Shown here: positions 1 to 64,000 of the stretch, piece after piece | How positions within the stretch are numbered: position 1 is the first letter of the stretch | How the letters are laid out: each line of letters opens with the position of its first letter | IMG/VR virus record: IMGVR_UViG_3300044673_000327 | Location: 1 to 64,000 of that record | Strand: one strand, 5' to 3' | DNA: 64,000 nt | DNA from: a virus | Notes under the pieces: generated by a model | Databases searched by the model: none | What the model saw: the letters and a program-made list of their open reading frames with translations, nothing else | Told to the model about the DNA's origin: nothing | Translations under genes and position numbers: made by a program

Positions 1-153
1 ATTCCGTACAGAACGCTCTCCGAAGCTTCCGATCTTCCGTTTGGAAACAAGGATCGGGAGCCGATGAAAGAGTTAATGAAGAGTACGGGGGTGGGGAGTT
101 TACGAATGGCAAGAGAGAAATTTAATTTATCTCGCTACTTTTGCGGAATTTGA
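1..153 (+). CDS. 3' end of a hypothetical protein (partial)
   Basis: Frame 1 is open from base 1 to TGA at 151-153, same orientation as the next genes. Confidence 0.35.
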   Translation: MPYRTLSEASDLPFGNKDREPMKELMKSTGVGSLRMAREKFNLSRYFCGI

Positions 154-199
154 TTACGGGATGTAATTAATTTATGACGCTTATCGAAAGTAAAAGAAC

Positions 200-433
200 A
201 TGATAGATCTTATTGCCTCTACCAAATTCTATGTAGGTCGCCTCTGTAAGAACGGACACGAACACGAGGGTAGCGGGGGATCTCTCCGTTACAACTCTTG
301 CAAAATGTGTGTTCAGTGCATCAAAGAACAGAGAGCGGAACGAGCCAAGAACGGTTACTTCCGAGATTATTATATCGAGAATAGAACGAGTATTCTCGAT
401 ATGAAAAGAAACAAAAGATACTGGAGGGGATAA
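200..433 (+). CDS. small Cys/His (probably Zn-binding) protein
   Basis: YVGRLCKNGH...GSGGSLRY...CVQC; paralogous to the N-terminus of 7500..7856. Confidence 0.65.
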   Translation: MIDLIASTKFYVGRLCKNGHEHEGSGGSLRYNSCKMCVQCIKEQRAERAKNGYFRDYYIENRTSILDMKRNKRYWRG

Positions 434-502
434 AGTAAATCCTCTTCTCATTTCTTGGATAGATTGTTATGATAGAAGTAGACAATTCCGCCTACTTCTA
501 TC

Positions 503-1423
503 ATGCACTTTTATACCTCTTCCAAGACAGGTGAAGTCCTTCCTTCTGTAAGTCATATCATCGATAAGACCCGACCTTTATCGGAGATTATCAAGATGAA
601 TAAACGCTTCGAGGCTAAGAAGAAAAGGGAGGGTTTAAGTGACAAAGAATTCAATGCACACTGCGAGAACGGAAGAAATCGGGGAACGTTAATCCACGCC
701 GTCACTCAATCCTATTGGGAGACAGGGGTACTGGATAGGAGTAATTGGAACGAGGTGATCGATCCGAAGATTAATGTTATTACGGGTAAACCCTTCACCT
801 ACGGGGATTATCTAACGGGGTTCGATTCTTTCGTATCGGATCTGAAGAAGGAAGGAAGAAAAGTTGAATTAGTTCTCGCGGAGAGAGCGGTAGTCTCCGA
901 TGTTCATCGGTTCGGGGGGAGGTTCGATTTAATCCTCGACATCGACGATCGCAATCATCTCTTCGACCTCAAGACCTTCGGGGGGTATCGACACCAATAT
1001 CTGAGCGAGAAGCGGGGTCATGACGTGATGATCTACCTCTGGGAGAAATGGAGAAAGCCTAGTCGGATCGGCATCAAGAAACGCAACCCCGAGACGGGGA
1101 GAATGAAAACCTTTTACGAACCCGAGGTATTTCCGGTCGAGAGCGAACGGGATTGGAGTCACGTATCGCATTGGGTGCGGGATAAGTTCATCCAACTCGC
1201 TCTCTACCGGACGGCGATCTTTGAAGATCTCCGCATCCCGATCCACCGGTGCAATATTCTGGTGTTGACCCCGAACGGTCGGTATCAACTGATTCCCGTT
1301 CCCGCGAGAGTGTGGGCGGGATGTCAGATGGAAGCTTACGATCGGGTAGCCCAATTCTGGAGAACCGAGGGCGATCGCTGGAAGTTAATGGCTAAAGAAC
1401 GGGAGTTATGGGAGACGGCATGA
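503..1423 (+). CDS. PD-(D/E)XK (Cas4/RecB-like) exonuclease
   Basis: LPSVSHII, RGTLIH, GGRFDLI, DLKT and QLALY motifs. Confidence 0.85.
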   Translation: MHFYTSSKTGEVLPSVSHIIDKTRPLSEIIKMNKRFEAKKKREGLSDKEFNAHCENGRNRGTLIHAVTQSYWETGVLDRSNWNEVIDPKINVITGKPFTYGDYLTGFDSFVSDLKKEGRKVELVLAERAVVSDVHRFGGRFDLILDIDDRNHLFDLKTFGGYRHQYLSEKRGHDVMIYLWEKWRKPSRIGIKKRNPETGRMKTFYEPEVFPVESERDWSHVSHWVRDKFIQLALYRTAIFEDLRIPIHRCNILVLTPNGRYQLIPVPARVWAGCQMEAYDRVAQFWRTEGDRWKLMAKERELWETA

Positions 1424-1683
1424 GAATTATCAAAGACACGATCGATAACCTAGACGACCTGATCGAATTACTCGATCATATCGGGATGTTGATGCCTTGC
1501 GACGATCAGTTTACCGATTGTTCTTCGGAGGTCAAACTTCAAATCGAGAATAAGCTTTACGAGTTTCGGGAGTATCTTAAGCGGGTGAACAAATGGAGAG
1601 ACGGGGTTTGGAGAAAAGAGGTTCACGACCATCTCGCCGAACTAAAAGCCCTAGATGAAGAGTTCGGTTCTTTTCACGACTAA
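1408..1683 (+). CDS. hypothetical protein (start probably ATG at 1420)
   Basis: ATGA coupling to the nuclease stop codon. Confidence 0.6.
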   Translation: MGDGMRIIKDTIDNLDDLIELLDHIGMLMPCDDQFTDCSSEVKLQIENKLYEFREYLKRVNKWRDGVWRKEVHDHLAELKALDEEFGSFHD

Positions 1684-1754
1684 CCGAACTCGCGCGGTGA
1701 TGGGAAAGGGGATAAGGAATAATCATCGGGGTTATTCCCTGTCCCGAGAGTCCT

Positions 1755-3074
1755 ATGAATCCTTACAATCCTTACCCCGAAGGCTATTTTCCCCGCGATG
1801 ACGATGCCGATTCCGAGGGAAGTGTTCCCCCCGAAGTCCGTAATCTGTTCCGTTTATTCTACTTCTCCCGTCCCGAGGGAGAGAACCCGAACGTTCGGAA
1901 ACGGATCGGCAAAGGGATTCCCGATCTCTCCAACCGATCGGACGAACTGGAGTGGGGACGGGAAGAGAACGAGAGAACCTATCTTCGGGTGGTCGATACT
2001 TTTATCCTGATTCAGTTCATCGGACAGGAGATCCAAAGAGAGTTAGAGGGGAGAGGTTTATCCGTCGGGCTATTCGTCCTCCCGAACTGGAGAGACGAGA
2101 GCGGGAACGCGGGTAGAGTGACGGTTAAATTACTCCGACCCGATAAAGAACAATCGGAAAGATTGATAGAAGATCGTCAATATATCACCGATGCTATTAG
2201 AATGAGGTTAGGCTGTACCGATGTGGTCGGGGAAGATTGTTTCGGGAATAAATTATTTCATCTTGGATTAAAAGACTCCTCTCATTCCTCTCCTTCCTCC
2301 GGTACGAAAGAAACTACCACCGGAAAAGAAATGACCGCCACTCTCGTATCTCAAGAAAACAATCGTACCGAATACGATGTCGTACCCGAACAGATCGACA
2401 TCTCGGGTATCGCGCGCGAATCCGTTTCTACCCCCGCCCCCCCGCTAACCTTCGGGCAGTTCATCTCCAATTGCGAGCGGGCGGGGATCTCCCGTGACTT
2501 TATCGAGTCCTTACCGCTACCCGATAGCGTAGCCCGTCAGATGCGGGATTCTCTTTACTCGGGACTCGACGGGATGATCTTCAACCCCGTAGCTCCCTCT
2601 CCATCCCCGACCCGTAATCGCCAAACGTCGGTAGCCGCGCCCGTCGCCGCGCCCGAGACCCCGAGAAAGAAACCCGGACGTAAACCGGGAGGGGCTACCA
2701 AAGCGAAAGGGACAAGAGGAAAAGCGAAAGCTAAAATCTCTACTCCCGCCCCCGAATCGTCGGTATCCAACGACGGGATCAAGGAACGGATGATGATGTT
2801 CCCGAAAGATTTTAAACCCGCGAAAAGTATCGGTAAGGCTCTATCCGATAAAGGGGAGACGGTGTACTCCGAGAACCTACGTCGCGCGCTCACGGTTAAC
2901 GGTAAGCCCCGTAATATGTACGCTAACCTGCAACGTATCGCCGATGAAACCGAGTACACCCCGTGGTGGGAAAAACTCATGTCCCTCACCCCCGGCGATC
3001 GAGAGGTGAATGAACCGTTCTACCGCGAGGCGGCGCGTTGGTTGTTGGCTCAACAATCGGAAGCGGCGGCGTAA
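1755..3074 (+). CDS. hypothetical protein with a Lys/Pro-rich linker
   Basis: 439-aa ORF preceded by AGGAATAATCATCGGGG and followed by a terminator. Confidence 0.75.
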   Translation: MNPYNPYPEGYFPRDDDADSEGSVPPEVRNLFRLFYFSRPEGENPNVRKRIGKGIPDLSNRSDELEWGREENERTYLRVVDTFILIQFIGQEIQRELEGRGLSVGLFVLPNWRDESGNAGRVTVKLLRPDKEQSERLIEDRQYITDAIRMRLGCTDVVGEDCFGNKLFHLGLKDSSHSSPSSGTKETTTGKEMTATLVSQENNRTEYDVVPEQIDISGIARESVSTPAPPLTFGQFISNCERAGISRDFIESLPLPDSVARQMRDSLYSGLDGMIFNPVAPSPSPTRNRQTSVAAPVAAPETPRKKPGRKPGGATKAKGTRGKAKAKISTPAPESSVSNDGIKERMMMFPKDFKPAKSIGKALSDKGETVYSENLRRALTVNGKPRNMYANLQRIADETEYTPWWEKLMSLTPGDREVNEPFYREAARWLLAQQSEAAA

Positions 3075-3129
3075 GTTTAGGTCTTGTGGGTGTTGGAAGT
3101 CTAAGAGTTTTCACGTTAAGGAAATCAGG

Positions 3130-3155
3130 GGTAGTTCTTCGGGGCTACCTTTTTT
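3130..3155 (+). terminator. intrinsic terminator
   Basis: GGTAGTTC-TTCG-GGGCTACC followed by T6. Confidence 0.8.
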
Positions 3156-3226
3156 GTTTTCTCTCTCTCGCTCGAACACCGCGGTAAGCTAGATGTATCG
3201 TGGCCGATACCCCCTTTTTAGGCGTT

Positions 3227-3447
3227 GGGAAGATTTCGGGAAGACTAAACCGAGAAATCCCGAAACCCAATCCTAGAGAGGGATTCACCCCTCGTATAAC
3301 TACGCTAGGAATAGTTACTTAACCCCTCGCCGATTCTCCGAAACCCCCTCCAAAACCCTTTCCCTGTCCGCATCCCGTCCGAGCGTGTCCGCTTAAAAGG
3401 ACATAAAAGGATATAATACTCGGGAAGATTTCGGGAAAGATCGGGAA
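3227..3447. other. candidate attP (arm-type direct repeats plus inverted-repeat core)
   Basis: GGGAAGATTTCGGGAA at 3227 and 3422; TAACTA-N9-TAGTTA at 3297-3317; directly upstream of the integrase. Confidence 0.55.
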
Positions 3448-3448
3448 A

Positions 3449-4759
3449 ATGAAAAACGAAAAGGGTAGAGAGAGAAAGCTAGAGGAAGAGAGAACGAGTG
3501 AACCCGAGAGAGAGAAGATCGGGAGTAAGGGATCGGGAAGGGATTATACCAAGCTCGATCGATCTATATCGAGAGCCAACGCTAAACTCGATCGGGCGAG
3601 TATCCGGAGAAAGGGGAACCGGTTGTACCTGAGAGTCACCCTACCCGATCGCGAGGGGAACGGACAGAAGAAAGAACGGGAGATCTCGACCGGGTGCATC
3701 GCCACCGACGAGGGATTAAAGGTAGCGATAGCCAAAGCCACCGAGATCGTTACCGCCCTGATGTGGGAAAGAGATCCGTGGGGGGTGATCGACGGGTGGG
3801 ATAGTCAATCGGAAAAGGAGAGGAAAGAGAGAAAGAGAAAAGAGAGATCGAGTTTAGAGGGAACGGTAGCGGGGTTAATCCGAGAGGGCAAGAAGATCCG
3901 TATCTTCGAGGTATTGAAACTGTACGAACAGGAATATTTCGCGATCCGCCCGAGAACCCCAACAACGGAACGGAGTTATAAAACCAGTAGACAGGCTTAT
4001 TTCAAGTTATTACCCCCCGAGGGGTTTCTCGATTTCAAGACCCTACGGGATACCCTGATCACCAAGACTAAACCCGATACCTGTAGCCGCTCGATCTGCT
4101 ATCAGGCGTTCAACGCCCTCGTGTCCTTCGCCAAGCTCGATATAGATCTATCCCCCTATCGGGGTAACTATAAACCCAAACTGAGAAACATCCCGACCCC
4201 CGAAGAGGTGGAGAGGGCGATCGATAACCTCCCCGATCGCTGGCAGTTCGTTCTCGGGCATATCGCCACGTTCGGACTCAGGGATCACGAGGTCTTCTTT
4301 CTCCATCTAGAACGGTTGACAGAAAATCCCCCCGTATTGGTGATCGACGAGAAAGGGGTCGATCGCACGAAGACCGGATACCGTATCTCCCTTCCCCTAT
4401 TCCCCGAGTGGGTAGAACGATGGGAGTTAACCCGATACCGTTTCCCTAACTTCCGTTACGATCTAGAGAAAGTATCGAATAGCCAACTCGGGGCTAGAAT
4501 CGCGATTAACCTCTATAACAACCACGGGGAGTTTCCCTATACCGTCTACCAGTTACGGGATTTCTACGCGGTCTATTGCGGGGTGTTGGGAGTTCCCGAC
4601 CATCTAGCGATCGCCATGATGGGACACTCCACCACCACCCATTACCAGCATTACAAGTCCCATACCGACGAGAGAAGATTGATCGAGGGATTCGTCAATT
4701 GGAGAGATGGAAGGGAGATCGAAAAAAGGGATTCCCGAAAGAATCCCCGTGGTGACTAG
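3449..4759 (+). CDS. int: tyrosine integrase (cyanobacterial phage type, N-terminal arm-binding domain)
   Basis: GLRDHE, KTG, YQLRD, MMGHS...HY catalytic motifs; N-terminal LYLRVTLP beta-sheet domain. Confidence 0.9.
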   Translation: MKNEKGRERKLEEERTSEPEREKIGSKGSGRDYTKLDRSISRANAKLDRASIRRKGNRLYLRVTLPDREGNGQKKEREISTGCIATDEGLKVAIAKATEIVTALMWERDPWGVIDGWDSQSEKERKERKRKERSSLEGTVAGLIREGKKIRIFEVLKLYEQEYFAIRPRTPTTERSYKTSRQAYFKLLPPEGFLDFKTLRDTLITKTKPDTCSRSICYQAFNALVSFAKLDIDLSPYRGNYKPKLRNIPTPEEVERAIDNLPDRWQFVLGHIATFGLRDHEVFFLHLERLTENPPVLVIDEKGVDRTKTGYRISLPLFPEWVERWELTRYRFPNFRYDLEKVSNSQLGARIAINLYNNHGEFPYTVYQLRDFYAVYCGVLGVPDHLAIAMMGHSTTTHYQHYKSHTDERRLIEGFVNWRDGREIEKRDSRKNPRGD

Positions 4760-4782
4760 ACCGATAATGAGGAGAACTCGTA

Positions 4783-5043
4783 TTAGGCAGAAGGCTCGGG
4801 AGCGGGAGCGTCGGGAACGATGCCCTTCACCTTCTCGACTAACTTCTGGATCTGCTCGACCCGTTCCGGTAATCCATCTTTAATATCCGCGAGTTCGTCG
4901 GCTTGAACCGTTTCATCGGTAATAGCCGATTCTAGAGCGGCAATAGCCGTATCGAGATCCGAGAGTTGCATTTTAATTTCCTCGATGGTTTTCGTTAGAT
5001 CGTCGTTCGTCGTCTGGACGATGACGGTTATTCGGGTAGGCAT
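4783..5043 (-). CDS. coiled-coil hypothetical protein
   Basis: 86-aa ORF with a heptad pattern. Confidence 0.6.
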   Translation of the reverse strand: MPTRITVIVQTTNDDLTKTIEEIKMQLSDLDTAIAALESAITDETVQADELADIKDGLPERVEQIQKLVEKVKGIVPDAPAPEPSA

Positions 5044-5115
5044 GGATTCAGCCCTAGGTTATTTACCCGCACTCATTCTACCATCGGGAGAGGGGTAGCA
5101 CGTCGATCTCTTTTC

Positions 5116-5418
5116 TTATCCCCTCTTCACGATCTCCTTGATTCTCCAACTCTCGATCCAGAACACCCGATCGCTTACCAAGCAGATGGGTTCGTGTTCG
5201 ACTATCTTCTCGGGAGGGATCTCGTCGCGGGCTACCCGACAGACCACGCCCCTAGAGTACGAACCATCGGAGTTAATGTATCTAACCTCGCTACCCGGTG
5301 GATACTCTCGGCTGTACGTGATGACATCGATACCCCGTTCTCTGGAGATGTCCGCCACGGGGATGTGATAGGTCGCGTATTTATTAGCCTTCGGGTATCT
5401 CAGCGTTAGCGTGGGCAT
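5116..5418 (-). CDS. hypothetical protein
   Basis: ATG start after a pyrimidine-rich leader. Confidence 0.6.
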   Translation of the reverse strand: MPTLTLRYPKANKYATYHIPVADISRERGIDVITYSREYPPGSEVRYINSDGSYSRGVVCRVARDEIPPEKIVEHEPICLVSDRVFWIESWRIKEIVKRG

Positions 5419-5460
5419 AGAGAGGAAGGAAGGAGAGGAGGTTTAATTTCTCTTTAAAAA

Positions 5461-5475
5461 TAGATCGTTAATCTA
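5461..5475. promoter_or_regulatory. candidate repressor operator TAGAT-N5-ATCTA
   Basis: Perfect palindrome; also at 15113, with one-mismatch copies at 8164 and 13756. Confidence 0.5.
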
Positions 5476-5514
5476 CTATTCTAATTATAGCCCTATCCCA
5501 TCCCCTAACCCCTC

Positions 5515-5542
5515 GGATAGCTACGCTACGGGGGGAGTGAGT
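5515..5542 (+). promoter_or_regulatory. motif B, GGATAGCTACGCT-N10-TGAR (copy 1 of 7)
   Basis: Exact 13-mer with fixed spacing, upstream of 5563. Confidence 0.75.
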
Positions 5543-5562
5543 ATTTAGTTAATGGAGAACCT

Positions 5563-6084
5563 ATGACGACCGCGACCGAAACCTTTGCCCCGATCCACGA
5601 ACGGGAGTTGATAGATTGTCAGATGCTTCTCGGTATCGATAAAAACGTGAGCTTTCTCTTCGATTCGACGGGGGATGTGATTCTCCGATATATCGACGGG
5701 GAAGGGTTCTCTCACTGGCGATGCGATATTTTCAGGGTATGTAATATCCCGCTCGGACAATACCCTCCAGCCCTTAAGAACTCTATCGATAGAGATCCGA
5801 GTGTTATCTACAAACTAGAGGCTTTGCGTCAAGCCCTCGATTGGGACGATAACCAGAAAGCTTTCGCGGACTACTGCCGCGCTAATTCGTTCCCGATCGG
5901 ACTCCGATCGCTCTCGGTTCCTATCAAAATCAGACGGGAAGATAACCGTGAACGGGAAGAGTGCGTTACTCTACTCGCCCCCCAGACCACCGTTCGGAAT
6001 CCCGACGAGTTTCAATTCTCGGGTAATTTCGACATCGATTCCAAACCCCCGACCTATTATCTATACGCGAGGAAGAAAACGTGA
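5563..6084 (+). CDS. hypothetical protein
   Basis: GGAG RBS, downstream of motif B. Confidence 0.7.
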   Translation: MTTATETFAPIHERELIDCQMLLGIDKNVSFLFDSTGDVILRYIDGEGFSHWRCDIFRVCNIPLGQYPPALKNSIDRDPSVIYKLEALRQALDWDDNQKAFADYCRANSFPIGLRSLSVPIKIRREDNREREECVTLLAPQTTVRNPDEFQFSGNFDIDSKPPTYYLYARKKT

Positions 6085-6311
6085 CAGAGCTTCTTTACCA
6101 ATTTCAAGATCTCACAAGAGATATTATCCGGCAATGGAGATATAGAGGGCGGATTGCCAAAGGGGAAACGGTCAGGTTGGATGATACCTATTACAAGGTA
6201 CTAGAAGTTATTCATCTACAATTCTTGGGTGATTACCTTGTTGTTTGTATCGTACATCCAGTGGACTTCGATCGCATCATCCAACTTCACAAAATAGATA
6301 CCTGTAGATAG
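6081..6311 (+). CDS. hypothetical protein
   Basis: GTGA translational coupling. Confidence 0.6.
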   Translation: MTELLYQFQDLTRDIIRQWRYRGRIAKGETVRLDDTYYKVLEVIHLQFLGDYLVVCIVHPVDFDRIIQLHKIDTCR

Positions 6312-6317
6312 AAAACC

Positions 6318-6614
6318 ATGAAAGCGATTCAAACCAAGTATCTCCCCGCTACCGATAGAAAAGGGAGTCGGATCAAGGCGTTCGACATAGATGGAAACTC
6401 GGTTACGATTCCCTACCCCCACGATATAGCGGGAACTGATAAATGCCATCAACTAGCCGCTAGAGCCTTGATGGACAAGATGGGCTGGAAAGGTAAACTC
6501 GCGGTTGGCGAGATTAAAGGGGGACTGGTCTTTTGTTTCGTCGAAAAGTACGTGGGATTCGGAATTACCAACCACTATACTTTCGAGCATCCCGATCCCC
6601 ATGACCCCACTTAA
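6318..6614 (+). CDS. conserved-type phage hypothetical protein
   Basis: MKAIQTKYLPATDRKGSRIKA N-terminus; operon position. Confidence 0.7.
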   Translation: MKAIQTKYLPATDRKGSRIKAFDIDGNSVTIPYPHDIAGTDKCHQLAARALMDKMGWKGKLAVGEIKGGLVFCFVEKYVGFGITNHYTFEHPDPHDPT

Positions 6615-6670
6615 TTAATACTTTCTTCTCGCTTCTCCCCTCTCTTTCAATCACAAAGGAACCGACTATC

Positions 6671-7402
6671 ATGACCCTAGCTACAGAAAAAGAAACCACT
6701 CCCTTCTCGATATTCGTCAATGCCGTTACCTCCGAATTATGCCGCGTCGCCCCGATGGATCTGGCGGACTGGTTCGTGATTCCCGCCGATGCCAATAACT
6801 GGCGAAAAGAACGTATCCACCACCAAATCGGAGTCATTAACGATAACGGGGTAGAGCGGAAAGTTTTCATCGAGATCTGGTTTCGCGATCCCTACAACAA
6901 CAAACAGGAAGCTCTTTTGAGTTCCGAGATAGAATACGTGGATGGACAGAAACGCCTATCCCTCGTCAACTTCCTCGACTGGAAATACAAACAGGGTAAA
7001 CACTCGATCTCTTTCTCCACGAATCGAACCCCCGAGGCGATCGCCAAAGACATCGCCCGTAAGCTAATCGACGAATATAATATCGGCGCGTACCGAGAGG
7101 CTATCGCCGAACTCCGGAATAACATCGATACCGCGCGACGAACCACCGAATACCTAACCCCGATCGCCGAACGGTTGGGGTTAATGGTTCGACGTAGTGA
7201 CTATCACGGTATTCAGTTACCCACCGGTATCGAGTGGACTCACTCGATAGAAATGACCACCAAGATCGAGAGAATCGAACCGTACTCGGGTTGCACGGAA
7301 TTCGAGGTTAAGTTCAAGCGATTGAATCGGGAGGAGTTAGAGCAACTAATCCAATTCTTCGAGGGTCTAGCCGCCCATGAAGAAATTATGGATAGCGAAT
7401 AA
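6671..7402 (+). CDS. hypothetical protein
   Basis: 243-aa ORF in the operon. Confidence 0.7.
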   Translation: MTLATEKETTPFSIFVNAVTSELCRVAPMDLADWFVIPADANNWRKERIHHQIGVINDNGVERKVFIEIWFRDPYNNKQEALLSSEIEYVDGQKRLSLVNFLDWKYKQGKHSISFSTNRTPEAIAKDIARKLIDEYNIGAYREAIAELRNNIDTARRTTEYLTPIAERLGLMVRRSDYHGIQLPTGIEWTHSIEMTTKIERIEPYSGCTEFEVKFKRLNREELEQLIQFFEGLAAHEEIMDSE

Positions 7403-7499
7403 TCTCTCTAGCTATCGGGGATAATTGAAATAGATTATCCCTGTTTTTTCTCGATCATGTTCCTCTCTTTCCTCTCTTTCCTTCTTTCTTAATCGGTCG

Positions 7500-7856
7500 A
7501 TGAAACAGAATGATGATACCCTGACGATGAATCGTTATCTCGGCAAGCCCTGTAAACACGGACATCTTTATAAGGGTACGGGAAAAACTCTACGGTATGT
7601 CGGGGATAAAGCCTGTGTTTACTGTTCCCGAGAGAAGACACGACGCTGGAAGGATAAAGATCCGAGTCGGAAAAAAAGATATTACGATCCGACAATAGCC
7701 TCTACCGTTCCCGTCGTGCTATCCCGCGCCCAGAAGAATTTATTTAAAGCCAATTGCGAGCGGGCGGGATTAACCCAATCGGAAGTGATTCGGGAACTGA
7801 TTCGGGAGTGGAATCGAGAACGGGAGAGCGAATGTCTATCCTCTCCCCGAAAGTAG
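7500..7856 (+). CDS. Cys/His domain fused to a ribbon-helix-helix regulator
   Basis: YLGKPCKHGH...CVYC; C-terminal VPVVLS...FKANCERAGLTQSEVIRELIREW (CopG-like). Confidence 0.7.
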   Translation: MKQNDDTLTMNRYLGKPCKHGHLYKGTGKTLRYVGDKACVYCSREKTRRWKDKDPSRKKRYYDPTIASTVPVVLSRAQKNLFKANCERAGLTQSEVIRELIREWNRERESECLSSPRK

Positions 7857-8156
7857 ATCGTTGACCCGTTCGACGTGGACGAGGATCAGCCTCCCGCTTC
7901 TCCGGTAGTGGTAATTCTCCTTGCCGAGACGGTATTCAAATAGCCAACGCCGAACGGTTCTCTCGTTCTTGGGGATGGGTTTTCCTTCCCCGCATACTTC
8001 TAAGAGCGGGATGAAAGAAGCGTCGGATTCCTTTCTGAGTTCGTTAATCACCAACTGGAGATTATCGTTACTCGCCCTGAGTACCTCGATCTCGTGGAGT
8101 AGGTAATCGAACTTCTGCTCTACCGTCAGGGCATCGGGGGGGAAGGATAGATCCAT
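7836..8156 (-). CDS. excisionase-like winged-HTH protein
   Basis: KNERTVRRWL...YRRSGRLILV; next to the repressor. Confidence 0.6.
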   Translation of the reverse strand: MDLSFPPDALTVEQKFDYLLHEIEVLRASNDNLQLVINELRKESDASFIPLLEVCGEGKPIPKNERTVRRWLFEYRLGKENYHYRRSGRLILVHVERVNDLLSGRG

Positions 8157-8225
8157 AAGAAAAGAGATCAACAATCTACTGTTAATCAGTATAGTCCGAT
8201 CTCCTTCCGATTTAGTGAAAGTGAA

Positions 8226-8645
8226 TTAATTACCCTTGCCGATCTCGATCTTGGAGGCGAGCATGGTTAGGAACCTCACGCGTTCCGATTCGGAGAGGTT
8301 AGCGGCTAACGCCATGAGTTCTTCCGCGGTCTCGACCGTCTTACCCAACTCGGGAACGACGATACCCCGTTCCCGATTGAGTTCCTTATTAATTTCCTGT
8401 AGCTCTACCCAGAATCGCGGGATCTCTATATCCCGTAAAGTACAGAGCCTGGATATGTTTCTTTCATCGGGGAACGAGTGCGCCGATAACCAAGATCGAA
8501 CGGTAGCGTAATTAGATTTGATGTATTCGGTAAATTTCCGATACGGCTTGTAATTATTCTCGGGGACGGGATAGACCCCGTACATATCCTCGATCCATCT
8601 TTTCAACCATTCCGCAAAAGCTTCCTTCATCTGACTTTCAGCCAT
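8226..8645 (-). CDS. CI/XRE-like HTH repressor
   Basis: YATVRSWLSAHSFPDERNISRLC; divergent from the replication genes. Confidence 0.65.
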   Translation of the reverse strand: MAESQMKEAFAEWLKRWIEDMYGVYPVPENNYKPYRKFTEYIKSNYATVRSWLSAHSFPDERNISRLCTLRDIEIPRFWVELQEINKELNRERGIVVPELGKTVETAEELMALAANLSESERVRFLTMLASKIEIGKGN

Positions 8646-9331
8646 ACCGTAAAACCTCTCTAGAGGCGTGATCAATAGAGGTGTATATCTCTCGACAACC
8701 CGTAGATCGTCGGTTCTCGCTCTACCCCGATCGGGATACACCCGATCGTTCTCTCTTGAAAATACCATAACGCTAATACACCGGCTATCGCAACGGTAAT
8801 AGATGGATCGGGCAATAGAAAAAGTCACGTCTTCAACCTACCCGCGAATGAAGGGGCAACGGTAAGTAGATCGACGTTCTTCTATTCGTACTTATGATAG
8901 CAGTGTAACGGTACGGAAATGCGGGGCGATACCGAGAAGATCACCGCGCGCCGTGATAGCGATCACCCGAAAAAGAACCCGATCGATCGATCGACTTTTT
9001 TAAATCTAACCCCCGTTAGCGTTCAAGGTCGTATCGTTTTCCCGCGACGGGGGTATTCCGATTTTCTATTGTTATTGTTTAAAGTTCCGTTATTCCCGAT
9101 CGGACGAGAGGATCTATAGAATCGGGGAGACGATCGGGGACGGTTCGGTAAAGGATTCGGAAAGAAAAAGTAGATTGTCGTATTACTTGATTTAGAATAG
9201 GGAAAGGTGAAACGGTAGGAACGGTTCACCCGCGCGGGGCAAAGATTACAGGTATCTAGCCACAAATAAAAAGAGGAACGAGAGATTCCACCCTCTCGCC
9301 CCGCGCCTACATTCATTTAAAACGTACCTCT

Positions 9332-11011
9332 ATGATAAGCGGTATTCAACCATCCACGCAATACTTTTCCCGAAATTCGTTAGAGTATCGTCAATCCACC
9401 CGATCCGCTTCTCCCTCTTCGGATAGAGAGAGTATCGGGAACGACACCCCCCCATCGCTTCAGGGTATCAACGGGGGAGGGCAGTTCAACCGGAGAACGT
9501 GGGAGGAATCCAAGGCTCTCTACACCCTCGGATTAATTCCCGCCCACGCCCTGCTTCTAGATTACCTCTGCCTCAAATTATGGCGCGTCGGGTTCTCGAC
9601 CACCAAACTCGCCATCGTCCTCGCCGAAGAGATAGGACTGACGAGATCGACCCTCTACCGGGCGATCTCGGTCCTCAAGAAAAAACTCCCCGGACTATTC
9701 CGCTTCAGCCGCCCCCTCTACAAGGGCAAGGAATTGACCGGGGATAATCGTATCCGTATCACCCGGACGGGAACCCTGCCGACCCTGCCCGCGACCCTCG
9801 AACCCGAAGAAGAAGAGTTCGGCGAGTGGGACGAGGGGGAGTTGACGGGGATGACGGAACCCGATCCCCGCTCCGATCGCGCGACGGTCTTTTTAGCGGG
9901 TGAGAGAGCGCGTCCAACAAATGATAATGACTCGAATCCCAACCCCCGTCGGGCTTTGGAGTCTCCGAAAAATGTAGATCTCTTATTAGATAATTTTAAA
10001 GATCTTTCTTTCTTCTCCCGAACAGATGAACTAGGTTCGGAGAGGGAAGCGGTCGTTGACCGCGAAGAAGGAAGGAAAGAGTTTTTTAATTCTTCTTTTT
10101 ATGGGTGCGACGGAGAGTCCCCCGAGTGTTTAACCAGAGAGTCGGTGAGTGGCTTAATCGGTGGGGAGTCCGTTTCCCTATCGGTGAGTGGCTTAACCTC
10201 TAGCGAGTCCGTTTCCCCCGTCGTTGGAGTCAAGCTTCAACGGCGAGGCTTGGAAGTTATCGAGGGGGGTCGTAGACCCCTAGAGCGAGTCCGTCGGGCT
10301 GTCGAGTGGGTTAAGGGTAAGGGGTTCGGGAATACCGGATCGGTGATCGATCGCCCGCCCGCGCCCTCGGATTCGGATAGCTACGCTACGGGGGGGGTGA
10401 GTTCAGTTAGAGACAACCCTATGCCCCAGACCCTAGAAGCACAGACCTCGCCCCGGATCTCCGATCCCCGAGAAGAAGAAATCAAAACCCTCCCTCCTTC
10501 CTTTCTCCGTAACCCGATCGTCGCTCGGTTATCGGACAGCGATCGCCGTTCGTTGTGGGAGTACGCCGTCGCCCGATGCAAGGAACTCCCGAACTGGAGT
10601 CGGGACGATCGGTATCCCCGCATCAAATCCCCGACGGCTTGGATTCTTAGCACGTTAGAGAAAGGACTTTATCAAGATTGGCTCGCGGTCACATCGACCG
10701 TCACCGTCGAGAGTATCGTCCGATCTTCGTCTCCCGCCGCCCCCGCGACCCCGAACGAGGGGATCGTGAAACCGAGTAAGCCCGTGATATTTATCCAGCA
10801 AATAGTAAACCTCGAACAGCTAACTTGGCGATTGGGAATGTTCCCCGACAAAATCGACATTCCCGATATGCCCGAAGAATTCGAGGGGTTAAACGGGCTA
10901 GAAATCTTCGGACGACTGAAAGAAAACCTAGAACTTCTTCGTTTGTTCAAAGGGCTGAACGTTCCCGAAGACTACGTTTTTACCGAAAGCTTCGTACTTC
11001 CCAATCCGTAA
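9332..11011 (+). CDS. replication initiator (N-terminal HTH, internal repeats)
   Basis: LAEEIGLTRSTLYRAISVL HTH; upstream of DnaB; contains an AT-rich tract and iteron-like repeats. Confidence 0.7.
   Translation: MISGIQPSTQYFSRNSLEYRQSTRSASPSSDRESIGNDTPPSLQGINGGGQFNRRTWEESKALYTLGLIPAHALLLDYLCLKLWRVGFSTTKLAIVLAEEIGLTRSTLYRAISVLKKKLPGLFRFSRPLYKGKELTGDNRIRITRTGTLPTLPATLEPEEEEFGEWDEGELTGMTEPDPRSDRATVFLAGERARPTNDNDSNPNPRRALESPKNVDLLLDNFKDLSFFSRTDELGSEREAVVDREEGRKEFFNSSFYGCDGESPECLTRESVSGLIGGESVSLSVSGLTSSESVSPVVGVKLQRRGLEVIEGGRRPLERVRRAVEWVKGKGFGNTGSVIDRPPAPSDSDSYATGGVSSVRDNPMPQTLEAQTSPRISDPREEEIKTLPPSFLRNPIVARLSDSDRRSLWEYAVARCKELPNWSRDDRYPRIKSPTAWILSTLEKGLYQDWLAVTSTVTVESIVRSSSPAAPATPNEGIVKPSKPVIFIQQIVNLEQLTWRLGMFPDKIDIPDMPEEFEGLNGLEIFGRLKENLELLRLFKGLNVPEDYVFTESFVLPNP
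10142..10220 (+). repeat. two 39-bp tandem repeats (candidate origin iterons)
   Basis: TCGGTGAGTGGCTTAA-N8-GAGTCCGTTTCCC at 10142 and 10181. Confidence 0.6.
10375..10402 (+). promoter_or_regulatory. motif B (copy 2, inside the rep gene)
   Basis: GGATAGCTACGCT-N10-TGAGT before an in-frame ATG at 10421. Confidence 0.7.
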
Positions 11012-11023
11012 ACCCGAAGACCC

Positions 11024-11509
11024 ATGCCTAAAAAGAAAACCAAAAGCCAGTTCCATAAAGGATTCGGGAAACTCCCGAAAGCCGACCCGAACGCCGAACG
11101 TTACCAGAAAGCGATCGACGCTCTATTCAAATCGGCGAGCGGGTTCGCCAAGTCCGATCCCTCCCGTTCCGCGGTCTATCTCCCCGTTCAGGACGCGGCT
11201 CTCGGGGTGGCGAGCCTATTAATCCTCGCCGATTCGATTCCGAAGGATCGTCGGATGTACCGGGAGTCCGCCTCTTTCTGGATGTCCCTGATCTTGATCT
11301 CCATTCCCGAAATGCTGGAACCGATAAAAGAGATCGAACGGGTTTTCGGATTCGATCGATCGGCGACCGAACGCGCCACGGAAATGATCCGCGTCTCCCG
11401 AGAACTCCAGAACGCGATGCGACAGGAACAAGAGCGGCAGATCGAGTCAATCGAGAACGAGATCGATACCGAACCGGAAATAGAACCAGAAACCGATCTA
11501 GAACCCTAG
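11024..11509 (+). CDS. hypothetical protein
   Basis: Tightly packed between rep and dnaB. Confidence 0.7.
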   Translation: MPKKKTKSQFHKGFGKLPKADPNAERYQKAIDALFKSASGFAKSDPSRSAVYLPVQDAALGVASLLILADSIPKDRRMYRESASFWMSLILISIPEMLEPIKEIERVFGFDRSATERATEMIRVSRELQNAMRQEQERQIESIENEIDTEPEIEPETDLEP

Positions 11510-11512
11510 CCC

Positions 11513-12868
11513 ATGATCACCGATCCCTCTCTCCCCCCCCAGAGCATCGATTGCGAGGAAACGATTCTCGGGGGGATTCTTCTCGATCCCAAGGCTTTTC
11601 CCCGAATCGTCGATACCCTCAAGCCCGAGGATTTTTACGTTCGATCGCATCAGGAGATCTATAAAGCGGCGATCTCTCTTCACGGGAAAAAAGAACCGAC
11701 CGACCTGATGACGATGAGTACGTGGCTTCAAGATCGGCATCTTCTCGAAGAGGTGGGCGGGATACCCCGACTACTACAACTGGTCGATCGTACCGTGAGC
11801 GCCGCTAATATCGATCGCTACGCCGAACTGGTGATCGATAAATCCACCCGACGACAACTGATTAGCGCGGCGGGACAGATTATCGAACTGGCTCGGGATA
11901 CCTCGATGGATCTCGATGAGGTTCTACAGTCCTCCACCGAACGACTCAATAAAGTTGTCGTCTCTCGTTCCCTCGATTCCGATGACAGCCGTTGGGAATT
12001 CCCCGATGTCTGGACGAACTATTACGACAATCTCGATAACCCCCGTTATCTCCTATCCACGGGACTCGCTAATCTCGATACCCTCACCGGGAAACTCGTT
12101 CTCGGGGATTACTCGATCGTCGCCGCCCGTCCCTCGATGGGTAAGTCGTGGTTCGCGAACTGGCTCGCTCTCTCGGTGGCGAAACAGGGATACCCCGTTC
12201 TCTATTTCACCTCCGAGATGGATAAACGGAGTGTCGGTAATCGTATGATCGCCACTCTCGCCAAAGTTCCCCTCGGTAAGATCGTTAATCCCTCTGAAAA
12301 CCCTCAAACTCCCGAGGAACAGGAACGGATCATGCTCGCCTATCACGAGTACGAGAACCTACCCATCACCCTGATCGATAAACCGGGTTCATCCCTCTCC
12401 TATAACTACATCAAGTCCGAGTGCGATCGGACGATTCGCGAGTACAAGAACAATCCACCCCACCAACGTCTCGGGCTAGTCCTTCAGGACTACATCCAAC
12501 TGATCGGCGATTCGGGTAGTTCCGGACGGGTAGGAGAACTCACCCAGATCTCCAAGAACTTCAAGGCGATCGCCCGCGATTACCGTACCCACGTCTGTGT
12601 TCTCTCCCAACTCAATCGCGGGGTCGAGTCCCGCAACGATAAACGTCCCCTCATGTCCGATCTCAGAGAGAGCGGCGGTCTTGAACAGGATGCCGACCTC
12701 ATCCTTATGCCCTATAGGGATGAATACTATAACCCCGAATCCGCCGATCGCGACATCGTGGAGATGATCGTTCGCAAGAACCGCAACGGTCAGGTCGGTA
12801 CGGCACGATGCGGACTCGCTATCTCCTACGGGGAATTCCGCTCTTTCGGAGATCATCGATCTTTCTAA
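11513..12868 (+). CDS. dnaB: replicative DNA helicase
   Basis: PPQSIDCEETILG, AARPSMGKS (Walker A), DYIQL, LSQLNR, DLRESGGLEQDAD, KNRNG. Confidence 0.97.
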   Translation: MITDPSLPPQSIDCEETILGGILLDPKAFPRIVDTLKPEDFYVRSHQEIYKAAISLHGKKEPTDLMTMSTWLQDRHLLEEVGGIPRLLQLVDRTVSAANIDRYAELVIDKSTRRQLISAAGQIIELARDTSMDLDEVLQSSTERLNKVVVSRSLDSDDSRWEFPDVWTNYYDNLDNPRYLLSTGLANLDTLTGKLVLGDYSIVAARPSMGKSWFANWLALSVAKQGYPVLYFTSEMDKRSVGNRMIATLAKVPLGKIVNPSENPQTPEEQERIMLAYHEYENLPITLIDKPGSSLSYNYIKSECDRTIREYKNNPPHQRLGLVLQDYIQLIGDSGSSGRVGELTQISKNFKAIARDYRTHVCVLSQLNRGVESRNDKRPLMSDLRESGGLEQDADLILMPYRDEYYNPESADRDIVEMIVRKNRNGQVGTARCGLAISYGEFRSFGDHRSF

Positions 12869-12882
12869 TTCATCCCTAACCC

Positions 12883-13740
12883 ATGAACCAACCCGATCCC
12901 GATACCTTTTTCTCTTTCGGTGGTGGTGTTCAATCGACGGCGATCGCGATGATCCTCTGCAAAGAACCCCACCGCTTTACCGATCTCGGTTTGTTCCTAC
13001 CCAAAACAATCGTGTTCGCCGATACCGGTTCCGAACCCCTCAAGCTCTATCCCCATATCGAAAGGGTATTCGATCTTCTAGAAGGCGCGGGGTACGAACC
13101 CGTCACCGTCCTCCAGATCGATAAAGAGGGGAAGCCCGTCATCCTACACGAGAGCGAGCGGGGTCTCGCTTCCGTTCCTTGGTTCACCGAGAACGCGGAC
13201 GGGGAGCGGGGTATTCTCCGAAGACAGTGTACTTCCGAGTTCAAGATCACCCCGATCCAGAAAGAAATGCGGAAACGTCTCGGTTACAAGAAAGGTCAAC
13301 GGATTCCCACTGGCAAAGCTAAACTCTGGCTCGGTATCTCGGCCGACGAACAACAACGCGCCCGGATCAATCCCGATAAATGGATCGAGAATATCTATCC
13401 CCTACTCGCTATCGGTTGGAATCGCGTCGATTGCGCCGTCTACGCCAAACACCATCTCGGGTACGACGTTCCTAAATCCGCCTGTTTCTTCTGCCCGTTC
13501 ACCAACCCGAAAGAGTGGGAACGGAGAAAGGAACTCGAACCCGAAGAGTTTCAAAGAGCCGTCGAGGTGGAGAAGAACCTGAAAGATGTCCAAACGTTCG
13601 GAAAGAGAATCGGTAACTGCAATAACCCGATCTATATTCATCCCTCCTGTAAACCTCTCGACGACGCGGTACTCGATCAATTACCCCTACCCGTCGGTTA
13701 TGGCTTCAGAGCCGAGTGTTCGGGTAGTTGCGGGGTTTAG
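12883..13740 (+). CDS. PAPS-reductase-like PP-loop protein with Cys clusters
   Basis: SFGGGVQS, FADTG, CTSEFKI, KSACFFCPF, CSGSC. Confidence 0.8.
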   Translation: MNQPDPDTFFSFGGGVQSTAIAMILCKEPHRFTDLGLFLPKTIVFADTGSEPLKLYPHIERVFDLLEGAGYEPVTVLQIDKEGKPVILHESERGLASVPWFTENADGERGILRRQCTSEFKITPIQKEMRKRLGYKKGQRIPTGKAKLWLGISADEQQRARINPDKWIENIYPLLAIGWNRVDCAVYAKHHLGYDVPKSACFFCPFTNPKEWERRKELEPEEFQRAVEVEKNLKDVQTFGKRIGNCNNPIYIHPSCKPLDDAVLDQLPLPVGYGFRAECSGSCGV

Positions 13741-13790
13741 TTTTGCCCTCGAAAGTATATCGTTAATCTACCTACCAAAAGATAAAGCTG

Positions 13791-14039
13791 ATGGAAGAAA
13801 CACAGGACAGAAAACTCGTTGTCGGAACCACTTGGCAACACTATAAGGGCAATACCTATCTTATCGTGGCTCTCGCCCTCAATGAAGCCGATAAGATACC
13901 GGTCGTGGTTTACCAGAGCGAGAAAGATCACCGCGAGGTATGGGTCAGATCCCGAGAGGATTTCCTCGCTACCCTCACATCGAAAGAGGGGGAATTTTAC
14001 CGTTTTACCAAACTAACTCCCCGTTATTCCAGAAGATAG
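13791..14039 (+). CDS. DUF1653-like protein
   Basis: WQHYKGNTY...VVVYQ...VWVRSREDF. Confidence 0.8.
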   Translation: MEETQDRKLVVGTTWQHYKGNTYLIVALALNEADKIPVVVYQSEKDHREVWVRSREDFLATLTSKEGEFYRFTKLTPRYSRR

Positions 14040-14042
14040 TCC

Positions 14043-14261
14043 ATGAATCGCTCATGCCCCGTTGCCCACCTTTTTGTAGAAGAAGAATGTTCGTTCTTTA
14101 CCCAAGGCGCTTATTGGTGCTACGGAACCGATGGCTTCGTGGTCGGGGCTAATTTCTGTGTTCCGATCGCCGTAGCCAATCGATATGAAAAAGGAAACGG
14201 TGATGCCTTGCATGAATGGCTTCACTGGTTAACCCCGCAAGAACCTTACACCCAAATCTAA
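14043..14261 (+). CDS. hypothetical protein
   Basis: Operon packing. Confidence 0.5.
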   Translation: MNRSCPVAHLFVEEECSFFTQGAYWCYGTDGFVVGANFCVPIAVANRYEKGNGDALHEWLHWLTPQEPYTQI

Positions 14262-14267
14262 ATCACC

Positions 14268-14465
14268 ATGCAACTCTCCGAGATCCCTATCGATACCTCG
14301 ATCACCGAAACGAGCGATCGCTTTATCGCTACCTATTACCCCGAATCCAATCCGATGATGTCCGTGGTCGAGATCTACGACCAATACACCGACAAGAAAG
14401 AAACCCGATCTCGGGATTACGTTCGGGAGTTACGAGATCTCCTCAACCGTCTCCCCCTCGATTAG
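14268..14465 (+). CDS. hypothetical protein
   Basis: Operon packing. Confidence 0.55.
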   Translation: MQLSEIPIDTSITETSDRFIATYYPESNPMMSVVEIYDQYTDKKETRSRDYVRELRDLLNRLPLD

Positions 14466-14513
14466 AGAGGAAGGAGAGGAAAGAGTTTTTTATTTATTCA
14501 AGGAGTTAATTCG

Positions 14514-14717
14514 ATGCCAGATGTCAATCATTCTTTGTCTTCCAATACTCCCGACGATTTCCCTACCCCTCGACAGGAAAAGGAGATCGATCGCATCGAG
14601 CGGGAGTACCACGAGTCCCGAATGAAAGCGGCGGGCTTACTGGACGAGGAGGGAAACCCCACCGACAAATTCTACGAACAGGGTCAACTAGAGTACGAAA
14701 TCGCCAGAGGTAAATAA
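14514..14717 (+). CDS. hypothetical protein
   Basis: AGGAG RBS. Confidence 0.6.
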   Translation: MPDVNHSLSSNTPDDFPTPRQEKEIDRIEREYHESRMKAAGLLDEEGNPTDKFYEQGQLEYEIARGK

Positions 14718-14719
14718 TC

Positions 14720-15115
14720 ATGAGAATTCAAGATGGAGTAGATCGCATCGACAATCAGAAGTTCGAGAAAATCGAAAATAGCTTAAAACTAATCCTCGTA
14801 ACACAATTCGAGGTACAGGCTCTAGAAGCTAAACTCGCCCAACTAAAAGGCGTGTTGCGGGATAGTATCGACTTTGTAGCCGATACCCTCGACGGGGATT
14901 ATTTCGAGGATCAATTGACCTTCTGCATCACCCCGAACGGGAAAGATCACTACGGGGTCACGTTGTGCGGGGGTAAGCTATCCGACTTTTATCCTATCGT
15001 CCGTCCCGAAGTACCTAAACCCGAGTTCGAGTATAAGCCCTACGATCTACCCGAAGAGACGGAAACGGAAAGCTCGATCTCTTCTGTCGATGGCTTTTAT
15101 TCACTCGGTAAGTAG
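14720..15115 (+). CDS. hypothetical protein
   Basis: GAGG RBS; operon packing. Confidence 0.65.
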   Translation: MRIQDGVDRIDNQKFEKIENSLKLILVTQFEVQALEAKLAQLKGVLRDSIDFVADTLDGDYFEDQLTFCITPNGKDHYGVTLCGGKLSDFYPIVRPEVPKPEFEYKPYDLPEETETESSISSVDGFYSLGK

Positions 15116-15144
15116 ATCGTGAATCTATCTATAGATTTCTCGAC

Positions 15145-15172
15145 GGATAGCTACGCTACATAGATAATGAGG
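15145..15172 (+). promoter_or_regulatory. motif B (copy 3)
   Basis: GGATAGCTACGCT-N10-TGAGG, preceded by the palindrome at 15113. Confidence 0.75.
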
Positions 15173-15291
15173 TAAGGCATAAAGCGTCAAGCCACGGGAG
15201 AGAAATGGAAAGTGTATCGTCAACCCTATACCTTCTATCCTCTCCCGATTTTTCTATCCATCCATCCACGCACCTGTCTATCTACACGACC

Positions 15292-15555
15292 ATGCAGACC
15301 ACCACCGACACCCTACCGAAATACGAACGGGTAGCCTTAACCCGAGAAGAGATCGAACGCTTTCAACTCGTCCTCGCTTCCCTCTCTACCAATCTATCCC
15401 CCGGTCGGTTCTATGAAATTCTCGAACTGAACCCTAATTACTATCACTCCCACGCCATGTACGATCGCTTTCTCGCTATCGGTCACGGGCTACAGGTCAT
15501 CGATACCGATACTCTCGTCCGTCTCGCCAACGCCTATAGTTCTCGGGAGGTGTAG
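15292..15555 (+). CDS. hypothetical protein
   Basis: ORF downstream of motif B; alternative start at 15205. Confidence 0.6.
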   Translation: MQTTTDTLPKYERVALTREEIERFQLVLASLSTNLSPGRFYEILELNPNYYHSHAMYDRFLAIGHGLQVIDTDTLVRLANAYSSREV

Positions 15556-15556
15556 G

Positions 15557-15778
15557 GTGAGTAAATGGAATCCGCCCCGATATAGCAAATACGCGTTTCC
15601 CGACAATCCCTCGACTATCCGATCGGACGCGAAAGGACTAACTAAACTCGAATGGATGGTCGGTCAGGTATTGCCCGCGATGGTGCAGAGCGGCTATAGC
15701 GGCTACGACAACGCCGTAGAGTCGGCGGTAGAGATCTCCATCCGCGCTCTCGAAGAGATCGAGAAACGTCAGTCTTAA
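15557..15778 (+). CDS. small phage protein
   Basis: YAFP...GLTKLEW motif common in phage hypothetical proteins; GGAGG RBS. Confidence 0.65.
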   Translation: MSKWNPPRYSKYAFPDNPSTIRSDAKGLTKLEWMVGQVLPAMVQSGYSGYDNAVESAVEISIRALEEIEKRQS

Positions 15779-15839
15779 TTCCACCGCTATCATCCGCTCT
15801 CTGAATCCCTTCATCCATCCCTACAGCACGAGGATAATT

Positions 15840-16319
15840 ATGCCGAAAGCAACTCTCAAAAATACCAACATCGGTAAAATGATCGACGTTTGCGACAAAG
15901 TAATCGCCGAGAAAGAACGACAAGAAGAACGGGCGGAAAGAACGAAAGTCGTCCCGATCGTACCCGAGAGTGGCGAGAAATTACCCGATACGATCGTTAT
16001 CTCCTCGATCGCCCCTGTCTCTCAAGCTCCGACCCATCAAACCCGTCGTCATTCGATCACTCTCGATCTCGATGACATCTCGATTATCAAGAAAGCGATC
16101 GGGGTTAAGGCGGAAGTCTTTCTCAAGATGATGATCGAGTTTGGAAAAGACGAGATCATTTCCGGACAGAAGCAAGAAATCGAGATATTCGCTTTTGCCA
16201 AACGTTACGACCTAGATCCCGGTGATGTTCATAAAGTATTTAATACCATTAAAGATCTCTACGTGGTCGGACAACAACTCAAAATCCCTTTCGTTTATTC
16301 CCCGCAATCCGAAGACTAA
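15840..16319 (+). CDS. hypothetical protein
   Basis: GAGG RBS. Confidence 0.65.
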   Translation: MPKATLKNTNIGKMIDVCDKVIAEKERQEERAERTKVVPIVPESGEKLPDTIVISSIAPVSQAPTHQTRRHSITLDLDDISIIKKAIGVKAEVFLKMMIEFGKDEIISGQKQEIEIFAFAKRYDLDPGDVHKVFNTIKDLYVVGQQLKIPFVYSPQSED

Positions 16320-16606
16320 TGGCACGACTCAAAAAGCTTACCTATTACTCTATCCAAGTTTCGGGGCAGAATACGCCCTATCACTTTTACCGCTACAGGA
16401 CAATCTCCTCTACCCGTCGGCTGATCGATAAGTTGGTTCGGAAAGATCCGACTATCAGTATCGACATTACCCGTCACTCTCATTGGTTTAGATACAACGA
16501 GAGCGGTGTTCCTAAACTCATTAGGACTATGGAGACAAAGTTCTTGAAAGTCAGAGTAAAAAAGGGTAAACCTAAAATCATTCCGTGGACTAGAAAGTTC
16601 AGATGA
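16319..16606 (+). CDS. basic hypothetical protein
   Basis: TAATG coupling. Confidence 0.6.
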   Translation: MARLKKLTYYSIQVSGQNTPYHFYRYRTISSTRRLIDKLVRKDPTISIDITRHSHWFRYNESGVPKLIRTMETKFLKVRVKKGKPKIIPWTRKFR

Positions 16607-16677
16607 ATTTTCTAGTCTCCTAATTTAACTTTCTTCTCATTCCTCTCTTTCCTTTCTTTATCACCTACCTACCCACC

Positions 16678-16878
16678 ATGAACGAGAAAGTAGAGTTGCC
16701 GATCGAACAGGAATTCAAAATACATTCTTTAAAAGAGTGGATTAAATCCGCTCCCGAAGAAGAGGTAAAGCGAAGACTCGTGGATATATACATCCATTCC
16801 ATGCACAAGGAAAATCTCTACAAAGCCGAACTCAAAAAAGTGTGGGGACTCGATAACCTCCCGCCACACTCTTTCTAG
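16678..16878 (+). CDS. nblA: phycobilisome degradation protein NblA
   Basis: ELPIEQEF...LVDIY...YKAELKKVWGLD matches the NblA pattern (L-S-L-E-Q-Q-F ... W-G-L). Confidence 0.85.
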   Translation: MNEKVELPIEQEFKIHSLKEWIKSAPEEEVKRRLVDIYIHSMHKENLYKAELKKVWGLDNLPPHSF

Positions 16879-16901
16879 TAATTCGCACCGATTAGCCACG
16901 A

Positions 16902-17417
16902 ATGACCATGAAAACATTAACCGAAATAGAACGCCTCAATAAATCCGTGGAGGGGGACAAGGACATTCAACTTAAAAATCTCTGCAAAGAAGTGGATATG
17001 TTACGAGCCGTTCTTCAGAACAAAGAAGCCGAGAACGATTTTCTCCGTAAACAACTCGATACCAAGAGCGCCGAGTTTGATAAATCGGCAAAGGCTTTAA
17101 TTCAATCCGAGAATAAATCCCTCACCTCCCAGATCAAGAAACTTCAGGATCGGGTGGATAAATTATTAGAGGTTAACCGAAAGCTTCGTGACGAGGGTAT
17201 CGAGTACCGCAAACGGATCTCCGATCTCGTCGCGGAAAGACAATCGAACGTGGAATCGATTCCCGAGAAAACCCGAGAGTATATCACCTACCTAAAACAG
17301 ACGAACGAAAAGCTCGATCGGGAGGTGGATAAACAGAAAGCGTTTCTCAAAAAAGCCGTTCAACGTCTCTCGTTCTTTCAGCAATCCGAGGTATTCGATG
17401 AAAATATTATCGAGTAA
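16902..17417 (+). CDS. coiled-coil protein
   Basis: Long heptad-rich helical ORF. Confidence 0.65.
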   Translation: MTMKTLTEIERLNKSVEGDKDIQLKNLCKEVDMLRAVLQNKEAENDFLRKQLDTKSAEFDKSAKALIQSENKSLTSQIKKLQDRVDKLLEVNRKLRDEGIEYRKRISDLVAERQSNVESIPEKTREYITYLKQTNEKLDREVDKQKAFLKKAVQRLSFFQQSEVFDENIIE

Positions 17418-17595
17418 CGAGCGGTTAGTGTTGCAACACTATAAAGAGAAAGCCGGGGATTTTCGTTTCGGATTCGCTCTCTTCCGAATGTCGATTCATC
17501 TTTGGGTTAAACTTCATTTCGACAACCCGAATCACCGACGTATAGTGGAGGCGAGACATCGGGTTCTATTTCACTGGTTAAACGGTTTATTTTAG
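17398..17595 (+). CDS. hypothetical protein
   Basis: Operon packing. Confidence 0.5.
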   Translation: MKILSSNERLVLQHYKEKAGDFRFGFALFRMSIHLWVKLHFDNPNHRRIVEARHRVLFHWLNGLF

Positions 17596-17608
17596 GTGAG
17601 AAGTAAAC

Positions 17609-18451
17609 ATGAGTAAATCCAAAATTCAATGGACGGATGTAACCGATAATCCTATCCGTCTCGAAACTGGAGGACATTGGTGCAAGAAAATTTCGCCGGG
17701 ATGCGCAAAATGTTACGCAGAAACCGCCAACCAATCCGATTATTTCTGGTGGAGTTCCAAGCTCCCCTACACGGGGAAGGCTCCCGACAATCTATTTCTT
17801 GACGAGGAACTATTACGGTCTTGGAGTCGGATGAAAAAACCGAAGAAACACTTTGTCTGTTCGATGACAGATTGGTGTGGTGATTGGGTTCCGATGGAAT
17901 GGCAGTTGAAAATGCTTCAGTCCATGTCAAACGCGCCAAGTCAAACTTTTCAGCTTCTAACCAAACGATCCGAGCGTTTTAACGCGACCATCAAGCATTT
18001 ATCCGATCTAAAGCTCGATTGGGCTAGTCATCTTTCTAATGTTTGGTTTGGTGTATCCGTAGAGGATCAAAAACGAGCCGATGAGAGAATAGAAGTTCTC
18101 GCGTATACTCCCGCCGCTATCCGTTTTCTCTCCATCGAACCCTTGTTAGGAGAGATCGATTTAACTTCCGTGGAAGGTATCGATAGAATCCATTGGGTTA
18201 TTGTCGGGGGTGAGAGTGGGAAAGGCGCGAGGGAGTGCTATTTAGAATGGATACACAGAATCGTTCTAGATTGCCAACAATTAAAAATCCCCGTGTTTGT
18301 CAAACAACTCGGTTCTAACCCGATGTATATGTCTCATTATCAGATGGTTAGATTTTCCGAACCGGCAGAGTTAAAAGTCAAACGCAAAGGCGGGGATTGG
18401 GACGATCCCGCTTTCCCCGAACATCTCAAGATACGGGAGTTTCCAATATGA
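17609..18451 (+). CDS. DUF5131 / phage Gp37-Gp68 family (radical-SAM-like)
   Basis: SKIQWTD, CKKISPGCAKCYA, FQLLTKR, FLSIEPLL, WVIVGGESG, VFVKQ. Confidence 0.92.
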   Translation: MSKSKIQWTDVTDNPIRLETGGHWCKKISPGCAKCYAETANQSDYFWWSSKLPYTGKAPDNLFLDEELLRSWSRMKKPKKHFVCSMTDWCGDWVPMEWQLKMLQSMSNAPSQTFQLLTKRSERFNATIKHLSDLKLDWASHLSNVWFGVSVEDQKRADERIEVLAYTPAAIRFLSIEPLLGEIDLTSVEGIDRIHWVIVGGESGKGARECYLEWIHRIVLDCQQLKIPVFVKQLGSNPMYMSHYQMVRFSEPAELKVKRKGGDWDDPAFPEHLKIREFPI

Positions 18452-18864
18452 AAGCTTCCATAAACTTTATCCCGAATAACATAATCGTGGGAGTATTCTG
18501 GAAACGGGAGAAGTTAAAAGGAAACCACTCGGATCTCATCTACACGATACAGGGATTGTATATCTACCCATTTCCCTGTATTCTCGTTTCCGTCTCTTGG
18601 GTAGTCGATGTAACCGTTGAATAAAAAGTAATCGATCGCGAGGAGCTTCCAATGGAAATTAGAAAGAAGGGCAGTGAAATCGAGATCTCTATCCCGTGGA
18701 GAACCGATCATGGAACAGATAAAACCGTTTATGTTTTCGTGTATCCTAACGGCAAGATTAACGCGAGCGCGCCGGGGAAATGAACACCGAAGGATTAGAG
18801 GCTTTTAAAGACGCTCTGACCCTAGCCGAGATTTTGAGTAAATACGGTTACGGTTTCGATTAAA

Positions 18865-20112
18865 TTACCAAAGTTTACTAACCGCTTCCATCTTTTTCTT
18901 TTCTCCCCGACGTGAATAGCGAGCGGAGGTTTGGACATTGCTGTGTCCCATCAATTGAGCGATCGTTTCTATATCCACGTTCGCGTCGAATAGATCGGTA
19001 GCGAATGTCCTTCTCATATCGTGAGGTGAAAAATGATCTAATCCCGCTTCTTTACCCCTTGTCTTCAGGATGTGCAATATCGCTCCATCCGTCAGGGGTT
19101 TATCCAACAAACGACCACTCTTTGTAATAGGAACGAACAAATGTATATTCCCTACTGGTTTTTGATTACTGGCTCGATCACCTTGCTTTTGGTTGGAGCT
19201 ATTTTCGGGGCTGTCCTCATAATCTTTTACCTTTTCAGAAAGTAACAACCACTTTTCCACCAACTCGATCCCCCTCGGGGTGAGATAACAGGTTCGGTTC
19301 TTATTCCCCTTTCCCTTGACCACCCGTATCTCCCCCGTCTCCAGATCGATGTCCTCGATCTGGAGTTTGACGATCTCCGATCTCCTCAACCCCGATCGGG
19401 CTACCCCGATCAGCGCCGCGTCTCTCGCCCCCCGTACCGAACATGGATCTTTCAAACACACCTCTAGGAGATCGTCGATCTCGCTCCTGTTTAAAGCCCT
19501 ACCTTTTAGAGGGGTATTCCCCCGTACCGGCTTTAGGTCTATCGCGCGGGCGTAATCGGTTTGGTCGATCAACCCCATCCGCCAGCACTCCAACAAGACC
19601 CGTTTGAGCGCGACCAGTATTTTATTGACCGTCGCCGCCTCGTATTTCTCGGCCAATCTACCCCGCAACGCCACCGTATGCTGATACCGCAACCTGTGCC
19701 ACTCGAAAGCTTTTACCAACTCGATAGGCTCTGTAATCTCTACCCCGCGATTTCCTTTATCTCCACTTACTCCACTACCGATTACCACCTCCACCTCTTG
19801 AAGATCTATCTTCTCTTCATTCCTTCCTTCCTCTCTCTTGCCGTTCTGTCCGTCCTCGCCCACTACGCCTGTCAGCTTCGGGCGTTGATTCTCGCCTCTC
19901 CCTACCGTCCGTCGTCTCCTATCGACGCGGGGGATCGGGAATTCCCCGAACAGCGACAGATGGGCGAGGGTATGCAACGCCCCGAGCATCGTCGGTCTAC
20001 TGCCTTTCGATAACGACGAGAGGTAAGTCAGGGCGGGAGAGGGGATAGACTCTCCCCCCAACACGAGATCGGTAGATACGGGGCGAGTTATCGCGAGATC
20101 GTCGGGTATCAT
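18865..20112 (-). CDS. second tyrosine recombinase (XerC/D- or resolvase-like)
   Basis: RDAAL...GLRRSE, KG, HDMRRTF, MGHS...Y. Confidence 0.92.
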   Translation of the reverse strand: MIPDDLAITRPVSTDLVLGGESIPSPALTYLSSLSKGSRPTMLGALHTLAHLSLFGEFPIPRVDRRRRTVGRGENQRPKLTGVVGEDGQNGKREEGRNEEKIDLQEVEVVIGSGVSGDKGNRGVEITEPIELVKAFEWHRLRYQHTVALRGRLAEKYEAATVNKILVALKRVLLECWRMGLIDQTDYARAIDLKPVRGNTPLKGRALNRSEIDDLLEVCLKDPCSVRGARDAALIGVARSGLRRSEIVKLQIEDIDLETGEIRVVKGKGNKNRTCYLTPRGIELVEKWLLLSEKVKDYEDSPENSSNQKQGDRASNQKPVGNIHLFVPITKSGRLLDKPLTDGAILHILKTRGKEAGLDHFSPHDMRRTFATDLFDANVDIETIAQLMGHSNVQTSARYSRRGEKKKMEAVSKLW

Positions 20113-20147
20113 CGGAAATAAAATCGATTACTACACGGAGTATTCCT

Positions 20148-20414
20148 ATGTCAGAACCATCCATCTATCAACAACTGGTAGCGGCGGGAGTCGAGATCGA
20201 TCATCACGAGTCCGATCTGTACTGCCCGGTTAACGAGGTGACTAAAGCCATCGTTGAAGAGGGGCAGTATAGAAGCGGGGATTACGGGGACTATCTTCTT
20301 AAACGCGCGGTATCTACTTTTAACTCCCAGATCGACGGTACACTCTGGTACGACATCCCTTTCGCCTACGATCCTTTCTGGGAAAAGAAGGAAGGAAAGA
20401 AGGAAAGAGTTTGA
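20148..20414 (+). CDS. hypothetical protein
   Basis: GGAG RBS; flanked by 15-bp direct repeats. Confidence 0.7.
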   Translation: MSEPSIYQQLVAAGVEIDHHESDLYCPVNEVTKAIVEEGQYRSGDYGDYLLKRAVSTFNSQIDGTLWYDIPFAYDPFWEKKEGKKERV

Positions 20415-20499
20415 TTTTCTCTTTTAGGGGTGAGTATCGGGTCTGTAGGGCTTGCCGATAGATTATCGTCGGGTATCATGGATCTAGTTATTTGAATCG

Positions 20500-20931
20500 A
20501 TGCCCCAAATTATTCCTATGGATTACCCTAGATGTAAAACCTGCCATTGGCTCGATAGTTTCAAGGTTCTCGATGAGGAATCTTATTACTATTGCGGGCT
20601 TCAAGGGGATCGAAAAGCGCTCGGAACGATCGATTCGGATCTTTTGCCGTTCGGGATAGAAGGCTACGACCTTCACGAATTACGGGTAGATCTCGATTTC
20701 GGATGTGTCTGCCATTCGGAGATAACCCCGATCGAAGAACTGACCCTCTCCGAGGCGGAACTGCAAAAAGAACTAGAAAGGATAGAGCGGAACAGGATAG
20801 AGTCCGAACTAGATCCTATCCCCCTGACATTAGGGGCGGATCTATTCCGTCCGGATTCCAAGTATATCCAGCGAGTACGAACGGGGCGAGCTTTGGAGAT
20901 CGAGGAAGATCCCCGCGAGGATTCCGTTTAG
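20500..20931 (+). CDS. Cys-containing hypothetical protein
   Basis: CKTCHW...C...FGCVCH. Confidence 0.65.
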   Translation: MPQIIPMDYPRCKTCHWLDSFKVLDEESYYYCGLQGDRKALGTIDSDLLPFGIEGYDLHELRVDLDFGCVCHSEITPIEELTLSEAELQKELERIERNRIESELDPIPLTLGADLFRPDSKYIQRVRTGRALEIEEDPREDSV

Positions 20932-21010
20932 TTTAACCTCGGGTATTATAGATCTCGGAAAGGCGAGTGATTCAGTAGTTCGAGATCTAGTATTCCTTCA
21001 GGACAAAACC

Positions 21011-21217
21011 ATGCACTACATCTACGGCAAATACGACCCCGAACAACTCCGAGCCGATGACGAACTCGTTCAACGGATGAGACAAGAGAACGAAGAACTC
21101 GATAAAACTTACCATCGTAGAGAGCGTTACCGTCTTCAAGAGGAAATGGCGGAAAAAGAAAGACAGAGAAAGCTATCCGAACCCGAGTCCACGTTTGTCG
21201 TAGACGAAGAGTTCTAG
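21011..21217 (+). CDS. hypothetical protein
   Basis: AGGA RBS. Confidence 0.6.
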   Translation: MHYIYGKYDPEQLRADDELVQRMRQENEELDKTYHRRERYRLQEEMAEKERQRKLSEPESTFVVDEEF

Positions 21218-21244
21218 GATAGCTACGCTAAGAAGGTATTGAGT
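21217..21244 (+). promoter_or_regulatory. motif B (copy 4)
   Basis: GGATAGCTACGCT-N10-TGAGT. Confidence 0.75.
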
Positions 21245-21323
21245 TAGCCCGATCTACTCGGAAGCGTTTTTTCAGGGTAGGTCGGCTATTGTTTTGGAAT
21301 CATGAACTGGATAGAGTTTTGAC

Positions 21324-21836
21324 ATGGAGACTATCGAACTAACACCGAAAAGATTTAACGAGGTGGTCGGTGAATACGATCTCGAACCCGAGACCGTTAA
21401 AGTCGAAATCACTCTCGGGGTAGCCGATCACGTCAGAAACGAGATACCCGATCGGGAAGACTCCGCCCCGATCCCCTGCATCGTTTACGAGATCACGGAT
21501 AAAAACACCCTGCTCGGTACTGGCTCTCATCCCGGTTATATTTACGCCCTGACGTGGGACGAGGTACAGGAGTTGTGGGGTGAAAATTATAATGGTGACT
21601 GGATTTACCTCAACGTCTTCGGGGCTAACAGGGGAACCCATCTCGATATGGAACACGATAACGATCCTATCTGTGAAGACTGTATCGCGGCAGGTTCCGC
21701 CGAATCTTTCGAGTACGATAAAAACCCCGAAAGCGATAAAGCCTGTTGGTCTTGCTGTCAGATGATCGATGAAGGACTCGAACAGAAAGACGAAGAACGG
21801 CAATACCGAAACCTCAAGGCGGGAGAGTATCGTTAA
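21324..21836 (+). CDS. acidic hypothetical protein with CxxC pairs
   Basis: CEDC and CWSC. Confidence 0.65.
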   Translation: METIELTPKRFNEVVGEYDLEPETVKVEITLGVADHVRNEIPDREDSAPIPCIVYEITDKNTLLGTGSHPGYIYALTWDEVQELWGENYNGDWIYLNVFGANRGTHLDMEHDNDPICEDCIAAGSAESFEYDKNPESDKACWSCCQMIDEGLEQKDEERQYRNLKAGEYR

Positions 21837-21842
21837 TTGATA

Positions 21843-21870
21843 GGATAGCTACGCTCAAGAGATAATGAAT
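21843..21870 (+). promoter_or_regulatory. motif B (copy 5)
   Basis: GGATAGCTACGCT-N10-TGAAT. Confidence 0.75.
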
Positions 21871-21891
21871 AATTAGCGTTCAAGGAGAACT

Positions 21892-22098
21892 ATGTTAACC
21901 AAAACCGTAACCTATTACCTAGAGCTTGATGGAGTCACCTACGGGCTAAAAATAGGCCCGAGCGGTGAACCTTTTACGGGATGGAAATACGATGATGAAA
22001 CCGTAGAAACATCTCTTGAAGAAAGTTGGAAACCGGTAAGAGATCCAGCTTTACAAATCAAGCTCTATGAAGCTCTCGTGAAAGAGTTGATAAAATAA
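21892..22098 (+). CDS. hypothetical protein
   Basis: AGGAG RBS; hairpin terminator at about 22128-22155. Confidence 0.65.
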   Translation: MLTKTVTYYLELDGVTYGLKIGPSGEPFTGWKYDDETVETSLEESWKPVRDPALQIKLYEALVKELIK

Positions 22099-22166
22099 TC
22101 GCTCTAGAATCACGCGCTGAATTAAACACCCGATCCTAATCGATCGGGTTTTATTACAGGAGTTAT

Positions 22167-22562
22167 ATGATCTTCGACAAAGACAAAATATCCGAACAAC
22201 TGGAAGCGAACAAAGATCTACTCCTCGAAAAGTTTCCAGCTTTCTCTCATTACGTGGAAAAGAAAAGCCATCAGTACCTATTCTGTCCCTACAGTATCGA
22301 ATCGTTCAACGCCGAGATTCAATTGTTATGGGAGGTTGGAAACAAGCCGAAGGGAATGGCTATCTATAACTACTCTCTCAAGTACGATAGAGAGCGGGGG
22401 GGATATTGGGAGCTTCTTAAAGAAGCCCTGCTCTCTCAGTTGGAGATGGAATCGAAGGCCGAGATTAATCCCGATGTTGTCTATCCCGATACGGGAATTC
22501 CCCTACGCAAAGGGTTCGCCGATGACCTCACGGGAATGTTGAAAGGGATTATCGATCTCTAA
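22167..22562 (+). CDS. hypothetical protein
   Basis: AGGAG RBS. Confidence 0.65.
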   Translation: MIFDKDKISEQLEANKDLLLEKFPAFSHYVEKKSHQYLFCPYSIESFNAEIQLLWEVGNKPKGMAIYNYSLKYDRERGGYWELLKEALLSQLEMESKAEINPDVVYPDTGIPLRKGFADDLTGMLKGIIDL

Positions 22563-22757
22563 ATACACGGACACTTTATCTCCCCGATCCCTTCTCTCCG
22601 TCGGGGATGTCCACTAGAATAGATCTAGCGCGAATAAAACCCTATCAGGGATTGAAACGAATAAGTCTGCGCTTAATGCCGTAAGCTATTTGTTTACCGC
22701 GCTCTCTAAATCCCTATTAGGGATACCCCGAATACGAGTAGGGGAAAGTTTTAAATC

Positions 22758-23147
22758 ATGGTCTTTAATATCGATAATGAACGTCCCGACATTCAGCGCG
22801 CCTATCACGCCAGCGAGGACGAAAAACGTGAAGCCTATTACGAATCTCTCCGAATCGACATCCCGATCGCCCGTTGTGCCAAAAGCGAAGAGGGCGCAGT
22901 AAGGTTATCCGATGCTGTTCGAGAATTAGTAGAAAACGGAGGTGGCAGAAGATTATTCTTCAAAGAGAATCTTTATCTCGATGTCGACTGGGATGAATTA
23001 CCAGAACTGATCACGACACGATTGATAACCCCCGAGGGATGGGATTATCCGCTTACCGATTCGGATAATCTAAATATCGACTGGCACGAGCCGGGTAGTC
23101 ACCAGATCGAGATTTCGGTAGAGCTATTCGATCCTACCGATGATTAA
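22758..23147 (+). CDS. hypothetical protein
   Basis: 129-aa ORF convergent with the EAL gene. Confidence 0.6.
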   Translation: MVFNIDNERPDIQRAYHASEDEKREAYYESLRIDIPIARCAKSEEGAVRLSDAVRELVENGGGRRLFFKENLYLDVDWDELPELITTRLITPEGWDYPLTDSDNLNIDWHEPGSHQIEISVELFDPTDD

Positions 23148-23980
23148 CCCCCGACGATCTCTCTGCTCGGTTTCCCGAAATAATAGCCCTGCCCCATCTC
23201 GATACCGAACGATCGGACTAATTCCAGATCCCGATCGCTCTCGATTCCCTCTGTCAGAATCGTCTTCACCCCGCTCTCTCTCAATCGCTTTACTTCCCGT
23301 TTCAATCTCTCGGGGTTAATCAGTAAGGTTCTATCGAGTTTAACGACATCGATTCCGACCCGTCTTAAATCCAATCCTTTCCGAGTTCGATCGCTCTCGG
23401 GACTCCCCCAATCATCGAGGGCGATTCTCACCCCCCGAGAACGGAACGAGTTGATAACGGCGATCTCGGATTCTCCTAGTCGATCGCCCTCGTGAATCTC
23501 GAAACAGATCGCAGTTCGGGGGAAGTTAAAACAGAACGCCGCGACCAGTTCGTGAACCGTGGGACAGGCTAATCCTATCGTGGTGACGTTGAACCAGAGA
23601 GAGGGAATCTCTTTCTTTTCTCTCTTTTCTTCCCCTACTCCAACGCCTGCGAGATCTCTCGTCACCCTCTCGAATAGGGTTCTCTTCGCCCGAATCCCTA
23701 ACCCCGTATCCCAAACCTTTTTGTAGAAACCCTCGGGATCGATAACGGGATCGTCTAGCGATACCCCCGAATCCCCTTTCCGATAGCCCCGTTCGGGAAA
23801 ACGACTCAATACCTCGTACCCTACTGTCTCGGTCTTTCCGTCACGATTAAGCCAAACGATCGGTTGATAAACGGGGACGAGCCGATCGAGCGCGTACCGG
23901 AGTCCGTCCATCTTGCCCGCAAGCGGGTGGGGCGAGATCTTAAATAAGTGTTTAGAAGCTATCGATCGAGAGGTAGGCAT
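23144..23980 (-). CDS. stand-alone EAL-domain c-di-GMP phosphodiesterase
   Basis: YQPIV, EVLSR, WFNV, FEIHE, ALDDWGS, KLDR, EGIE, QGYYFGKP. Confidence 0.9.
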   Translation of the reverse strand: MPTSRSIASKHLFKISPHPLAGKMDGLRYALDRLVPVYQPIVWLNRDGKTETVGYEVLSRFPERGYRKGDSGVSLDDPVIDPEGFYKKVWDTGLGIRAKRTLFERVTRDLAGVGVGEEKREKKEIPSLWFNVTTIGLACPTVHELVAAFCFNFPRTAICFEIHEGDRLGESEIAVINSFRSRGVRIALDDWGSPESDRTRKGLDLRRVGIDVVKLDRTLLINPERLKREVKRLRESGVKTILTEGIESDRDLELVRSFGIEMGQGYYFGKPSREIVGG

Positions 23981-24126
23981 GGCAAACTGAGGAAAGCCCC
24001 GGCACAACGGGGAATATCTTTCCTCGGTTCGCGTAACGAACGGGAATAAAAGAGGGCGATGTGAAGATCCCCTCTTAGTATTTTGTAACACGAGCCTGAA
24101 AGATCCGTCGAAAGATAGACGAATCC

Positions 24127-24438
24127 CTATTCCTGAAAATCATCGAAACCCGCGAATCCTTCGGTCGTCGGTAAGAGTTTACGGGAGGGCGAGCGTAACG
24201 GGAAATCGGTCGGGGAGGTTCCCATCTCGCTCTCCTTCATCATAACCGCGCGGACGTGCTTGCAGATATTAAATCCCCTGACCGTGATGCCGTCCCTACC
24301 CTCGACGGCTCTACTCGGTATTTCCTGACCCCCCGACCAATTCGAGGGCAACGACGACGAGAACCCCCGCGTGAAGATCTTGCCCGGTCGTTGACGGGTC
24401 GCGTCGGGACAGTTGCAGGTATAGACGATCTTGGGCAT
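24127..24438 (-). CDS. SWIM-type Zn-finger protein
   Basis: CNCPD...CKH. Confidence 0.7.
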   Translation of the reverse strand: MPKIVYTCNCPDATRQRPGKIFTRGFSSSLPSNWSGGQEIPSRAVEGRDGITVRGFNICKHVRAVMMKESEMGTSPTDFPLRSPSRKLLPTTEGFAGFDDFQE

Positions 24439-24548
24439 AGAGGGGAAAAAAGAAAGAACGAGATCTACTTTTCCGAGAATCCCGCGAATAGGGACGAGGT
24501 TAGGAAACCTATAGGTGTCCGGAATTCAACTCCATTCAGTTCATCTAT

Positions 24549-24692
24549 ATGAAAAACATCAAAGGCATTGTTCTAACCGCCCTCGTTCTCGTTTCCGTCG
24601 CTGGTTCCGCTATCGCTCAAACCAACCCCGTCAAAGAATCGGTTAACCCCGAGATCTGCCGACTAACTACTCAGGGTTGGCGTTGCTGGTAA
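24549..24692 (+). CDS. 47-aa secreted peptide (not in the ORF track)
   Basis: MKNIKGIVLTALVLVSVAGSAIA-QTNPVKESVNPEICRLTTQGWRCW; Sec signal with AxA cleavage site; own terminator. Confidence 0.7.
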   Translation: MKNIKGIVLTALVLVSVAGSAIAQTNPVKESVNPEICRLTTQGWRCW

Positions 24693-24711
24693 TTGGGTTC
24701 GGTTGATGTCG

Positions 24712-24740
24712 ATCGCTCTCTGAAAAGGGGGCGATTTTTG
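24712..24740 (+). terminator. intrinsic terminator
   Basis: ATCGCTCTCT...AGGGGGCGAT followed by a T-tract. Confidence 0.65.
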
Positions 24741-24741
24741 A

Positions 24742-25332
24742 TTATTGAAAAGCTCCTTCTAAAGCAATATTATCAATAAATATTTCTACCAATCCGATAG
24801 GTGAATATGTAAATACGGAGAACCCTAATGTTTGAACAGGTATATTTTGTATCGAGAACCAAGAACCTAATAACGATCGCCATCCGATTGTGGGTGAAGA
24901 GGTTACGGGTAATTCGGCAATTATCAGGTTATTTAAATAAAACCTAATAAACACTACTAGAGGATAAGAATTCCCAAGAGCGGCAGAACAAGAAACCCTT
25001 ATCCATCTACAGTTATTAGGGATAGAGACAGATTGAGTTAACATCATCGGATTGGTTTGTGGGCTACCAACCTGAGATCCGAACGCTTGCGCTCCGTTGG
25101 GATAGGGCGTGGGTATACCAAAATCGTTATTCCCGTTAAGGATAACTGTATTGTTGTAAATTCGATTCCATCCTGTAACAGCATTAACGTATTGAAAGCT
25201 ATTAGTCGATATGACATCACTCTCAAAACTCCCATTTGCGATCGGGATATTTGCGTTGATAAAATTGCCGACAATTGTATTAACCGAACCAGTTCTCCTA
25301 CTCCTTAACTCCATTCCTCTCATCGCTAACAT
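24742..25332 (-). CDS. carbohydrate-binding-like tail protein
   Basis: IANGSFE...GW...IDNI jelly-roll pattern; AT-rich. Confidence 0.65.
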   Translation of the reverse strand: MLAMRGMELRSRRTGSVNTIVGNFINANIPIANGSFESDVISTNSFQYVNAVTGWNRIYNNTVILNGNNDFGIPTPYPNGAQAFGSQVGSPQTNPMMLTQSVSIPNNCRWIRVSCSAALGNSYPLVVFIRFYLNNLIIAELPVTSSPTIGWRSLLGSWFSIQNIPVQTLGFSVFTYSPIGLVEIFIDNIALEGAFQ

Positions 25333-25748
25333 TAGTAATCCTCCCCGATAACGATGACATTAATCTGAGTTCCAGAAGTAGCGGCACTCACTAAATTAGC
25401 CCGTAACTGAAATCCTCTTCTCAACTGCAAGATCCGATTACCCTGAGCGTCAAACGGTAATCCCGGTATTCCAGAAAGAACATCTACGGGTAGCACGGAA
25501 GTGGAGTTTCCACTACTCGCGGGGATAGTCATTCTTCTCAGGACAAAGTTGCTCGTTCCATCCGAGATATAGAATTGAATATCCTCTGGTGCTGTATCGG
25601 TTGAAGTGACGATAATCGCTTTAATATTCGAGTCATCGACCCCCGCGGTGTAACAGGTTTTGATGTTAGTTCCGTCACTGTTAGCGAAGGTTTGCGGGAC
25701 TTGTGGGTTGATGTTTTGAGCGGCTGGTGAGACGTATATTTTAGGCAT
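25332..25748 (-). CDS. tail-associated structural protein
   Basis: Beta-rich; similar to 32883..33338. Confidence 0.65.
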   Translation of the reverse strand: MPKIYVSPAAQNINPQVPQTFANSDGTNIKTCYTAGVDDSNIKAIIVTSTDTAPEDIQFYISDGTSNFVLRRMTIPASSGNSTSVLPVDVLSGIPGLPFDAQGNRILQLRRGFQLRANLVSAATSGTQINVIVIGEDY

Positions 25749-25760
25749 GGTTTTAATTAG

Positions 25761-26426
25761 CTAAATGGGTGTAAAGTTATTCGTGTACTTAGCGTATCCT
25801 CTATAAACCCGAAGATCATCCATCTGTCCTCGCCATCTCCAGTTGGGTGTATTAGCGTCGGGGGTTCCTCCTATCTGTACTGTCGTCGTATTGTTATTGT
25901 AAGGTGTATTATTTGCTAGACTACCCGCAAAACTACCGTTTCTATAAATATTAATAACCCCGCTGTATTTAACGATAGCTATATGTGACCATTCATTTAA
26001 AGGTATCGAGGAGTTAACAATGGTAAAGTAATTACCGTTAATTACCCATACAAGTTGTGATGCGTTCATTAAAAACATCCAACTATATCCGGAGATAAAT
26101 TGGTGTTTCGATATAACTACATTCCAATCCTGACTCCACGCTGCAGGTCTCAACCAAACCTCAATTGTAAAGTCCCGATCGGTAAAACTAAAATCGTCAC
26201 CGGCTAGGGAATTTATATTAATAAAGTTATTACCATCGGTAAATTGTCCGCTACTCGTTCCGTTTCTAAAATTGGTAGTATTTCTTGTAACACCATTGTT
26301 ACTAGAAGCACTGGTTTTTGGAAATGGGGATGTATCGAGAGCGGGGTTAGCTGTCTCAAATAATAACTCGTAACTCGCTGGTGGATGAACTATTGTACTG
26401 TACAACTCCCTTAATCCGATCGTCAT
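25761..26426 (-). CDS. LamG/concanavalin-A-like domain tail protein
   Basis: DFTIEVW, WSHIAIV, IYRNG, GQMDDLRVY. Confidence 0.85.
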   Translation of the reverse strand: MTIGLRELYSTIVHPPASYELLFETANPALDTSPFPKTSASSNNGVTRNTTNFRNGTSSGQFTDGNNFININSLAGDDFSFTDRDFTIEVWLRPAAWSQDWNVVISKHQFISGYSWMFLMNASQLVWVINGNYFTIVNSSIPLNEWSHIAIVKYSGVINIYRNGSFAGSLANNTPYNNNTTTVQIGGTPDANTPNWRWRGQMDDLRVYRGYAKYTNNFTPI

Positions 26427-26427
26427 C

Positions 26428-27411
26428 TTAAATCCCTCCCGCTAATAACATGGCTTGAATATCGGCTAGTAAATTAATCTGTTGCGTTTCGCCTATCCCG
26501 CTAACAATACTCCACCTATTCGTATGGAAAACCAACTCAACTCCCTGTCCCCCTCGATCTAATACCAGATTCGTATTCCCGACGATATTGTGTCCCGTAT
26601 TAGCGGTAATCGTGAGAGGATTAACCCCAAATCCCGTGAGTAGAGAGGAGTTGTTAAAATCGGCTACCTCGATGACATCCCCGTTATTTGGAGAGGCGGG
26701 AAGAGTGAGAGTGAATGAACCGCTAGAGGTGTTACAGAGATAGCGGGTATTAGATACAGCCGTGGTGTTTGTGGTGATGACGGATGTGGTGAGGGAAGAT
26801 CCACCCCCGGCACTTACATTCACCGTAACAGCACCACCGCTATTCGTGGCGGTTACTCCAGCACCCGTGAAGTTGAAAGATGTGGCGTTAGATGTGAGCG
26901 TTGTACCCTCGTCCTGTACGGTGATAGCGGAACCTCCACTAGATACCGTACTCCACGTACCATCTCCTCTTAGATAAGTTGTATTATTCGCTGTTCCTGT
27001 AGCGGAGAGTTTCGGAATCGTTACCGCTCCATCGGCTATTTTACTCGTGCCGATCGCCCCGTCCTGTATTTTGTCCGAAGTTACGGCGTTACTGGCTATT
27101 TTGGTTGCCGTCACCGACGCGTTGGGAATTGCCGTCAGATAATTCGCGTCGTTGGTAAAAGCCGATACGTTACTCGGGAAGTTCTCCCACGTCGCCTGTC
27201 CGTTAGTGCTGGAGGACTTGCGGAGGTATTGCCCCGTCGTTCCCCCCGATGGCAACCCGAAGATCCCGTTGAGTATCCAATCCCTGATCCGAGTCAGGGT
27301 GAGTTTATAGGTAGCGGTATTCTCTACCTCCGATTCCACGAGTTCGTTCCCCGAGATGGAACCGGGTAGGGCATCGTAATCGGCTATTGTTTTATAAACG
27401 GGATCGGTCAT
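26428..27411 (-). CDS. tail fibre protein
   Basis: LPSGGTTGQYLRK, AVTxxKI repeats, YLRGDGTW, FTLTLPASP. Confidence 0.85.
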   Translation of the reverse strand: MTDPVYKTIADYDALPGSISGNELVESEVENTATYKLTLTRIRDWILNGIFGLPSGGTTGQYLRKSSSTNGQATWENFPSNVSAFTNDANYLTAIPNASVTATKIASNAVTSDKIQDGAIGTSKIADGAVTIPKLSATGTANNTTYLRGDGTWSTVSSGGSAITVQDEGTTLTSNATSFNFTGAGVTATNSGGAVTVNVSAGGGSSLTTSVITTNTTAVSNTRYLCNTSSGSFTLTLPASPNNGDVIEVADFNNSSLLTGFGVNPLTITANTGHNIVGNTNLVLDRGGQGVELVFHTNRWSIVSGIGETQQINLLADIQAMLLAGGI

Positions 27412-27467
27412 GGCTTACTCGTATGATGGAGAGACTATTCGCGAATGAAGGAAGGAAAGAGTTTTAT

Positions 27468-27770
27468 TTAATTTTCTTTTTCAAAGTATTTACACTCCCA
27501 CTTTGAGTTTCTTGTTATGTCAATCATGAAAGTGTTATACATAAAGCTTTCCGCTTTACGATTAGCTTCATGAATTTCAACTCCAGCATTGTGTAACAAC
27601 ATTGAAATGTTGCAATACCACGTCCAAGCCCACTCGGGGTCTGCCTTTAATCTCTCTCTAAAAAGACGAAAAGCACTAATGCCGCTAACTCCGAATCCAA
27701 AGATCGTACAAGCCCACCCGAGAACAAAACCTAACCAGATGTAACTTAATATGTTGATTAAATTATTCAT
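27468..27770 (-). CDS. AT-rich membrane protein (moron-like)
   Basis: N-terminal hydrophobic helix; low GC. Confidence 0.6.
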   Translation of the reverse strand: MNNLINILSYIWLGFVLGWACTIFGFGVSGISAFRLFRERLKADPEWAWTWYCNISMLLHNAGVEIHEANRKAESFMYNTFMIDITRNSKWECKYFEKEN

Positions 27771-27799
27771 AGCTCTTTCCTTCCTATCTTTCCTTCTTT

Positions 27800-30502
27800 T
27801 TAATTGCCGATCCAGAAGTAAGAACCGGTGATCGTCTTACCCATGTCGGACGAGTTAAATGTCATCGTCCCGTTTCCGTTGAGGGTGATCTCGTTCGGGG
27901 CTGGAGCTATACCGTCCGTTCTGAGTCTCGTTATCGGGGAACCCGCTATCAAGAACTCGTGTAGGTCGGGGCTATCGATCTCGACGCGGATAAAATCTAT
28001 ATCGAGACTAGCGGGAAGAGTGAGGGTATAAGGGGATGAAGACGGTATCGTTCCCGTGTAGAAAGCCTTGTTGAGGTTCTTGGTGTAATACTGCCAAGAG
28101 ATAACGATATTCTCGAAATTGGATTTGAGTAGTCCGTAGTTAAAAGGTTGGGTGAGATATTCTCCCGTCACGTAACTGTTATTGGGGAAATCCTCCCGAT
28201 TCGAGAACGCTACGGTTATCCCCTCGATAAGAGGTTCTAGAACCGCGTGAGTGGTCTTCGCCCCCGATCCCCCCGCGACCCAATTAGAGCCGTTCCAACC
28301 GTAACCCGTCCACGCTTTGGTTAGAGCCACGCCATCGACGACCTGAAAGAAACTCGATACCCGTTCCGATGTATCGGTGAGTAGAAAGATGCCCGTATCC
28401 CAATGGAGTAGGGTGGTCGATCGGTTGATCCGGGTCTGATCCGAGGGCGAGTGCAGGAGTGTCCCGTTTCTAGTGAAGATTCCCCGAGAGGTGACGACCC
28501 CGTTTTTCCAGAAACCCACCGCGAGAGTGTTAGAGGGGGGAGTTAGTTGAGGACTATCCCCGACCCCGAAGGTATAGGACGGGATAGTAACGGTAGTAGA
28601 GCCGTGGGTCAGGTATTGCAACCTTCGATCGCCCCCTCCGATCGCCACCCAGAAGTCGGCATCCTCGGGACAGTTAGCGAGAGACGCGGGGTTGGTCAGG
28701 TGAACGCTAACGAGATCCGATAGCGTTACCGTCGGGTTATCGGTCGATCGCCACGCGACCCGTCGGGTGTTCTCGTTACCCGTTACCCCATCGGAGTAGA
28801 CGATCGCGAGCCTATCGCCCGCGCTATAACGATCGCCCTTGAAAAAACGAACCCGAAACCAGTTGCCCCCCGCGGTCACGGGGGAGAACGAAAAGGGTAA
28901 AGCGTCGTTAAAATTCGAGGCACTAGAGGTCAACCGTCCATCGAGGATAGCGTAGACCGTACTTCCCGTTCCCGCCACGTCGAGTCCGAAACAGGGAAGA
29001 TCGATCGGGTTCGTGACCTGATTGACCACCGCTCCGGGGTTGGAGTCATCGAAGGTGATGCGCCAGATCCCCGTCTGCCGACAACCGACCCATATCCGGT
29101 TATTGACTCTATCGATGCAGACCTGCCCGATCGCCGTAGCCCCGAGCGCGGGGGTAGAAGAATTATTCCAAGTTCGATAGGTTCCATCCCATAGGTTCAG
29201 GAGCGTTACCCCCGTGGAATCGTACTGTACGACCCGAACCTCGTCCCACTTATGGAGATCCGCGTCGGTACTTCTCCAACCGTGAATATCGGGACGGCTC
29301 CGATTCAGGTGCTGTCTCCACGGGATAGCGATCGGGCGGGAGTTGTAGGAGTTACCGAAAAACCCCGTGTGTCTCTTGGCGTGAACCCGATAGGTCGCCG
29401 TTCCCACCGCGCCCCCCGTCACGATCTCGATTCTCAAGATAACGGGCAGTAACCGATTCCACGTCCCGCCCCACGAGAGTTGACCCCGCTCCGATCGATT
29501 GGGGCTGGTATCCTCGAAGAAGGGACTCGTTCCGCTCGCGGTATGCCAACAACTAACCTGTCTCGGTTCGGGGGGACGGTTGTTATCGGTCGCCGTGTAC
29601 CTCGTCCCCTTTCCATTACCCGTACTATCGACCCCGTGATAATAAACCCGCAACCTATCCTCGAAACTCAACCCGAAATAGAGCGAGTTGATAATCATCC
29701 CGAGACTATAAATATTGCGGTACTGGTAATTAACCGTCTTTTTATTCTTAAAGTGATCCGATACCACCACCTCGGTTCTACTGGCGCTCGCCACGTTACC
29801 CGGAAAAGGATCGGTCTCGGACGCAAAAGAAACTCCGTTCGATAGCCGTTCCGATGGCATGACCAGATCGTGATCGATGCTTGTTCCTCTTACTCCCGAT
29901 ACCCCGAGGTGTTTGAAAGAGTCGAAAGTCCCCGAGCCGTATCGGTAGAAGATCTGTTTCGCCATCTCCCGCAATACCCAAGGCTTAACCCCGAATCCCG
30001 AGAGAGGAAACTTGATCTGGTAGAAGACCCGAAGGATCTCGGTCGCCTTTTGGGTGAGCGGTACATCGAGACGGGTATAGGCGAGGGCGGTAACGGTGCT
30101 ATCGGTCGAGATAATACTCCCCGAGTTGGTAAGCAGTACCGTTCGGAAGGTTCTATCGCTCCCCGCGAACTCGATCGTCGAGGCTATTTCTCCGAAGATC
30201 GGATCTTCGGTATCGATGAACGTCGGGGCGCTATTATTCGGCACTCCCGAGGGACGGAACCCGATGGCGATCGTGTTAGGTATATCCGAAACACCGAACG
30301 CGGGAAGAGATGAATAGGTCGAGATACCGACGTTGGTATCGGTCGTGAAAAGAAAAGGTAGATCGTTGAGAAGTTGCAGTAACGCGGCGTTGGTGATGAG
30401 ATTCGATTTCGTTATCTCTCTCGTTCTACCCGTCTCTCTATCGATAAAGATTAAACGGATCTCTCCCTCTAATCGGGGGAACGGGATTTGAATATCCTTC
30501 AT
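27800..30502 (-). CDS. large tail protein (beta-rich)
   Basis: 900 aa; NLITNAAL N-terminal tail motif; synteny. Confidence 0.7.
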   Translation of the reverse strand: MKDIQIPFPRLEGEIRLIFIDRETGRTREITKSNLITNAALLQLLNDLPFLFTTDTNVGISTYSSLPAFGVSDIPNTIAIGFRPSGVPNNSAPTFIDTEDPIFGEIASTIEFAGSDRTFRTVLLTNSGSIISTDSTVTALAYTRLDVPLTQKATEILRVFYQIKFPLSGFGVKPWVLREMAKQIFYRYGSGTFDSFKHLGVSGVRGTSIDHDLVMPSERLSNGVSFASETDPFPGNVASASRTEVVVSDHFKNKKTVNYQYRNIYSLGMIINSLYFGLSFEDRLRVYYHGVDSTGNGKGTRYTATDNNRPPEPRQVSCWHTASGTSPFFEDTSPNRSERGQLSWGGTWNRLLPVILRIEIVTGGAVGTATYRVHAKRHTGFFGNSYNSRPIAIPWRQHLNRSRPDIHGWRSTDADLHKWDEVRVVQYDSTGVTLLNLWDGTYRTWNNSSTPALGATAIGQVCIDRVNNRIWVGCRQTGIWRITFDDSNPGAVVNQVTNPIDLPCFGLDVAGTGSTVYAILDGRLTSSASNFNDALPFSFSPVTAGGNWFRVRFFKGDRYSAGDRLAIVYSDGVTGNENTRRVAWRSTDNPTVTLSDLVSVHLTNPASLANCPEDADFWVAIGGGDRRLQYLTHGSTTVTIPSYTFGVGDSPQLTPPSNTLAVGFWKNGVVTSRGIFTRNGTLLHSPSDQTRINRSTTLLHWDTGIFLLTDTSERVSSFFQVVDGVALTKAWTGYGWNGSNWVAGGSGAKTTHAVLEPLIEGITVAFSNREDFPNNSYVTGEYLTQPFNYGLLKSNFENIVISWQYYTKNLNKAFYTGTIPSSSPYTLTLPASLDIDFIRVEIDSPDLHEFLIAGSPITRLRTDGIAPAPNEITLNGNGTMTFNSSDMGKTITGSYFWIGN

Positions 30503-30566
30503 AGATCCGAAAGTGATAAGGAAAGGACATTGACTATTGACTATCTACTATTTTATCACTTCCGAT

Positions 30567-32189
30567 CTACCCGATCACGTTCGGTAAAAGATCGATGTAC
30601 TCGTATTTCTGCCCCGAGAAAACCATCACCCCGAAATTCTGGTAGCGGGGATTATCTCCAGAGGCGTTCCCGAAAACCACCGTACCGAGGGTGACGCGGA
30701 TACTCCTCTCGGTCGTCGCGGTGAACGTTCCCCGAATACTACCGTCTACCCCGACCCGAACACTACCGTCTACCGCCTTTCTCGCCGACGCGAAGATCGC
30801 CGCGGGTTGAATCCCTACCCGGATACTGCCGTCCACCCCTTCGCGTCTCGCCCTGACGAACGATCGAACTAGGGTATCGGAGAAGGTCAATCGACGTTGG
30901 GAGACATCGAGGGAGGTTATCGAGCCGGTATGGGGACTTAGGGAAAGGGAATCGATGGTATCTTCTAGATCGATTCTCCGATTGGATAGATCTAGGGTTT
31001 GTGATGACGAGGTATTGCTGTAACTATCGAGAGGAGAGAAAGGTTCCTCGATAAACCCGTAAGAGAGAGAATCGGATGGAGCTTCGATAACGACATCGGG
31101 GCTGTAATGACGGTAGGGTTCACTCCCCCCGTACTCCCATTCGGTGAGGGGACGGTAACGGGTTCCTCCCGAAAGCGATACTACCCGACGGTTCGGAAAA
31201 ACGTGGGTAACATCGGGGAGATAGGTTCCCGTCGTGTTGATCGTCCAGTAAGTACGGGTTATCTTCTCCCGATCCCGTATCGGTAACTGCCAGTAAACCC
31301 ATTGACGATCGCTTGCGTTAGGGGTTCTCCACCAATAGGTATTAGCGATCGAGGGATCGAGTTGTCGGGGAAAGAACGTGAGTTTCCCGATCCAGTAATC
31401 GGGGTTATCGCCGTAGCCCCCGACGATACCCGTCCCGGTGAAGAAAGACGTGGGAATGGTATAGATGAGAAGTTCATCGAATAACAGTTCATCTCCCACG
31501 GGTGTCGCCTTGACGATGATGGGTTTACTTCTCTCGATCGCCCCACCCCCGGAAGCGGAGGAAGGCAATACCAATTTCGGTAGAGCGGTATTGTCGGAGA
31601 AGAAAATCTGACGGAATCCCGAGATCTGTTTCCACTCGAACTCGTCCTCATCGGGTATCCAGTTCGAGGATAGGTCGATCGCTCTCTCTTCTCCCTCGGG
31701 CAATTCGGGATAGATAGCCTCGCCCCGCTCGGTGTTCTCGTCCCCGATTAGTTGATAGATCGCACCTCCGAAGATCGTTAGGGTTCTCAAAAACTTGATA
31801 TTGACGTTCCGAACGGTACGAACCACCTTCCAGAAGTTATCGGGGGAGTTGTTCGTCACGAAGAAATATTCCGTCTCCCCTACCAATCGAATCTCATCGT
31901 AGGGCTTCTCGTCGATACGGGCGATGAAGGTGTTATAGATAGCCCGCTCGTACCGCGCCTGTTGGCTATCCCGGTTATATTGCTGGTTCGGGGTATCGGG
32001 ATCTTGCCGACGGAACAATAGGGGAGATGGATTCTCCACCACCCGCTCGGGCATACCCCCGAGTGCTTTCTGCTCGCTATACGGACTCGGCTCTACCTTG
32101 AAAGAGGTTTTATTCCCTTGCCCCGTCTGCCATACCGATTTAATCTTGCCCCGGTTCTTGCCCGTGTTCCCGTTAAAACTACTGCCCAT
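30567..32189 (-). CDS. tail/structural protein
   Basis: 540 aa; PKD-like FEWKQISG; synteny. Confidence 0.65.
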   Translation of the reverse strand: MGSSFNGNTGKNRGKIKSVWQTGQGNKTSFKVEPSPYSEQKALGGMPERVVENPSPLLFRRQDPDTPNQQYNRDSQQARYERAIYNTFIARIDEKPYDEIRLVGETEYFFVTNNSPDNFWKVVRTVRNVNIKFLRTLTIFGGAIYQLIGDENTERGEAIYPELPEGEERAIDLSSNWIPDEDEFEWKQISGFRQIFFSDNTALPKLVLPSSASGGGAIERSKPIIVKATPVGDELLFDELLIYTIPTSFFTGTGIVGGYGDNPDYWIGKLTFFPRQLDPSIANTYWWRTPNASDRQWVYWQLPIRDREKITRTYWTINTTGTYLPDVTHVFPNRRVVSLSGGTRYRPLTEWEYGGSEPYRHYSPDVVIEAPSDSLSYGFIEEPFSPLDSYSNTSSSQTLDLSNRRIDLEDTIDSLSLSPHTGSITSLDVSQRRLTFSDTLVRSFVRARREGVDGSIRVGIQPAAIFASARKAVDGSVRVGVDGSIRGTFTATTERSIRVTLGTVVFGNASGDNPRYQNFGVMVFSGQKYEYIDLLPNVIG

Positions 32190-32242
32190 AAAAGAAAGAA
32201 AAGAGAGAAGAGGAGAGAGTTGATTTATCTTTTTCTCTTTAT

Positions 32243-32283
32243 CCCCGAGTATTTTTCCTTCCCCCTAGACCGTAGGAAAACTA
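32243..32283. promoter_or_regulatory. back-to-back motif C elements (AGGAAWAMTA)
   Basis: AGGAAAAATACTCGGGG on - and TAGGAAAACTA on + between divergent genes. Confidence 0.55.
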
Positions 32284-32317
32284 AAGGATTTGAAATTCAT
32301 TCATTCCTTCCTCTCCT

Positions 32318-32818
32318 ATGGTCGCCTTATCCCCCCTCGACAAAGAACGCGCCCGGTTCCATCTCGGACTATCCTCGACCGCCAATATAGACTCGGGAGA
32401 CATCGCCCGTTTCGAGGACGGGGTCAAACAGATCCCCTCGGACTATATCAAAACCAAGATCAAAGAACTTCTCGATCGCCTCGACAAGACTTACGAGAAT
32501 CTCGACCTCATCACCAACGACGGTCGAAGTGTCTCGGAAATCTACGCGGGGGATATTAACCGAACGGTCATCCGTAAAGAAGAACGCGAGCAACAACAGA
32601 TCTGGTGGGCGGAGTACATGAAACTCACCGACAGGTTAGCCCAAACCCTCGCCTGTGCCAACTATAATCACGAGGGGATGGATCGCTATAAGCATAGTGC
32701 CTTCCCCACGGGTGTGACCGTCTCTACCATGCCCGGAGCGGCGGATACCTCGATAGCCTCCCGAGTGGTAGCCAAGAGAATATTCCCCGCTCTCAGTTGT
32801 GATTTCGGGTATTTGTAG
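32318..32818 (+). CDS. head-tail adaptor-like structural protein
   Basis: LSPLDKERARFHLG helical N-terminus; structural region. Confidence 0.55.
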   Translation: MVALSPLDKERARFHLGLSSTANIDSGDIARFEDGVKQIPSDYIKTKIKELLDRLDKTYENLDLITNDGRSVSEIYAGDINRTVIRKEEREQQQIWWAEYMKLTDRLAQTLACANYNHEGMDRYKHSAFPTGVTVSTMPGAADTSIASRVVAKRIFPALSCDFGYL

Positions 32819-32882
32819 AGTCAGGAACGAGATCGGATTCAAGATAGAATATAGTCAATCTATTATTCTTTTTGGCTTATAC

Positions 32883-33338
32883 ATGTCTCTCAACGTCCCG
32901 AATACAGAACCGATCTTTCCCGATAAGGTATTGGAGTGGAACGCTACCCTAACGACAGAGGTAGCCCCCCGCGTTATCACGACACAGACCCCGAAACAAC
33001 TCGGGACGATGGGAGCTAACGGGGGATTCATTCACTCGATCGTTCTCACCCCCCGCGGTAACTGTGCCGCTACCGTGTTCCGTCTCTACAAATCGATGCA
33101 GGAGAATAACGCCACGGTTTATAAGCTCCTGCTGGAGACGACCCTACCCGAGATCACCAACGCCTCCGAAGCGGCGGGATTGGCGAGCGTCAACGTCACC
33201 CTACCCGAGGTCAAGACGGGAGGGGCGACCCAGAACAAGATCGATTGTCCGAGTGACGCGGTTTACTTTTGCGCCCTCGGTACGGCGACCAACGCCAACA
33301 CCGGCTATAACGTTTGGGTTAGAGGGGGGATGTATTGA
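32883..33338 (+). CDS. structural protein
   Basis: Beta-rich; resembles 25332..25748. Confidence 0.65.
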   Translation: MSLNVPNTEPIFPDKVLEWNATLTTEVAPRVITTQTPKQLGTMGANGGFIHSIVLTPRGNCAATVFRLYKSMQENNATVYKLLLETTLPEITNASEAAGLASVNVTLPEVKTGGATQNKIDCPSDAVYFCALGTATNANTGYNVWVRGGMY

Positions 33339-33417
33339 TCCGCGATCATTCCGTAACATACGGATAGATAGAAGGTAGATCGTAGCGTTACTATCGGGTA
33401 TCCACTCTCCGATATCC

Positions 33418-33507
33418 ATGCGTTACGACCCTACACCCGACGAGTATATCCTGACTATTCTGGTAATCTTAATGGAGATCTCGATCGTCATCCTGTTATT
33501 GACTTAA
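33418..33507 (+). CDS. 29-aa single-TM peptide (not in the ORF track)
   Basis: MRYDPTPDEYILTILVILMEISIVILLLT. Confidence 0.4.
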   Translation: MRYDPTPDEYILTILVILMEISIVILLLT

Positions 33508-33516
33508 TCGATCGAG

Positions 33517-33640
33517 TAGGGCGATAGGCTGGAATCGAACCAGCGCGGGTATTTAATCCCTCGCATCTTTTAGCGATAGCTCCGAAACCGATCGCACACC
33601 GCATCAAGATTAAGCTTACAGATCCATTCTGCTCTACGCC
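33517..33640 (-). ncRNA. tRNA-like RNA (about 124 nt)
   Basis: T-arm GCTGG-TTCGATT-CCAGC; acceptor-like GGCGTAG/CTA(T)CGCC; D-like hairpin; extended -10 TGcTACTAT upstream. Confidence 0.55.
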
Positions 33641-33704
33641 AATTCTATAGTAGCATATACCCTTCGGCAAAGCTTATAATTATTAAAAAGGTTGGAGCCT
33701 TTCA

Positions 33705-33926
33705 GTGATGTTAAAACGATTGATTCGGCTACTCGGTAATATTTTTTACCCATTATACAAATCGCAAGAGAACGAGCTAGAAGATATATCGAATTATATC
33801 TCCATCGATCCTATTGAAGACCGATTTCGAGAACTGGAAAGAGAATTTACTTCACGAAAACCAGAAACCTACAGGGGTGATATAAATAGAGAACCCTTAA
33901 AAAAGATCGACAAGGATAATGTATAA
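33705..33926 (+). CDS. hypothetical protein
   Basis: GGAG RBS; AT-rich. Confidence 0.5.
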   Translation: MMLKRLIRLLGNIFYPLYKSQENELEDISNYISIDPIEDRFRELEREFTSRKPETYRGDINREPLKKIDKDNV

Positions 33927-34212
33927 AATAACTCACACATCTTTGCGATACGGAGAAGTTTCGGATGAAACCGAATATTACGCTAGAGATGAATCGGAAC
34001 GAGACGAGATCGTGACCCACCTTCTCGATCGCGCTAAAAACGCGGGAGACATAGAGTATTCACTGGAAGATAAACCCTGTAAACCTACCGATCGATGGGA
34101 TAGAGTTTACTGGACTTTTGAAACAATAGACTTACCGAAATGGGGATATACTATTCGTGTAAAAACGATTCACTTCGGATTAAATAGAAATGAGTTGAGT
34201 TTTAATCTATAG
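33919..34212 (+). CDS. hypothetical protein
   Basis: AGGA RBS; overlaps the preceding stop codon. Confidence 0.55.
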   Translation: MYKITHTSLRYGEVSDETEYYARDESERDEIVTHLLDRAKNAGDIEYSLEDKPCKPTDRWDRVYWTFETIDLPKWGYTIRVKTIHFGLNRNELSFNL

Positions 34213-35344
34213 GCAACCATCCCTCGGGAAAACCCATCATCATCCGAACGAATTCGGGATTGAGTTTATCGTTATGTTTACGATCGGTGTAGGGTACTCT
34301 CCAAGGTACGAGAGCGTGGGGGAGGTGTTTATTATTACCGGGTTTCCAACTCCTATGACCGGGATGAATCGAATTACAGGAGAGAGGGGTCGGTAAATAA
34401 AATTTATCCTTGACCCGAACGGGATCGCCCCATTTGGAGGATTGAAAGATAGGAAATTGTCCGAACACGGGACTTAATACACCTTCGGATGGCATTAATC
34501 CGAGGTCGCTTAAGCGATGTGTTTGAATAAAACTCGCCCTGTAAAATACCTCTTCTCGATCGTGTAGATGTTTGTGAAATCTCTTCCATACCCGACTCGC
34601 CACCCGCGGGACGATCGCGTTACCGTAGGCTTTCAGATGCGCTTTACGGTAGGGTTTATCCTCGGTATCGCAGGAGATGGGCAAGTAGTTCTCTAATCCC
34701 TCGTGGGTTAGCAGAGACCTCTCGATAAGAGGAGAGGAAGGAAGGAAAGAGTTTTTATTTTTCTCTTTAGTCGTGGGTAGCGCGGTTCTCGGGGTAGTGT
34801 CCGCGCGGTATCCCAGAACCCAGAATCGTTTTCTCAAGTGAACCGCCCCCACCTGAGCGGCGCTGTAATGCCCCCACTCGATCACGTAGGGCGTATCGAG
34901 GGCGCACAGCTTTCTAAGAAAGTTCTTAAAATATTGTCCTTTCTCGGAAGTACGGAACCCGGCGACGTTCTCCAAGAGGAATCCAGAAGGCTTACATTCT
35001 CCGACCAGACGGATAAACTCGTCACCGAGATCCCGTTCGTCCCCGCTCCCCTTGCGGTAACTGCCCGACGCTTGAGAGTGGGGCTGACAGGGGATAGAGG
35101 CTTGAATGATGTCGTATTCCCCCTCGGATAGGGATACCTGTCGCACGTCCCCGAGGACGGGTTTCTTGAAGTTCTCGGACAAAACACGAGAGCAGAACGG
35201 GTCGTTATCGCAATAGGTCGTGACCTCGTAGCGATCGTCCAGACCGGAGTGAATCAGTCCGAGGGTAAAACCGCCGATACCGGAGGCGAGATCGAGAACG
35301 CGGTAGGGCTGGTGGAGAGAGGGATTGGAGCGGGGAGACGGCAT
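34202..35344 (-). CDS. DNA (cytosine-5) methyltransferase
   Basis: DLASGIGG (I), PCQ (IV), ENV (VI), RKR (VIII), YGNAIVP (X). Confidence 0.92.
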   Translation of the reverse strand: MPSPRSNPSLHQPYRVLDLASGIGGFTLGLIHSGLDDRYEVTTYCDNDPFCSRVLSENFKKPVLGDVRQVSLSEGEYDIIQASIPCQPHSQASGSYRKGSGDERDLGDEFIRLVGECKPSGFLLENVAGFRTSEKGQYFKNFLRKLCALDTPYVIEWGHYSAAQVGAVHLRKRFWVLGYRADTTPRTALPTTKEKNKNSFLPSSPLIERSLLTHEGLENYLPISCDTEDKPYRKAHLKAYGNAIVPRVASRVWKRFHKHLHDREEVFYRASFIQTHRLSDLGLMPSEGVLSPVFGQFPIFQSSKWGDPVRVKDKFYLPTPLSCNSIHPGHRSWKPGNNKHLPHALVPWRVPYTDRKHNDKLNPEFVRMMMGFPEGWLPID

Positions 35345-35436
35345 AACGGGGAGGCAAGAGCGCGACCCCGTTAATTCTTCCTATGTTTATCCGAACCCTC
35401 GGAAGAATAGATCGGGTAGTTCCCGATCGATAAACC

Positions 35437-35676
35437 ATGCCCTATATCCCCGATCGCTCCGAAGCTTCAGCTAACGATCGCTATTCCACGACTCTCGGGT
35501 TCGCCTCTCAGGTGATCGGTTGGCTCGTTCTCGGACTCTCTTTCTTTACCCCCGTATCCGATGCGACGAGGATCGCTATCTCCCAAGCCGTCATCGGTCA
35601 ATCGATCGGTGGGGGAATCCTCGCCCGATCGAATAAGTTCACGAATTCCTCCCAGAACCCCGACCCTAACCCCTAG
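35437..35676 (+). CDS. putative holin
   Basis: 79 aa, two hydrophobic segments, directly before the endolysin. Confidence 0.6.
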   Translation: MPYIPDRSEASANDRYSTTLGFASQVIGWLVLGLSFFTPVSDATRIAISQAVIGQSIGGGILARSNKFTNSSQNPDPNP

Positions 35677-35744
35677 AGAAATAAATAAATCTCTTTCCTT
35701 CCTTCCTTCGCGAATAATCTCTCCATCACACGAGTAACCTAATC

Positions 35745-36434
35745 ATGAAGATTACAGCCACCACCCCGACCTTTCTCAAGAAAAAGCCCATCCAATCTAC
35801 CGAATTACCCGATAGTCAGAAAGTCGAGGTAGAGAAGGACAAGACCTACCCGATACTCAAGATCTCCGACGAGAGAGAGGGACATCGATTCGTAGAACTG
35901 GAACACTCCGCGGGCAGTTGGTGGATCTTCTCTAATCACTGGAAGATCGAGAACGAGGACGATAAACCCGAGACTCCCGACGGACAGTTCACGGGTATCG
36001 TCACCGCTACCTTCACGATGAATCTCAAAAAAACCCGATCGCTCGTAGAGGGATTACTGACTTTCAAACGGGGGAATATCAAACTCCTTGAGGTGGTCGC
36101 CACATCGGGAGCGCCGGGTTTTCAGTACGAGGGCGCGTGGACTATCAAGGGAAGAGGTTGTATCCCCCCAGCTAAAGACTGGAAGATCTCGACCAACGGT
36201 TACTATCTCCCGACGAAAGGGATCGAGGGACAGTTCTACCACATCACTCCCGACCCCCGATTCGGCAGAAGTCAACTCGGACTGCATCGCGATTCCAACT
36301 ACGATCGCTCCCCCGGTTCCGCTGGTTGTATCGTGGTTATCGATAGCGACATCTTTAACCGTCGGGTCGTTCCCCTGTTCGATGGGTTAAAGAAAACTCA
36401 AGCGAACGTGAACCTCTCGGTGGTTTACTCGTGA
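35745..36434 (+). CDS. putative endolysin (L,D-transpeptidase-fold, DUF2778/Tlde1-like)
   Basis: GLH...GSAGCI catalytic motif; N-terminal cyanobacterial-type TFLKKKPIQS domain. Confidence 0.75.
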   Translation: MKITATTPTFLKKKPIQSTELPDSQKVEVEKDKTYPILKISDEREGHRFVELEHSAGSWWIFSNHWKIENEDDKPETPDGQFTGIVTATFTMNLKKTRSLVEGLLTFKRGNIKLLEVVATSGAPGFQYEGAWTIKGRGCIPPAKDWKISTNGYYLPTKGIEGQFYHITPDPRFGRSQLGLHRDSNYDRSPGSAGCIVVIDSDIFNRRVVPLFDGLKKTQANVNLSVVYS

Positions 36435-36477
36435 GTCTACCGATCGCCGTAATCTCTTTCGAGGTGAGATGAAATTA

Positions 36478-37197
36478 TTAAAGTCTTCGCAAAAAACCTA
36501 ACCCGTTTAATTCAAAATATACTTCATTAACTTCGTCTTCACTAACCAAGCCTTGTCGATGTAGCTCTATCAGCCTATCGAAGGGAGTTAAGTCATCTTG
36601 GGACTGGTTTACTACTCGATCGTAAATAGATTGTACCCGATCTTCTCGCGTTGCCTTATTTTGGTACACTTTCTCCGATTCCTCGCTTCCCTTAAACCGA
36701 ATTCCCTCGATAGAACCTATCGGCACTTCCCGACCGGGATTCATATAGGGTAAGGTATGTTGGTTGAAATAGGGATCGGAGGCGAGTGGTTCGGGAAGAA
36801 TGAATAGATCGGCGGAAGCCACCTTATATTTTTCTTGGTAGGGAAGAATAGAATTTTCCCCATAATATCTTTTATCAATTCTCCGCACTTGTGAAGCGAT
36901 ATTCGATAATCTTTTATGAGAGGTCGGTAGATCTGAAGAGTTCGCAAGAATTTGTTCTTGTAAATAATTTAATACCTCTCCGTTGTGTTTATAAATATTT
37001 CTACCCGAGGGAGGTTGGAAAGCCATACCGAAAGCGGGAACTTTTACAGCCTCGTAACTATTCGCGGGAACCGTCACCGCGTTATCGGCTTGCATCTTGA
37101 GAATATCGACGGCGTTGGGATCTTCAACGATAAAGGCGCGGGCTGTCGGTTCGATATGTTCTAGAGTCTGGTTTAATAATCGGAGTTTAGGGTTCAT
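36478..37197 (-). CDS. hypothetical late protein (AT-rich)
   Basis: Own motif C at 37217-37234. Confidence 0.7.
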   Translation of the reverse strand: MNPKLRLLNQTLEHIEPTARAFIVEDPNAVDILKMQADNAVTVPANSYEAVKVPAFGMAFQPPSGRNIYKHNGEVLNYLQEQILANSSDLPTSHKRLSNIASQVRRIDKRYYGENSILPYQEKYKVASADLFILPEPLASDPYFNQHTLPYMNPGREVPIGSIEGIRFKGSEESEKVYQNKATREDRVQSIYDRVVNQSQDDLTPFDRLIELHRQGLVSEDEVNEVYFELNGLGFLRRL

Positions 37198-37216
37198 CGG
37201 GGGAAAAGATAATCGA

Positions 37217-37234
37217 CCCCGATTAGTATTCCTA
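37217..37234 (-). promoter_or_regulatory. motif C, TAGGAATACTAATCGGGG
   Basis: Near-identical copies at 41299 and 42189; variants at 39348 and 35366. Confidence 0.7.
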
Positions 37235-37436
37235 AAGAAAAAACCGGACGGGTTAAATCGTCCGGGTGTAGAGGTTAAACGGTGGTGAAAACTTTAGGGG
37301 GGAGAGGAAAATTCTTTCCGTTTATCTCTCCACGCTTTTGTCGGACTGTAGCCCAACTCTTCGAGGGTGTTTCGGACGCGAGGATCTAACTCCGTCCATA
37401 ACTTCATTCTCTCTATTTCCTCCACGAGTTTTTCTT

Positions 37437-37970
37437 TCACGATCCCCCCGAAAAAGTAAGACGATCCTTAACTAACTCCCATCGAATATTCTGACGGATC
37501 TTGGAACTGACGATCTCCTGTAACTGCTCGAACGAGGTATATCCTCCCTCGGGTTTGTTCTCGATTATCGCCCGAATACTCTGACGACCCAAACCGGGTA
37601 AGGATTTAGCGATCGCCTCGATCTGCTTGATCGTGATGGTATTGGGATCGATCTTCGGGGTTAGATCGGGCAACGGTTGACTCGGGGGTAAGGCGGGACG
37701 GCTCGGGGCGGGATCGATCGATTGACGTTCTTCCACGATCTCCGCGTCGATAACATCCCCCACCCCGATCCGAACGGTTAACTCCCCGCTAGTGGGGTAA
37801 GGACTCATCGCGGGAGGGACATCGGGAAGATCGGAAAACTCCCCGAGCGGTCTTCCCTCGATCAGCCCCGTGTGAGGATGACGGAAGTTGATATGACTGG
37901 AGTAGATAGCCAGTACCTCTACCGCCATCCCGTTCCAGTATTTGATAATTTGCCCCTGTCCCTCGCTCAT
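37437..37970 (-). CDS. helix-hairpin-helix domain protein
   Basis: IDPNT...SLPGLGRQSIRAII...YTSFEQL. Confidence 0.75.
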   Translation of the reverse strand: MSEGQGQIIKYWNGMAVEVLAIYSSHINFRHPHTGLIEGRPLGEFSDLPDVPPAMSPYPTSGELTVRIGVGDVIDAEIVEERQSIDPAPSRPALPPSQPLPDLTPKIDPNTITIKQIEAIAKSLPGLGRQSIRAIIENKPEGGYTSFEQLQEIVSSKIRQNIRWELVKDRLTFSGGS

Positions 37971-38007
37971 CGATCGCTCCCGTTAATAGATACACCCCGA
38001 TCTCGAT

Positions 38008-38655
38008 CTACGACCAAAGAATCCCCTCGTTACGCCGGGTGACTTCTGCCGGGTTGGGAACCCTCCGGATCTTACCCGCGATCCAGACGACGATCTCTAG
38101 ATCTCCCCCGGTCACGCTCACCGAGGACGCGGCGGAACTAGCCTCGGTCGCGTTGCCGTCGGTGGCGAATAGTTGATACGTCACGTCGCTACTGCCTACC
38201 GATACGGGGGTGACATTCCATACCCCGTTCGTCAGGGTCGTGGAAAACGGAATATTCGCGAGGACATTAGAGGAAGCGGCGGGGGACGAGAGAAATATCC
38301 CCGCGGTGTTGGTGGTTAACGTCGGGGCGAGCTTGAGTTTTCCCGCCGCCGTGGTGTGAGTGAGCGATCGGTTATTGCGGGCTTTATTCGCGCTATCGGG
38401 AGCGTCATCGAAATAGAAACCGAGAGAGGTGATCAGGGTATTGGCGGGAACGATTAGAGCGCGGTTAGCCTCGACCCGTCCCTGACTATCGAATCGGTGG
38501 ATGTTAAAGGTAGCGGTAGCGGCGGAAGTGATCCGACAACGACCGCACCACTCGAAATACTCGAACCCATCGAATCCCCTGACGACGGGATTACGGATAG
38601 ACGCGTCCATCGCGCCCGTATCCGAGGGATTAATAGATAAACCAAATGCTCCCAT
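38008..38655 (-). CDS. capsid decoration-like structural protein
   Basis: Ala/Thr/Ser-rich beta protein downstream of the capsid gene. Confidence 0.6.
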   Translation of the reverse strand: MGAFGLSINPSDTGAMDASIRNPVVRGFDGFEYFEWCGRCRITSAATATFNIHRFDSQGRVEANRALIVPANTLITSLGFYFDDAPDSANKARNNRSLTHTTAAGKLKLAPTLTTNTAGIFLSSPAASSNVLANIPFSTTLTNGVWNVTPVSVGSSDVTYQLFATDGNATEASSAASSVSVTGGDLEIVVWIAGKIRRVPNPAEVTRRNEGILWS

Positions 38656-38837
38656 AGCTTTTGTCCGGTGGTAGAAAAGATAATCGATTGACTACCTACC
38701 ATCATACCCCACCGATCGCCGAAGGTTCACGGGAAAAGAGAGAGTAGAGAAACAGAACTCTCTACCCTCTCTACGATCTATTCAATAATTTAAATTAACC
38801 TCTCCTCTCCTCTCTTTCCTTCCTCCCTAATCGATGT

Positions 38838-39320
38838 TTAGAGTAAACCCTGTTTCTTGAGGGCGAGTTGACGCATCAGTTCGGGATCGAGGGAACGCTC
38901 GGGATTCTCTACCCGGTTTAGATAGGACTCCAGAAAAGCCAGTTTGGTATCGAGGGGATCGACGGGGGTGGATTCGACGACAACGGGATTAGAGTTGGAT
39001 TTCCAATCCTCGTCGGGAAAATAATTAATCGCCATCTCCTCGCGGGGAATAGCCACGGCACGGGAGACGGTTCTCTCTTCGGTAGGGGCTACCATCACCG
39101 CTCGGGTGGTTCCCGATACGGTGCTAGGATTAACGATCCCCTTCTCGATGAGGCGTTGCCGACGGGGGTAATAATCGGCGGGCAGGGGTTTGGCGGGGAT
39201 ATAACCCCCGTCCATACGTTTATTGACGATGAGAGCGTCGTCGGTACGGGCGACGGCTCCCGTAGCGAGAAGTTCGTCTAGGGTCTGGGGACGGAAGCGG
39301 ACATTCGGGAAGAAGGACAT
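38838..39320 (-). CDS. hypothetical late protein
   Basis: Motif C at 39348-39365. Confidence 0.65.
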   Translation of the reverse strand: MSFFPNVRFRPQTLDELLATGAVARTDDALIVNKRMDGGYIPAKPLPADYYPRRQRLIEKGIVNPSTVSGTTRAVMVAPTEERTVSRAVAIPREEMAINYFPDEDWKSNSNPVVVESTPVDPLDTKLAFLESYLNRVENPERSLDPELMRQLALKKQGLL

Positions 39321-39394
39321 GGGATTACTCGGGAGTGTTATCGATAACCCCGAGTAGTTTTCCTATGTCTTTTCGATTCCCTCTAGATCTTTTC

Positions 39395-39538
39395 CTACGC
39401 TTTCGGAACCGCCACGTTAAAACGGGGAACCGTAGCGGCGGACGGGGGAGGCGATACCGTATCGAGTACCTGACGGGGGATCAGGGGATTGGTGAAGTTC
39501 TGGGCTTCTACCTTGAGTTTTAGATCTTTGGCTTTCAT
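39395..39538 (-). CDS. 47-aa hypothetical protein (not in the ORF track)
   Basis: MKAKDLKLKVEAQNF...; preceded by the TTCGCGAATAATC leader also seen before the fibre and lysin genes. Confidence 0.4.
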   Translation of the reverse strand: MKAKDLKLKVEAQNFTNPLIPRQVLDTVSPPPSAATVPRFNVAVPKA

Positions 39539-39677
39539 GGGGGTTATCGGTGGGGTGGAAAGATTATTCGCGAATGAAGGAGAGGAGAGGAAGGAAAGAG
39601 TTTTTCTTTCTTTATTAGGGGTGGGGTTTAAGATCTAGGGTGTAGCTCTTGCCTCTCCCGTGTGTTGGAGAGATAGG

Positions 39678-39705
39678 GGATAGCTACGCTATAGAGAGAG
39701 TGAAT
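39678..39705 (+). promoter_or_regulatory. motif B (copy 6)
   Basis: GGATAGCTACGCT-N10-TGAAT before the lone + gene at 39732. Confidence 0.75.
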
Positions 39706-39731
39706 CGGTATTTAGTTTTCCTAGAGGTAAT

Positions 39732-39947
39732 ATGAACGAGAACAAGCGGGGATTCACGGTAGAGGAATACGATCGCCTCGGTCAGGAGTTTATCGATTCC
39801 CTGAACGATACCCAGAAACGGCAGTTGTTCGAGATGTTGGCTCACGATAACGCGATGGAACGGATAGCGGGTTATACTCCCTGTTTCAATCACCTATTCC
39901 GTACCCTCAAGGATGAGGGAGTGGAGCCGTTACATCAACATTGGTAG
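39732..39947 (+). CDS. hypothetical protein (moron)
   Basis: GAGG RBS; motif B upstream. Confidence 0.65.
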   Translation: MNENKRGFTVEEYDRLGQEFIDSLNDTQKRQLFEMLAHDNAMERIAGYTPCFNHLFRTLKDEGVEPLHQHW

Positions 39948-39948
39948 A

Positions 39949-41277
39949 CTAGAACCCGAGTAGTTCCTGTAACTCCTTACTCCCCTGTTCGTCTAACTTG
40001 AGTCGGGAGAAGTCTACCCCGTTCCCATCACTTTCGGCGAGGAGTTCATCGAGACTCTTTTTCCCGAATCGTTTATTGAATTTGTCGCGTTCTTTCTGTC
40101 GCTTTTGTTGGATACGGTAATCGTAGGAGTTCGGGGTAATAGAGCGGTGAATTCTAGCGGCTCTCGGATCATCGTATCGGGCTTGTAGTTTCAATCGCTC
40201 CACGTCTCCCTCTCTCCACGTATCTAAAACCTCGAACCATGTATCGGGAGGGTAGATCGATTCCGATTCGGCATCGTTAAACGTCGTATTAGGATAACGG
40301 GTCGAGGTATCGTAATCGATGACGACCGGGTACTCCCCGTTCCGTTTCGAGAAAAAGTCTACCCGACCCGGATCGGTCGTCACCGAATGAAAAGCGGGAT
40401 CTTGCCAGTAAGAAGTATTCTCGTCGGTATAGCCACCAAAGAGTACATCATCGAGAAACTTCTGGCGATCGCCCTCGGTAGAGAAGTGCATCCCCCGTTG
40501 AATTCGAGAGCCATCGAGATCCGCCGATACCTCTTCGGGTAATTGACGAAGAGTTTTATCGATAGAGAGAATGTCTTTCTTTACGGTAGGCTCGATCTTC
40601 TCGTTAACTTGATTTAGCAAGTTAGCTCGTTGTACCGATCGTTTCTGTAATTCGGGATAGTAAGAATCAAGGTTGTCAATTAGATCTTTTACCTGTTCTC
40701 GATAAACGGGTAGATCCGAGTATCTAACACTCTCGGGAATATCGACTATTCCCATCTCTTTTAAACGTGGATAACTATTTAACGAATCGATAGGTACACT
40801 CGGATCGACTTTATCCCATAACTTTTCTTCTAACATTCTCGCCATCGGAATAGCGGACTCATCTCCTCCTACAGCCTCTTTATAAACGTCGGCGAGTTGT
40901 TGTTTGTCTCGGGTATTGTCAACGGGGCTAAAGTTTAACTCATCTAAAAAAGAGTTTAAAAATCTTCCGACCTTATCTTTAGAACGTTCGTCTACAACGT
41001 TATCGAATTCTTTGTATATAGATTTTAATTCGGGGATTTCGTTCTCGAAGGATTGTCTCGATACCGCTGTATCCGCCGCTTTCTCTTTTCCGAACCGGAG
41101 GTAGTCGTTATAAACCTTATATTCATAATCCCCCGCGTATTTCTGCAACTCGATACGGATCTGTTCTTCGGTTAGAGGTTTAGCGAAACGTACCGATCGC
41201 CCCTCTTGATACACGTTCTGGGGTTTACCGAGATCGGCTTGACGGGCTTCTTTAATTAATCTGGCGAATACACTCAT
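39949..41277 (-). CDS. protein with a C-terminal ADP-ribosyltransferase (R-S-E) domain
   Basis: IQRGM, FHSVTTD, ESESIYPPDTWFEV. Confidence 0.7.
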   Translation of the reverse strand: MSVFARLIKEARQADLGKPQNVYQEGRSVRFAKPLTEEQIRIELQKYAGDYEYKVYNDYLRFGKEKAADTAVSRQSFENEIPELKSIYKEFDNVVDERSKDKVGRFLNSFLDELNFSPVDNTRDKQQLADVYKEAVGGDESAIPMARMLEEKLWDKVDPSVPIDSLNSYPRLKEMGIVDIPESVRYSDLPVYREQVKDLIDNLDSYYPELQKRSVQRANLLNQVNEKIEPTVKKDILSIDKTLRQLPEEVSADLDGSRIQRGMHFSTEGDRQKFLDDVLFGGYTDENTSYWQDPAFHSVTTDPGRVDFFSKRNGEYPVVIDYDTSTRYPNTTFNDAESESIYPPDTWFEVLDTWREGDVERLKLQARYDDPRAARIHRSITPNSYDYRIQQKRQKERDKFNKRFGKKSLDELLAESDGNGVDFSRLKLDEQGSKELQELLGF

Positions 41278-41321
41278 CGGGGTAGAGGGAGAACAAGACC
41301 CCGAGTAGTATTCCTAGATCG

Positions 41322-42167
41322 CTAGAATATCGAACGTATCGGTAGTATCTTGGCTATCCGATTCTTATTGTCGAGAGGAAGATATTCTTTGGAATAAAGA
41401 TTTCTCTGTACCTCGGGCATAAAACCACCGGAAACCTTTCGTTCCCGATCGCCCATCTCGTCCCATTTCAAAACCGTACCCGATCTTTTAGCGTTTTCTA
41501 TCTCTTCATCCGTGGGTTTCGACTTAAGTTGCACCGATTCGATCGTGTAGAAAGGATTTCGTTCATCTCCCCAATATTGGAATTCTACGAATGGAGAGGT
41601 CACGCGGTTTTTCTCCATCCCCCGCCCGGTATGAAATCTATCCCAGAGATCTCGAACGTTCTCGGGATCGGCGGAAACCAAAGGAACTTTCCCCCAATCG
41701 CGGATCGAATCCCCGATCGAAAGAGTGCTTTTTTCTAGAATAGCGGGGTTCATTTTAATAACCGATGTCTCTACTAACTCGCCCCCGATCGAACCGTTAT
41801 TGCCGATAATATCGGGTCTAGCGTAGGGTTGGTTATTTTTTTCGGGGGCGATAAACCCGTAAATCGGGGAAACGTCGGGGTTCGCCCACTCGGGTCGCCA
41901 GTAATCGTAGTACACGAATTTTCTAGTATTCATCGCCCCTTTTCGCTCTCCCGCCCCCGGTCGATAGCCCTCTTTTAAGATCGAGCTAACGTGTTGACGG
42001 GGAGCTATGATATAGGGAACCAACGCGCCGCTCTCTCCCGATAAAAAGCGATCGAGTAGAGCGAGACGTTTATTATAATTCCCCGAAGAGATCTCGTCAT
42101 AACTCCCTAAAGGATAACGAGCATCATAATCCTGTTGACGGTAAAGATCGGCGAGATTGGAAGACAT
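41322..42167 (-). CDS. DUF3626-like (possible ART-fold) protein
   Basis: SILKEG, PIYG, TLSIGDS, FVEFQYWG. Confidence 0.5.
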   Translation of the reverse strand: MSSNLADLYRQQDYDARYPLGSYDEISSGNYNKRLALLDRFLSGESGALVPYIIAPRQHVSSILKEGYRPGAGERKGAMNTRKFVYYDYWRPEWANPDVSPIYGFIAPEKNNQPYARPDIIGNNGSIGGELVETSVIKMNPAILEKSTLSIGDSIRDWGKVPLVSADPENVRDLWDRFHTGRGMEKNRVTSPFVEFQYWGDERNPFYTIESVQLKSKPTDEEIENAKRSGTVLKWDEMGDRERKVSGGFMPEVQRNLYSKEYLPLDNKNRIAKILPIRSIF

Positions 42168-42301
42168 GACGGGGCATGGAAAACAAGACCCCGATTAGTA
42201 TTCCTAACCGAAAGAAATCGGTACGATCGCCCGAAGGAAATGTACCGATAATTTACTTGAGGTTATGTCCCTAGTCTTGAAACTCGAATCGGGTCAACGA
42301 T

Positions 42302-42349
42302 CTAGTTCTGGAACGAACGAACGATCGTGCAGAAACGTTCATCGACAAG
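42302..42349 (-). pseudogene. displaced original 3' end of the major capsid gene
   Basis: Reads LVDERFCTIVRSFQN-stop, versus LIDERFCTIVRSFQN-stop at 43440-43487. Confidence 0.9.
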
Positions 42350-43297
42350 TTACCCGTCTTTATTAGTATTCCTGTGTTTGCCCGTGGCGATTAAACCGAC
42401 CGTCGCTCTAGACACCCCGTAAAGTTTGGCGATCGCCCCCTGTGTCATCGCTCGGGCTTCCCATATCTTGCGAATTTCTTCTACCTGTTCGTCTGTCAAC
42501 TTGCACCGAGGATTGTTCTCTCCCGCTAGTAACCCCTTTCGGACTTGTTTGTTTCGTTCGATAACTTTATCCGGGCGGGAAACTCCTTTCGCTCGAAGAA
42601 TTCTTTCTACAGTTCCGATCGATAATCCCACCACATCGGCTATTTCTCTACTAAAACAGCCATCTTGCCGCATCGAGATTATTGTTTCAGCGATCGCTTC
42701 ATTAGTTCTAACACCTGTATTGAAATGCTCTTTAACTTTCTTGTTCAGGATTCGCTCGAAATAGTCACGGCTATTATCCTGATGGGTTCCGATTTCGAGG
42801 TGGTCGGGATTAATGCAAAGTTTATTGTCGCATTTGTGACGTATTAGCTTTTCTTTAGGAACTGGTTCTTTAAAAACCTCGTAGCTTAATCTATGGGCTT
42901 GCCATATCTTGCCGTGATAACCGATGCTTCCATATCCCGCGCTGGTAACTCCACCAATCCAATTCCAACAATCGGTTTCACGATCGATTACTCGTTTCTG
43001 TTTTAGTCGAACTTGAATAGATTCTCCTCGGTGACGTGGGCGATCACCTAAAACTAAATGCTCTGGGTTAACACAATGATTATTTTTACAGGTATGGTTG
43101 ACGATCTTTCCCTCGGGAATAGATTCAAGTTCGTTATAAATGCAATACGAGAGACGATGAGCCATTACCGTTTTTCTGTTGATATGCGTCGTTCCAAACC
43201 CATCCCAATTGATAGCGGCTATCCAAAGCCAGCATCCATCGGGATCGGAACGCTTGTCGATCTTGGAATGAAACCGATCTACAATTTCCTGTTTCAT
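42350..43297 (-). CDS. free-standing double-HNH homing endonuclease
   Basis: Two CWxW...AHRLSY...HxCxN..CxNPxHL units plus a C-terminal KLT...HTH. Confidence 0.92.
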   Translation of the reverse strand: MKQEIVDRFHSKIDKRSDPDGCWLWIAAINWDGFGTTHINRKTVMAHRLSYCIYNELESIPEGKIVNHTCKNNHCVNPEHLVLGDRPRHRGESIQVRLKQKRVIDRETDCWNWIGGVTSAGYGSIGYHGKIWQAHRLSYEVFKEPVPKEKLIRHKCDNKLCINPDHLEIGTHQDNSRDYFERILNKKVKEHFNTGVRTNEAIAETIISMRQDGCFSREIADVVGLSIGTVERILRAKGVSRPDKVIERNKQVRKGLLAGENNPRCKLTDEQVEEIRKIWEARAMTQGAIAKLYGVSRATVGLIATGKHRNTNKDG

Positions 43298-43385
43298 AGA
43301 ATCATCTCATTGTCGTGTCTCTTTATTATGCCATGTATCGAGCGTAATCAGCAATCTATATGATTATGTAGCTTATAATAGAAAT

Positions 43386-43413
43386 AAGCCTCTTGGAATT
43401 ATCCAAAAGGCTT
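43386..43413 (-). terminator. hairpin terminator after the capsid gene
   Basis: AAGCCTCTTGGA...TCCAAAAGGCTT inverted repeat. Confidence 0.6.
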
Positions 43414-43439
43414 ACTGTGTCTAAAATCTAGTTGTTGTT

Positions 43440-44639
43440 CTAGTTTTGGAAAGAGCGTACAATTGTACAAAAACGTTCGTCAATTAGCTCGAACGACCCG
43501 AAGATCTGCCAAATGCAGATAATGAACCGTTGGAAGTCATCGTTGGAGTTCATGAGGATACGCGGGCCATCTCCACCGATACCGACCCCGATACACTGCG
43601 GGCCGAAAACGATCCCGAGTTCGGCGGTACGAGCGGCGGAACCACCGGTCACACCCGCGGGTTGGTTGGAGTAGTTCACCGTGACGGTAGCTTTAGGCAT
43701 ATTGGTCGTGGTGAAGTAGCGGATACCGTTGAACACGAAACCGGAGGGCATCGTTTGAGCGCCGAGCATATCGATCATCTGACCACCGGCGAGACCCGCG
43801 AACCAAGTCGAGCTAGACTGACCGACGGGCATACCACCACCACCGATCTGCGGGATAGACATCGGTTCGGCTCCGACTCCCATACTGGAGACGGGGATAT
43901 TACCGGGGTAGCGGGTGATCTCGCGGAAGTCTTTATCGGCGCGGAGATCTTGCAGGAAACGGGGGGAGCAGAGACACCAGTAGTTACCGTCCTCGAAACG
44001 GGGTACTAACCGTTCGGACATACGGGTGTTCACCTCTTCCATGAAGTTGACGGTGATCTTGGGAACCTTCGATCCGTAGACGGTGCTAGAACCGATGTCC
44101 ACGGTCGCGCCATCGGCGAAACCACCGGGGTTGTAGACGAAGGTGGATTTCAACATCTCGTTGATGTAAACCCGATCTTCCCAACGACGGTAATCGTCGA
44201 GGAGATTAGCCGAACCGATCGAATCGTGGAAAGCCTGAGCGCCGTAATCCCAATATTTCCGTTGCGCCGTCATCAATTGTTGGATAGGGATCTGGAACGT
44301 CGCGGGGGTGTTCGGGCTATCGATCGCCGACGGTCCGGTGTACTCCCGGAGGGTCATGATCACCTTGTCTTTGTCGAACCCGCGGGCGTTACCCACACCG
44401 ATCGTTTGGGTCTGACTACGTTCGCGAGCCGTTTTGGTTAGACTCTGCTCGCGGTTGGCGGAACTGAGTTCTTTATCCGCCCAGAACGCGGGACGATCGA
44501 GTTGCACCGAATCACCCGGGCCTTTGGTGTGGTCGTACATGACGCGGGGACGGGTGATCAGTTTAGAGATATAGGTCGGGACGGGGCGGAATAATTCAGC
44601 GCCGAGAATTAACGGAACATCATTATCGATAAAGCTCAC
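43440..44639 (-). CDS. major capsid protein
   Basis: 399 aa; follows portal and scaffold; biased codon usage; AGGAG RBS. Confidence 0.8.
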   Translation of the reverse strand: MSFIDNDVPLILGAELFRPVPTYISKLITRPRVMYDHTKGPGDSVQLDRPAFWADKELSSANREQSLTKTARERSQTQTIGVGNARGFDKDKVIMTLREYTGPSAIDSPNTPATFQIPIQQLMTAQRKYWDYGAQAFHDSIGSANLLDDYRRWEDRVYINEMLKSTFVYNPGGFADGATVDIGSSTVYGSKVPKITVNFMEEVNTRMSERLVPRFEDGNYWCLCSPRFLQDLRADKDFREITRYPGNIPVSSMGVGAEPMSIPQIGGGGMPVGQSSSTWFAGLAGGQMIDMLGAQTMPSGFVFNGIRYFTTTNMPKATVTVNYSNQPAGVTGGSAARTAELGIVFGPQCIGVGIGGDGPRILMNSNDDFQRFIICIWQIFGSFELIDERFCTIVRSFQN

Positions 44640-45140
44640 GGTTTTGACTCCTAGCTAGGAAGAATAGGTTGGAGTCAAGTGGTAGTTACCAATCCCTCAC
44701 CGTTGTTTTTTCCGAAAAGCGGTGGGGGATTTCCCTTTGAAAGACTTTGTAGAGAGGAGAGGAAGGAATGAAAGAGTAGATAAAGCGTTTTGGTAGAGAG
44801 TTGTTATCGGTAGTGGTTGTCGATCGCTCTATCGATTGAAAAGAGAAATTGAAAATTCATTCATTCCTTCCTTCCTCTTATCGAACGGAGTAGAGTATTC
44901 CTAGATACGATCGCTATCGAGAGATCTATCAAAAAGAAATCGATACGGATTCCCGAATAGAACCGTATCGATGAACCATCTATATGAACAAACCGTTTGG
45001 AAGAACCCGAGTGCTGTCGTGTTCGGAAATTAGTATTCCTCGATCGCCCGAGAAGGCAAAGAAAAGAACACGGGGTTTAATCCGTGTTCCACGCTCGCAC
45101 GACCACTTGGCAAAACCGATTGTCTATTCCCGTCCGATCG

Positions 45141-46622
45141 CTATCGGATCATCGCCCCTTTAGCGGTTCCGATCTTGCCCGCGCTCTCTAGGGCGGTGAG
45201 GGCGAGGTATCGTTTCGAGGGATCGATCGCCGATATGCCACCTCGGGGAACCGCGTTCGTCCCGTAGGGAGCGGCTTGACCCGAGGGTAATTCGGGACGG
45301 GTGACGTTGATAGAGTTCGTCGGGAGTTCGTTGCCGATACCCTCGGGGAAAACGGTACGGGGATCGATACCCTTGCGGGCGAGATGTTTGGCGTAGCTCG
45401 CCTTATCCGCGGGCGATAGGGCTTTCGGATCGATGCCGACGATCGAATTATTCGGGTTCGGGGGAGTGGCGGGAGGTAACGCCGCTCTCTCGGGTTGACC
45501 GCCCATCGGGATCGCTTGTTGCTGTCCCCGAACGGGTTGTTGCCCCCTCCGTTGCATCTCGATACCGTACTGCCGCTCGATGAGGGCTTTCTGTACCTCG
45601 GGTTGTTGTAATCGGGGGTCGTTAGGATCGATACCGTTCTCGGAGATCGCCGCGCCTAAAAGAGCGCCCATGAGTTGTTGTTGCTTCTCCACCTGAACGA
45701 GGTTAGCGAAATACTCGTTGAGTTGTTTCGGATCGGTGAGAAGATCTTGCATCTTATCGTGACGTTTCTCTAGTTGTTCGTACCGCTCGACGTGGAGAAC
45801 GAGATCCTTGAGGAATTCCTGATGCGAGATAAAGTATTTCACGTACTCGACGATCGCCGCCGCCTGACGTTGATTGAGATCTTCGAGCTTGGCGTGGGAC
45901 TCGTTGAGAAGTTCGGCGATCTGGGCGATCGGGAGGTTGAACGCTTTCTCCAGTTCGATCGCCGAAGCGAAACCCTCCGAGGAGATTTTACTTACGGGTT
46001 GACTTTGACTTTGACTTTGATTTAGGTTTTGAGCCTGTTCTTGAATTCCGTTGCTGTTTAAACTGGGTGTAGGTTGGGAAAAGCTGGGTTGCTGTTGTCG
46101 CGGATAGGTCGGGTGGTACTGGTGCGAGGGAGTCACGTAATCCGGGGCTAAACCGTTGGAGTTCGGGTAAGCTACCGGAACCGTCCCCGGTTGTCGATTG
46201 ACCAACATCTGAGCCTGGTACGGGTAATCCGGCGAGGTATTCTGGGCGGATCGAATTCCCTCCTGCATAAACCCCTGCACCTCCCGATAGCCCATCGGAC
46301 GGAGATCCCGCGCCTGTCCCCAAGGTTCCGAGTATTGTGGCGTTGGGATATATTCCTGTTGCCTGTAATGGGGTGTAATTGTAGGCGGGGTTGATACCGG
46401 GGTTTGTAGATACCCCGTATTTTGTACCGGTGAGGTATTCGAGTATTGCGGGATCTGATAGGTTTGTTGCGGCTGGTACGGAACCATTTGCGCCGTTTGC
46501 ACCGGTTGTAGGTTCAGCGTCTGGACTTGCTGAGGATAGTCCGGCGATATAGTCATCGTAGGCGCTGGAGCCGGTTGGGAAGGGGTTATCGGTTGGAGTT
46601 GCGGGTTCGATAGGTCTGACAT
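45141..46622 (-). CDS. scaffold-like protein (Gln/Pro-rich plus coiled coil)
   Basis: Lies between portal and capsid genes; start uncertain. Confidence 0.65.
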   Translation of the reverse strand: MSDLSNPQLQPITPSQPAPAPTMTISPDYPQQVQTLNLQPVQTAQMVPYQPQQTYQIPQYSNTSPVQNTGYLQTPVSTPPTITPHYRQQEYIPTPQYSEPWGQARDLRPMGYREVQGFMQEGIRSAQNTSPDYPYQAQMLVNRQPGTVPVAYPNSNGLAPDYVTPSHQYHPTYPRQQQPSFSQPTPSLNSNGIQEQAQNLNQSQSQSQPVSKISSEGFASAIELEKAFNLPIAQIAELLNESHAKLEDLNQRQAAAIVEYVKYFISHQEFLKDLVLHVERYEQLEKRHDKMQDLLTDPKQLNEYFANLVQVEKQQQLMGALLGAAISENGIDPNDPRLQQPEVQKALIERQYGIEMQRRGQQPVRGQQQAIPMGGQPERAALPPATPPNPNNSIVGIDPKALSPADKASYAKHLARKGIDPRTVFPEGIGNELPTNSINVTRPELPSGQAAPYGTNAVPRGGISAIDPSKRYLALTALESAGKIGTAKGAMIR

Positions 46623-48258
46623 AGCCGAGTTCGTTAAATATAGTTTCTAGGGAACGCTGGATCATCGGAACCACCGGCAGACTCGCCGATAGCGGTAAAC
46701 CGGGGTTAGCCTGATCGGGAAGTTGGAGAAGGTTTTGGTAGATCCCGAGCAATTGTTGTGTCGTACCCGCGACCGCGTTGAGATAGCGGAACGGATACCC
46801 ACCACTTAACATTCCTATCTTTTCCTTCTCCGTCTTCTCGGGGAAAAGGAAAGTCAGGGCATCGAGCGATCGCACACCCAACTCCTGAAGGTTACGGGTA
46901 ACGATAGATTTCTTCTGGAGATCGTCGGGACTATCCTCGAATACAGAACCTTTCCATCGCCACTCGATCGTTCTCTTACCGAGGGGGGGCAAGCCGAAAA
47001 CACCCTCGGGTAGGGGAGTACCCGCTTGCATCATGGCGTTAAACTCCTCGACCGATACGGGTTCGGTATTCGGATCTCTACCGAGGGCGATCGTCAGACT
47101 TCTCAGGAATAGATCTTCCTCGATCGCTAGAATCTTCTCTAAAACCTTACAGATACCGTGGGTGTAGATAGCGACGGCTTTTTTCTTCGCGGTCGTGGCG
47201 ACCTTACCGTACACCGTCTTCATCTCGTAAGCGGTAGCGGACGCGTGAATCCCCCGCTCGTCGATACCCCCGAGGGCGAAGTGGATAGCCTCCCGCTCCT
47301 GTTGGACGTGATTGAACTGATCGGGACTCACGGGATCGGGGGTGATAAAAGCGAATCGCTCATCCGCCCCGACGTTACCGATCACCTGCTTGAGTCGGAA
47401 TCCCTTCGAGGTCATTCCCCCGCGTCTGGGATCGCCCTTACGGGTGGAGAACGAGTTATTGCCGTACCATCCCGAGTTAGCGGCGACGGTATTGGCGCGG
47501 TTGAGATTGCGGGAACCCCATCCCCCCGCTTCCTGTAGTTCGGAGGGAGATCGGGTACTGACTAAAATGGGATGACCGAAGAAGGCGAGGTTCTCCTGAA
47601 TCGCCACGACATCGGCGTTGTGCGCCTCGATCTGGGAGCGGAACGGCTCGAAGTCCCCCGTACCCGGTTGACCCTTCCCTTTCGAGTTATTCTTGATCAC
47701 CACCACGGGGATAAACCCGAGGGAGTTCTTGAAGGTCTGTCTATTGGGTGTCTGGATCTCGGAATCGAACGAGGGTCGGGATTCGTACTCCTCCTGATAG
47801 ACGAGATCTTTGGTGAGGATTAATTTAATCCACGATTCTTTCTTCCAGTTATCGGTTTTGCCTACCTTGTTAAAAGGGTAGATCACGATCGCCCGCTCTA
47901 TTTCCCCATCGCGATCGTAGTAAACGCGATACTGTCCCCTCTCGTAGAAATAGATGTCGTAGGTGGCTTTCTTATTAGGACGAAAGTAGACGAGTTGTTC
48001 GCCCTTACAGATATGGATCTGCCAGATCCGTTCCATCTGTAAATCGAGTTGATTGTGCTTTACGATGTCCTCGATAAAACCCTTACGAGTCCCCCGATCG
48101 TCATCTTGAGTGGGGTAATATTCTACCCCGGCTCTCAATCCGAACATGGTCATTTGAGAGACGTGGTTCTGCACCACCATCGTCCGCGCCTCTTCCTCGT
48201 TCGGGAAAGACTCGGGGTAGAGGTAACTATTAACGAGATCGTCTAGGGTCGCTGACAT
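45988..48258 (-). CDS. portal protein
   Basis: Size and synteny; NSLGFIPVVVIKN motif; low-complexity C-terminal tail. Confidence 0.8.
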   Translation of the reverse strand: MSATLDDLVNSYLYPESFPNEEEARTMVVQNHVSQMTMFGLRAGVEYYPTQDDDRGTRKGFIEDIVKHNQLDLQMERIWQIHICKGEQLVYFRPNKKATYDIYFYERGQYRVYYDRDGEIERAIVIYPFNKVGKTDNWKKESWIKLILTKDLVYQEEYESRPSFDSEIQTPNRQTFKNSLGFIPVVVIKNNSKGKGQPGTGDFEPFRSQIEAHNADVVAIQENLAFFGHPILVSTRSPSELQEAGGWGSRNLNRANTVAANSGWYGNNSFSTRKGDPRRGGMTSKGFRLKQVIGNVGADERFAFITPDPVSPDQFNHVQQEREAIHFALGGIDERGIHASATAYEMKTVYGKVATTAKKKAVAIYTHGICKVLEKILAIEEDLFLRSLTIALGRDPNTEPVSVEEFNAMMQAGTPLPEGVFGLPPLGKRTIEWRWKGSVFEDSPDDLQKKSIVTRNLQELGVRSLDALTFLFPEKTEKEKIGMLSGGYPFRYLNAVAGTTQQLLGIYQNLLQLPDQANPGLPLSASLPVVPMIQRSLETIFNELGYVRPIEPATPTDNPFPTGSSAYDDYIAGLSSASPDAEPTTGANGANGSVPAATNLSDPAILEYLTGTKYGVSTNPGINPAYNYTPLQATGIYPNATILGTLGTGAGSPSDGLSGGAGVYAGGNSIRPEYLAGLPVPGSDVGQSTTGDGSGSLPELQRFSPGLRDSLAPVPPDLSATTATQLFPTYTQFKQQRNSRTGSKPKSKSKSKSTRK

Positions 48259-48261
48259 GAT

Positions 48262-48777
48262 CTACTCGGATAGATTAGAGGGGAGGGTCGCGGGGGCGGG
48301 AAAGATATTCGGTTTGGGTTTCTGTACCCGAGACACCAGATCGTTATGCTTGGCGTGGATCTCCTTGAGGGCGATCTGACAGGTTCCGAGTTGTTGTTGG
48401 AGTTTGGAGATGTACTCGTCCCGTTCGGCGATCGCTTTATCCTTCTCGGCGATAACCCGATTAGCCTGAACGCGATAGGTATCGAGTTGGTATTCGAGGT
48501 TATAGATCCTCTCCTGTAATTGCCGCTCTCTCGATTCGAGTTCGTTGATACGGGTATTGAGTCGGATACGATCGTTCTCTAGCGCTTCCCAGAAAAGTTT
48601 TTTCTCGGACTCGAACATCTTGGAGAGTTCGCCCTGCACGAACTTGTCGTACTCCAGATCGATCTCCCGAGAGCTTTTACGATCGCGGAAACGACCCGTG
48701 ACGTAGGCGGAAGCGAACCCGGTGATCGTGCCGATAACACCGGTAATAACTTGAGGGTTGAGTAGGGATTCGAGCAT
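48262..48777 (-). CDS. TM-anchored coiled-coil protein
   Basis: N-terminal hydrophobic helix followed by heptads. Confidence 0.65.
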   Translation of the reverse strand: MLESLLNPQVITGVIGTITGFASAYVTGRFRDRKSSREIDLEYDKFVQGELSKMFESEKKLFWEALENDRIRLNTRINELESRERQLQERIYNLEYQLDTYRVQANRVIAEKDKAIAERDEYISKLQQQLGTCQIALKEIHAKHNDLVSRVQKPKPNIFPAPATLPSNLSE

Positions 48778-48833
48778 GGTAGATAACGGGGTGAAAGGAA
48801 TGAGAGAAGGGGAGAGGAGAGAGGAGAAAAGAT

Positions 48834-49109
48834 TTATAGCGTGTTCGGAGACGGTTCGTAGTATTCCTTACCCGCGACCTGTCCGTTATTCCAAGCGTAA
48901 GAAGATAGGGGAAGAGACGGGGGAGTGGCGACGGGTTGTGGTTTAGGCTTTTTCCGATTAGCGGACGAGGGATCGATCGCTAAAAGTTCTTGTCGTAATA
49001 CTTGAGCCTTGTCTAAACCCTCGTCCTCGATTAGAGCTTTTAAACGAGGGGAGAATATTACATCCATCGGGTAATACTCGGTACGCTTGATTTTTCGATC
49101 GCCGTTCAT
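48834..49109 (-). CDS. hypothetical protein
   Basis: Shares AGKEYYEPSxNTL with the next gene. Confidence 0.6.
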   Translation of the reverse strand: MNGDRKIKRTEYYPMDVIFSPRLKALIEDEGLDKAQVLRQELLAIDPSSANRKKPKPQPVATPPSLPLSSYAWNNGQVAGKEYYEPSPNTL

Positions 49110-49183
49110 GATCTTGAGAGAAGAGGAATGAGAGGAGAGGAAAGATTAATTAATCGATCGATTAATCAATGCGATGGAGAGAT

Positions 49184-49882
49184 CTAGGGATTCCAGAAGT
49201 CGGGATAATCGCCCTCGGTGTAATCGTCCTTGGGGTATTCCTCGGGATTATTCTTGGGAATCGCCGAATTAAAACCCTGTAATGTATTCGCGGACGGTTC
49301 GTAGTATTCCTTGCCGGCGGGAGTTCCATCACTCCACGAGTAAGAGGCGATCGGCTCGGGTTCTTTGGGAGTCTCGGGAGCGGGCGCGGGAGTAGACTTC
49401 GGGGCTTTGAGAGAACGGATTTCTTTTTGAAGTTCGGCGATCATCTCGGCGAGGTGATTACCCTCTAGAGGTTTCTCGATCGCTTTAGGTACGAGATCGG
49501 GATAGTCGGGTTCTCGATCGGGGGAATCAAATATCCGACGACCGGTCATCGGATCGAACGGGGGAAATTTTAATAACTCTCGATCTTTATTGATAGGGGA
49601 AGCGATCGCCTTACTCTTTCTGGTAACGCTAGGTTGACCGGGTTTACGGCGACGCTTGGGTTTGGTCTCGGGTTCGGGGGAGGGGAAAGGAATTAGCCTT
49701 CCGTCCGCGCTCTCGATGGGAGTAAAAGGTTGTCGGAGGTTAGCGATCGCTTTGGATAGGGACTCGATCGCCCGGGCGGAGTGGTACATATCCTCGAACG
49801 TATCGAGGTAGGGAAGTTCGGTGACGAGGTTAGCGATAGTCAACCGGAGGGTTTTATCGAGATCGACGGGGAAAGAGGTCAC
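49184..49882 (-). CDS. Pro-rich hypothetical protein
   Basis: Motif C variant at 49911-49921. Confidence 0.65.
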   Translation of the reverse strand: MTSFPVDLDKTLRLTIANLVTELPYLDTFEDMYHSARAIESLSKAIANLRQPFTPIESADGRLIPFPSPEPETKPKRRRKPGQPSVTRKSKAIASPINKDRELLKFPPFDPMTGRRIFDSPDREPDYPDLVPKAIEKPLEGNHLAEMIAELQKEIRSLKAPKSTPAPAPETPKEPEPIASYSWSDGTPAGKEYYEPSANTLQGFNSAIPKNNPEEYPKDDYTEGDYPDFWNP

Positions 49883-50096
49883 GATCGTTCGGGGTTTCGG
49901 GAACGATCGCTAGTCTTCCTATGTTCGAGTCGATTAAAAGGAATTTTCCGGTAGGGTTTTATCGGAAATTGTCTGGAGTTCTGGAGGGGGGGAAAGAGAT
50001 CGCTATCTCCGGAGCGGGAGGCGATCGCCTAAAAGGTTATCGGTGGGATTCGATCGCCGTCGGGGAGATCGCCGGGGGATGGGTGAGAGACGATCC

Positions 50097-50406
50097 CTTT
50101 TTTAGGTAAGCCCTTCGGGTTATTCGAGGATGTAATCATTCAGGAAATTTTATGACCACTTATGAATACCCGAGAGGGTATCAGATCACCCATCACGATA
50201 ACGGTCAACGATCGATCTCGGTCGTTGACGAGAATGGAAACACGCTATTAGACGCGAGCCTTCCCGCTCGCGACGAATTCGATCGAGAGTTCACCCGAGA
50301 CTTCATTCTTTTCTTTTCGGGGATGGTAAGTCCTGAAATATTCGACTTTCACTTCCCCTTTTAATTTATTCCCCTCTTCGGAGGGGATTTCTTTTTGTCA
50401 CGGGCT
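50097..50406 (+). mobile_element. cassette 1 (motif A ... hairpin-T-tract-CACGGGCT)
   Basis: CTTTTTTAGGTAAGCCCTTCGGG-N11-TGTAAT; CACGGGCT at 50399. Confidence 0.75.
50152..50364 (+). CDS. cassette 1 cargo, hypothetical protein
   Basis: AGGA RBS. Confidence 0.7.
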   Translation: MTTYEYPRGYQITHHDNGQRSISVVDENGNTLLDASLPARDEFDREFTRDFILFFSGMVSPEIFDFHFPF

Positions 50407-50468
50407 GAGGGATGGGTGAGTATCGATCGCCTTCCTTTCATAGCGATCGCCTATCGGTGGGAGACCAC

Positions 50469-51210
50469 GACTCTTTTTAGGTAAGCCCTTCGGGGAGATG
50501 GTCGGTGAATATTCAGCCTTTAAGGAGGCACTTCTATCATGACTACCGTAACCAGCACCACCGTTTCCGCTTCCGTTGCCGTTTCCGTAGCTCAGTCGTA
50601 TCCGTATATGACTTTCTACGCGAACGGGAAACGCGCGCGCGTGCAGTTATTCATCGGGTTCGATTGTGGACGTGAACGCGCGGAAGCGATCGTGAACTCG
50701 ATCGTTGCCAAGTATCCCACCGCTTCTTTAGCGAAGTGGGAGGACGGTAGCAAGGTCTTCACCGAACGCTACTGGTGCAATACCCAGAAGCGTCTCGTGC
50801 GTAGCGATCGCAAGGGATTCGTCTTGAATATCCCGATGGGCGACATGGTTGTTCCCTCGGAATCCAAGCCCGGTTTCCGCAAGCTCGACGTGTTGCGCGC
50901 TTGGGTTAATGCGACCCAGAAGCCCCGCCTTGTCGGGCAACTGGAAGCGAATCTCGCCACGTCAGCGTCGGGTTCGGGCGCGGAAGTGGACGTGACCGCG
51001 GGAACTCAACCCCCCGCGAGCGATCGCCGTTCCGAGTTAGAGGCTATGGCATGGTCTGACCTTCTGAAACTCGCCCAATCGCTCAATAAGCCTAAGTCTC
51101 TCAAGAAGAAAGCTGAACTCGTAGCCTTCATCCTAGAGAACGAATTCTAATCTCTTTCCTCTCTTCTCCTTCCTCCTCTTCCGGGGGAAGGTTTCTTTTT
51201 GCCACGGGCT
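50469..51210 (+). mobile_element. cassette 2
   Basis: Motif A at 50473; CACGGGCT at 51203. Confidence 0.75.
50539..51150 (+). CDS. cassette 2 cargo with C-terminal Rho_N/HeH-like domain
   Basis: AAGGAGG RBS; SELEAMAWSDLLKLAQSL...KKAELVAFILE. Confidence 0.75.
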   Translation: MTTVTSTTVSASVAVSVAQSYPYMTFYANGKRARVQLFIGFDCGRERAEAIVNSIVAKYPTASLAKWEDGSKVFTERYWCNTQKRLVRSDRKGFVLNIPMGDMVVPSESKPGFRKLDVLRAWVNATQKPRLVGQLEANLATSASGSGAEVDVTAGTQPPASDRRSELEAMAWSDLLKLAQSLNKPKSLKKKAELVAFILENEF

Positions 51211-51256
51211 GAGAGTACGGGAAGGGAATATGCCGCGTCCTCCCGTCACGAACCAT

Positions 51257-51558
51257 GACTCTTTTTAGGTAAGCCCTTCGGGTTATTCGAGGGTGTAACT
51301 TACCACTAAGGTACTTCTATCATGACTACCAAATCTGTTCGTCGCATCATCTTAACCGCTCATGTCGTTGGTTATAAACCAGTGACCACCACGGCTAAGA
51401 ACGATAAAGAAGTTCAACTCAGAATCGTACAATCCCTCGAACATTTCTCGAAACTCGGTGTTCAATCCGATAAAGTAGAAATTCAACGCGCTTATCTATA
51501 ATCCATCTCCCTATCCTTCCCTCATCTCGGGGGAAGGATTTCTTTTTTACCACGGGCT
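51257..51558 (+). mobile_element. cassette 3
   Basis: Motif A at 51261; CACGGGCT at 51551. Confidence 0.75.
51322..51501 (+). CDS. cassette 3 cargo, 59 aa (not in the ORF track)
   Basis: MTTKSVRRIILTAHVVGYKP...; start context identical to cassette 2. Confidence 0.7.
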   Translation: MTTKSVRRIILTAHVVGYKPVTTTAKNDKEVQLRIVQSLEHFSKLGVQSDKVEIQRAYL

Positions 51559-51645
51559 TTCGTTTTATTCCTATTACTAACACCTCATCCCTGTAGTATG
51601 TCGCGTTAGAATATAAGGGTAGTATTTGTATTCCTTGAAAGATAC

Positions 51646-52221
51646 ATGGACGTTACGATTAAGCTGATTACTAGCGTTTCTCAACGGGACAGTTTACAGG
51701 CGATCGCCGATCGCTACCGAGCCGCGAGGGAATGGTTGGACGAGACGGCAGATCCGAGGCTTATCAGTTACTCGGGGATCTACCAACTCTATTACGGGGA
51801 GTTACGGGAACGTTTCGGATTAGGAGCGCACCAATCCCAACAGGTCTGTCAGGAGGTTTCGATCGCGAGGGGGGTGGCTCGAAAGAACGATGGGGTCGTA
51901 ACTTTCGAGCGGGATTCGTTCACCCTACATAGCGGGGGTTTTAGCGTCTTCGTGGGGAAGTCGTCCAAACAGAACCTATCCCTCAGTATAACCGGGCTAT
52001 CGGGGCGGGAGTATTACGCCCTCAAGTCGGGAGTCCGTTACTACAGTGTCTTCGTCAAGAAGGGAACGATCGCCAAGAAAGCGCGGGTGTTCCTCGGCGA
52101 TGACGGTATCTGGCGAGTGACCGTGACCCTCGCCGATCGTCCCGCGGGGAAAGAGCCGAATCACAAGGAGGCGATCCGAACCTTTAACGCGGATTGCGTG
52201 AGTCGGAAGATCGGGATCTAG
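51646..52221 (+). CDS. TnpB-like N-terminal half lacking RuvC
   Basis: TIKL...YRAAREW...YYGELRERFGLGAHQSQQV...GIWRVTVTL; no GxDxG follows. Confidence 0.6.
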   Translation: MDVTIKLITSVSQRDSLQAIADRYRAAREWLDETADPRLISYSGIYQLYYGELRERFGLGAHQSQQVCQEVSIARGVARKNDGVVTFERDSFTLHSGGFSVFVGKSSKQNLSLSITGLSGREYYALKSGVRYYSVFVKKGTIAKKARVFLGDDGIWRVTVTLADRPAGKEPNHKEAIRTFNADCVSRKIGI

Positions 52222-52360
52222 TACATCGGGGGTGGAAAGTTTTTCTTCACCCCCGTTCTCGATCGCGCGACGACCTTTCCTAACCGCGCGACAGGCTGTT
52301 GAAATAGTTAGAATCACCAAAATTTTTTTCTCATGCAGAGCGGGGTTTCCACGAAATCGC

Positions 52361-52522
52361 TAGATATATTATTAGATATTTTTTAAATTCTTCTTTCTTC
52401 TCCCGAACACCTGTACTGTACGAGGAACTTAGTACGATCGGGGGAGGGGAAAGGGAGAGGAGAGGAAGGAATGAGTTTTTATTTTCTTTTTCAGTCGTGG
52501 GATGGATAGACCCCCGAGTGTT
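52361..52522 (+). repeat. diverged non-coding copy of the rep-gene origin-like segment (9975-10130)
   Basis: Shared TTATTAGATA, TTCTTTCTTCTCCCGAACA, GAGTTTTT and CCCCCGAGTGTT in the same order. Confidence 0.7.
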
Positions 52523-52882
52523 AGCGAGGGGATGGGGGTGATGGAGAGATGGTAGACGGGAGCGAACGCTATCCCCCTCCCGCGGGACGGAGAGACTAGG
52601 GCGAGGTTTAAATCCCCTCTAGTAGGCTTCGGGATAGTCGGCTATCTCTTTACCCCACTCGTGGGATTCAAGACCTTTAAGCGAGGTTTATAACCCACTA
52701 GAGAGGGCTAAGGACTAGGATTATCCTCTCGTGTTAACCCAAGTCTTTTCGAGGGGAAGAGATCGCCCGCCCCGTGTAGTATGTTTGTAGTTCACTTATC
52801 AAGAGCGTTGACGTTCCCCGATCGCCCCGTTATTAAACATCGCAACTATGCTACGTCCTCTATAGTTGCTGTTAGAATTAAA

Positions 52883-52910
52883 GGATAGCTACGCTATATA
52901 GGGTATGAGT
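52883..52910 (+). promoter_or_regulatory. motif B (copy 7)
   Basis: GGATAGCTACGCT-N10-TGAGT. Confidence 0.7.
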
Positions 52911-53016
52911 TAATTCGTTGGGGTAATTAACTCTATCTTCTTCTTTCATAGAGCTTTCGGTATTAGTAGATCGTTCTAGGAAGGGAAAGATATTTCCGAA
53001 CTTGTCGTCTACCCCC

Positions 53017-53647
53017 GACTCTTTTTTAGGTAAGCCCTTCGGGGTAATAGTAATTGTAATCAACTCAACTTGAGGTTTAATTCTATGCGTAGCATGAACG
53101 TCCATATCATCTCGGGCAACATCGGCGGATATATCACCAAAGTTCGCAACGAACAAGGTGAACTCGAACGTAAGTTCTTCGACCGTCCAGTGATGAGCAA
53201 GACTTCTTCTGGCAAGAAGCTTATCATCCTGACCGTCGCCGTGACCGTCGGTGTCAAGAAAGGTGACGAGTGGACGAACGAAACCCTCTGGAAGGAATTC
53301 CGCTTCTGGGATAACGATGCCTCTTTCCTCGCGGAGTATTCCGCTCAGGGAAATTTCATCGAGATCCAGTACGAGGAAATCCCGAACGTTTGGATGGACG
53401 AGAACGGCAAGAAACGCTACGGCGATCCCGATCTCCGCGTCGTCCGGTTCGTTCTTCCTAAGATGAATCGTTCTGCCAAACCCTCGAACGGTGACGATGA
53501 CTTCGAGGCGATGACCGTCCCGACCGAGGCTCCCGAACTAACTGCCGAAGAGTTAGCCGACATCCCCATGTAATCCCGATTTCAATCTCCTAATCCGGCT
53601 CCCTAGTCCTCTTCGGAAGACTAGGGATTTTCTTCTTTCCACGGGCT
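53017..53647 (+). mobile_element. cassette 4
   Basis: Motif A at 53021; CACGGGCT at 53640. Confidence 0.75.
53085..53573 (+). CDS. ssb: single-stranded DNA-binding protein
   Basis: VHIISGNIG, LTVAV, ETLW...FW, GNFIEI OB-fold pattern; acidic tail ending DIPM. Confidence 0.8.
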   Translation: MRSMNVHIISGNIGGYITKVRNEQGELERKFFDRPVMSKTSSGKKLIILTVAVTVGVKKGDEWTNETLWKEFRFWDNDASFLAEYSAQGNFIEIQYEEIPNVWMDENGKKRYGDPDLRVVRFVLPKMNRSAKPSNGDDDFEAMTVPTEAPELTAEELADIPM

Positions 53648-53675
53648 TTCCCCCAACTCTCAACAGGTTATCCCC

Positions 53676-53942
53676 ATGAGCTACGAATACCAGTACGACA
53701 CCGATCGCTATCCCGTTCCCGCCTATCCCGAGAACGAACACCTGGACGAACCGACCCTCACTCCCTACGACAAGGGGCTATTCGACGGAGTGACCTATAA
53801 CCTTTCCGAGGAATTGATCCGGCACATCGACGATGCCGATTACGTTCGGGGATACCTCGATGGAGTGCGGGAGGCGATCGCTTCCAAGAGATACCTTCTC
53901 TCCCTACAGGGGAAGGTTAAACCCCATCCCGATAGCTTCTGA
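53676..53942 (+). CDS. hypothetical protein
   Basis: YDKGLFDG / YVRGYLDG repeat. Confidence 0.6.
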   Translation: MSYEYQYDTDRYPVPAYPENEHLDEPTLTPYDKGLFDGVTYNLSEELIRHIDDADYVRGYLDGVREAIASKRYLLSLQGKVKPHPDSF

Positions 53943-54100
53943 ACGCGGTACGCTACGCTCGAACTACAATTCGGGGAAGTAGGATTGACCCGGTTCTCTC
54001 CGTTCCCCGTCAATCCCCCGCGTACCCTCTAGAATATTTTCGGGGTAGCCTTTTCCATCCCCCCGAATATCTCTTTTCCCTACACGCGCGGGTATTATAT

Positions 54101-54421
54101 CTCTATTAGGTTAGCCCTTCGGGGCGTTCGGCAGTTGTAATTCCACTTGAGGTTTATTATGCGATTAATAACGATTGTCGGTGATGCGGTTCCCCGTGGC
54201 GGGACATATCACGCGGTAGCCGTGTACGAAACTTCTGCGGGTCGTCGTACCAAGACCGTAACTATTCCGGGATTTACCGGAACCTATCGAGGGTTTTGGG
54301 ATCGACAACCTTTCGATGAAGTATTGAACATCGACGAAGTTCCTAGTTGGCTATTGAAATAATTCTTTTATCTCTTTCCTTCTCTCATCTCGGGGGAAGG
54401 ATTTCTTTTTTGTCGCGGGCT
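54101..54421 (+). mobile_element. cassette 5
   Basis: ATTAGGTTAGCCCTTCGGG-N12-TGTAAT; CGCGGGCT abuts the TerL stop codon. Confidence 0.7.
54159..54362 (+). CDS. cassette 5 cargo, hypothetical protein
   Basis: GAGG RBS. Confidence 0.7.
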   Translation: MRLITIVGDAVPRGGTYHAVAVYETSAGRRTKTVTIPGFTGTYRGFWDRQPFDEVLNIDEVPSWLLK

Positions 54422-56031
54422 TAATTCCTCGCGTGGAATTCCTCCATCGCAGTCTCCAGTCTCCGACGTACACCCAATCCCTTGAAGGCGAGGGCGAGGG
54501 AATCCACACAATCGTTATAGGCAACGGAACCGAATTGGGTTAGCTCGTTAATCCACGGACTCCAATCGATATACCGATTGAAGTAGACTAACCCGTTGTG
54601 GAATAGACCCGTCATGCCGAGAAGATGACTCAGCTTATCGCCCCCGAGTTTGATGCCGTACACCTGCATCGAGTACAGTCCCTTCTCGTTGTGGATGTAT
54701 TGAGTGAAGTCCATGACAAGGGATGCCTGATACGCCACGTCCTCGATGTAAACACGCCACGGGGTAACGCCATCGTCCCATTCCTCGTATAGTTCCAATA
54801 TCACCTCGCACTTATCGAGGTTGGATACCCACTTCCCGCGTCTACCATCGAGAACGTAGAAATGATCGCCTCTTTTCCCGAGTAGGGTGATGACGGTATA
54901 ACAGGCTTTTTCTTTCTCCGATACGGCGAGATCGATACCGATAGCGAAGGAATCGAACGCGGTTCCGAGGGGGATGTCTTTGTAGAGAATCCACGAGGGA
55001 TCGATGCTCATCCCCTCGACTCGAACGACAACGTTCTGGTACTGGAACGAGAAGCCGAAGGGGTCTTCCCTCTGGAGTGTCTTGAGCTTTTCTGTCGGCC
55101 ACCAATCGGGCCAGTAGGAAACGAGATTCCCCGAACCGTCATCGATAAGCGCCGATTGCTCGATAACCTTCCAGCCCTTTTCGGTCGTAAAGTCGGTGCA
55201 GTATATGTCATCGGGACGCATCCGAGTCCCTACACAGATCATCCGACCCCCATCGAGTAGGGTCGGTTTGATAACCGAATGGAACTTGGTTTGAATCTTC
55301 TCTCTCGTCTTGAGACTGGCGATGTCATCGGGAGATTTGATGATGTCGTCGAAGATAATAAGATGAGTACGCTTACCGACAATGGAACCGGTGATACCCG
55401 TCGCGAGCATCGTGTAATCCTCGCCCCCCGTGTTATCGATTCCCGCCCACTTGCGATCGATCGTCCAGTAAGTATCGCTCCATTTATTCCCCTTGCGAAT
55501 ACAGGGAAAGACTTTCCGGTATTCTTCCCCGGTGAGGGTGTCTTTGATGATACCGCTTCTAGCTAGAGCGATCGCTTGAGAGGCGGAAGCGTAAAGAATC
55601 TGTAAGGCGATACCTTCGAGGGCGTGAGTACCGATCGCCCATGCCACGAACATATCGATGCGGGTACTCTTCGCCGAACCGCGAGGGCTGAGGATCAGGA
55701 TATTATCCCCAGCTATCCCTCGAAGGTGTCGGCTATCGTTGCCCGTGACGAGGTGTTCGTCCCATCTCTTGTGATGCTCCGCCCCCGCGAGAGATTTATC
55801 GGGGGGTAGATTACGGGTGACATACCAACAGAAGTAATCGAAGTCTTTCCTCGCCCGAAGAATCTCCTCGTCGTCGGTATGCCATCGATTCTCTTTTGCG
55901 ATCGCCCCCTGCCGTTCTAGTTCTCTCTCCTCGGCGCGGGCGATCTCTATATCCACGAGAGCGCGACGGTATCGGTTCTTCTTGCCCGTACCGCTCGACC
56001 TGTTCCCCCTCGTTCCCGTCCTCGATGCCAC
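54421..56031 (-). CDS. terL: terminase large subunit
   Basis: PRGSAKST (Walker A), LIIFDD (Walker B), GTR, GIDLA, DCVDS nuclease motifs. Confidence 0.93.
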   Translation of the reverse strand: MASRTGTRGNRSSGTGKKNRYRRALVDIEIARAEERELERQGAIAKENRWHTDDEEILRARKDFDYFCWYVTRNLPPDKSLAGAEHHKRWDEHLVTGNDSRHLRGIAGDNILILSPRGSAKSTRIDMFVAWAIGTHALEGIALQILYASASQAIALARSGIIKDTLTGEEYRKVFPCIRKGNKWSDTYWTIDRKWAGIDNTGGEDYTMLATGITGSIVGKRTHLIIFDDIIKSPDDIASLKTREKIQTKFHSVIKPTLLDGGRMICVGTRMRPDDIYCTDFTTEKGWKVIEQSALIDDGSGNLVSYWPDWWPTEKLKTLQREDPFGFSFQYQNVVVRVEGMSIDPSWILYKDIPLGTAFDSFAIGIDLAVSEKEKACYTVITLLGKRGDHFYVLDGRRGKWVSNLDKCEVILELYEEWDDGVTPWRVYIEDVAYQASLVMDFTQYIHNEKGLYSMQVYGIKLGGDKLSHLLGMTGLFHNGLVYFNRYIDWSPWINELTQFGSVAYNDCVDSLALAFKGLGVRRRLETAMEEFHARN

Positions 56032-56396
56032 TAAAGATCGCCCCCGTCTCTACACGGGTCTTATCTTTCCTACATCGGGGGACTCGGGGTACAATCTAAC
56101 GAATTCAGGTTTCATGATAGAAGGCTCGGGTGTTCCATCTCTTCAGCGCGAGCGAAGCGCTGGCGTAGCCAGTTCGCCCCACCTTTTTCCTATTCCGATC
56201 GCGTACAATGAAGAAGTACACCGAGACGGTCGGTAAATTGTACTAGGTTCGGAGAGGGGGCGATCGTGGATCACCCCCTCTCTTTATGGTTGGATTATTT
56301 GTTTTTAGAATCACCATTCTGCACACCGAATAATATTCCTGATAGTAATCCTTTTGAATCGGGAAAGACGATCGCTAATCCCTTCTTTCGAGTATC

Positions 56397-56858
56397 GAGT
56401 CTTTTTTTAGGTTAGCCCTTCGGGTTGATCTGTAATGTAAACCACCCCACTCTCTTCACGGGGTATTTTCAACCAAAGGATTAATCGATCATGAATACTT
56501 TCCATCACATCATTGACCTCTGCATTATTCTCTCCGCTTTATCTTTAACCCTTCTCTCCTTTCTTCCTCTCCTCTTTAAAGGGATTATCTGCCTCCAGAA
56601 GTTCCCGAGCAAAGTCCGTCAATGCCGAGCCGACAAACGACAAGCTCTCTACCGTCAAGCTGTTGCTCGTGAGTTCGATGCGTTGATGAAACATCCCTAT
56701 CACGATCTCAAGAAGTACGTTCGACATCTCGCCCTACCGACCGACGATATGAAGAAGCCTACGATAGCGTGGGCGATCGCTAACTATCACGTTCAGAGTT
56801 ACGGTCTCTAGTCTCTTCCCCCCCTCCCATCGGAGGGGATTGTCTTTTCCCACGGGCT
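56397..56858 (+). mobile_element. cassette 6
   Basis: Motif A at 56401; CACGGGCT at 56851. Confidence 0.75.
56491..56811 (+). CDS. cassette 6 cargo, TM helix plus HeH-like C-terminus
   Basis: Hydrophobic N-terminus; LMKHPYHDLKKYVRHL...KKPTIAWAI. Confidence 0.7.
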   Translation: MNTFHHIIDLCIILSALSLTLLSFLPLLFKGIICLQKFPSKVRQCRADKRQALYRQAVAREFDALMKHPYHDLKKYVRHLALPTDDMKKPTIAWAIANYHVQSYGL

Positions 56859-56948
56859 TTCGATAGAATCCCCGGTTAGTCTCGCACTAACATCTCGACC
56901 TTTGACGGACTGCTTTAACTTTAAGCTACGGGGAGCGTGACTATTCTA

Positions 56949-57542
56949 TCACCCTTCCTTCGCCTCGATCAAGATCGTCTCGATCGCTTTCTCTAAAGCC
57001 TCCTCGAAAGAACTCCCCTTGAAGATCTCCCGTAACCCATCCGCCATGCGCATCATCCCCGCTTTCTCGAACTCCTCTTTCTCTTGAAGATTGCCGATGC
57101 GGATGAAGGTATCGATCGCCTTGACCGCGCTGTTACGGAGGTGCGGGAGAACCTGTAGGAACTTCTCGTCGGGGATGGAATCCTGCCCGGCTTTCACTCT
57201 CATGGTCGCCATGTCCAGATCCTCTACCGTATCCACGATCAACTTCTGTATCGTGCCGATAGGATCGAATCCCCGATAGTCCGCTAACTTCTCGTTGAGG
57301 GCTAAAGCTCTGGCTCCCGCGGTCTTATATCTCTCGTACCAATTACTCACCCCGTCGATCGATACCTTGAACTCGGGACTGAGATCGAGAAGGTATCTCT
57401 GGATGTCCGATAGTCGCGGGTTAGGACGGTTGGCGATCGCCAGTAATCCCGCGTCCTGATCGGGAGTTAGCATCTCGCGGAACCTATCGATCTTTGTCGG
57501 GGGAGATTTACGGGGTTTGAGTATCGGTTTAGCGTCAGCCAT
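56949..57542 (-). CDS. terminase small subunit-like protein (Mu gp27/DUF3486-like)
   Basis: TKIDR...VSIDGVSNWY HTH-like segment; upstream of terL. Confidence 0.6.
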   Translation of the reverse strand: MADAKPILKPRKSPPTKIDRFREMLTPDQDAGLLAIANRPNPRLSDIQRYLLDLSPEFKVSIDGVSNWYERYKTAGARALALNEKLADYRGFDPIGTIQKLIVDTVEDLDMATMRVKAGQDSIPDEKFLQVLPHLRNSAVKAIDTFIRIGNLQEKEEFEKAGMMRMADGLREIFKGSSFEEALEKAIETILIEAKEG

Positions 57543-57613
57543 AATAGAGGAGAGGAAGGAATGAATGAATGAATTAATTTATTTTTCCGTTCTTAATCGG
57601 GGTAATTAAGACG

Positions 57614-57850
57614 GGGGATTAGTATTCCTTTCTTTCTAGGTTTCGTTATAAGCCGAGGTGACAGATGGTATATAAAATCGTTTGGCAAAGCAAGATAACC
57701 GGCTATCGATCGGAGGGAAGTCCGAGTGATAATTTGACAGAGCTTGAGGTGTTGACAAATAGAATGAATAAAGAATATCCAGATATAGATCACTGGATAC
57801 TCCCCGTCGATGAGTCAAATCAAAAAGGGGATTAGTATTCCTTTCTTTCT
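57614..57850. repeat. identical 24-bp direct repeats containing motif C
   Basis: GGGGATTAGTATTCCTTTCTTTCT at 57614 and 57827. Confidence 0.9.
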
Positions 57851-57923
57851 CTCTCTCCGTATCGAATCCTTTTTAGGTTAGCCCTTCGGGTTATAAGTAG
57901 GTGTAGTTAATCGAGATTGAATT

Positions 57924-58106
57924 ATGTATATCGCTTTTCAATGCGCCGGTGAAGAACTCTACTGGAAGTCGGGTGGTAAGCGCGAGCCATTGGTTCTGAC
58001 TCTTGAAAAAGAGAAAGCCACTCGAATTACGTTGGGTGTGTTTCCTAAAAACTGGTGGTATCGAATGAATGACAAAGTTCAAGATCTGGATTTTCAGATC
58101 GTTTAA
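57924..58106 (+). CDS. cassette 7 cargo 1
   Basis: First ATG after motif A. Confidence 0.65.
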   Translation: MYIAFQCAGEELYWKSGGKREPLVLTLEKEKATRITLGVFPKNWWYRMNDKVQDLDFQIV

Positions 58107-58118
58107 TTGGAGGAGTTT

Positions 58119-58268
58119 ATGTATATCAGAATCAAAGACTATCTTCCCGATGCGAACATCTCTCCCGAAGTTCAAGTACGGGTCGATGATAACTTCAACC
58201 CGAAAGATAAATACACTCTAGACTGGCTAGAGTATTTGGTCTTACTCTGGAACTCAAGAGAAAAATAA
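58119..58268 (+). CDS. cassette 7 cargo 2, 49 aa (not in the ORF track)
   Basis: GGAGGAG RBS; MYIRIKDYLPDANISPEVQ... Confidence 0.65.
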   Translation: MYIRIKDYLPDANISPEVQVRVDDNFNPKDKYTLDWLEYLVLLWNSREK

Positions 58269-58340
58269 TTAATTCATTCCTCTCCTTCCTCTCCTTCCTC
58301 TCTTATCGAGGGGAAGGATTCTTTTTTCCACGGGCTTTAT

Positions 58341-59081
58341 CTATACCCCTCTCCACAACTTACGGGATTCGGCGCGGTTGACATTATCGAGTCGGATCTG
58401 TTGACCGATTCTATTACTCTCGATCTCCATCGTCTGATCGGCCGCTTGACGTTGTAGTCTCTCGCGGTTTTGGGCTTGCGTTCCCTCGAACCGGACATTC
58501 TGATCGCCCTGCGCCCCGATCTGGGCGATGTTATACCCCGATTGCTCTCTCGCCAATCGGGATCTATTCTCGGTATCGACACCCATCCTCTGGATCTGAT
58601 TGGTATTATCGACGTTCATACGTTGGATCTGATTGCCGTTATCGACGTTCATCCTCTGGATAGTCTGGTCGCTACCCTCGCGTTGGATGCGGGATGTACT
58701 CTCGGTATTCGCCCCGATCTCCCCGAGTCGGTACTGATTGGCGAGTCCCATTAATTCCCTCTGGTTCGCCTGTTGTTGGGTGATGAGGGCAGAATAATCG
58801 GAAGAACCCGAACCCGTCGATGAACCGGAAGAATCGGGATTGAAAGATGGATTAGAACCACCACCTCCCGAACCTCCCCCGTTACGGAGGGCGTTTAATC
58901 GTTGGTTTAATTCCTCTTCGGCTATCTGTTCCTGTAGTTTCTTCTGGCGGATCTGGCTATCGTTGAGCATCGAGGCGCCACCTCTTCCGTAACTAGCCTG
59001 TCCCCCCCCGCCCCCAGAACCGAACGGACCGTAAGATTTACCCGGCCCACCTATCTCGATCGGACTCCAACTGATACTCAT
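58341..59081 (-). CDS. putative ejection/pilot protein with 11-residue repeats
   Basis: Gly/Ser-rich N-terminus; three IQRMxVD repeats at 11-aa period. Confidence 0.65.
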   Translation of the reverse strand: MSISWSPIEIGGPGKSYGPFGSGGGGGQASYGRGGASMLNDSQIRQKKLQEQIAEEELNQRLNALRNGGGSGGGGSNPSFNPDSSGSSTGSGSSDYSALITQQQANQRELMGLANQYRLGEIGANTESTSRIQREGSDQTIQRMNVDNGNQIQRMNVDNTNQIQRMGVDTENRSRLAREQSGYNIAQIGAQGDQNVRFEGTQAQNRERLQRQAADQTMEIESNRIGQQIRLDNVNRAESRKLWRGV

Positions 59082-59101
59082 ACTCTTTCTCTCCTATAGA
59101 T

Positions 59102-60169
59102 TTACCAATAACTGAAGTTCGGGGTAGACCCGAAGGCGATCGCCGCTTGCAGTTGACGGTTACGCTCGTTACTCCGACTATCTCTCGCCATCGCTTCCCG
59201 TTGTAATCCGAGGTTGGCGTAGAACCGGTTCTGTTCCGCCGATAGATTATTCCGAGAGATCTCCGCTTGCAGTTCCTGCCCGCGTCGGGTAGTATCGTTA
59301 CTCATCCGATTGGCTTCCCGTTGCGCCTCGATGTTATTGTTCTGTAATCCCGCCTCGATACGGATACGGGCGGCGTTCTGGGCGAGGGTCAGTTGATTGT
59401 TCGCCTGACTCGCCGCTAGTTGGTTAGCCGCGGCGGTAGAGGCGGCGTTGATCTGTTGACCCTGTAGAAAAGATTGATAGTTGAAACCCTCGCGTTGGAA
59501 CTGGCGATCGTCCTGAGACGCGATCCGATTGACCTCGTTCTCCCGTCCCCAAGCCTGACCCGCGTTGAATCTCCCCTCTTGGAGTAATCGGTTATCTCTC
59601 CGTGTCTCGTACTCCTCGATCGCCCGTTGCGCCGCCTCGATAGCGGTCTGCTGTTGATCCATCACTCCCGCTACCTCGTTACCCACTCCCGCCCCGGTCA
59701 GGGATCGGAAACCTCCCTGAAGATCCTTGAGGGAGGTGGTCGTGAACATCGAGGGAGTCTTCGGGGTGTTATCGATAGTGATACTCGGGGCTACGGTAGA
59801 GGTGGTGGACGTTCCCCCCGTTCGGGCGATGTTACCCACGGGATTGGACGAGAGGGATACCCCGCTCCCCCCGTAGATGGTGTTCCGTTTCTCGTTATCG
59901 TTCTTGACGGAGTTCATGAAACTGACTCCTCCCTTGCCCGAGGGATCGACGGTCGGGACTTGGAGATCGAACCCCCCGCTTCCCCCGCTACCGACGTTAC
60001 CGAAACTGCCCGCGTTACCGAGAAGGGTAGAGCGGGACGGATTGAAGTTACCGACCGAGGAAATGGAATTCGATCGCGAACTACCGGTCTTGTTCCCGAA
60101 CTCCCCGATATTATCCCGTACCCTCTTACCGAGGTCGGAAGCCTTGCCGATCTGATTGACCTTCGCCAT
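59102..60169 (-). CDS. putative ejection/pilot protein
   Basis: Gly/Ser-rich N-terminus; Gln/Asn/Ala helical C-terminus. Confidence 0.65.
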   Translation of the reverse strand: MAKVNQIGKASDLGKRVRDNIGEFGNKTGSSRSNSISSVGNFNPSRSTLLGNAGSFGNVGSGGSGGFDLQVPTVDPSGKGGVSFMNSVKNDNEKRNTIYGGSGVSLSSNPVGNIARTGGTSTTSTVAPSITIDNTPKTPSMFTTTSLKDLQGGFRSLTGAGVGNEVAGVMDQQQTAIEAAQRAIEEYETRRDNRLLQEGRFNAGQAWGRENEVNRIASQDDRQFQREGFNYQSFLQGQQINAASTAAANQLAASQANNQLTLAQNAARIRIEAGLQNNNIEAQREANRMSNDTTRRGQELQAEISRNNLSAEQNRFYANLGLQREAMARDSRSNERNRQLQAAIAFGSTPNFSYW

Positions 60170-60183
60170 AATTCTTTACTCCT

Positions 60184-61050
60184 CTATCGTCTCCGAATCC
60201 AGTTGTAGTTAGGTTGTCCCTGCCCGAGGATGTTTTGTACCGCCTCGTTACTACGGGCGGAAGCGGTACTGAAAGCGTTCATCTGCTCGCGTAGGTTAGC
60301 GGCGGAGTAGTTGAGTAACCCCGCTTCCCGGTTCTGTTGGGCGATGATATTCGCCTTCATCACCGTATCTCGATCCTCGACTTGGTTCCGACGAACGTAG
60401 TCTTGGAACTGGAGATCGGAAGAGAAGGTCGCCGCTCTTTTATCCCGCTCTAGATTCTTGTCGCGATTGGACTGATCGAGATTGTTACGGAAGCTTAGAT
60501 GGCTTTCCCCGAGAGCCTTGAGTTGTTCGGGAGAACGGTATCGTCTTTCGTTTCTCTCCGCTTCCTTATCGGTGAGTTCTTTAAAGAAATTGAACTCGTT
60601 TTGCCGATCGGTTCGGGTCTGATTGTACTGAGTCTCTTGCTGTTTGATATAGCGATCGTAGAACGATTGTGCCTCTTGCTGTTTCTGTTTCTCTCCCCGC
60701 TCGATCTCTTTACCCGTTATCGCCACACCAATAACATCGGGGTGCAGTGGCTGACTCGAATCAGAAGGGAGTCCCGCCGCCCGGTAAGCCGCGGGGGATG
60801 TGGGATTGAATAATTTGTTCGCCTCGGGGTTATTGGCTCGAACCTTTTGTTTCTCCTGTTCGTTGAGGCGATCGTACTCGACACGGGCGCGGTTAGGATT
60901 CTTGCGAACCCAATCGGGGTTGTTGATACCCCCTCCCGTAGGATCGAGCATCGTCCCGAGTTGGGAGTAGGTATCCCCCCGAAATAGTTCGTTTAACGAC
61001 TCGGGGCTGAAGGAATTAAAGTAATTTCCGAAAGCTTCAAAAAGTGACAT
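60184..61050 (-). CDS. putative internal virion protein
   Basis: Helical, Gln/Arg-rich; in operon. Confidence 0.65.
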   Translation of the reverse strand: MSLFEAFGNYFNSFSPESLNELFRGDTYSQLGTMLDPTGGGINNPDWVRKNPNRARVEYDRLNEQEKQKVRANNPEANKLFNPTSPAAYRAAGLPSDSSQPLHPDVIGVAITGKEIERGEKQKQQEAQSFYDRYIKQQETQYNQTRTDRQNEFNFFKELTDKEAERNERRYRSPEQLKALGESHLSFRNNLDQSNRDKNLERDKRAATFSSDLQFQDYVRRNQVEDRDTVMKANIIAQQNREAGLLNYSAANLREQMNAFSTASARSNEAVQNILGQGQPNYNWIRRR

Positions 61051-61068
61051 GGCTTTTTATCTCTCCCC

Positions 61069-62217
61069 CTATAGTCTTTGATTGAGGATATTGGCTACCG
61101 TATCGTTCGTGACTTGCATCGCGGCGAGTTGATTACTCACCCGATTCGCCATCATCCCTACCTGAGCGTTGCGTAACCCCGCGAGGGATTGGTACTCCAG
61201 TTGGTTCTTCGCCGCCCATTGTGCCTGTTCCCTACCCATCACCATCTGTTGTTGAGGGGTGGGCATATAGGGCAACATCCGATTCCATTCACGATCGGCT
61301 TCTTCCCGTAGACGTTGCCGCTCGATAGCGAGACGGGCGTTGTCGCTCTCACCGGGGAGAATATCTTGAACCAACTCTTTACCGTCCGCACCGAGCATTT
61401 GATAAACTCCCGTCCCGACCGCGGCGGTTCCCCCGACGATCGCCCCACCGACTAGAGCGGCTTTACCGAACTTACCACCTCCACTCTTGAGGTTGTTGCC
61501 AACTTCTCCCGCTTTCCCCCATACCTTAGCGGCGGTTTCCTTGGTTCGATCGATTTGATTTCCAACACGCGCACGAAATCCCGAAGCTTTCTTTTCTGGT
61601 TCCGTTCCATTGGCGACGGGTTCGAGGATGGTGGAATCTTCCGAACCGATACCCGTTCTCGGAGGAGGTTCGAGTATTGCTACCGAATTGCCCGCTACCG
61701 TTCCCGCCGATCGCATCGGATCGGTGAAGTCATTATCGATCGGGATCATTCTCCCGTTTCGATCGCGGACAAAGTTTCCCTGAGAGGTTTGGATAATCGA
61801 GTAATCTCCGTCCTCGACAACTCGACCGGATAGATCGTTGGTGGCGGGCGGATTGGTTCTACCCACCGTGTTTCCCGTGGTCGCCCACGGATCTACCATA
61901 GCGCTATAGCCCGCGCTATCTAATGGATTATCGAAAGAGATCTCGGGAAGTTTATTAATGGAAGCAATAGGTTTTGAATTGGTATTTCTCGTCCAATCAT
62001 TACCCCACGTTATCGAGGAATCTGTCCACTCACCGACATCGGGAGTGCCGAGTACCGCATTAGAGGTTAATCGATTGAAACCACCTCCGTAAAAATCCTT
62101 GTAACGATTAACGATATTCCCCGCGGAGTCGATGACGTAATCGATACCTCGTTTGGCGGAATCGCTAGGTTCGGTTTTTCCGAATCTACTCGCTATGTAT
62201 AATTCGTAATCGTTCAT
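61069..62217 (-). CDS. putative internal virion protein with a TM segment
   Basis: AALVGGAIVGGTAAVGTG. Confidence 0.65.
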   Translation of the reverse strand: MNDYELYIASRFGKTEPSDSAKRGIDYVIDSAGNIVNRYKDFYGGGFNRLTSNAVLGTPDVGEWTDSSITWGNDWTRNTNSKPIASINKLPEISFDNPLDSAGYSAMVDPWATTGNTVGRTNPPATNDLSGRVVEDGDYSIIQTSQGNFVRDRNGRMIPIDNDFTDPMRSAGTVAGNSVAILEPPPRTGIGSEDSTILEPVANGTEPEKKASGFRARVGNQIDRTKETAAKVWGKAGEVGNNLKSGGGKFGKAALVGGAIVGGTAAVGTGVYQMLGADGKELVQDILPGESDNARLAIERQRLREEADREWNRMLPYMPTPQQQMVMGREQAQWAAKNQLEYQSLAGLRNAQVGMMANRVSNQLAAMQVTNDTVANILNQRL

Positions 62218-63245
62218 AATAATTGCGGGGGGGATAGATACTCGTTTCCTTGAGAGCGGATCTGTTTTACCTTCTCTCGGGTACGCTCTCTAATATTCCT
62301 TAGTTGTTCGGCGTAGTCGGAAGATGCTACCCCTCCACCCGAAGGAAAAGAATTAACTCTTTCCTCTCCTCTCCTTCCTCCGAATTGATTCTGTAAATCC
62401 TCAACGGAATACCCCTGACGTTCCAACTCTTTTACTTGATCGGGTGATACTCCGATCCCGTTCTCCTGTAACTTGCGGGCTTTCTCGAAAGCGTCTTCCG
62501 TTACCGATTCATAAGCTTTGGTCGTCGCGAGATCTCCTAATCCCGCGCCTACCATACTCCCGATGATGCCGACGATAGGGGCGGCCGGTCCGAGCGGTGC
62601 GCCCAACGCCATGCCCGCGGTGAACCCGAGTTGCGCTCCGGCGATCGAACCGGCAGTACCCGCTCCGGCGCGAACCACGTTCTGCCCCGAACCTACCCGA
62701 GAGGTGAAATCGAGAACATCCCCGATCGCTCCCGCCGATTGGAGTACCTTACCCGGTACGTTAGCCGCTACCTGTAGGGCTTTACCCGCTCTCTCCCCCC
62801 CGAGGTTCTTGGTTCCCCAATCTCGTACTCCCTCGAACGCGTCGTAGTTGGTAGGGTTCCATGTATTGAGAGCCATATCCCACTGCTCGATGTACTGGTT
62901 GAGAGAGTTCTTGAGGATAGCCGAGGGGGTTCCTTTGAAACCTAAACCCTGACGGTTAGAATGGGCTTTATCTATTTCATCCTTGAAGACATCCCATTTA
63001 GTCCGTCCGTCTTGCACTCCCGCCATCGCCTGTAAACCGCGGGCGAAACCACCACCACCGTACTCGGTGAGTTGTTGGTACTTCTGATTGCCCGCTTCCC
63101 CGAGATCCCAACCGAGATAATCGGGAGTACTGATGTCGAGATAGTCGGTATTGTCGGTGAGGGTTGTCGGCAACTTCCACCATCCCCAAGCTCGGGAGCG
63201 ATCCGGGGACGCGGTAGACGCGGGAGAGTAGGGAGTAGCGGTCAT
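62214..63245 (-). CDS. putative ejection protein with a glycine-zipper TM hairpin
   Basis: AGAGTAGSIAGAQLG...GIIGSMVGAGLG. Confidence 0.65.
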   Translation of the reverse strand: MTATPYSPASTASPDRSRAWGWWKLPTTLTDNTDYLDISTPDYLGWDLGEAGNQKYQQLTEYGGGGFARGLQAMAGVQDGRTKWDVFKDEIDKAHSNRQGLGFKGTPSAILKNSLNQYIEQWDMALNTWNPTNYDAFEGVRDWGTKNLGGERAGKALQVAANVPGKVLQSAGAIGDVLDFTSRVGSGQNVVRAGAGTAGSIAGAQLGFTAGMALGAPLGPAAPIVGIIGSMVGAGLGDLATTKAYESVTEDAFEKARKLQENGIGVSPDQVKELERQGYSVEDLQNQFGGRRGEERVNSFPSGGGVASSDYAEQLRNIRERTREKVKQIRSQGNEYLSPPQLL

Positions 63246-63811
63246 CGGTAATCCTCCATCGCGTTCTGTTGGTACTCGATCAACCTCGCCCTCTGCATAG
63301 CGGAGTTACGACGTTTCTGTAACTCGTTCTGAATACGGTAGTATTCTTCGGGGGTCATAGTCCGATCCCCCCCGTTATTAAACATTCTTTTTTGAAGAGC
63401 GTTCGTATCGATAGGTCGATTATCTTCGGGGGGTTTAGGCTCGCTCATCTTTTTCTCGACTAACGCTTTGGCTTCATCGGCGGGAATCCCGCTACTGACC
63501 AATTCGTTATAAAGAGATTCGGCGTAATCGTTCGGGAGATCCGATCTTAAATTCCAAGCGTTTCCCGTCACCGTATCGATCGCCCCACCGAGGGGATTTC
63601 CTAGAGCGGTATTGGCGACGATGCCTAATCCCGTCGAGACGGGGATAGAGACGAGGGGATTATCGATCATCGCGTTAGCGGTAGCGATCATCGGTTTGGA
63701 AACGATACCTACCCCTACAGCATCGGCTACACTACCGATCATTCCCGGAACCAGGGAGGCTACCCGAGAGGGCATGGTACTTACAAAATAAGCTCCGTCT
63801 AATTTACTCAT
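63242..63811 (-). CDS. putative internal virion protein
   Basis: Coupled into the operon; hydrophobic N-terminal half. Confidence 0.6.
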   Translation of the reverse strand: MSKLDGAYFVSTMPSRVASLVPGMIGSVADAVGVGIVSKPMIATANAMIDNPLVSIPVSTGLGIVANTALGNPLGGAIDTVTGNAWNLRSDLPNDYAESLYNELVSSGIPADEAKALVEKKMSEPKPPEDNRPIDTNALQKRMFNNGGDRTMTPEEYYRIQNELQKRRNSAMQRARLIEYQQNAMEDYR

Positions 63812-64000
63812 TACCGTACCGCTCCTTCATTCTGCATGGATTGTAATTGTCGGAGGGTGATCATCTTACTGGCGATGTCCCTCTGTAATCTATCGATCTC
63901 CCGACTAGCATCCTCCGCGCTGAGGGGGGGAACGGTTCCCGCGACGGGTACGGGAGTGTCCATCCCCCGACGATCTTCATCGGGTCTAAGGTTCAGGGTA
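63811..64000 (-). CDS. 3' end of an upstream gene (partial)
   Basis: Open frame ending at a TAA that overlaps the next ATG. Confidence 0.5.
   Translation of the reverse strand, partial: TLNLRPDEDRRGMDTPVPVAGTVPPLSAEDASREIDRLQRDIASKMITLRQLQSMQNEGAVR

Follow-up and report, generated by a model that had tools for sequence, protein, structure and literature searches.

A candidate homing endonuclease cassette that carries a replacement end for the major capsid gene of a cyanophage-like virus

Gene-end replacement is already known in mitochondria (PMC3630166) and in yeast (PMC7282813). In fungal mitochondria it takes the form of mORF gene hybrids, described for atp6 of Allomyces macrogynus and for atp6, atp9, cox2 and nad3 of Glomus (Beaudet et al. 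2013, PMC3630166), in which the gene core is followed by an in-frame foreign C-terminal piece, an endonuclease ORF and the displaced native piece, in that order (PMC3630166). In yeast, WHO elements are found at the aldolase gene FBA1 (Coughlan et al. 2020, PMC7282813). The WHO unit consists of an endonuclease gene and, upstream of it, a 3′ end of the target gene that confers resistance; the old 3′ end is pushed downstream, where it provides right-hand homology when the element homes again, and neither RNA splicing nor protein splicing takes part (PMC7282813).

The phage systems that come closest are organised differently. Free-standing endonucleases encoded beside essential phage genes, the capsid gene included, are well known (PMC2988022; PMC10448857), and homing in phage T4 with homology on one side only leads to illegitimate junctions at microhomologies (PMC2988022). 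Collaborative homing pairs a group I intron that lacks an ORF with a neighbouring free-standing endonuclease, as exemplified by cyanophage psbA and F-CphI (PMC6083498; for the concept, PMC2988022). In the literature on the mitochondrial precedents and on phage homing, we found no published phage example of an endonuclease layout that replaces the end of a gene.

Here we describe such a layout in a stretch of 64,000 nucleotides (hereafter the window), which is part of an 85-kb metagenomic virus record. The late genes of this virus lie on the minus strand in the order portal-like gene, scaffold-like gene, major capsid gene, HNH gene and two genes without a family match (Table 1). The major capsid gene was recognised by the match of its product to the major head protein family phrog_1357 (E = 4e-11) and by its position after the portal-like and scaffold-like genes. 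The protein shares 41% identity with the corresponding open frame of Synechococcus phage S-EIVl and 41–65% with its homologues, the closest of which (P0002–P0013) are 51–65% identical; the nearest capsid protein in the collections searched is at 65%. In the 90% cluster of the window's capsid protein, the second member differs solely at the first letter, V replacing M. The source virus is cyanophage-like, and the HIP1 octamer GCGATCGC occurs 26 times versus 1.6 expected, an excess that fits a cyanobacterial host.

Table 1. Features of the capsid–HNH region, listed in the direction of transcription (positions are those of the window)
Feature	Position	Strand	Properties
Portal-like gene	45988–48258	−	
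Scaffold-like gene	45141–46622	−	
Major capsid gene	43440–44639	−	399 aa, GTG start
Native part of the capsid gene, codons 1–384	43488–44639	−	GC3 0.68
In-frame capsid 3′ end, 15 codons + TAG, putatively foreign	43440–43487	−	GC3 4/15
Terminator-like hairpin just after the capsid stop codon	43383–43416	−	15-pair stem, T-rich tail; −23.8 kcal/mol, z = −6.15
AT-rich spacer upstream of the HNH gene	43298–43382	−	GC 0.33–0.35
Free-standing HNH_3-type homing endonuclease gene	42350–43297	−	315 aa
Late-promoter-like motif copy AGGAATACTAAT within the last HNH codons	42362–42373	−	12 nt; ends 12 nt before the orphan
Orphan, putative displaced native 3′ end, 15 codons + TAG	42302–42349	−	GC3 0.60
Native-style hairpin and T-run behind the orphan	about 42211–42249	−	read and folded
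Late-promoter-like motif, extended form AGGAATACTAATCGGGGTC, before the next gene	42197–42205	−	
Next gene downstream of the orphan	41322–42167	−	281 aa, no family match; marks the native right flank

A second, differently spelled copy of the last 15 codons of the capsid gene and of its stop codon is found on the minus strand, 1,138 nt further downstream. The copy that is in frame with the capsid gene encodes LIDERFCTIVRSFQN and the downstream copy, which we call the orphan, encodes LVDERFCTIVRSFQN, each followed by a stop codon. The two differ at 12 of 48 nucleotides, comprising 11 third positions and the one first position that exchanges I and V, and upon recomputation these figures agree exactly with the duplicated peptide reported in the initial annotation. 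In a repeat search the pair was the top direct repeat of the region, at a spacing of exactly 1138 nt. Since the copies share only CT at their start, the junction is defined within 2 nt. The orphan begins immediately after the TAA stop codon of the HNH gene and in the frame of that gene; it contains no in-frame ATG, GTG or TTG, and so it is not translatable on its own. The HNH gene is therefore flanked by the two copies of the capsid 3′ end, the upstream one being in frame with the capsid gene. That 11 of the 12 differences are synonymous (P = 6e-7 under unconstrained change) argues that both copies diverged while encoding a working capsid end.

Both composition and context bear on the question of which copy is native. 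GC3 is 0.27 in the in-frame copy, 9/15 in the orphan and 0.42 in the HNH gene, to be compared with the value for the capsid body in Table 1. The in-frame copy is the GC3-poorest 15-codon stretch of the entire capsid gene (4/15, with a minimum of 5/15 elsewhere; binomial P = 0.001), and overall GC content drops sharply at about 43490, from about 0.58 to 0.33–0.45. The claim that the orphan, and not the in-frame copy, follows the codon usage of the rest of the gene is in good agreement with these values, and the separate hairpins noted for the two copies are indeed present behind both. The hairpin behind the orphan (a hairpin, then TTTCTTT) is in the style of the one upstream of the capsid gene, at about 44925–44970; the hairpin directly behind the capsid stop codon differs in style from the phage's other terminators.

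The window contains 12 copies of a 9-mer, AGGAATACT, versus 0.65 expected, and all of them are on the minus strand. The extended form of this 9-mer, AGGAATACTAATCGGGGTC, precedes several late genes, usually directly after a hairpin and T-run; besides the copy behind the orphan, it stands ahead of the genes starting at 41277 and 37197. The orphan thus runs into the standard design of this phage (hairpin, T-run, motif, and the start of the next gene at 42167), and the in-frame copy runs into a different kind of AT-rich spacer. This spacer contains a TTGCTG-N18-CATAAT arrangement, found by eye, on which a promoter scan made no call; it may hold the HNH gene's own promoter and ribosome-binding site. 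Taken together, codon usage and intergenic context point to the orphan as the native end and to the in-frame copy as the imported one, an assignment that we infer from composition and context over only 15 codons.

The opposite polarity, in which the AT-rich in-frame end is the native one and the HNH gene arrived with a fragment of its previous host's capsid end on its downstream side, appears very unlikely to us. The compositional signal is indeed carried by only 15 codons, and no empty allele was found that could be compared. Against this reading, the in-frame copy would have to be native despite being the GC3-poorest segment of its own gene, and a newly arrived fragment would have to match the capsid codon usage and also run directly into the phage's own hairpin-plus-motif design.

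The duplicated layout does not appear to conceal a spliced element. No match to the group I intron model RF00028 was obtained in 41000–46000 at E values up to 10 (Rfam), the same model scoring 33–71 bits on the introns of relatives described below, and a Pfam search returned no Hint or intein family. The capsid and HNH genes are separated by a stop codon and a terminator. We therefore rejected a mobile group I intron with an endonuclease ORF, for which a catalytic core (P3–P9) flanking the ORF is missing, and likewise an intein, the splicing domain being absent and the HNH ORF not being continuous with the capsid protein. On both points, the absence of an intron and of an intein, the initial annotation is borne out.

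A degenerate or unrecognised intron, with 43487–42350 spliced out and the orphan acting as the real last exon, deserves mention because relatives do have group I introns in the capsid gene, one of them only five codons upstream. We nevertheless regard it as highly improbable: beyond the Rfam result over 41000–46000, the only non-coding DNA is the 142 nt before the HNH gene, with none behind it, which leaves too little room for a catalytic core, and the complete in-frame end with its stop codon makes splicing unnecessary. A k-mer search of sequencing runs listed no RNA runs that hold the stretch.

Still less credible, and in our estimation extremely improbable, is a chimeric join of two strain variants during assembly. 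The contig does come from a metagenome, and the contigs of two runs that contain its k-mers gave no match on the stretch; yet all sampled 31-mers of 41800–44300 are present in those two runs (of which either could be the source sample), the junctions have no k-mer in common through which they might have been mis-joined, and the same capsid and HNH proteins are recorded from both JGI/IMG and Logan. Two other sequencing runs yielded only short contig pieces, internal to the HNH gene and to the capsid gene.

The HNH protein consists of two tandem HNH_3 modules and two helix-turn-helix modules (Pfam: HNH_3, 2.3e-16, in two stretches; zf-His_Me_endon, 5e-11; HTH_7, 5e-6). It matches the endonuclease families phrog_1872, 3593 and 826 at E values of 1e-42 to 1e-48, families that carry the annotation of phage homing endonucleases. 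With a recognised family, its own start and stop codons and a position outside any intron or intein, the gene would, as judged from its sequence, qualify as a free-standing homing endonuclease gene. It contains two of the HIP1 sites. When the HNH protein was compared by sequence with solved structures, the only matches were spurious ones to repeat proteins; the nearest HNH protein in the collections searched is 41% identical, and an HNH protein search that included viral contigs found no second copy of the gene.

In our view, a free-standing homing endonuclease cassette probably brought a foreign end to the capsid gene and displaced the native one. A cassette of 1,138 bp, running from 43487 down to 42350 on the minus strand, would have been copied between capsid codons 384 and 385 during the repair of a DNA break. 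It would comprise the foreign last 15 capsid codons with their stop codon, its own terminator, a short AT-rich spacer and the HNH_3-type gene. Translation would continue past the native body through the foreign end, which would leave the capsid protein complete with one conservative V-to-I change, and the native end would have been pushed 3′ of the HNH gene to become an untranslated orphan that keeps the native terminator and promoter-like motif. The HNH enzyme is predicted to cut or nick cassette-free capsid alleles near codons 379–390. The left end of the break would then pair with the capsid body of a cassette-bearing genome, and the right end, by the scheme proposed for WHO elements, with the orphan plus the native sequence that follows it. 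When the cassette first arrived, the right end was perhaps joined by one-sided, illegitimate repair instead, and homing of the one-sided T4 type could, by analogy, account for such a founding event. The cassette-bearing genome itself would be spared because the contiguous target is gone: the capsid-side half of the target would be respelled at four of its first nine bases and at 12 of the full 48, with the native half lying 1.1 kb away.

The donor was probably an AT-richer relative with such an HNH gene just behind its capsid gene, as in one of the relatives described below (L091). The cassette scheme leaves two details unaccounted for. One is the right junction, which falls exactly at the HNH stop codon, with the orphan in frame. 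The other is the promoter-like motif within the last HNH codons; this AGGAATACTAAT copy may have been the promoter of whatever the donor carried after its HNH gene and, if so, the donor would be a relative with the same promoter class. The locus had initially been interpreted as a homing unit that supplies a new gene end and is made immune by synonymous recoding. Of this interpretation the anatomy and the polarity hold up (an AT-richer end with terminator and HNH gene, and an orphan in native context), while the further steps (cutting of the empty allele by the enzyme, protection through respelling, and more than one round of movement) are ones that we infer.

The comparison with gene-end replacement in fungal mitochondria that accompanied that interpretation is correct (PMC3630166). 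The order of parts is the same as in the mORF hybrids, and in both cases the differences between the two ends are mostly synonymous: the identities are 63.5% for nucleotides and 91% for amino acids in Glomus atp6 (PMC3630166), and 75% and 93%, respectively, in the window. The hybrids differ in that the host is an organelle, not a phage, and in that the enzyme is of the LAGLIDADG or GIY-YIG family, not HNH_3. Furthermore, the mitochondrial endonuclease is in phase with the host gene, whereas the HNH gene of the window is a separate gene, the duplicated piece of the window is very short (15 codons) and its cassette has a terminator of its own. The parallel with WHO elements extends to the composition of the unit, to the absence of RNA and protein splicing and, provided that the analogy holds, to the resistance conferred by the upstream 3′ end and to the use of the displaced end as a homology arm. 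In contrast, WHO elements encode intein-like LAGLIDADG–zinc finger proteins that act in meiosis, and they form clustered repeat insertions; the window has a single insertion with a putative enzyme of another family.

Among phage systems, the T4 Seg and Mob enzymes provide the nearest parallel, with a free-standing HNH-family gene beside a conserved essential gene, and segD even adjoins the major capsid gene (genes 23/24) (PMC2988022). Flanking markers are co-converted in T4 and the carrier is protected by differences in its target sequence (PMC2988022), which by analogy may also hold for the window. The T4 genes, however, are intergenic, have homologous flanks on both sides and come with no duplicated gene end, whereas the insertion in the window lies inside a coding sequence.

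The relatives of the capsid gene show how variable this region is. Neither a cassette-free allele nor any close relative was found in a capsid protein search of viral contigs; viral and genome contigs likewise gave no empty allele when searched with a degenerate DERFCTIVRSFQN pattern, nor did capsid alignment in genome contigs. At the level of the family, the presence of an HNH gene varies: a counterpart is present in L091 and a remnant in L094–L096, and no HNH gene follows the capsid gene of L083, L084, L086 and L092 or of 80 more distant loci. In L091, whose capsid protein is 55% identical, about 136 nt separate the capsid stop codon from an HNH gene on the same strand, which is preceded by a terminator; its product is co-linear with the HNH protein of the window (a double HNH_3 and two helix-turn-helix modules; 27% identity over the full length, E = 2e-27). 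L091 has no orphan, and its arrangement is the layout expected of the donor.

In four further loci (L003, L088, L089 and L090) the capsid gene is interrupted at codon 379, five codons ahead of the junction in the window, by a group I intron without an ORF (53 bits), and it is directly followed by an antisense HNH_3 gene (36–43% identical). Such an arrangement is that of collaborative homing, at nearly the same place in the gene, with the difference that the target in the window is broken by a respelled duplicate end and not by an intron. In L094, L095 and L096, which have flanking DNA 95–100% identical to that of these four loci, the codon-379 intron is absent and only a remnant of the HNH gene is present, of about 100 nt; here the last six capsid codons and the stop codon are spelled entirely differently for the same peptide, right after 46 identical bases. 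The respelled end of L094–L096 indicates that an exchange boundary in the capsid end, beside an HNH gene, recurs in this capsid family.

The relatives also help to weigh a more modest account of the locus, by which it is a one-off scar: a single one-sided or illegitimate recombination with a divergent phage would have left the orphan behind as a leftover, the synonymous differences would reflect divergence of the donor lineage, and the HNH enzyme may be inactive or may cut away from the capsid end. One-sided illegitimate repair is documented in T4 (PMC2988022), and neither a second copy of the HNH gene nor an empty allele was found in the collections searched. AT-rich capsid genes exist in the family (GC3 0.33–0.41 in L086 and L091), so that AT-rich spelling needs no selection for immunity. 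We nonetheless hold this account to be unlikely, given that the orphan is an intact reading frame with synonymous differences, which means that the event is recent or that the sequence has been kept, and given the recurrence of an HNH-linked respelling of the capsid end in relatives.

Pairwise comparison of 83 distinct capsid genes of the family speaks to the same point. Gene-wide, 25% of the 15-codon segments with at least 11 third-position differences show at most one amino-acid change, as the scar account would have it. At the C-terminal 15 codons, however, none of the 351 natural pairs with at least 11 third-position differences has fewer than two amino-acid changes, the mean being about nine versus one for the pair in the window, although these pairs are non-independent and mostly span deep clades. 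From these sequence comparisons there are hints that synonymous change at the capsid end exceeds ordinary divergence. Since AT-rich relatives exist and the pairs are non-independent, donor composition may explain much of the synonymous excess.

Beyond the cassette itself, we tentatively raise a broader reading, which we think doubtful but worth stating: the respelled gene end might be a portable self-immunity module of phage homing endonucleases, interchangeable with an intron, with its spelling selected for nuclease resistance and the orphan serving as the next homology arm. It would connect the occurrence, in the same stretch of roughly 20 codons, of an intron with an HNH gene in one lineage and of a synonymous-end cassette in another, and selection for nuclease resistance would then be seen as an excess of synonymous over amino-acid change.

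If the cassette reading is true, it would add a third way, beside introns and inteins, for a selfish nuclease to occupy an essential phage gene harmlessly. It would also account for the sudden clusters of synonymous change with which phage structural genes can end, warn annotators that such ends can be foreign, and supply one sensitive and one resistant target site, short and naturally paired, for studies of HNH_3 specificity. Interest in the locus is raised somewhat by the relatives, in which an intron-based layout and a respelled end occur at the same part of the same gene. With an intron, a free-standing HNH gene, a remnant or an empty site in its different members, this capsid family lends itself well to tracing how homing elements are gained and lost. 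Its introns are not confined to codon 379: in L083, L091, L092 and L095 other introns interrupt the capsid gene at about four other positions, and some of these contain LAGLIDADG-like ORFs, as judged by motif.

The last six capsid codons and the stop are spelled differently in two loci of related phages with homologous capsid genes, L095 and L003, and every change is synonymous, including AGA/CGT and AGT/TCT. The flanks of these lineages are 95-100% identical, and the lineages also differ in that the HNH gene is intact in one case and a remnant of about 100 nt in the other, and in that the intron is present in one and absent from the other.

In L003 and in three further loci (L088, L089 and L090), capsid codon 379 is interrupted by a group I intron devoid of an ORF, and a free-standing HNH_3 gene lies antisense directly 3' of the capsid gene. 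The arrangement in L003, a relative that is 52% identical, resembles a collaborative homing pair. Several further group I intron positions are found in capsid genes of this phage family; L083 carries two introns in tandem, and the introns of L092 and L095 contain ORFs of 271-299 aa which, judged by motif, look like LAGLIDADG endonucleases. The capsid gene's counterpart in Synechococcus phage S-EIVl is an open frame that matches it in one piece (99% coverage); the annotation splits this frame into two hypothetical proteins, one on each strand, which is probably a mis-annotation.

Coordinates of the features discussed
Feature	Locus	Position	Remark
Group I introns	L083	5117-5714
Group I intron	L091	4094-4478
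Group I intron	L092	2552-3869
Group I introns	L095	2770-3873; 4812-5850
Respelled capsid end, compared stretches	L095; L003	6151-6360; 2471-3030
ORF-less intron and antisense HNH_3 gene	L003	2194-3078	same layout in L088, L089, L090
Capsid-matching frame	S-EIVl (L001)	60784-62010	KJ410740.1
AGGAATACT, examples	window	37225, 41307, 42197, 44894, 45032, 57621	minus strand
AGGAATACT in HNH gene 3' end	window	42365-42373
Match to 163-nt contig	window	43043-43205	HNH gene
Match to 207-nt contig	window	43672-43877	capsid gene

The motif AGGAATACT occurs 12 times in the window (0.65 expected), always on the late-gene coding (minus) strand and often preceded by a hairpin and T-run. Its appearance is that of a leader element or late promoter, and one copy falls within the HNH gene. 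The window also has 26 sites of GCGATCGC, the HIP1 palindrome of cyanobacteria, an over-representation of about 16-fold; two of them are in the HNH gene.

Contigs too short to reveal layout were found in a third rhizosphere run (163 nt, identical to the window within the HNH gene) and in a wastewater run (207 nt, one base different within the capsid gene).

Follow-up and report, generated by a model that had tools for sequence, protein, structure and literature searches.

Phage inserts that consist of a promoter, a gene and a terminator, lie in the late operon and are self-transcribed are known as morons (lambdoid and other phages; Hendrix, Juhala and colleagues). In the classical examples, host promoters drive expression, typically in the prophage state, and the control regions of different morons are unrelated. 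The PeSLs of T4-like phages are repeated promoter and stem-loop modules around ORFans that serve as homologous exchange points, some of them with the stem-loop within the promoter (PMC2839356, PMC4122927). For the two-barrel RNA polymerases of Thermus phage P23-45, conserved promoter motifs have been described, along with terminators of the virion enzyme, seven of which bear a unique 26-nt motif (PMC10770324). In the promoter loop of phage N4, a sheared G:A pair has a stabilising role (PMC4496689). As to YonO of the Bacillus prophage SPbeta, homologues in cyanobacteria have been noted, and its promoter is undefined (PMC5467207).

Here we describe a cyanophage-like genome with seven small gene units that have a common start box and a common stop box (Table 1). 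They lie in the window, i.e., the whole 64-kb stretch analysed, which corresponds to positions 1-64,000 of a virus record of 85,288 bp. The 18-mer TTAGGTWAGCCCTTCGGG occurs in the window in seven exact copies, only on the + strand, versus 0.19 expected by chance, and a TGTAAT-like box lies downstream of each copy after 11-12 nt. Each unit is closed by a hairpin, a T-rich tract of 11-13 nt and the octamer C(A/G)CGGGCT. These seven left boxes and seven composite right ends confirm the positions of the units in the original prediction, including the unit 5 right end that adjoins the terL stop at 54421. An antisense location in the packaging module, claimed for all of them, holds for units 6 and 7, the only antisense single inserts amid - strand genes; units 1-5 belong to a + strand island (50.1-54.4 kb, from the portal side to terL), which also contains two other + strand ORFs (51646-52221 and 53676-53942). 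Each unit carries one or two short ORFs as cargo, of which the SSB is the sole one identified; two further calls of HeH-like proteins proved weak, with a marginal Rho_N match in unit 2 and nothing in unit 6.

Table 1. Coordinates and features of the seven units and neighbouring signals in the window
Feature	Position	Strand	Description
Unit 1 class-A box	50098..50136	+	T-tract, AGGTAAGCCCTTCGGG (mini-hairpin), N11, TGTAAT
Unit 1 cargo	50152..50364	+	70-aa ORF, no family match
Unit 1 right end	50370..50406	+	hairpin 50370-50387, T-tract, octamer CACGGGCT 50399-50406
Unit 2 class-A box	50474..50511	+	TG box TGAATA
Unit 2 cargo	50539..51150	+	203-aa ORF; only weak Rho_N/SAP-like C-terminus (Rho_N E 0.26)
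Unit 2 right end	51168..51210	+	terminator hairpin, T-tract, CACGGGCT
Unit 3 class-A box	51262..51299	+	TG box TGTAAC
Unit 3 cargo	51322..51501	+	59-aa ORF
Unit 3 right end	51513..51558	+	terminator hairpin, T-tract, CACGGGCT
Class-B box	52883..52915	+	GGATAGCTACGCTA-N9-TGAGT, 130 nt upstream of unit 4 box
Unit 4 class-A box	53022..53060	+	TG box TGTAAT
Unit 4 cargo	53085..53573	+	single-strand DNA-binding protein, 162 aa (PF00436 1.7e-7, phrog_44 6e-8)
Unit 4 right end	53601..53647	+	hairpin 53601-53626, T-rich tract, CACGGGCT
Unit 5 class-A box	54101..54141	+	AGGTTA variant, N12, TGTAAT
Unit 5 cargo	54159..54362	+	67-aa ORF
Unit 5 right end	54377..54421	+	terminator hairpin, T-tract, CGCGGGCT; adjoins terL stop
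terL	54421-56031	-	
Class-C pair	56331..56352	-	two overlapping one-mismatch copies (AGGATTACTA, AGGAATATTA) between unit 6 and terL
Unit 6 class-A box	56402..56441	+	TG box TGTAAA; between terL and 197-aa gene
Unit 6 cargo	56491..56811	+	106-aa ORF, hydrophobic N-terminus, no family match
Unit 6 right end	56821..56858	+	terminator hairpin, T-tract, CACGGGCT
Class-C pair	57620..57842	-	two exact copies (AGGAATACTAAT at 57842, 57629), just past unit 7 left end, before - strand genes
Unit 7 class-A box	57870..57907	+	TG box TGTAGT
Unit 7 cargo	57924..58268	+	two ORFs, 60 aa (57924-58106) and 49 aa (58119-58268)
Unit 7 right end	58292..58336	+	terminator hairpin, T-tract, CACGGGCT

The left and right motifs had been said to pair 7:7 and to be absent elsewhere in the window. 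The latter is true of TTAGGTWAGCCCTTCGGG and of the composite of hairpin, T-tract and octamer, which is unique to the units; the bare octamer is found, without hairpin or T-tract, at five more sites in the window (5226, 15484, 37137 and, on the - strand, 10779 and 61908). The pairing holds in the window and breaks down in the whole record, which contains ten left boxes, referred to below as class A and all on the + strand (outside the window at 69580, a variant, 69713 and 71618), and eight right boxes (one of them, at 75120, outside the window); the relation is not 1:1. Moreover, the longest class-A unit is a 3.5-kb operon (71618-75120) that includes a polymerase gene, and a 557-aa gene stands behind another box that has no right box; the ends are therefore not strictly paired.

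The placement of the left boxes is that of candidate promoters. In nine cases out of ten, a + strand ATG lies 35-75 nt downstream with a Shine-Dalgarno-like stretch in between. None of the ten matched the sigma-70 consensus in our scan. The class-A mini-hairpin is AGCCC-TTC-GGGTT or CCC-TTCG-GGG, and the template strand reads C(GAA)G; upstream of it, only the T-tract is conserved and nothing else was found. A second class, B (TAGC-TAC-GCTA, N9, TGAGT), has eight copies in the genome on the + strand, and the ssb gene is preceded by class B and then class A in tandem, with no ORF between the two boxes. Class C (AGGAATACTA; ten exact copies plus variants) precedes structural genes, including the major head gene, on the - strand, and its pair of copies at 56331..56352 is likely a restart signal for - strand (late) transcription. 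Judging from the sequence, the strand-wise placement of classes A, B and C ahead of genes is what temporal classes of promoters look like. Both the class-A and the class-B hairpin are short, with weak nearest-neighbour DNA energies (-1 to -3 kcal/mol) that are no better than those of shuffles. Since the class-A stem is invariant among copies, the case for a hairpin depends on a related clade.

In one member of this clade, G004, whose TerL is 47% identical to that of our phage and which encodes a homologous polymerase, the motif nnGGC-TAAC-GCCnn, N8, TGA is present in 20 copies, 19 of them on the + strand. Most lie 20-40 nt upstream of ATGs, and two are inside or antisense to - strand genes. 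The outer stem pairs clearly covary: 93% of cells are paired, 19 double changes were counted vs. 5.8 in shuffles, and none of 500 shuffles reached the observed level. The motif type is kept in five more records, with polymerases 50-80% identical to that of G004. The related clade is thus seen to have the same candidate gene-front layout, namely a mini-hairpin whose stem covaries and, some 9 nt further on, a TG box. The template-strand loops of the class-A, class-B and G004 hairpins (GAA, GTA and GTTA, respectively) are all of the G..A type and C:G-closed.

Furthermore, the 875-aa ORF in the 71618-75120 operon is a YonO/QDE-1-type two-barrel single-chain RNA polymerase by sequence, profile and predicted fold. 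The aspartates D473, D475 and D477 of its DYDGD motif are invariant among 40 homologues, and the family profile matched cellular RdRPs in the PDB (7w82, 6e-6; RDR2, 1e-4). A Foldseek search with the AlphaFold model (pLDDT 90, pTM 0.88) retrieved QDE-1 (5e-16), RDR2 (8e-16), gp62 of Thermus phage P74 and gp64 of P32 (1e-9 to 1e-10) and the vRNAP of crAss-like phi14:2 (5e-6); structures of the P23-45 system (8f5m, 8f72, 8h2m) were among the fold matches. In a tblastn search of 50,697 GenBank phage records, the protein gave no match at E <= 1e-3, and a recurrent hairpin core was not found at ten chromosomal loci of cyanobacteria that contain homologues of the polymerase. With a candidate promoter of this kind in front of the polymerase gene itself, the first transcript of the gene would have to come from another enzyme or from a packaged copy.

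At the right end, the octamer is present after all eight class-A unit terminators and after none of about seven other convincing terminators in the genome. Between units the terminator stems differ, with compensating changes, and the octamer is fixed; restricted in this way, it looks to be under selection. The proposed scan of relatives for both boxes gave the hairpin/TG-box motif in the G004 clade and no octamer-like stop box in the relatives checked, so the role of the octamer is conjectural.

Several units have modules in common: a spacer in units 1 and 3, a leader in units 4 and 5, a leader/5′UTR with the first three codons (18 nt) in units 2 and 3, and 28 nt of terminator in units 3 and 5. 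At the syntenic junction of terL and the 197-aa gene, the 88-bp gap of G004 contains just the hairpin box, as against box, ORF and terminator in our phage. The mosaic sharing and this promoter-only site fit a PeSL- or moron-like reshuffling of unit parts by homologous recombination. Of the suggestion of mobile cassettes that are integron-like or extend the PeSL theme, this weaker form agrees with the data, and dedicated recombination ends are not supported.

Taken together, the boxes are most likely signals at which the one-protein RNA polymerase of the phage itself starts and stops, and not jumping cassettes. We consider it probable that the units are autonomous transcription units, in each of which the cargo lies between a phage mini-hairpin promoter and an intrinsic terminator with the octamer, likely read by the two-barrel polymerase and exchanged by recombination. 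Units read by a phage polymerase from an N4-like C(GNA)G hairpin were one of the options originally put forward, which is now favoured by the polymerase behind a box and the covarying motif in relatives. The left box would be a phage-specific promoter composed of the T-tract, the mini-hairpin and, after about 9-11 nt, the TG box (TGTAAT). Transcription would probably start at the TG box or right behind it, giving 15-30-nt leaders with ribosome-binding sites, and the reader would most likely be the 875-aa polymerase. The right end would act as an intrinsic terminator by its variable hairpin and T-tract; the octamer, 11-13 nt past the stem, would lie in the downstream duplex at the release point, where it probably either reinforces termination by the phage polymerase or makes it specific to this enzyme, so that convergent or antisense late genes might be shielded from read-through. 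Multiplication of units and exchange of parts would proceed through homologous recombination between the common promoter, leader and terminator modules.

It is unlikely, in our view, that the boxes are instead promoters for the host core RNA polymerase with a phage SigF-like sigma, where the AGGTAAG or TGTAAT box would be the -10/-12 element and the remainder an extended upstream element. The phage does encode a 252-aa sigma (Sigma70_r2 3e-12; best NCBIfam match cyanobacterial SigF, 6e-17), and the class-B GGGTGAGTT matches GGGTAAGTT at eight of nine positions, while AGGTAAG agrees at six of seven with the SigF -12 region GGGTAAG of Synechocystis pilA1 (PMC2532724). However, six of the ten class-A copies have AGGTTAG, a TAGGC-like -32 element was not found at the right spacing, and sigma factors do not read DNA through an invariant 16-21-nt block together with a hairpin that covaries in relatives. 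Pfam finds only region 2 in the phage sigma, as suits a promoter of one block like class C of the late genes; in both clades, the sigma gene comes first in the late - strand block. As a sigma factor is encoded in all six phage-group records checked, ours included, co-occurrence cannot separate polymerase from sigma as the box reader.

Bacterial mRNAs can be protected by 5′ stem-loops, and CCC-UUCG-GGG, found in six GGGG copies, would make a very stable RNA tetraloop hairpin; the ends might then act in RNA, with 5′ UUCG-type and 3′ terminator hairpins stabilising the mRNA or an AGCCC/GGGCU stem closing the transcript. This is hardly likely at all: with only the T-tract conserved upstream of the hairpin, no promoter is left to make a hairpin-led RNA, and the octamer lies past the T-tract, where transcripts should already be over. 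The RNA loops of class B and G004 (UAC, UAAC) are not special, whereas the template-strand forms all have G..A loops. The closed RNA, another of the options first proposed, would pair over 5 bp at most, both halves probably lying outside the transcript. Mobile cassettes with AGCCC...GGGCT inverted recombination ends, moved integron-like by a site-specific recombinase, are also highly unlikely. The common ends, the unrelated ORFan cargo and the lone insertion of units 6 and 7 among conserved late genes speak for them, as do the unit 7 region of about 800 bp vs. a 52-bp gap in G004 (flanking-gene homology weak, E 5e-4) and a tyrosine recombinase gene at 18865-20112. Yet this gene is 30 kb away and resembles an ordinary phage integrase, the inverted identity covers 5 bp only, and no target duplications or flanking repeats are visible. 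The broken pairing and the polymerase operon behind one box argue in the same direction, cassettes with their own promoters are the opposite of integron cassettes, and transcription signals account for both ends; the integron-type option is thus not supported.

Compared with the described systems, units 6 and 7 fit the moron description well, and the class-A units differ by their common control regions. Just as in PeSLs, promoter and stem-loop modules surround ORFans and are shared in a mosaic manner; PeSL promoters, however, fit the sigma-70 consensus and no conserved box follows their terminators. PeSL mini-circles were shown by PCR (PMC2839356, PMC4122927) and the P23-45 signals were mapped by ONT-cappable-seq and ChIP-seq (PMC10770324), whereas the signals of our units are predicted from sequence. 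The early promoters of the N4 vRNAP (PMC4496689) likewise have a small template-strand hairpin with a G..A-type loop and C:G closure just upstream of the start, and their stem varies freely around a few conserved bases, as in the G004 clade. They are three in number, with 5-7-bp stems centred at -11, vs. ten copies with 3-5-bp stems here, and they have neither the upstream T-tract nor the additional TG box some 9 nt downstream. Moreover, the N4 enzyme is an injected, T7-like right-hand polymerase with SSB as a cofactor; here the candidate is two-barrel, without sign of packaging, and ssb is cargo. YonO (PMC5467207) is, like the 875-aa protein, a single-chain two-barrel DNA-dependent RNAP of about 100 kDa with a DxDGD loop. 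It makes one long late operon, whereas here the candidate signals precede early/middle-type genes and the polymerase gene. The P23-45 enzymes are distant (about 13% identity in structural alignment), their stop motif is 26 nt long and not an 8-mer after a classical hairpin and T-tract, and their AT-rich and GC-rich promoter motifs are not described as hairpins, a word absent from the main text of PMC10770324. Nevertheless, both systems have a phage single-chain two-barrel RNAP, strongly conserved phage-specific motifs at promoters (candidate promoters in our phage) and a motif specific to a subset of terminators.

The original prediction described seven units with conserved left and right ends, and this observation holds, with corrections. 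An exact search recovered all seven left motifs (TTAGGTWAGCCCTTCGGG) in the window, on the + strand only (0.19 expected by chance), each with a T-tract upstream and a TGTAAT-like box after 11-12 variable bases; this layout is referred to as the class-A box. Every unit (U1-U7, window 50097-58336) ends with a variable G+C-rich hairpin, an 11-13-nt T-rich tract and the octamer C(A/G)CGGGCT, which, as predicted, lies beyond the terminator, 11-13 nt after the stem and past the T-tract. Neither motif had been seen elsewhere in the window. This is true of the composite right end, but the bare octamer occurs there five more times, always without a hairpin or T-tract, so only the composite right end is special. 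Likewise, the 7:7 pairing of left and right ends stands within the window, but the whole record has ten left boxes vs. eight right ends, which makes the pairing a tendency rather than a rule. The source record is an 85,288-bp linear IMG/VR virus with a CheckV completeness of 62%, the window being its first 64 kb. The 3.5-kb operon that starts at box 71618 terminates in the eighth right box (75120). A variant left box, TTGGGTTAGCCCTTCGGGG (copy at 69580), lacks a TG box; its appearance is that of a terminator formed around a copy of the box. The first half of the left box, TTTTTAGGTT, is found at genome 75066-75075 (L011:11066-11075, L011 being the genome beyond the window), just 5′ of the last terminator hairpin, and may be chance or a box remnant. 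The 557-aa protein (genome 69751-71424; L011:5751-7424) matches DUF7831 (7e-21), and its C-terminal half is weakly DprA/SLOG-like.

The units had also been placed antisense within the packaging module. Units 6 and 7 are indeed single antisense inserts amid − strand genes, with terL, a 197-aa gene and a 246-aa gene as their neighbours on the opposite strand, whereas units 1-5 belong to a + strand island that also includes two other + strand ORFs and lies between terL and the portal side. Only the cargo of unit 4 could be assigned to a family, the expected SSB; the proteins described as HeH-like, like the remaining cargo, were not assigned to one. An HNH homing-endonuclease ORF with helix-turn-helix domains (window 42350-43297, − strand; HNH_3, 2e-16) lies beside the major head gene. 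The record was found in three rhizosphere-metagenome DNA runs and in no listed RNA run, and GCGATCGC is abundant in it; its host is probably a cyanobacterium from soil or the rhizosphere that is likewise rich in GCGATCGC. Rfam and ARAGORN gave no match in the window or the remaining 21 kb, including the two noncoding stretches that carry several T-arm-like hairpins (GGTTCGATTCC-like), i.e., genome 75128-75339 (L011:11128-11339), directly after the last CACGGGCT, and window 52560-52720.

Two further motif classes were detected by k-mer counting. Class B (eight copies, exclusively on the + strand) is situated 30-50 nt upstream of + strand genes, and one copy precedes the ssb class-A box by 130 nt, with no ORF between them; it is probably a second class of hairpin-type promoters. 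Class C, which comprises ten exact copies and a number of variants with one mismatch, almost all of them on the − strand, is situated 25-45 nt upstream of structural (late) genes. Some of the copies directly adjoin units 6 and 7 and precede terL and the late genes that follow; one precedes a 1521-aa ORF, and in two cases the motif directly follows a hairpin with a T-tract. We regard class C as a candidate late promoter, perhaps for a phage sigma factor. Taken together, the three gene-proximal and strand-specific classes look like a temporal transcription programme.

Genes and motif copies in the window and in the rest of the record
Feature	Position	Strand	Remarks
terL	window 54421-56031	−	
Portal	window 45988-48258	−	
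Major head protein	window 43440-44639	−	
Class-A box	genome 69713	+	Ahead of the 557-aa DUF7831/SLOG-like gene; without right box
Class-A box	genome 71618	+	Ahead of the 3.5-kb operon (92 aa, 875 aa, 105 aa)
Variant left box TTGGGTTAGCCCTTCGGGG	genome 69561-69595 (L011:5561-5595; copy at 69580)		Inside a longer hairpin ACCCCG..CGGGGT, then T-tract
Class B	window 5518, 10378, 15148, 21220, 39681, 52886; genome 67499, 79932	+	GGATAGCTACGCTA, ~9 nt, TGAGT
Class C, exact	window 57842, 57629, 49311, 48868, 45040, 42373, 42205, 41315, 37233, 20997	−	AGGAATACTA(AT)
Class C, one mismatch (variants include)	window 56352, 49920, 44902, 39364; genome 66227, +75295		
875-aa ORF	genome 72058-74685		DYDGD at 473-477
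Sigma factor, 252 aa	genome 66252-67010 (L011:2252-3010)	−	Nearest to cyanobacterial SigF; Pfam detects region 2 only

A sigma-70 scan picked up none of the seven class-A boxes in the window (0/7). Their TG box, TGTAAT, is without an A at position 2, and there is no TTGACA-like hexamer 16-18 nt upstream. The most upstream conserved element of the class-A box is a putative mini-hairpin. Read on the template strand, it is C(GAA)G in class A and C(GTA)G in class B; the stems are only 3-5 bp, and their modelled DNA folding energies are weak and do not stand out. A likeness to the SP6 promoter (shared TTTAGGT) was dropped because no T7-like polymerase was found.

Searches for the same motifs elsewhere gave little. 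In the scan of GenBank phages, blastn of the region found no match; exact-motif scans yielded two single matches in IMG/VR and 19 in the metagenome collection, in unrelated contexts (several rRNA- or coding-like) and never with a second copy. No class A, B or C motif or composite right end was present in the TerL relatives (80 viral plus 25 genome loci), one of which, L015, has three octamers, all within coding sequence; nor did a hairpin core recur at least four times in ten cyanobacterial chromosomal loci with polymerase homologues. The exact motifs were found in no close relative. An analogous design is present in the clade of G004, the nearest viral relative by TerL (47% identical, 43.5 kb), through which polymerase relatives in viral contigs were reached. 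G004 has a polymerase homologue, followed by a giant ORF as in the present phage, and carries twenty copies of nnGGC-TAAC-GCCnn, 8 nt, (G)TGA, 19 of them on one strand. Most stand 20-40 nt upstream of start codons, including that of the polymerase gene; two, at 3434 and 8730, fall within − strand genes or run antisense to them. In this clade, but not in class A or B, the stem covaries: the two outer pairs change with compensation (AU, GC, UA, CG; 93% of cells paired), with 19 double changes vs. 5.8 in shuffles and 0/500 shuffles reaching the observed value. Five further records keep the motif; their polymerases share 50-80% identity with the G004 enzyme. Common to it and to classes A and B are a mini-hairpin, a ~9-nt spacer and a TG box, the template-strand loops being GAA (class A), GTA (class B) and GTTA (G004), each closed by C:G.

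The hairpin is the furthest upstream conserved element, the genes need a promoter, and the relatives conserve pairing rather than bases, which points to a promoter of the hairpin type rather than the sigma type. If transcription began at the TG box, the leaders would be 15-30 nt long and would contain the Shine-Dalgarno-like stretches. In three relatives, a hairpin box is conserved within the sequence of an 832-aa structural gene, in antisense orientation (L141:8730, i.e., G004; L167:3916; L169:4469); this box may be an antisense promoter or a coincidence of the coding sequence. In the G004 clade, a strong hairpin with a T-tract separates the hairpin box of the polymerase gene from its ATG (L141:14606-14775 in G004; L167/L169 ~9263-9900) and may be an attenuator of the polymerase's own synthesis.

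The 875-aa protein, whose gene lies behind a class-A box, belongs to a family with 138 cluster representatives in an exhaustive search. In a 40-sequence alignment of its homologues, D473, D475 and D477 are invariant, and G476 is invariant or nearly so. The family profile matched plant RdRPs among PDB sequences (6e-6 to 1e-4; 7w82, 6e-6), the alignment covering the GDChGK..QFR..KG and GGDFDGD blocks. The AlphaFold (AF2) model (pLDDT 90, pTM 0.88) retrieved with Foldseek 2j7n (5.4e-16), 7w82 (7.9e-16), 8f5m (6e-10), 8f72 (4e-9) and 6vr4 (5e-6); the matches comprise QDE-1 (5e-16), RDR2, the Thermus phage RNAPs P74 gp62 and P32 gp64, the crAss-like phi14:2 virion RNAP and P23-45 gp96. The DYDGD motif, profile, model and structural matches together mark the protein as a single-chain RNA polymerase of the two-barrel, YonO/QDE-1 type. 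In GenBank phage records, tblastn found no relative of the protein at E ≤ 1e-3. It is the sole phage polymerase found: no PF00940-type (T7-like) enzyme was detected among the large ORFs scanned in this record of 62% CheckV completeness. The 1521-aa ORF after the polymerase operon was rejected as a second polymerase (hhalign probability 1%; no Pfam, PHROG or PDB match).

The sigma factor is the other candidate reader of the boxes. Its gene heads the late − strand block and is kept in 5/5 relatives checked; since all relatives encode it, co-occurrence cannot separate it from the two-barrel polymerase in this role. The chances that the latter reads class A, and probably class B, are in our view about even, while assigning class C to the region-2-only sigma is a guess. 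The weak point of the class-A assignment is that the polymerase gene lies behind its own candidate promoter, so that the first transcript would need another source.

The hairpin and T-tract of the right box have all the appearance of an ordinary intrinsic terminator. The octamer is the unusual part: it is present after 8/8 class-A terminators, is absent from the other convincing ones (7416+, 4747−, 37265−, 45089−, 44972−, 82379+, 9302−) and has stayed constant while the terminator stems changed with compensation. Its restriction to class-A terminators and its constancy despite stem change argue for selection on the octamer sequence. A polymerase that lets go of its RNA in the T-tract would have the octamer in the DNA duplex immediately in front of it. 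GGGCT forms the 3′ arm of the promoter hairpin on the template strand and recurs on the non-template strand at the stop site, so the promoter-binding surface of the enzyme might re-engage it there and pause. The G004 terminators have no octamer-like box.

The original prediction offered three explanations of the units. That they are transcription units of a phage polymerase is best supported, by the two-barrel enzyme and the hairpin design, and we infer the functions of units, boxes and polymerase from these features. An RNA closed by a terminal AGCCC/GGGCU stem is unlikely; the inverted identity of the unit ends amounts to only 5 bp. Mobile cassettes with dedicated recombination ends would imply site-specific exchange, and nothing points to such ends: the inverted identity is short, no flank duplications are visible at the units, the pairing is 10:8, the box-driven cargo includes a core gene (the polymerase), and the sole integrase found is 30 kb from the units. 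A milder form of this explanation fares better. The units share sequence as a mosaic: U1 and U3 a spacer, U2 and U3 an 18-nt leader including three codons, U4 and U5 a 12-nt leader, U3 and U5 a 28-nt terminator. Moreover, the junction of terL and the 197-aa gene (the 197-aa proteins of the two phages being homologous, E 3e-9) is an 88-bp gap holding the hairpin box alone in G004, and holds a box, a 106-aa ORF and a terminator here; for the unit-7 region, G004 has a gap of 52 bp, with weak flanking homology. This mosaic sharing and the promoter-only site fit units gained, lost and reshuffled by homologous recombination between regulatory modules, as in PeSL or morons. Contigs of the three rhizosphere-metagenome runs contained no joints or variants at 44-64 kb, and they break at the repeated boxes (e.g., the piece 50100-51291).

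Tentatively, and with the balance of probability against it, the transcription-unit explanation can be carried further: the class-A box and the hairpin/T-tract/CACGGGCT end would constitute a full set of start and stop signals for a YonO/QDE-1-type single-chain polymerase, the former a template-strand G..A mini-hairpin with a TG initiator, the latter including a sequence-specific element read in the DNA ahead of the enzyme, possibly by virtue of GGGCT repeating the promoter-hairpin arm. If true, such enzymes would have their first defined pair of promoter and terminator. The genome offers a compact set: an 875-aa enzyme, a ~40-nt start box (ten near-identical copies) and a ~45-nt stop element (eight copies). 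Should the assignment hold, the set would be a small orthogonal transcription system and would suggest that termination has a sequence-specific component; promoters of the hairpin type, hitherto known from N4, whose enzyme is unrelated, would have arisen in a second polymerase lineage; and strongly expressed small genes could be placed antisense in packaging and head genes without disturbing them. Should it fail, moron/PeSL-like regulatory modules would still have a clear non-T4 example in these units. The contribution of the locus lies in how cleanly self-contained its units are and in a conserved stop element that matches the start box.

For YonO itself, the promoter was left undefined in 2017, the supplementary primer pair for start-site mapping in SPbeta bracketing ~200 nt upstream of yonK (PMC5467207), and in the literature searched we found none defined since for a YonO-type polymerase. 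A sheared G:A pair in the loop stabilises the N4 promoter hairpin (PMC4496689); this hairpin has a 5-7-bp stem and a 3-nt loop, vs. 3-5-bp stems with C(GAA)G or C(GTA)G in classes A and B. N4 start sites lie within a few nt on the 3′ side of the hairpin; transcription depends on supercoiling and SSB and is carried out by a T7-like virion RNA polymerase, whereas a two-barrel enzyme was found here instead. Seven terminators of the P23-45 virion two-barrel RNAP have a unique 26-nt motif in common (PMC10770324), and the octamer would similarly be a conserved motif common to one set of units. PeSL elements are reshuffled through homologous recombination between regulatory modules (PMC2839356), their copies recombining into indels and mini-circles; the mosaic sharing here and the promoter-only site of G004 would fit such recombination. 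As in PeSL, whose stem-loops and promoters precede ORFans in plastic regions, a terminator stands beside a candidate promoter upstream of cargo that is mostly without family (the terminator-box distance in units 1-2-3 is 47-63 nt), but the sigma-70 −35/−10 early promoter of PeSL is not seen in the class-A boxes. Integron cassettes are promoterless ORFs with attC, near intI, attI and Pc; here every unit has a promoter-like box, and the units do not appear to be integron gene cassettes. In a moron, promoter, gene and terminator form a single insert that separates late-operon genes, and this is the apparent layout of units 6 and 7, at the places where G004 has its gaps of 88 bp and 52 bp.
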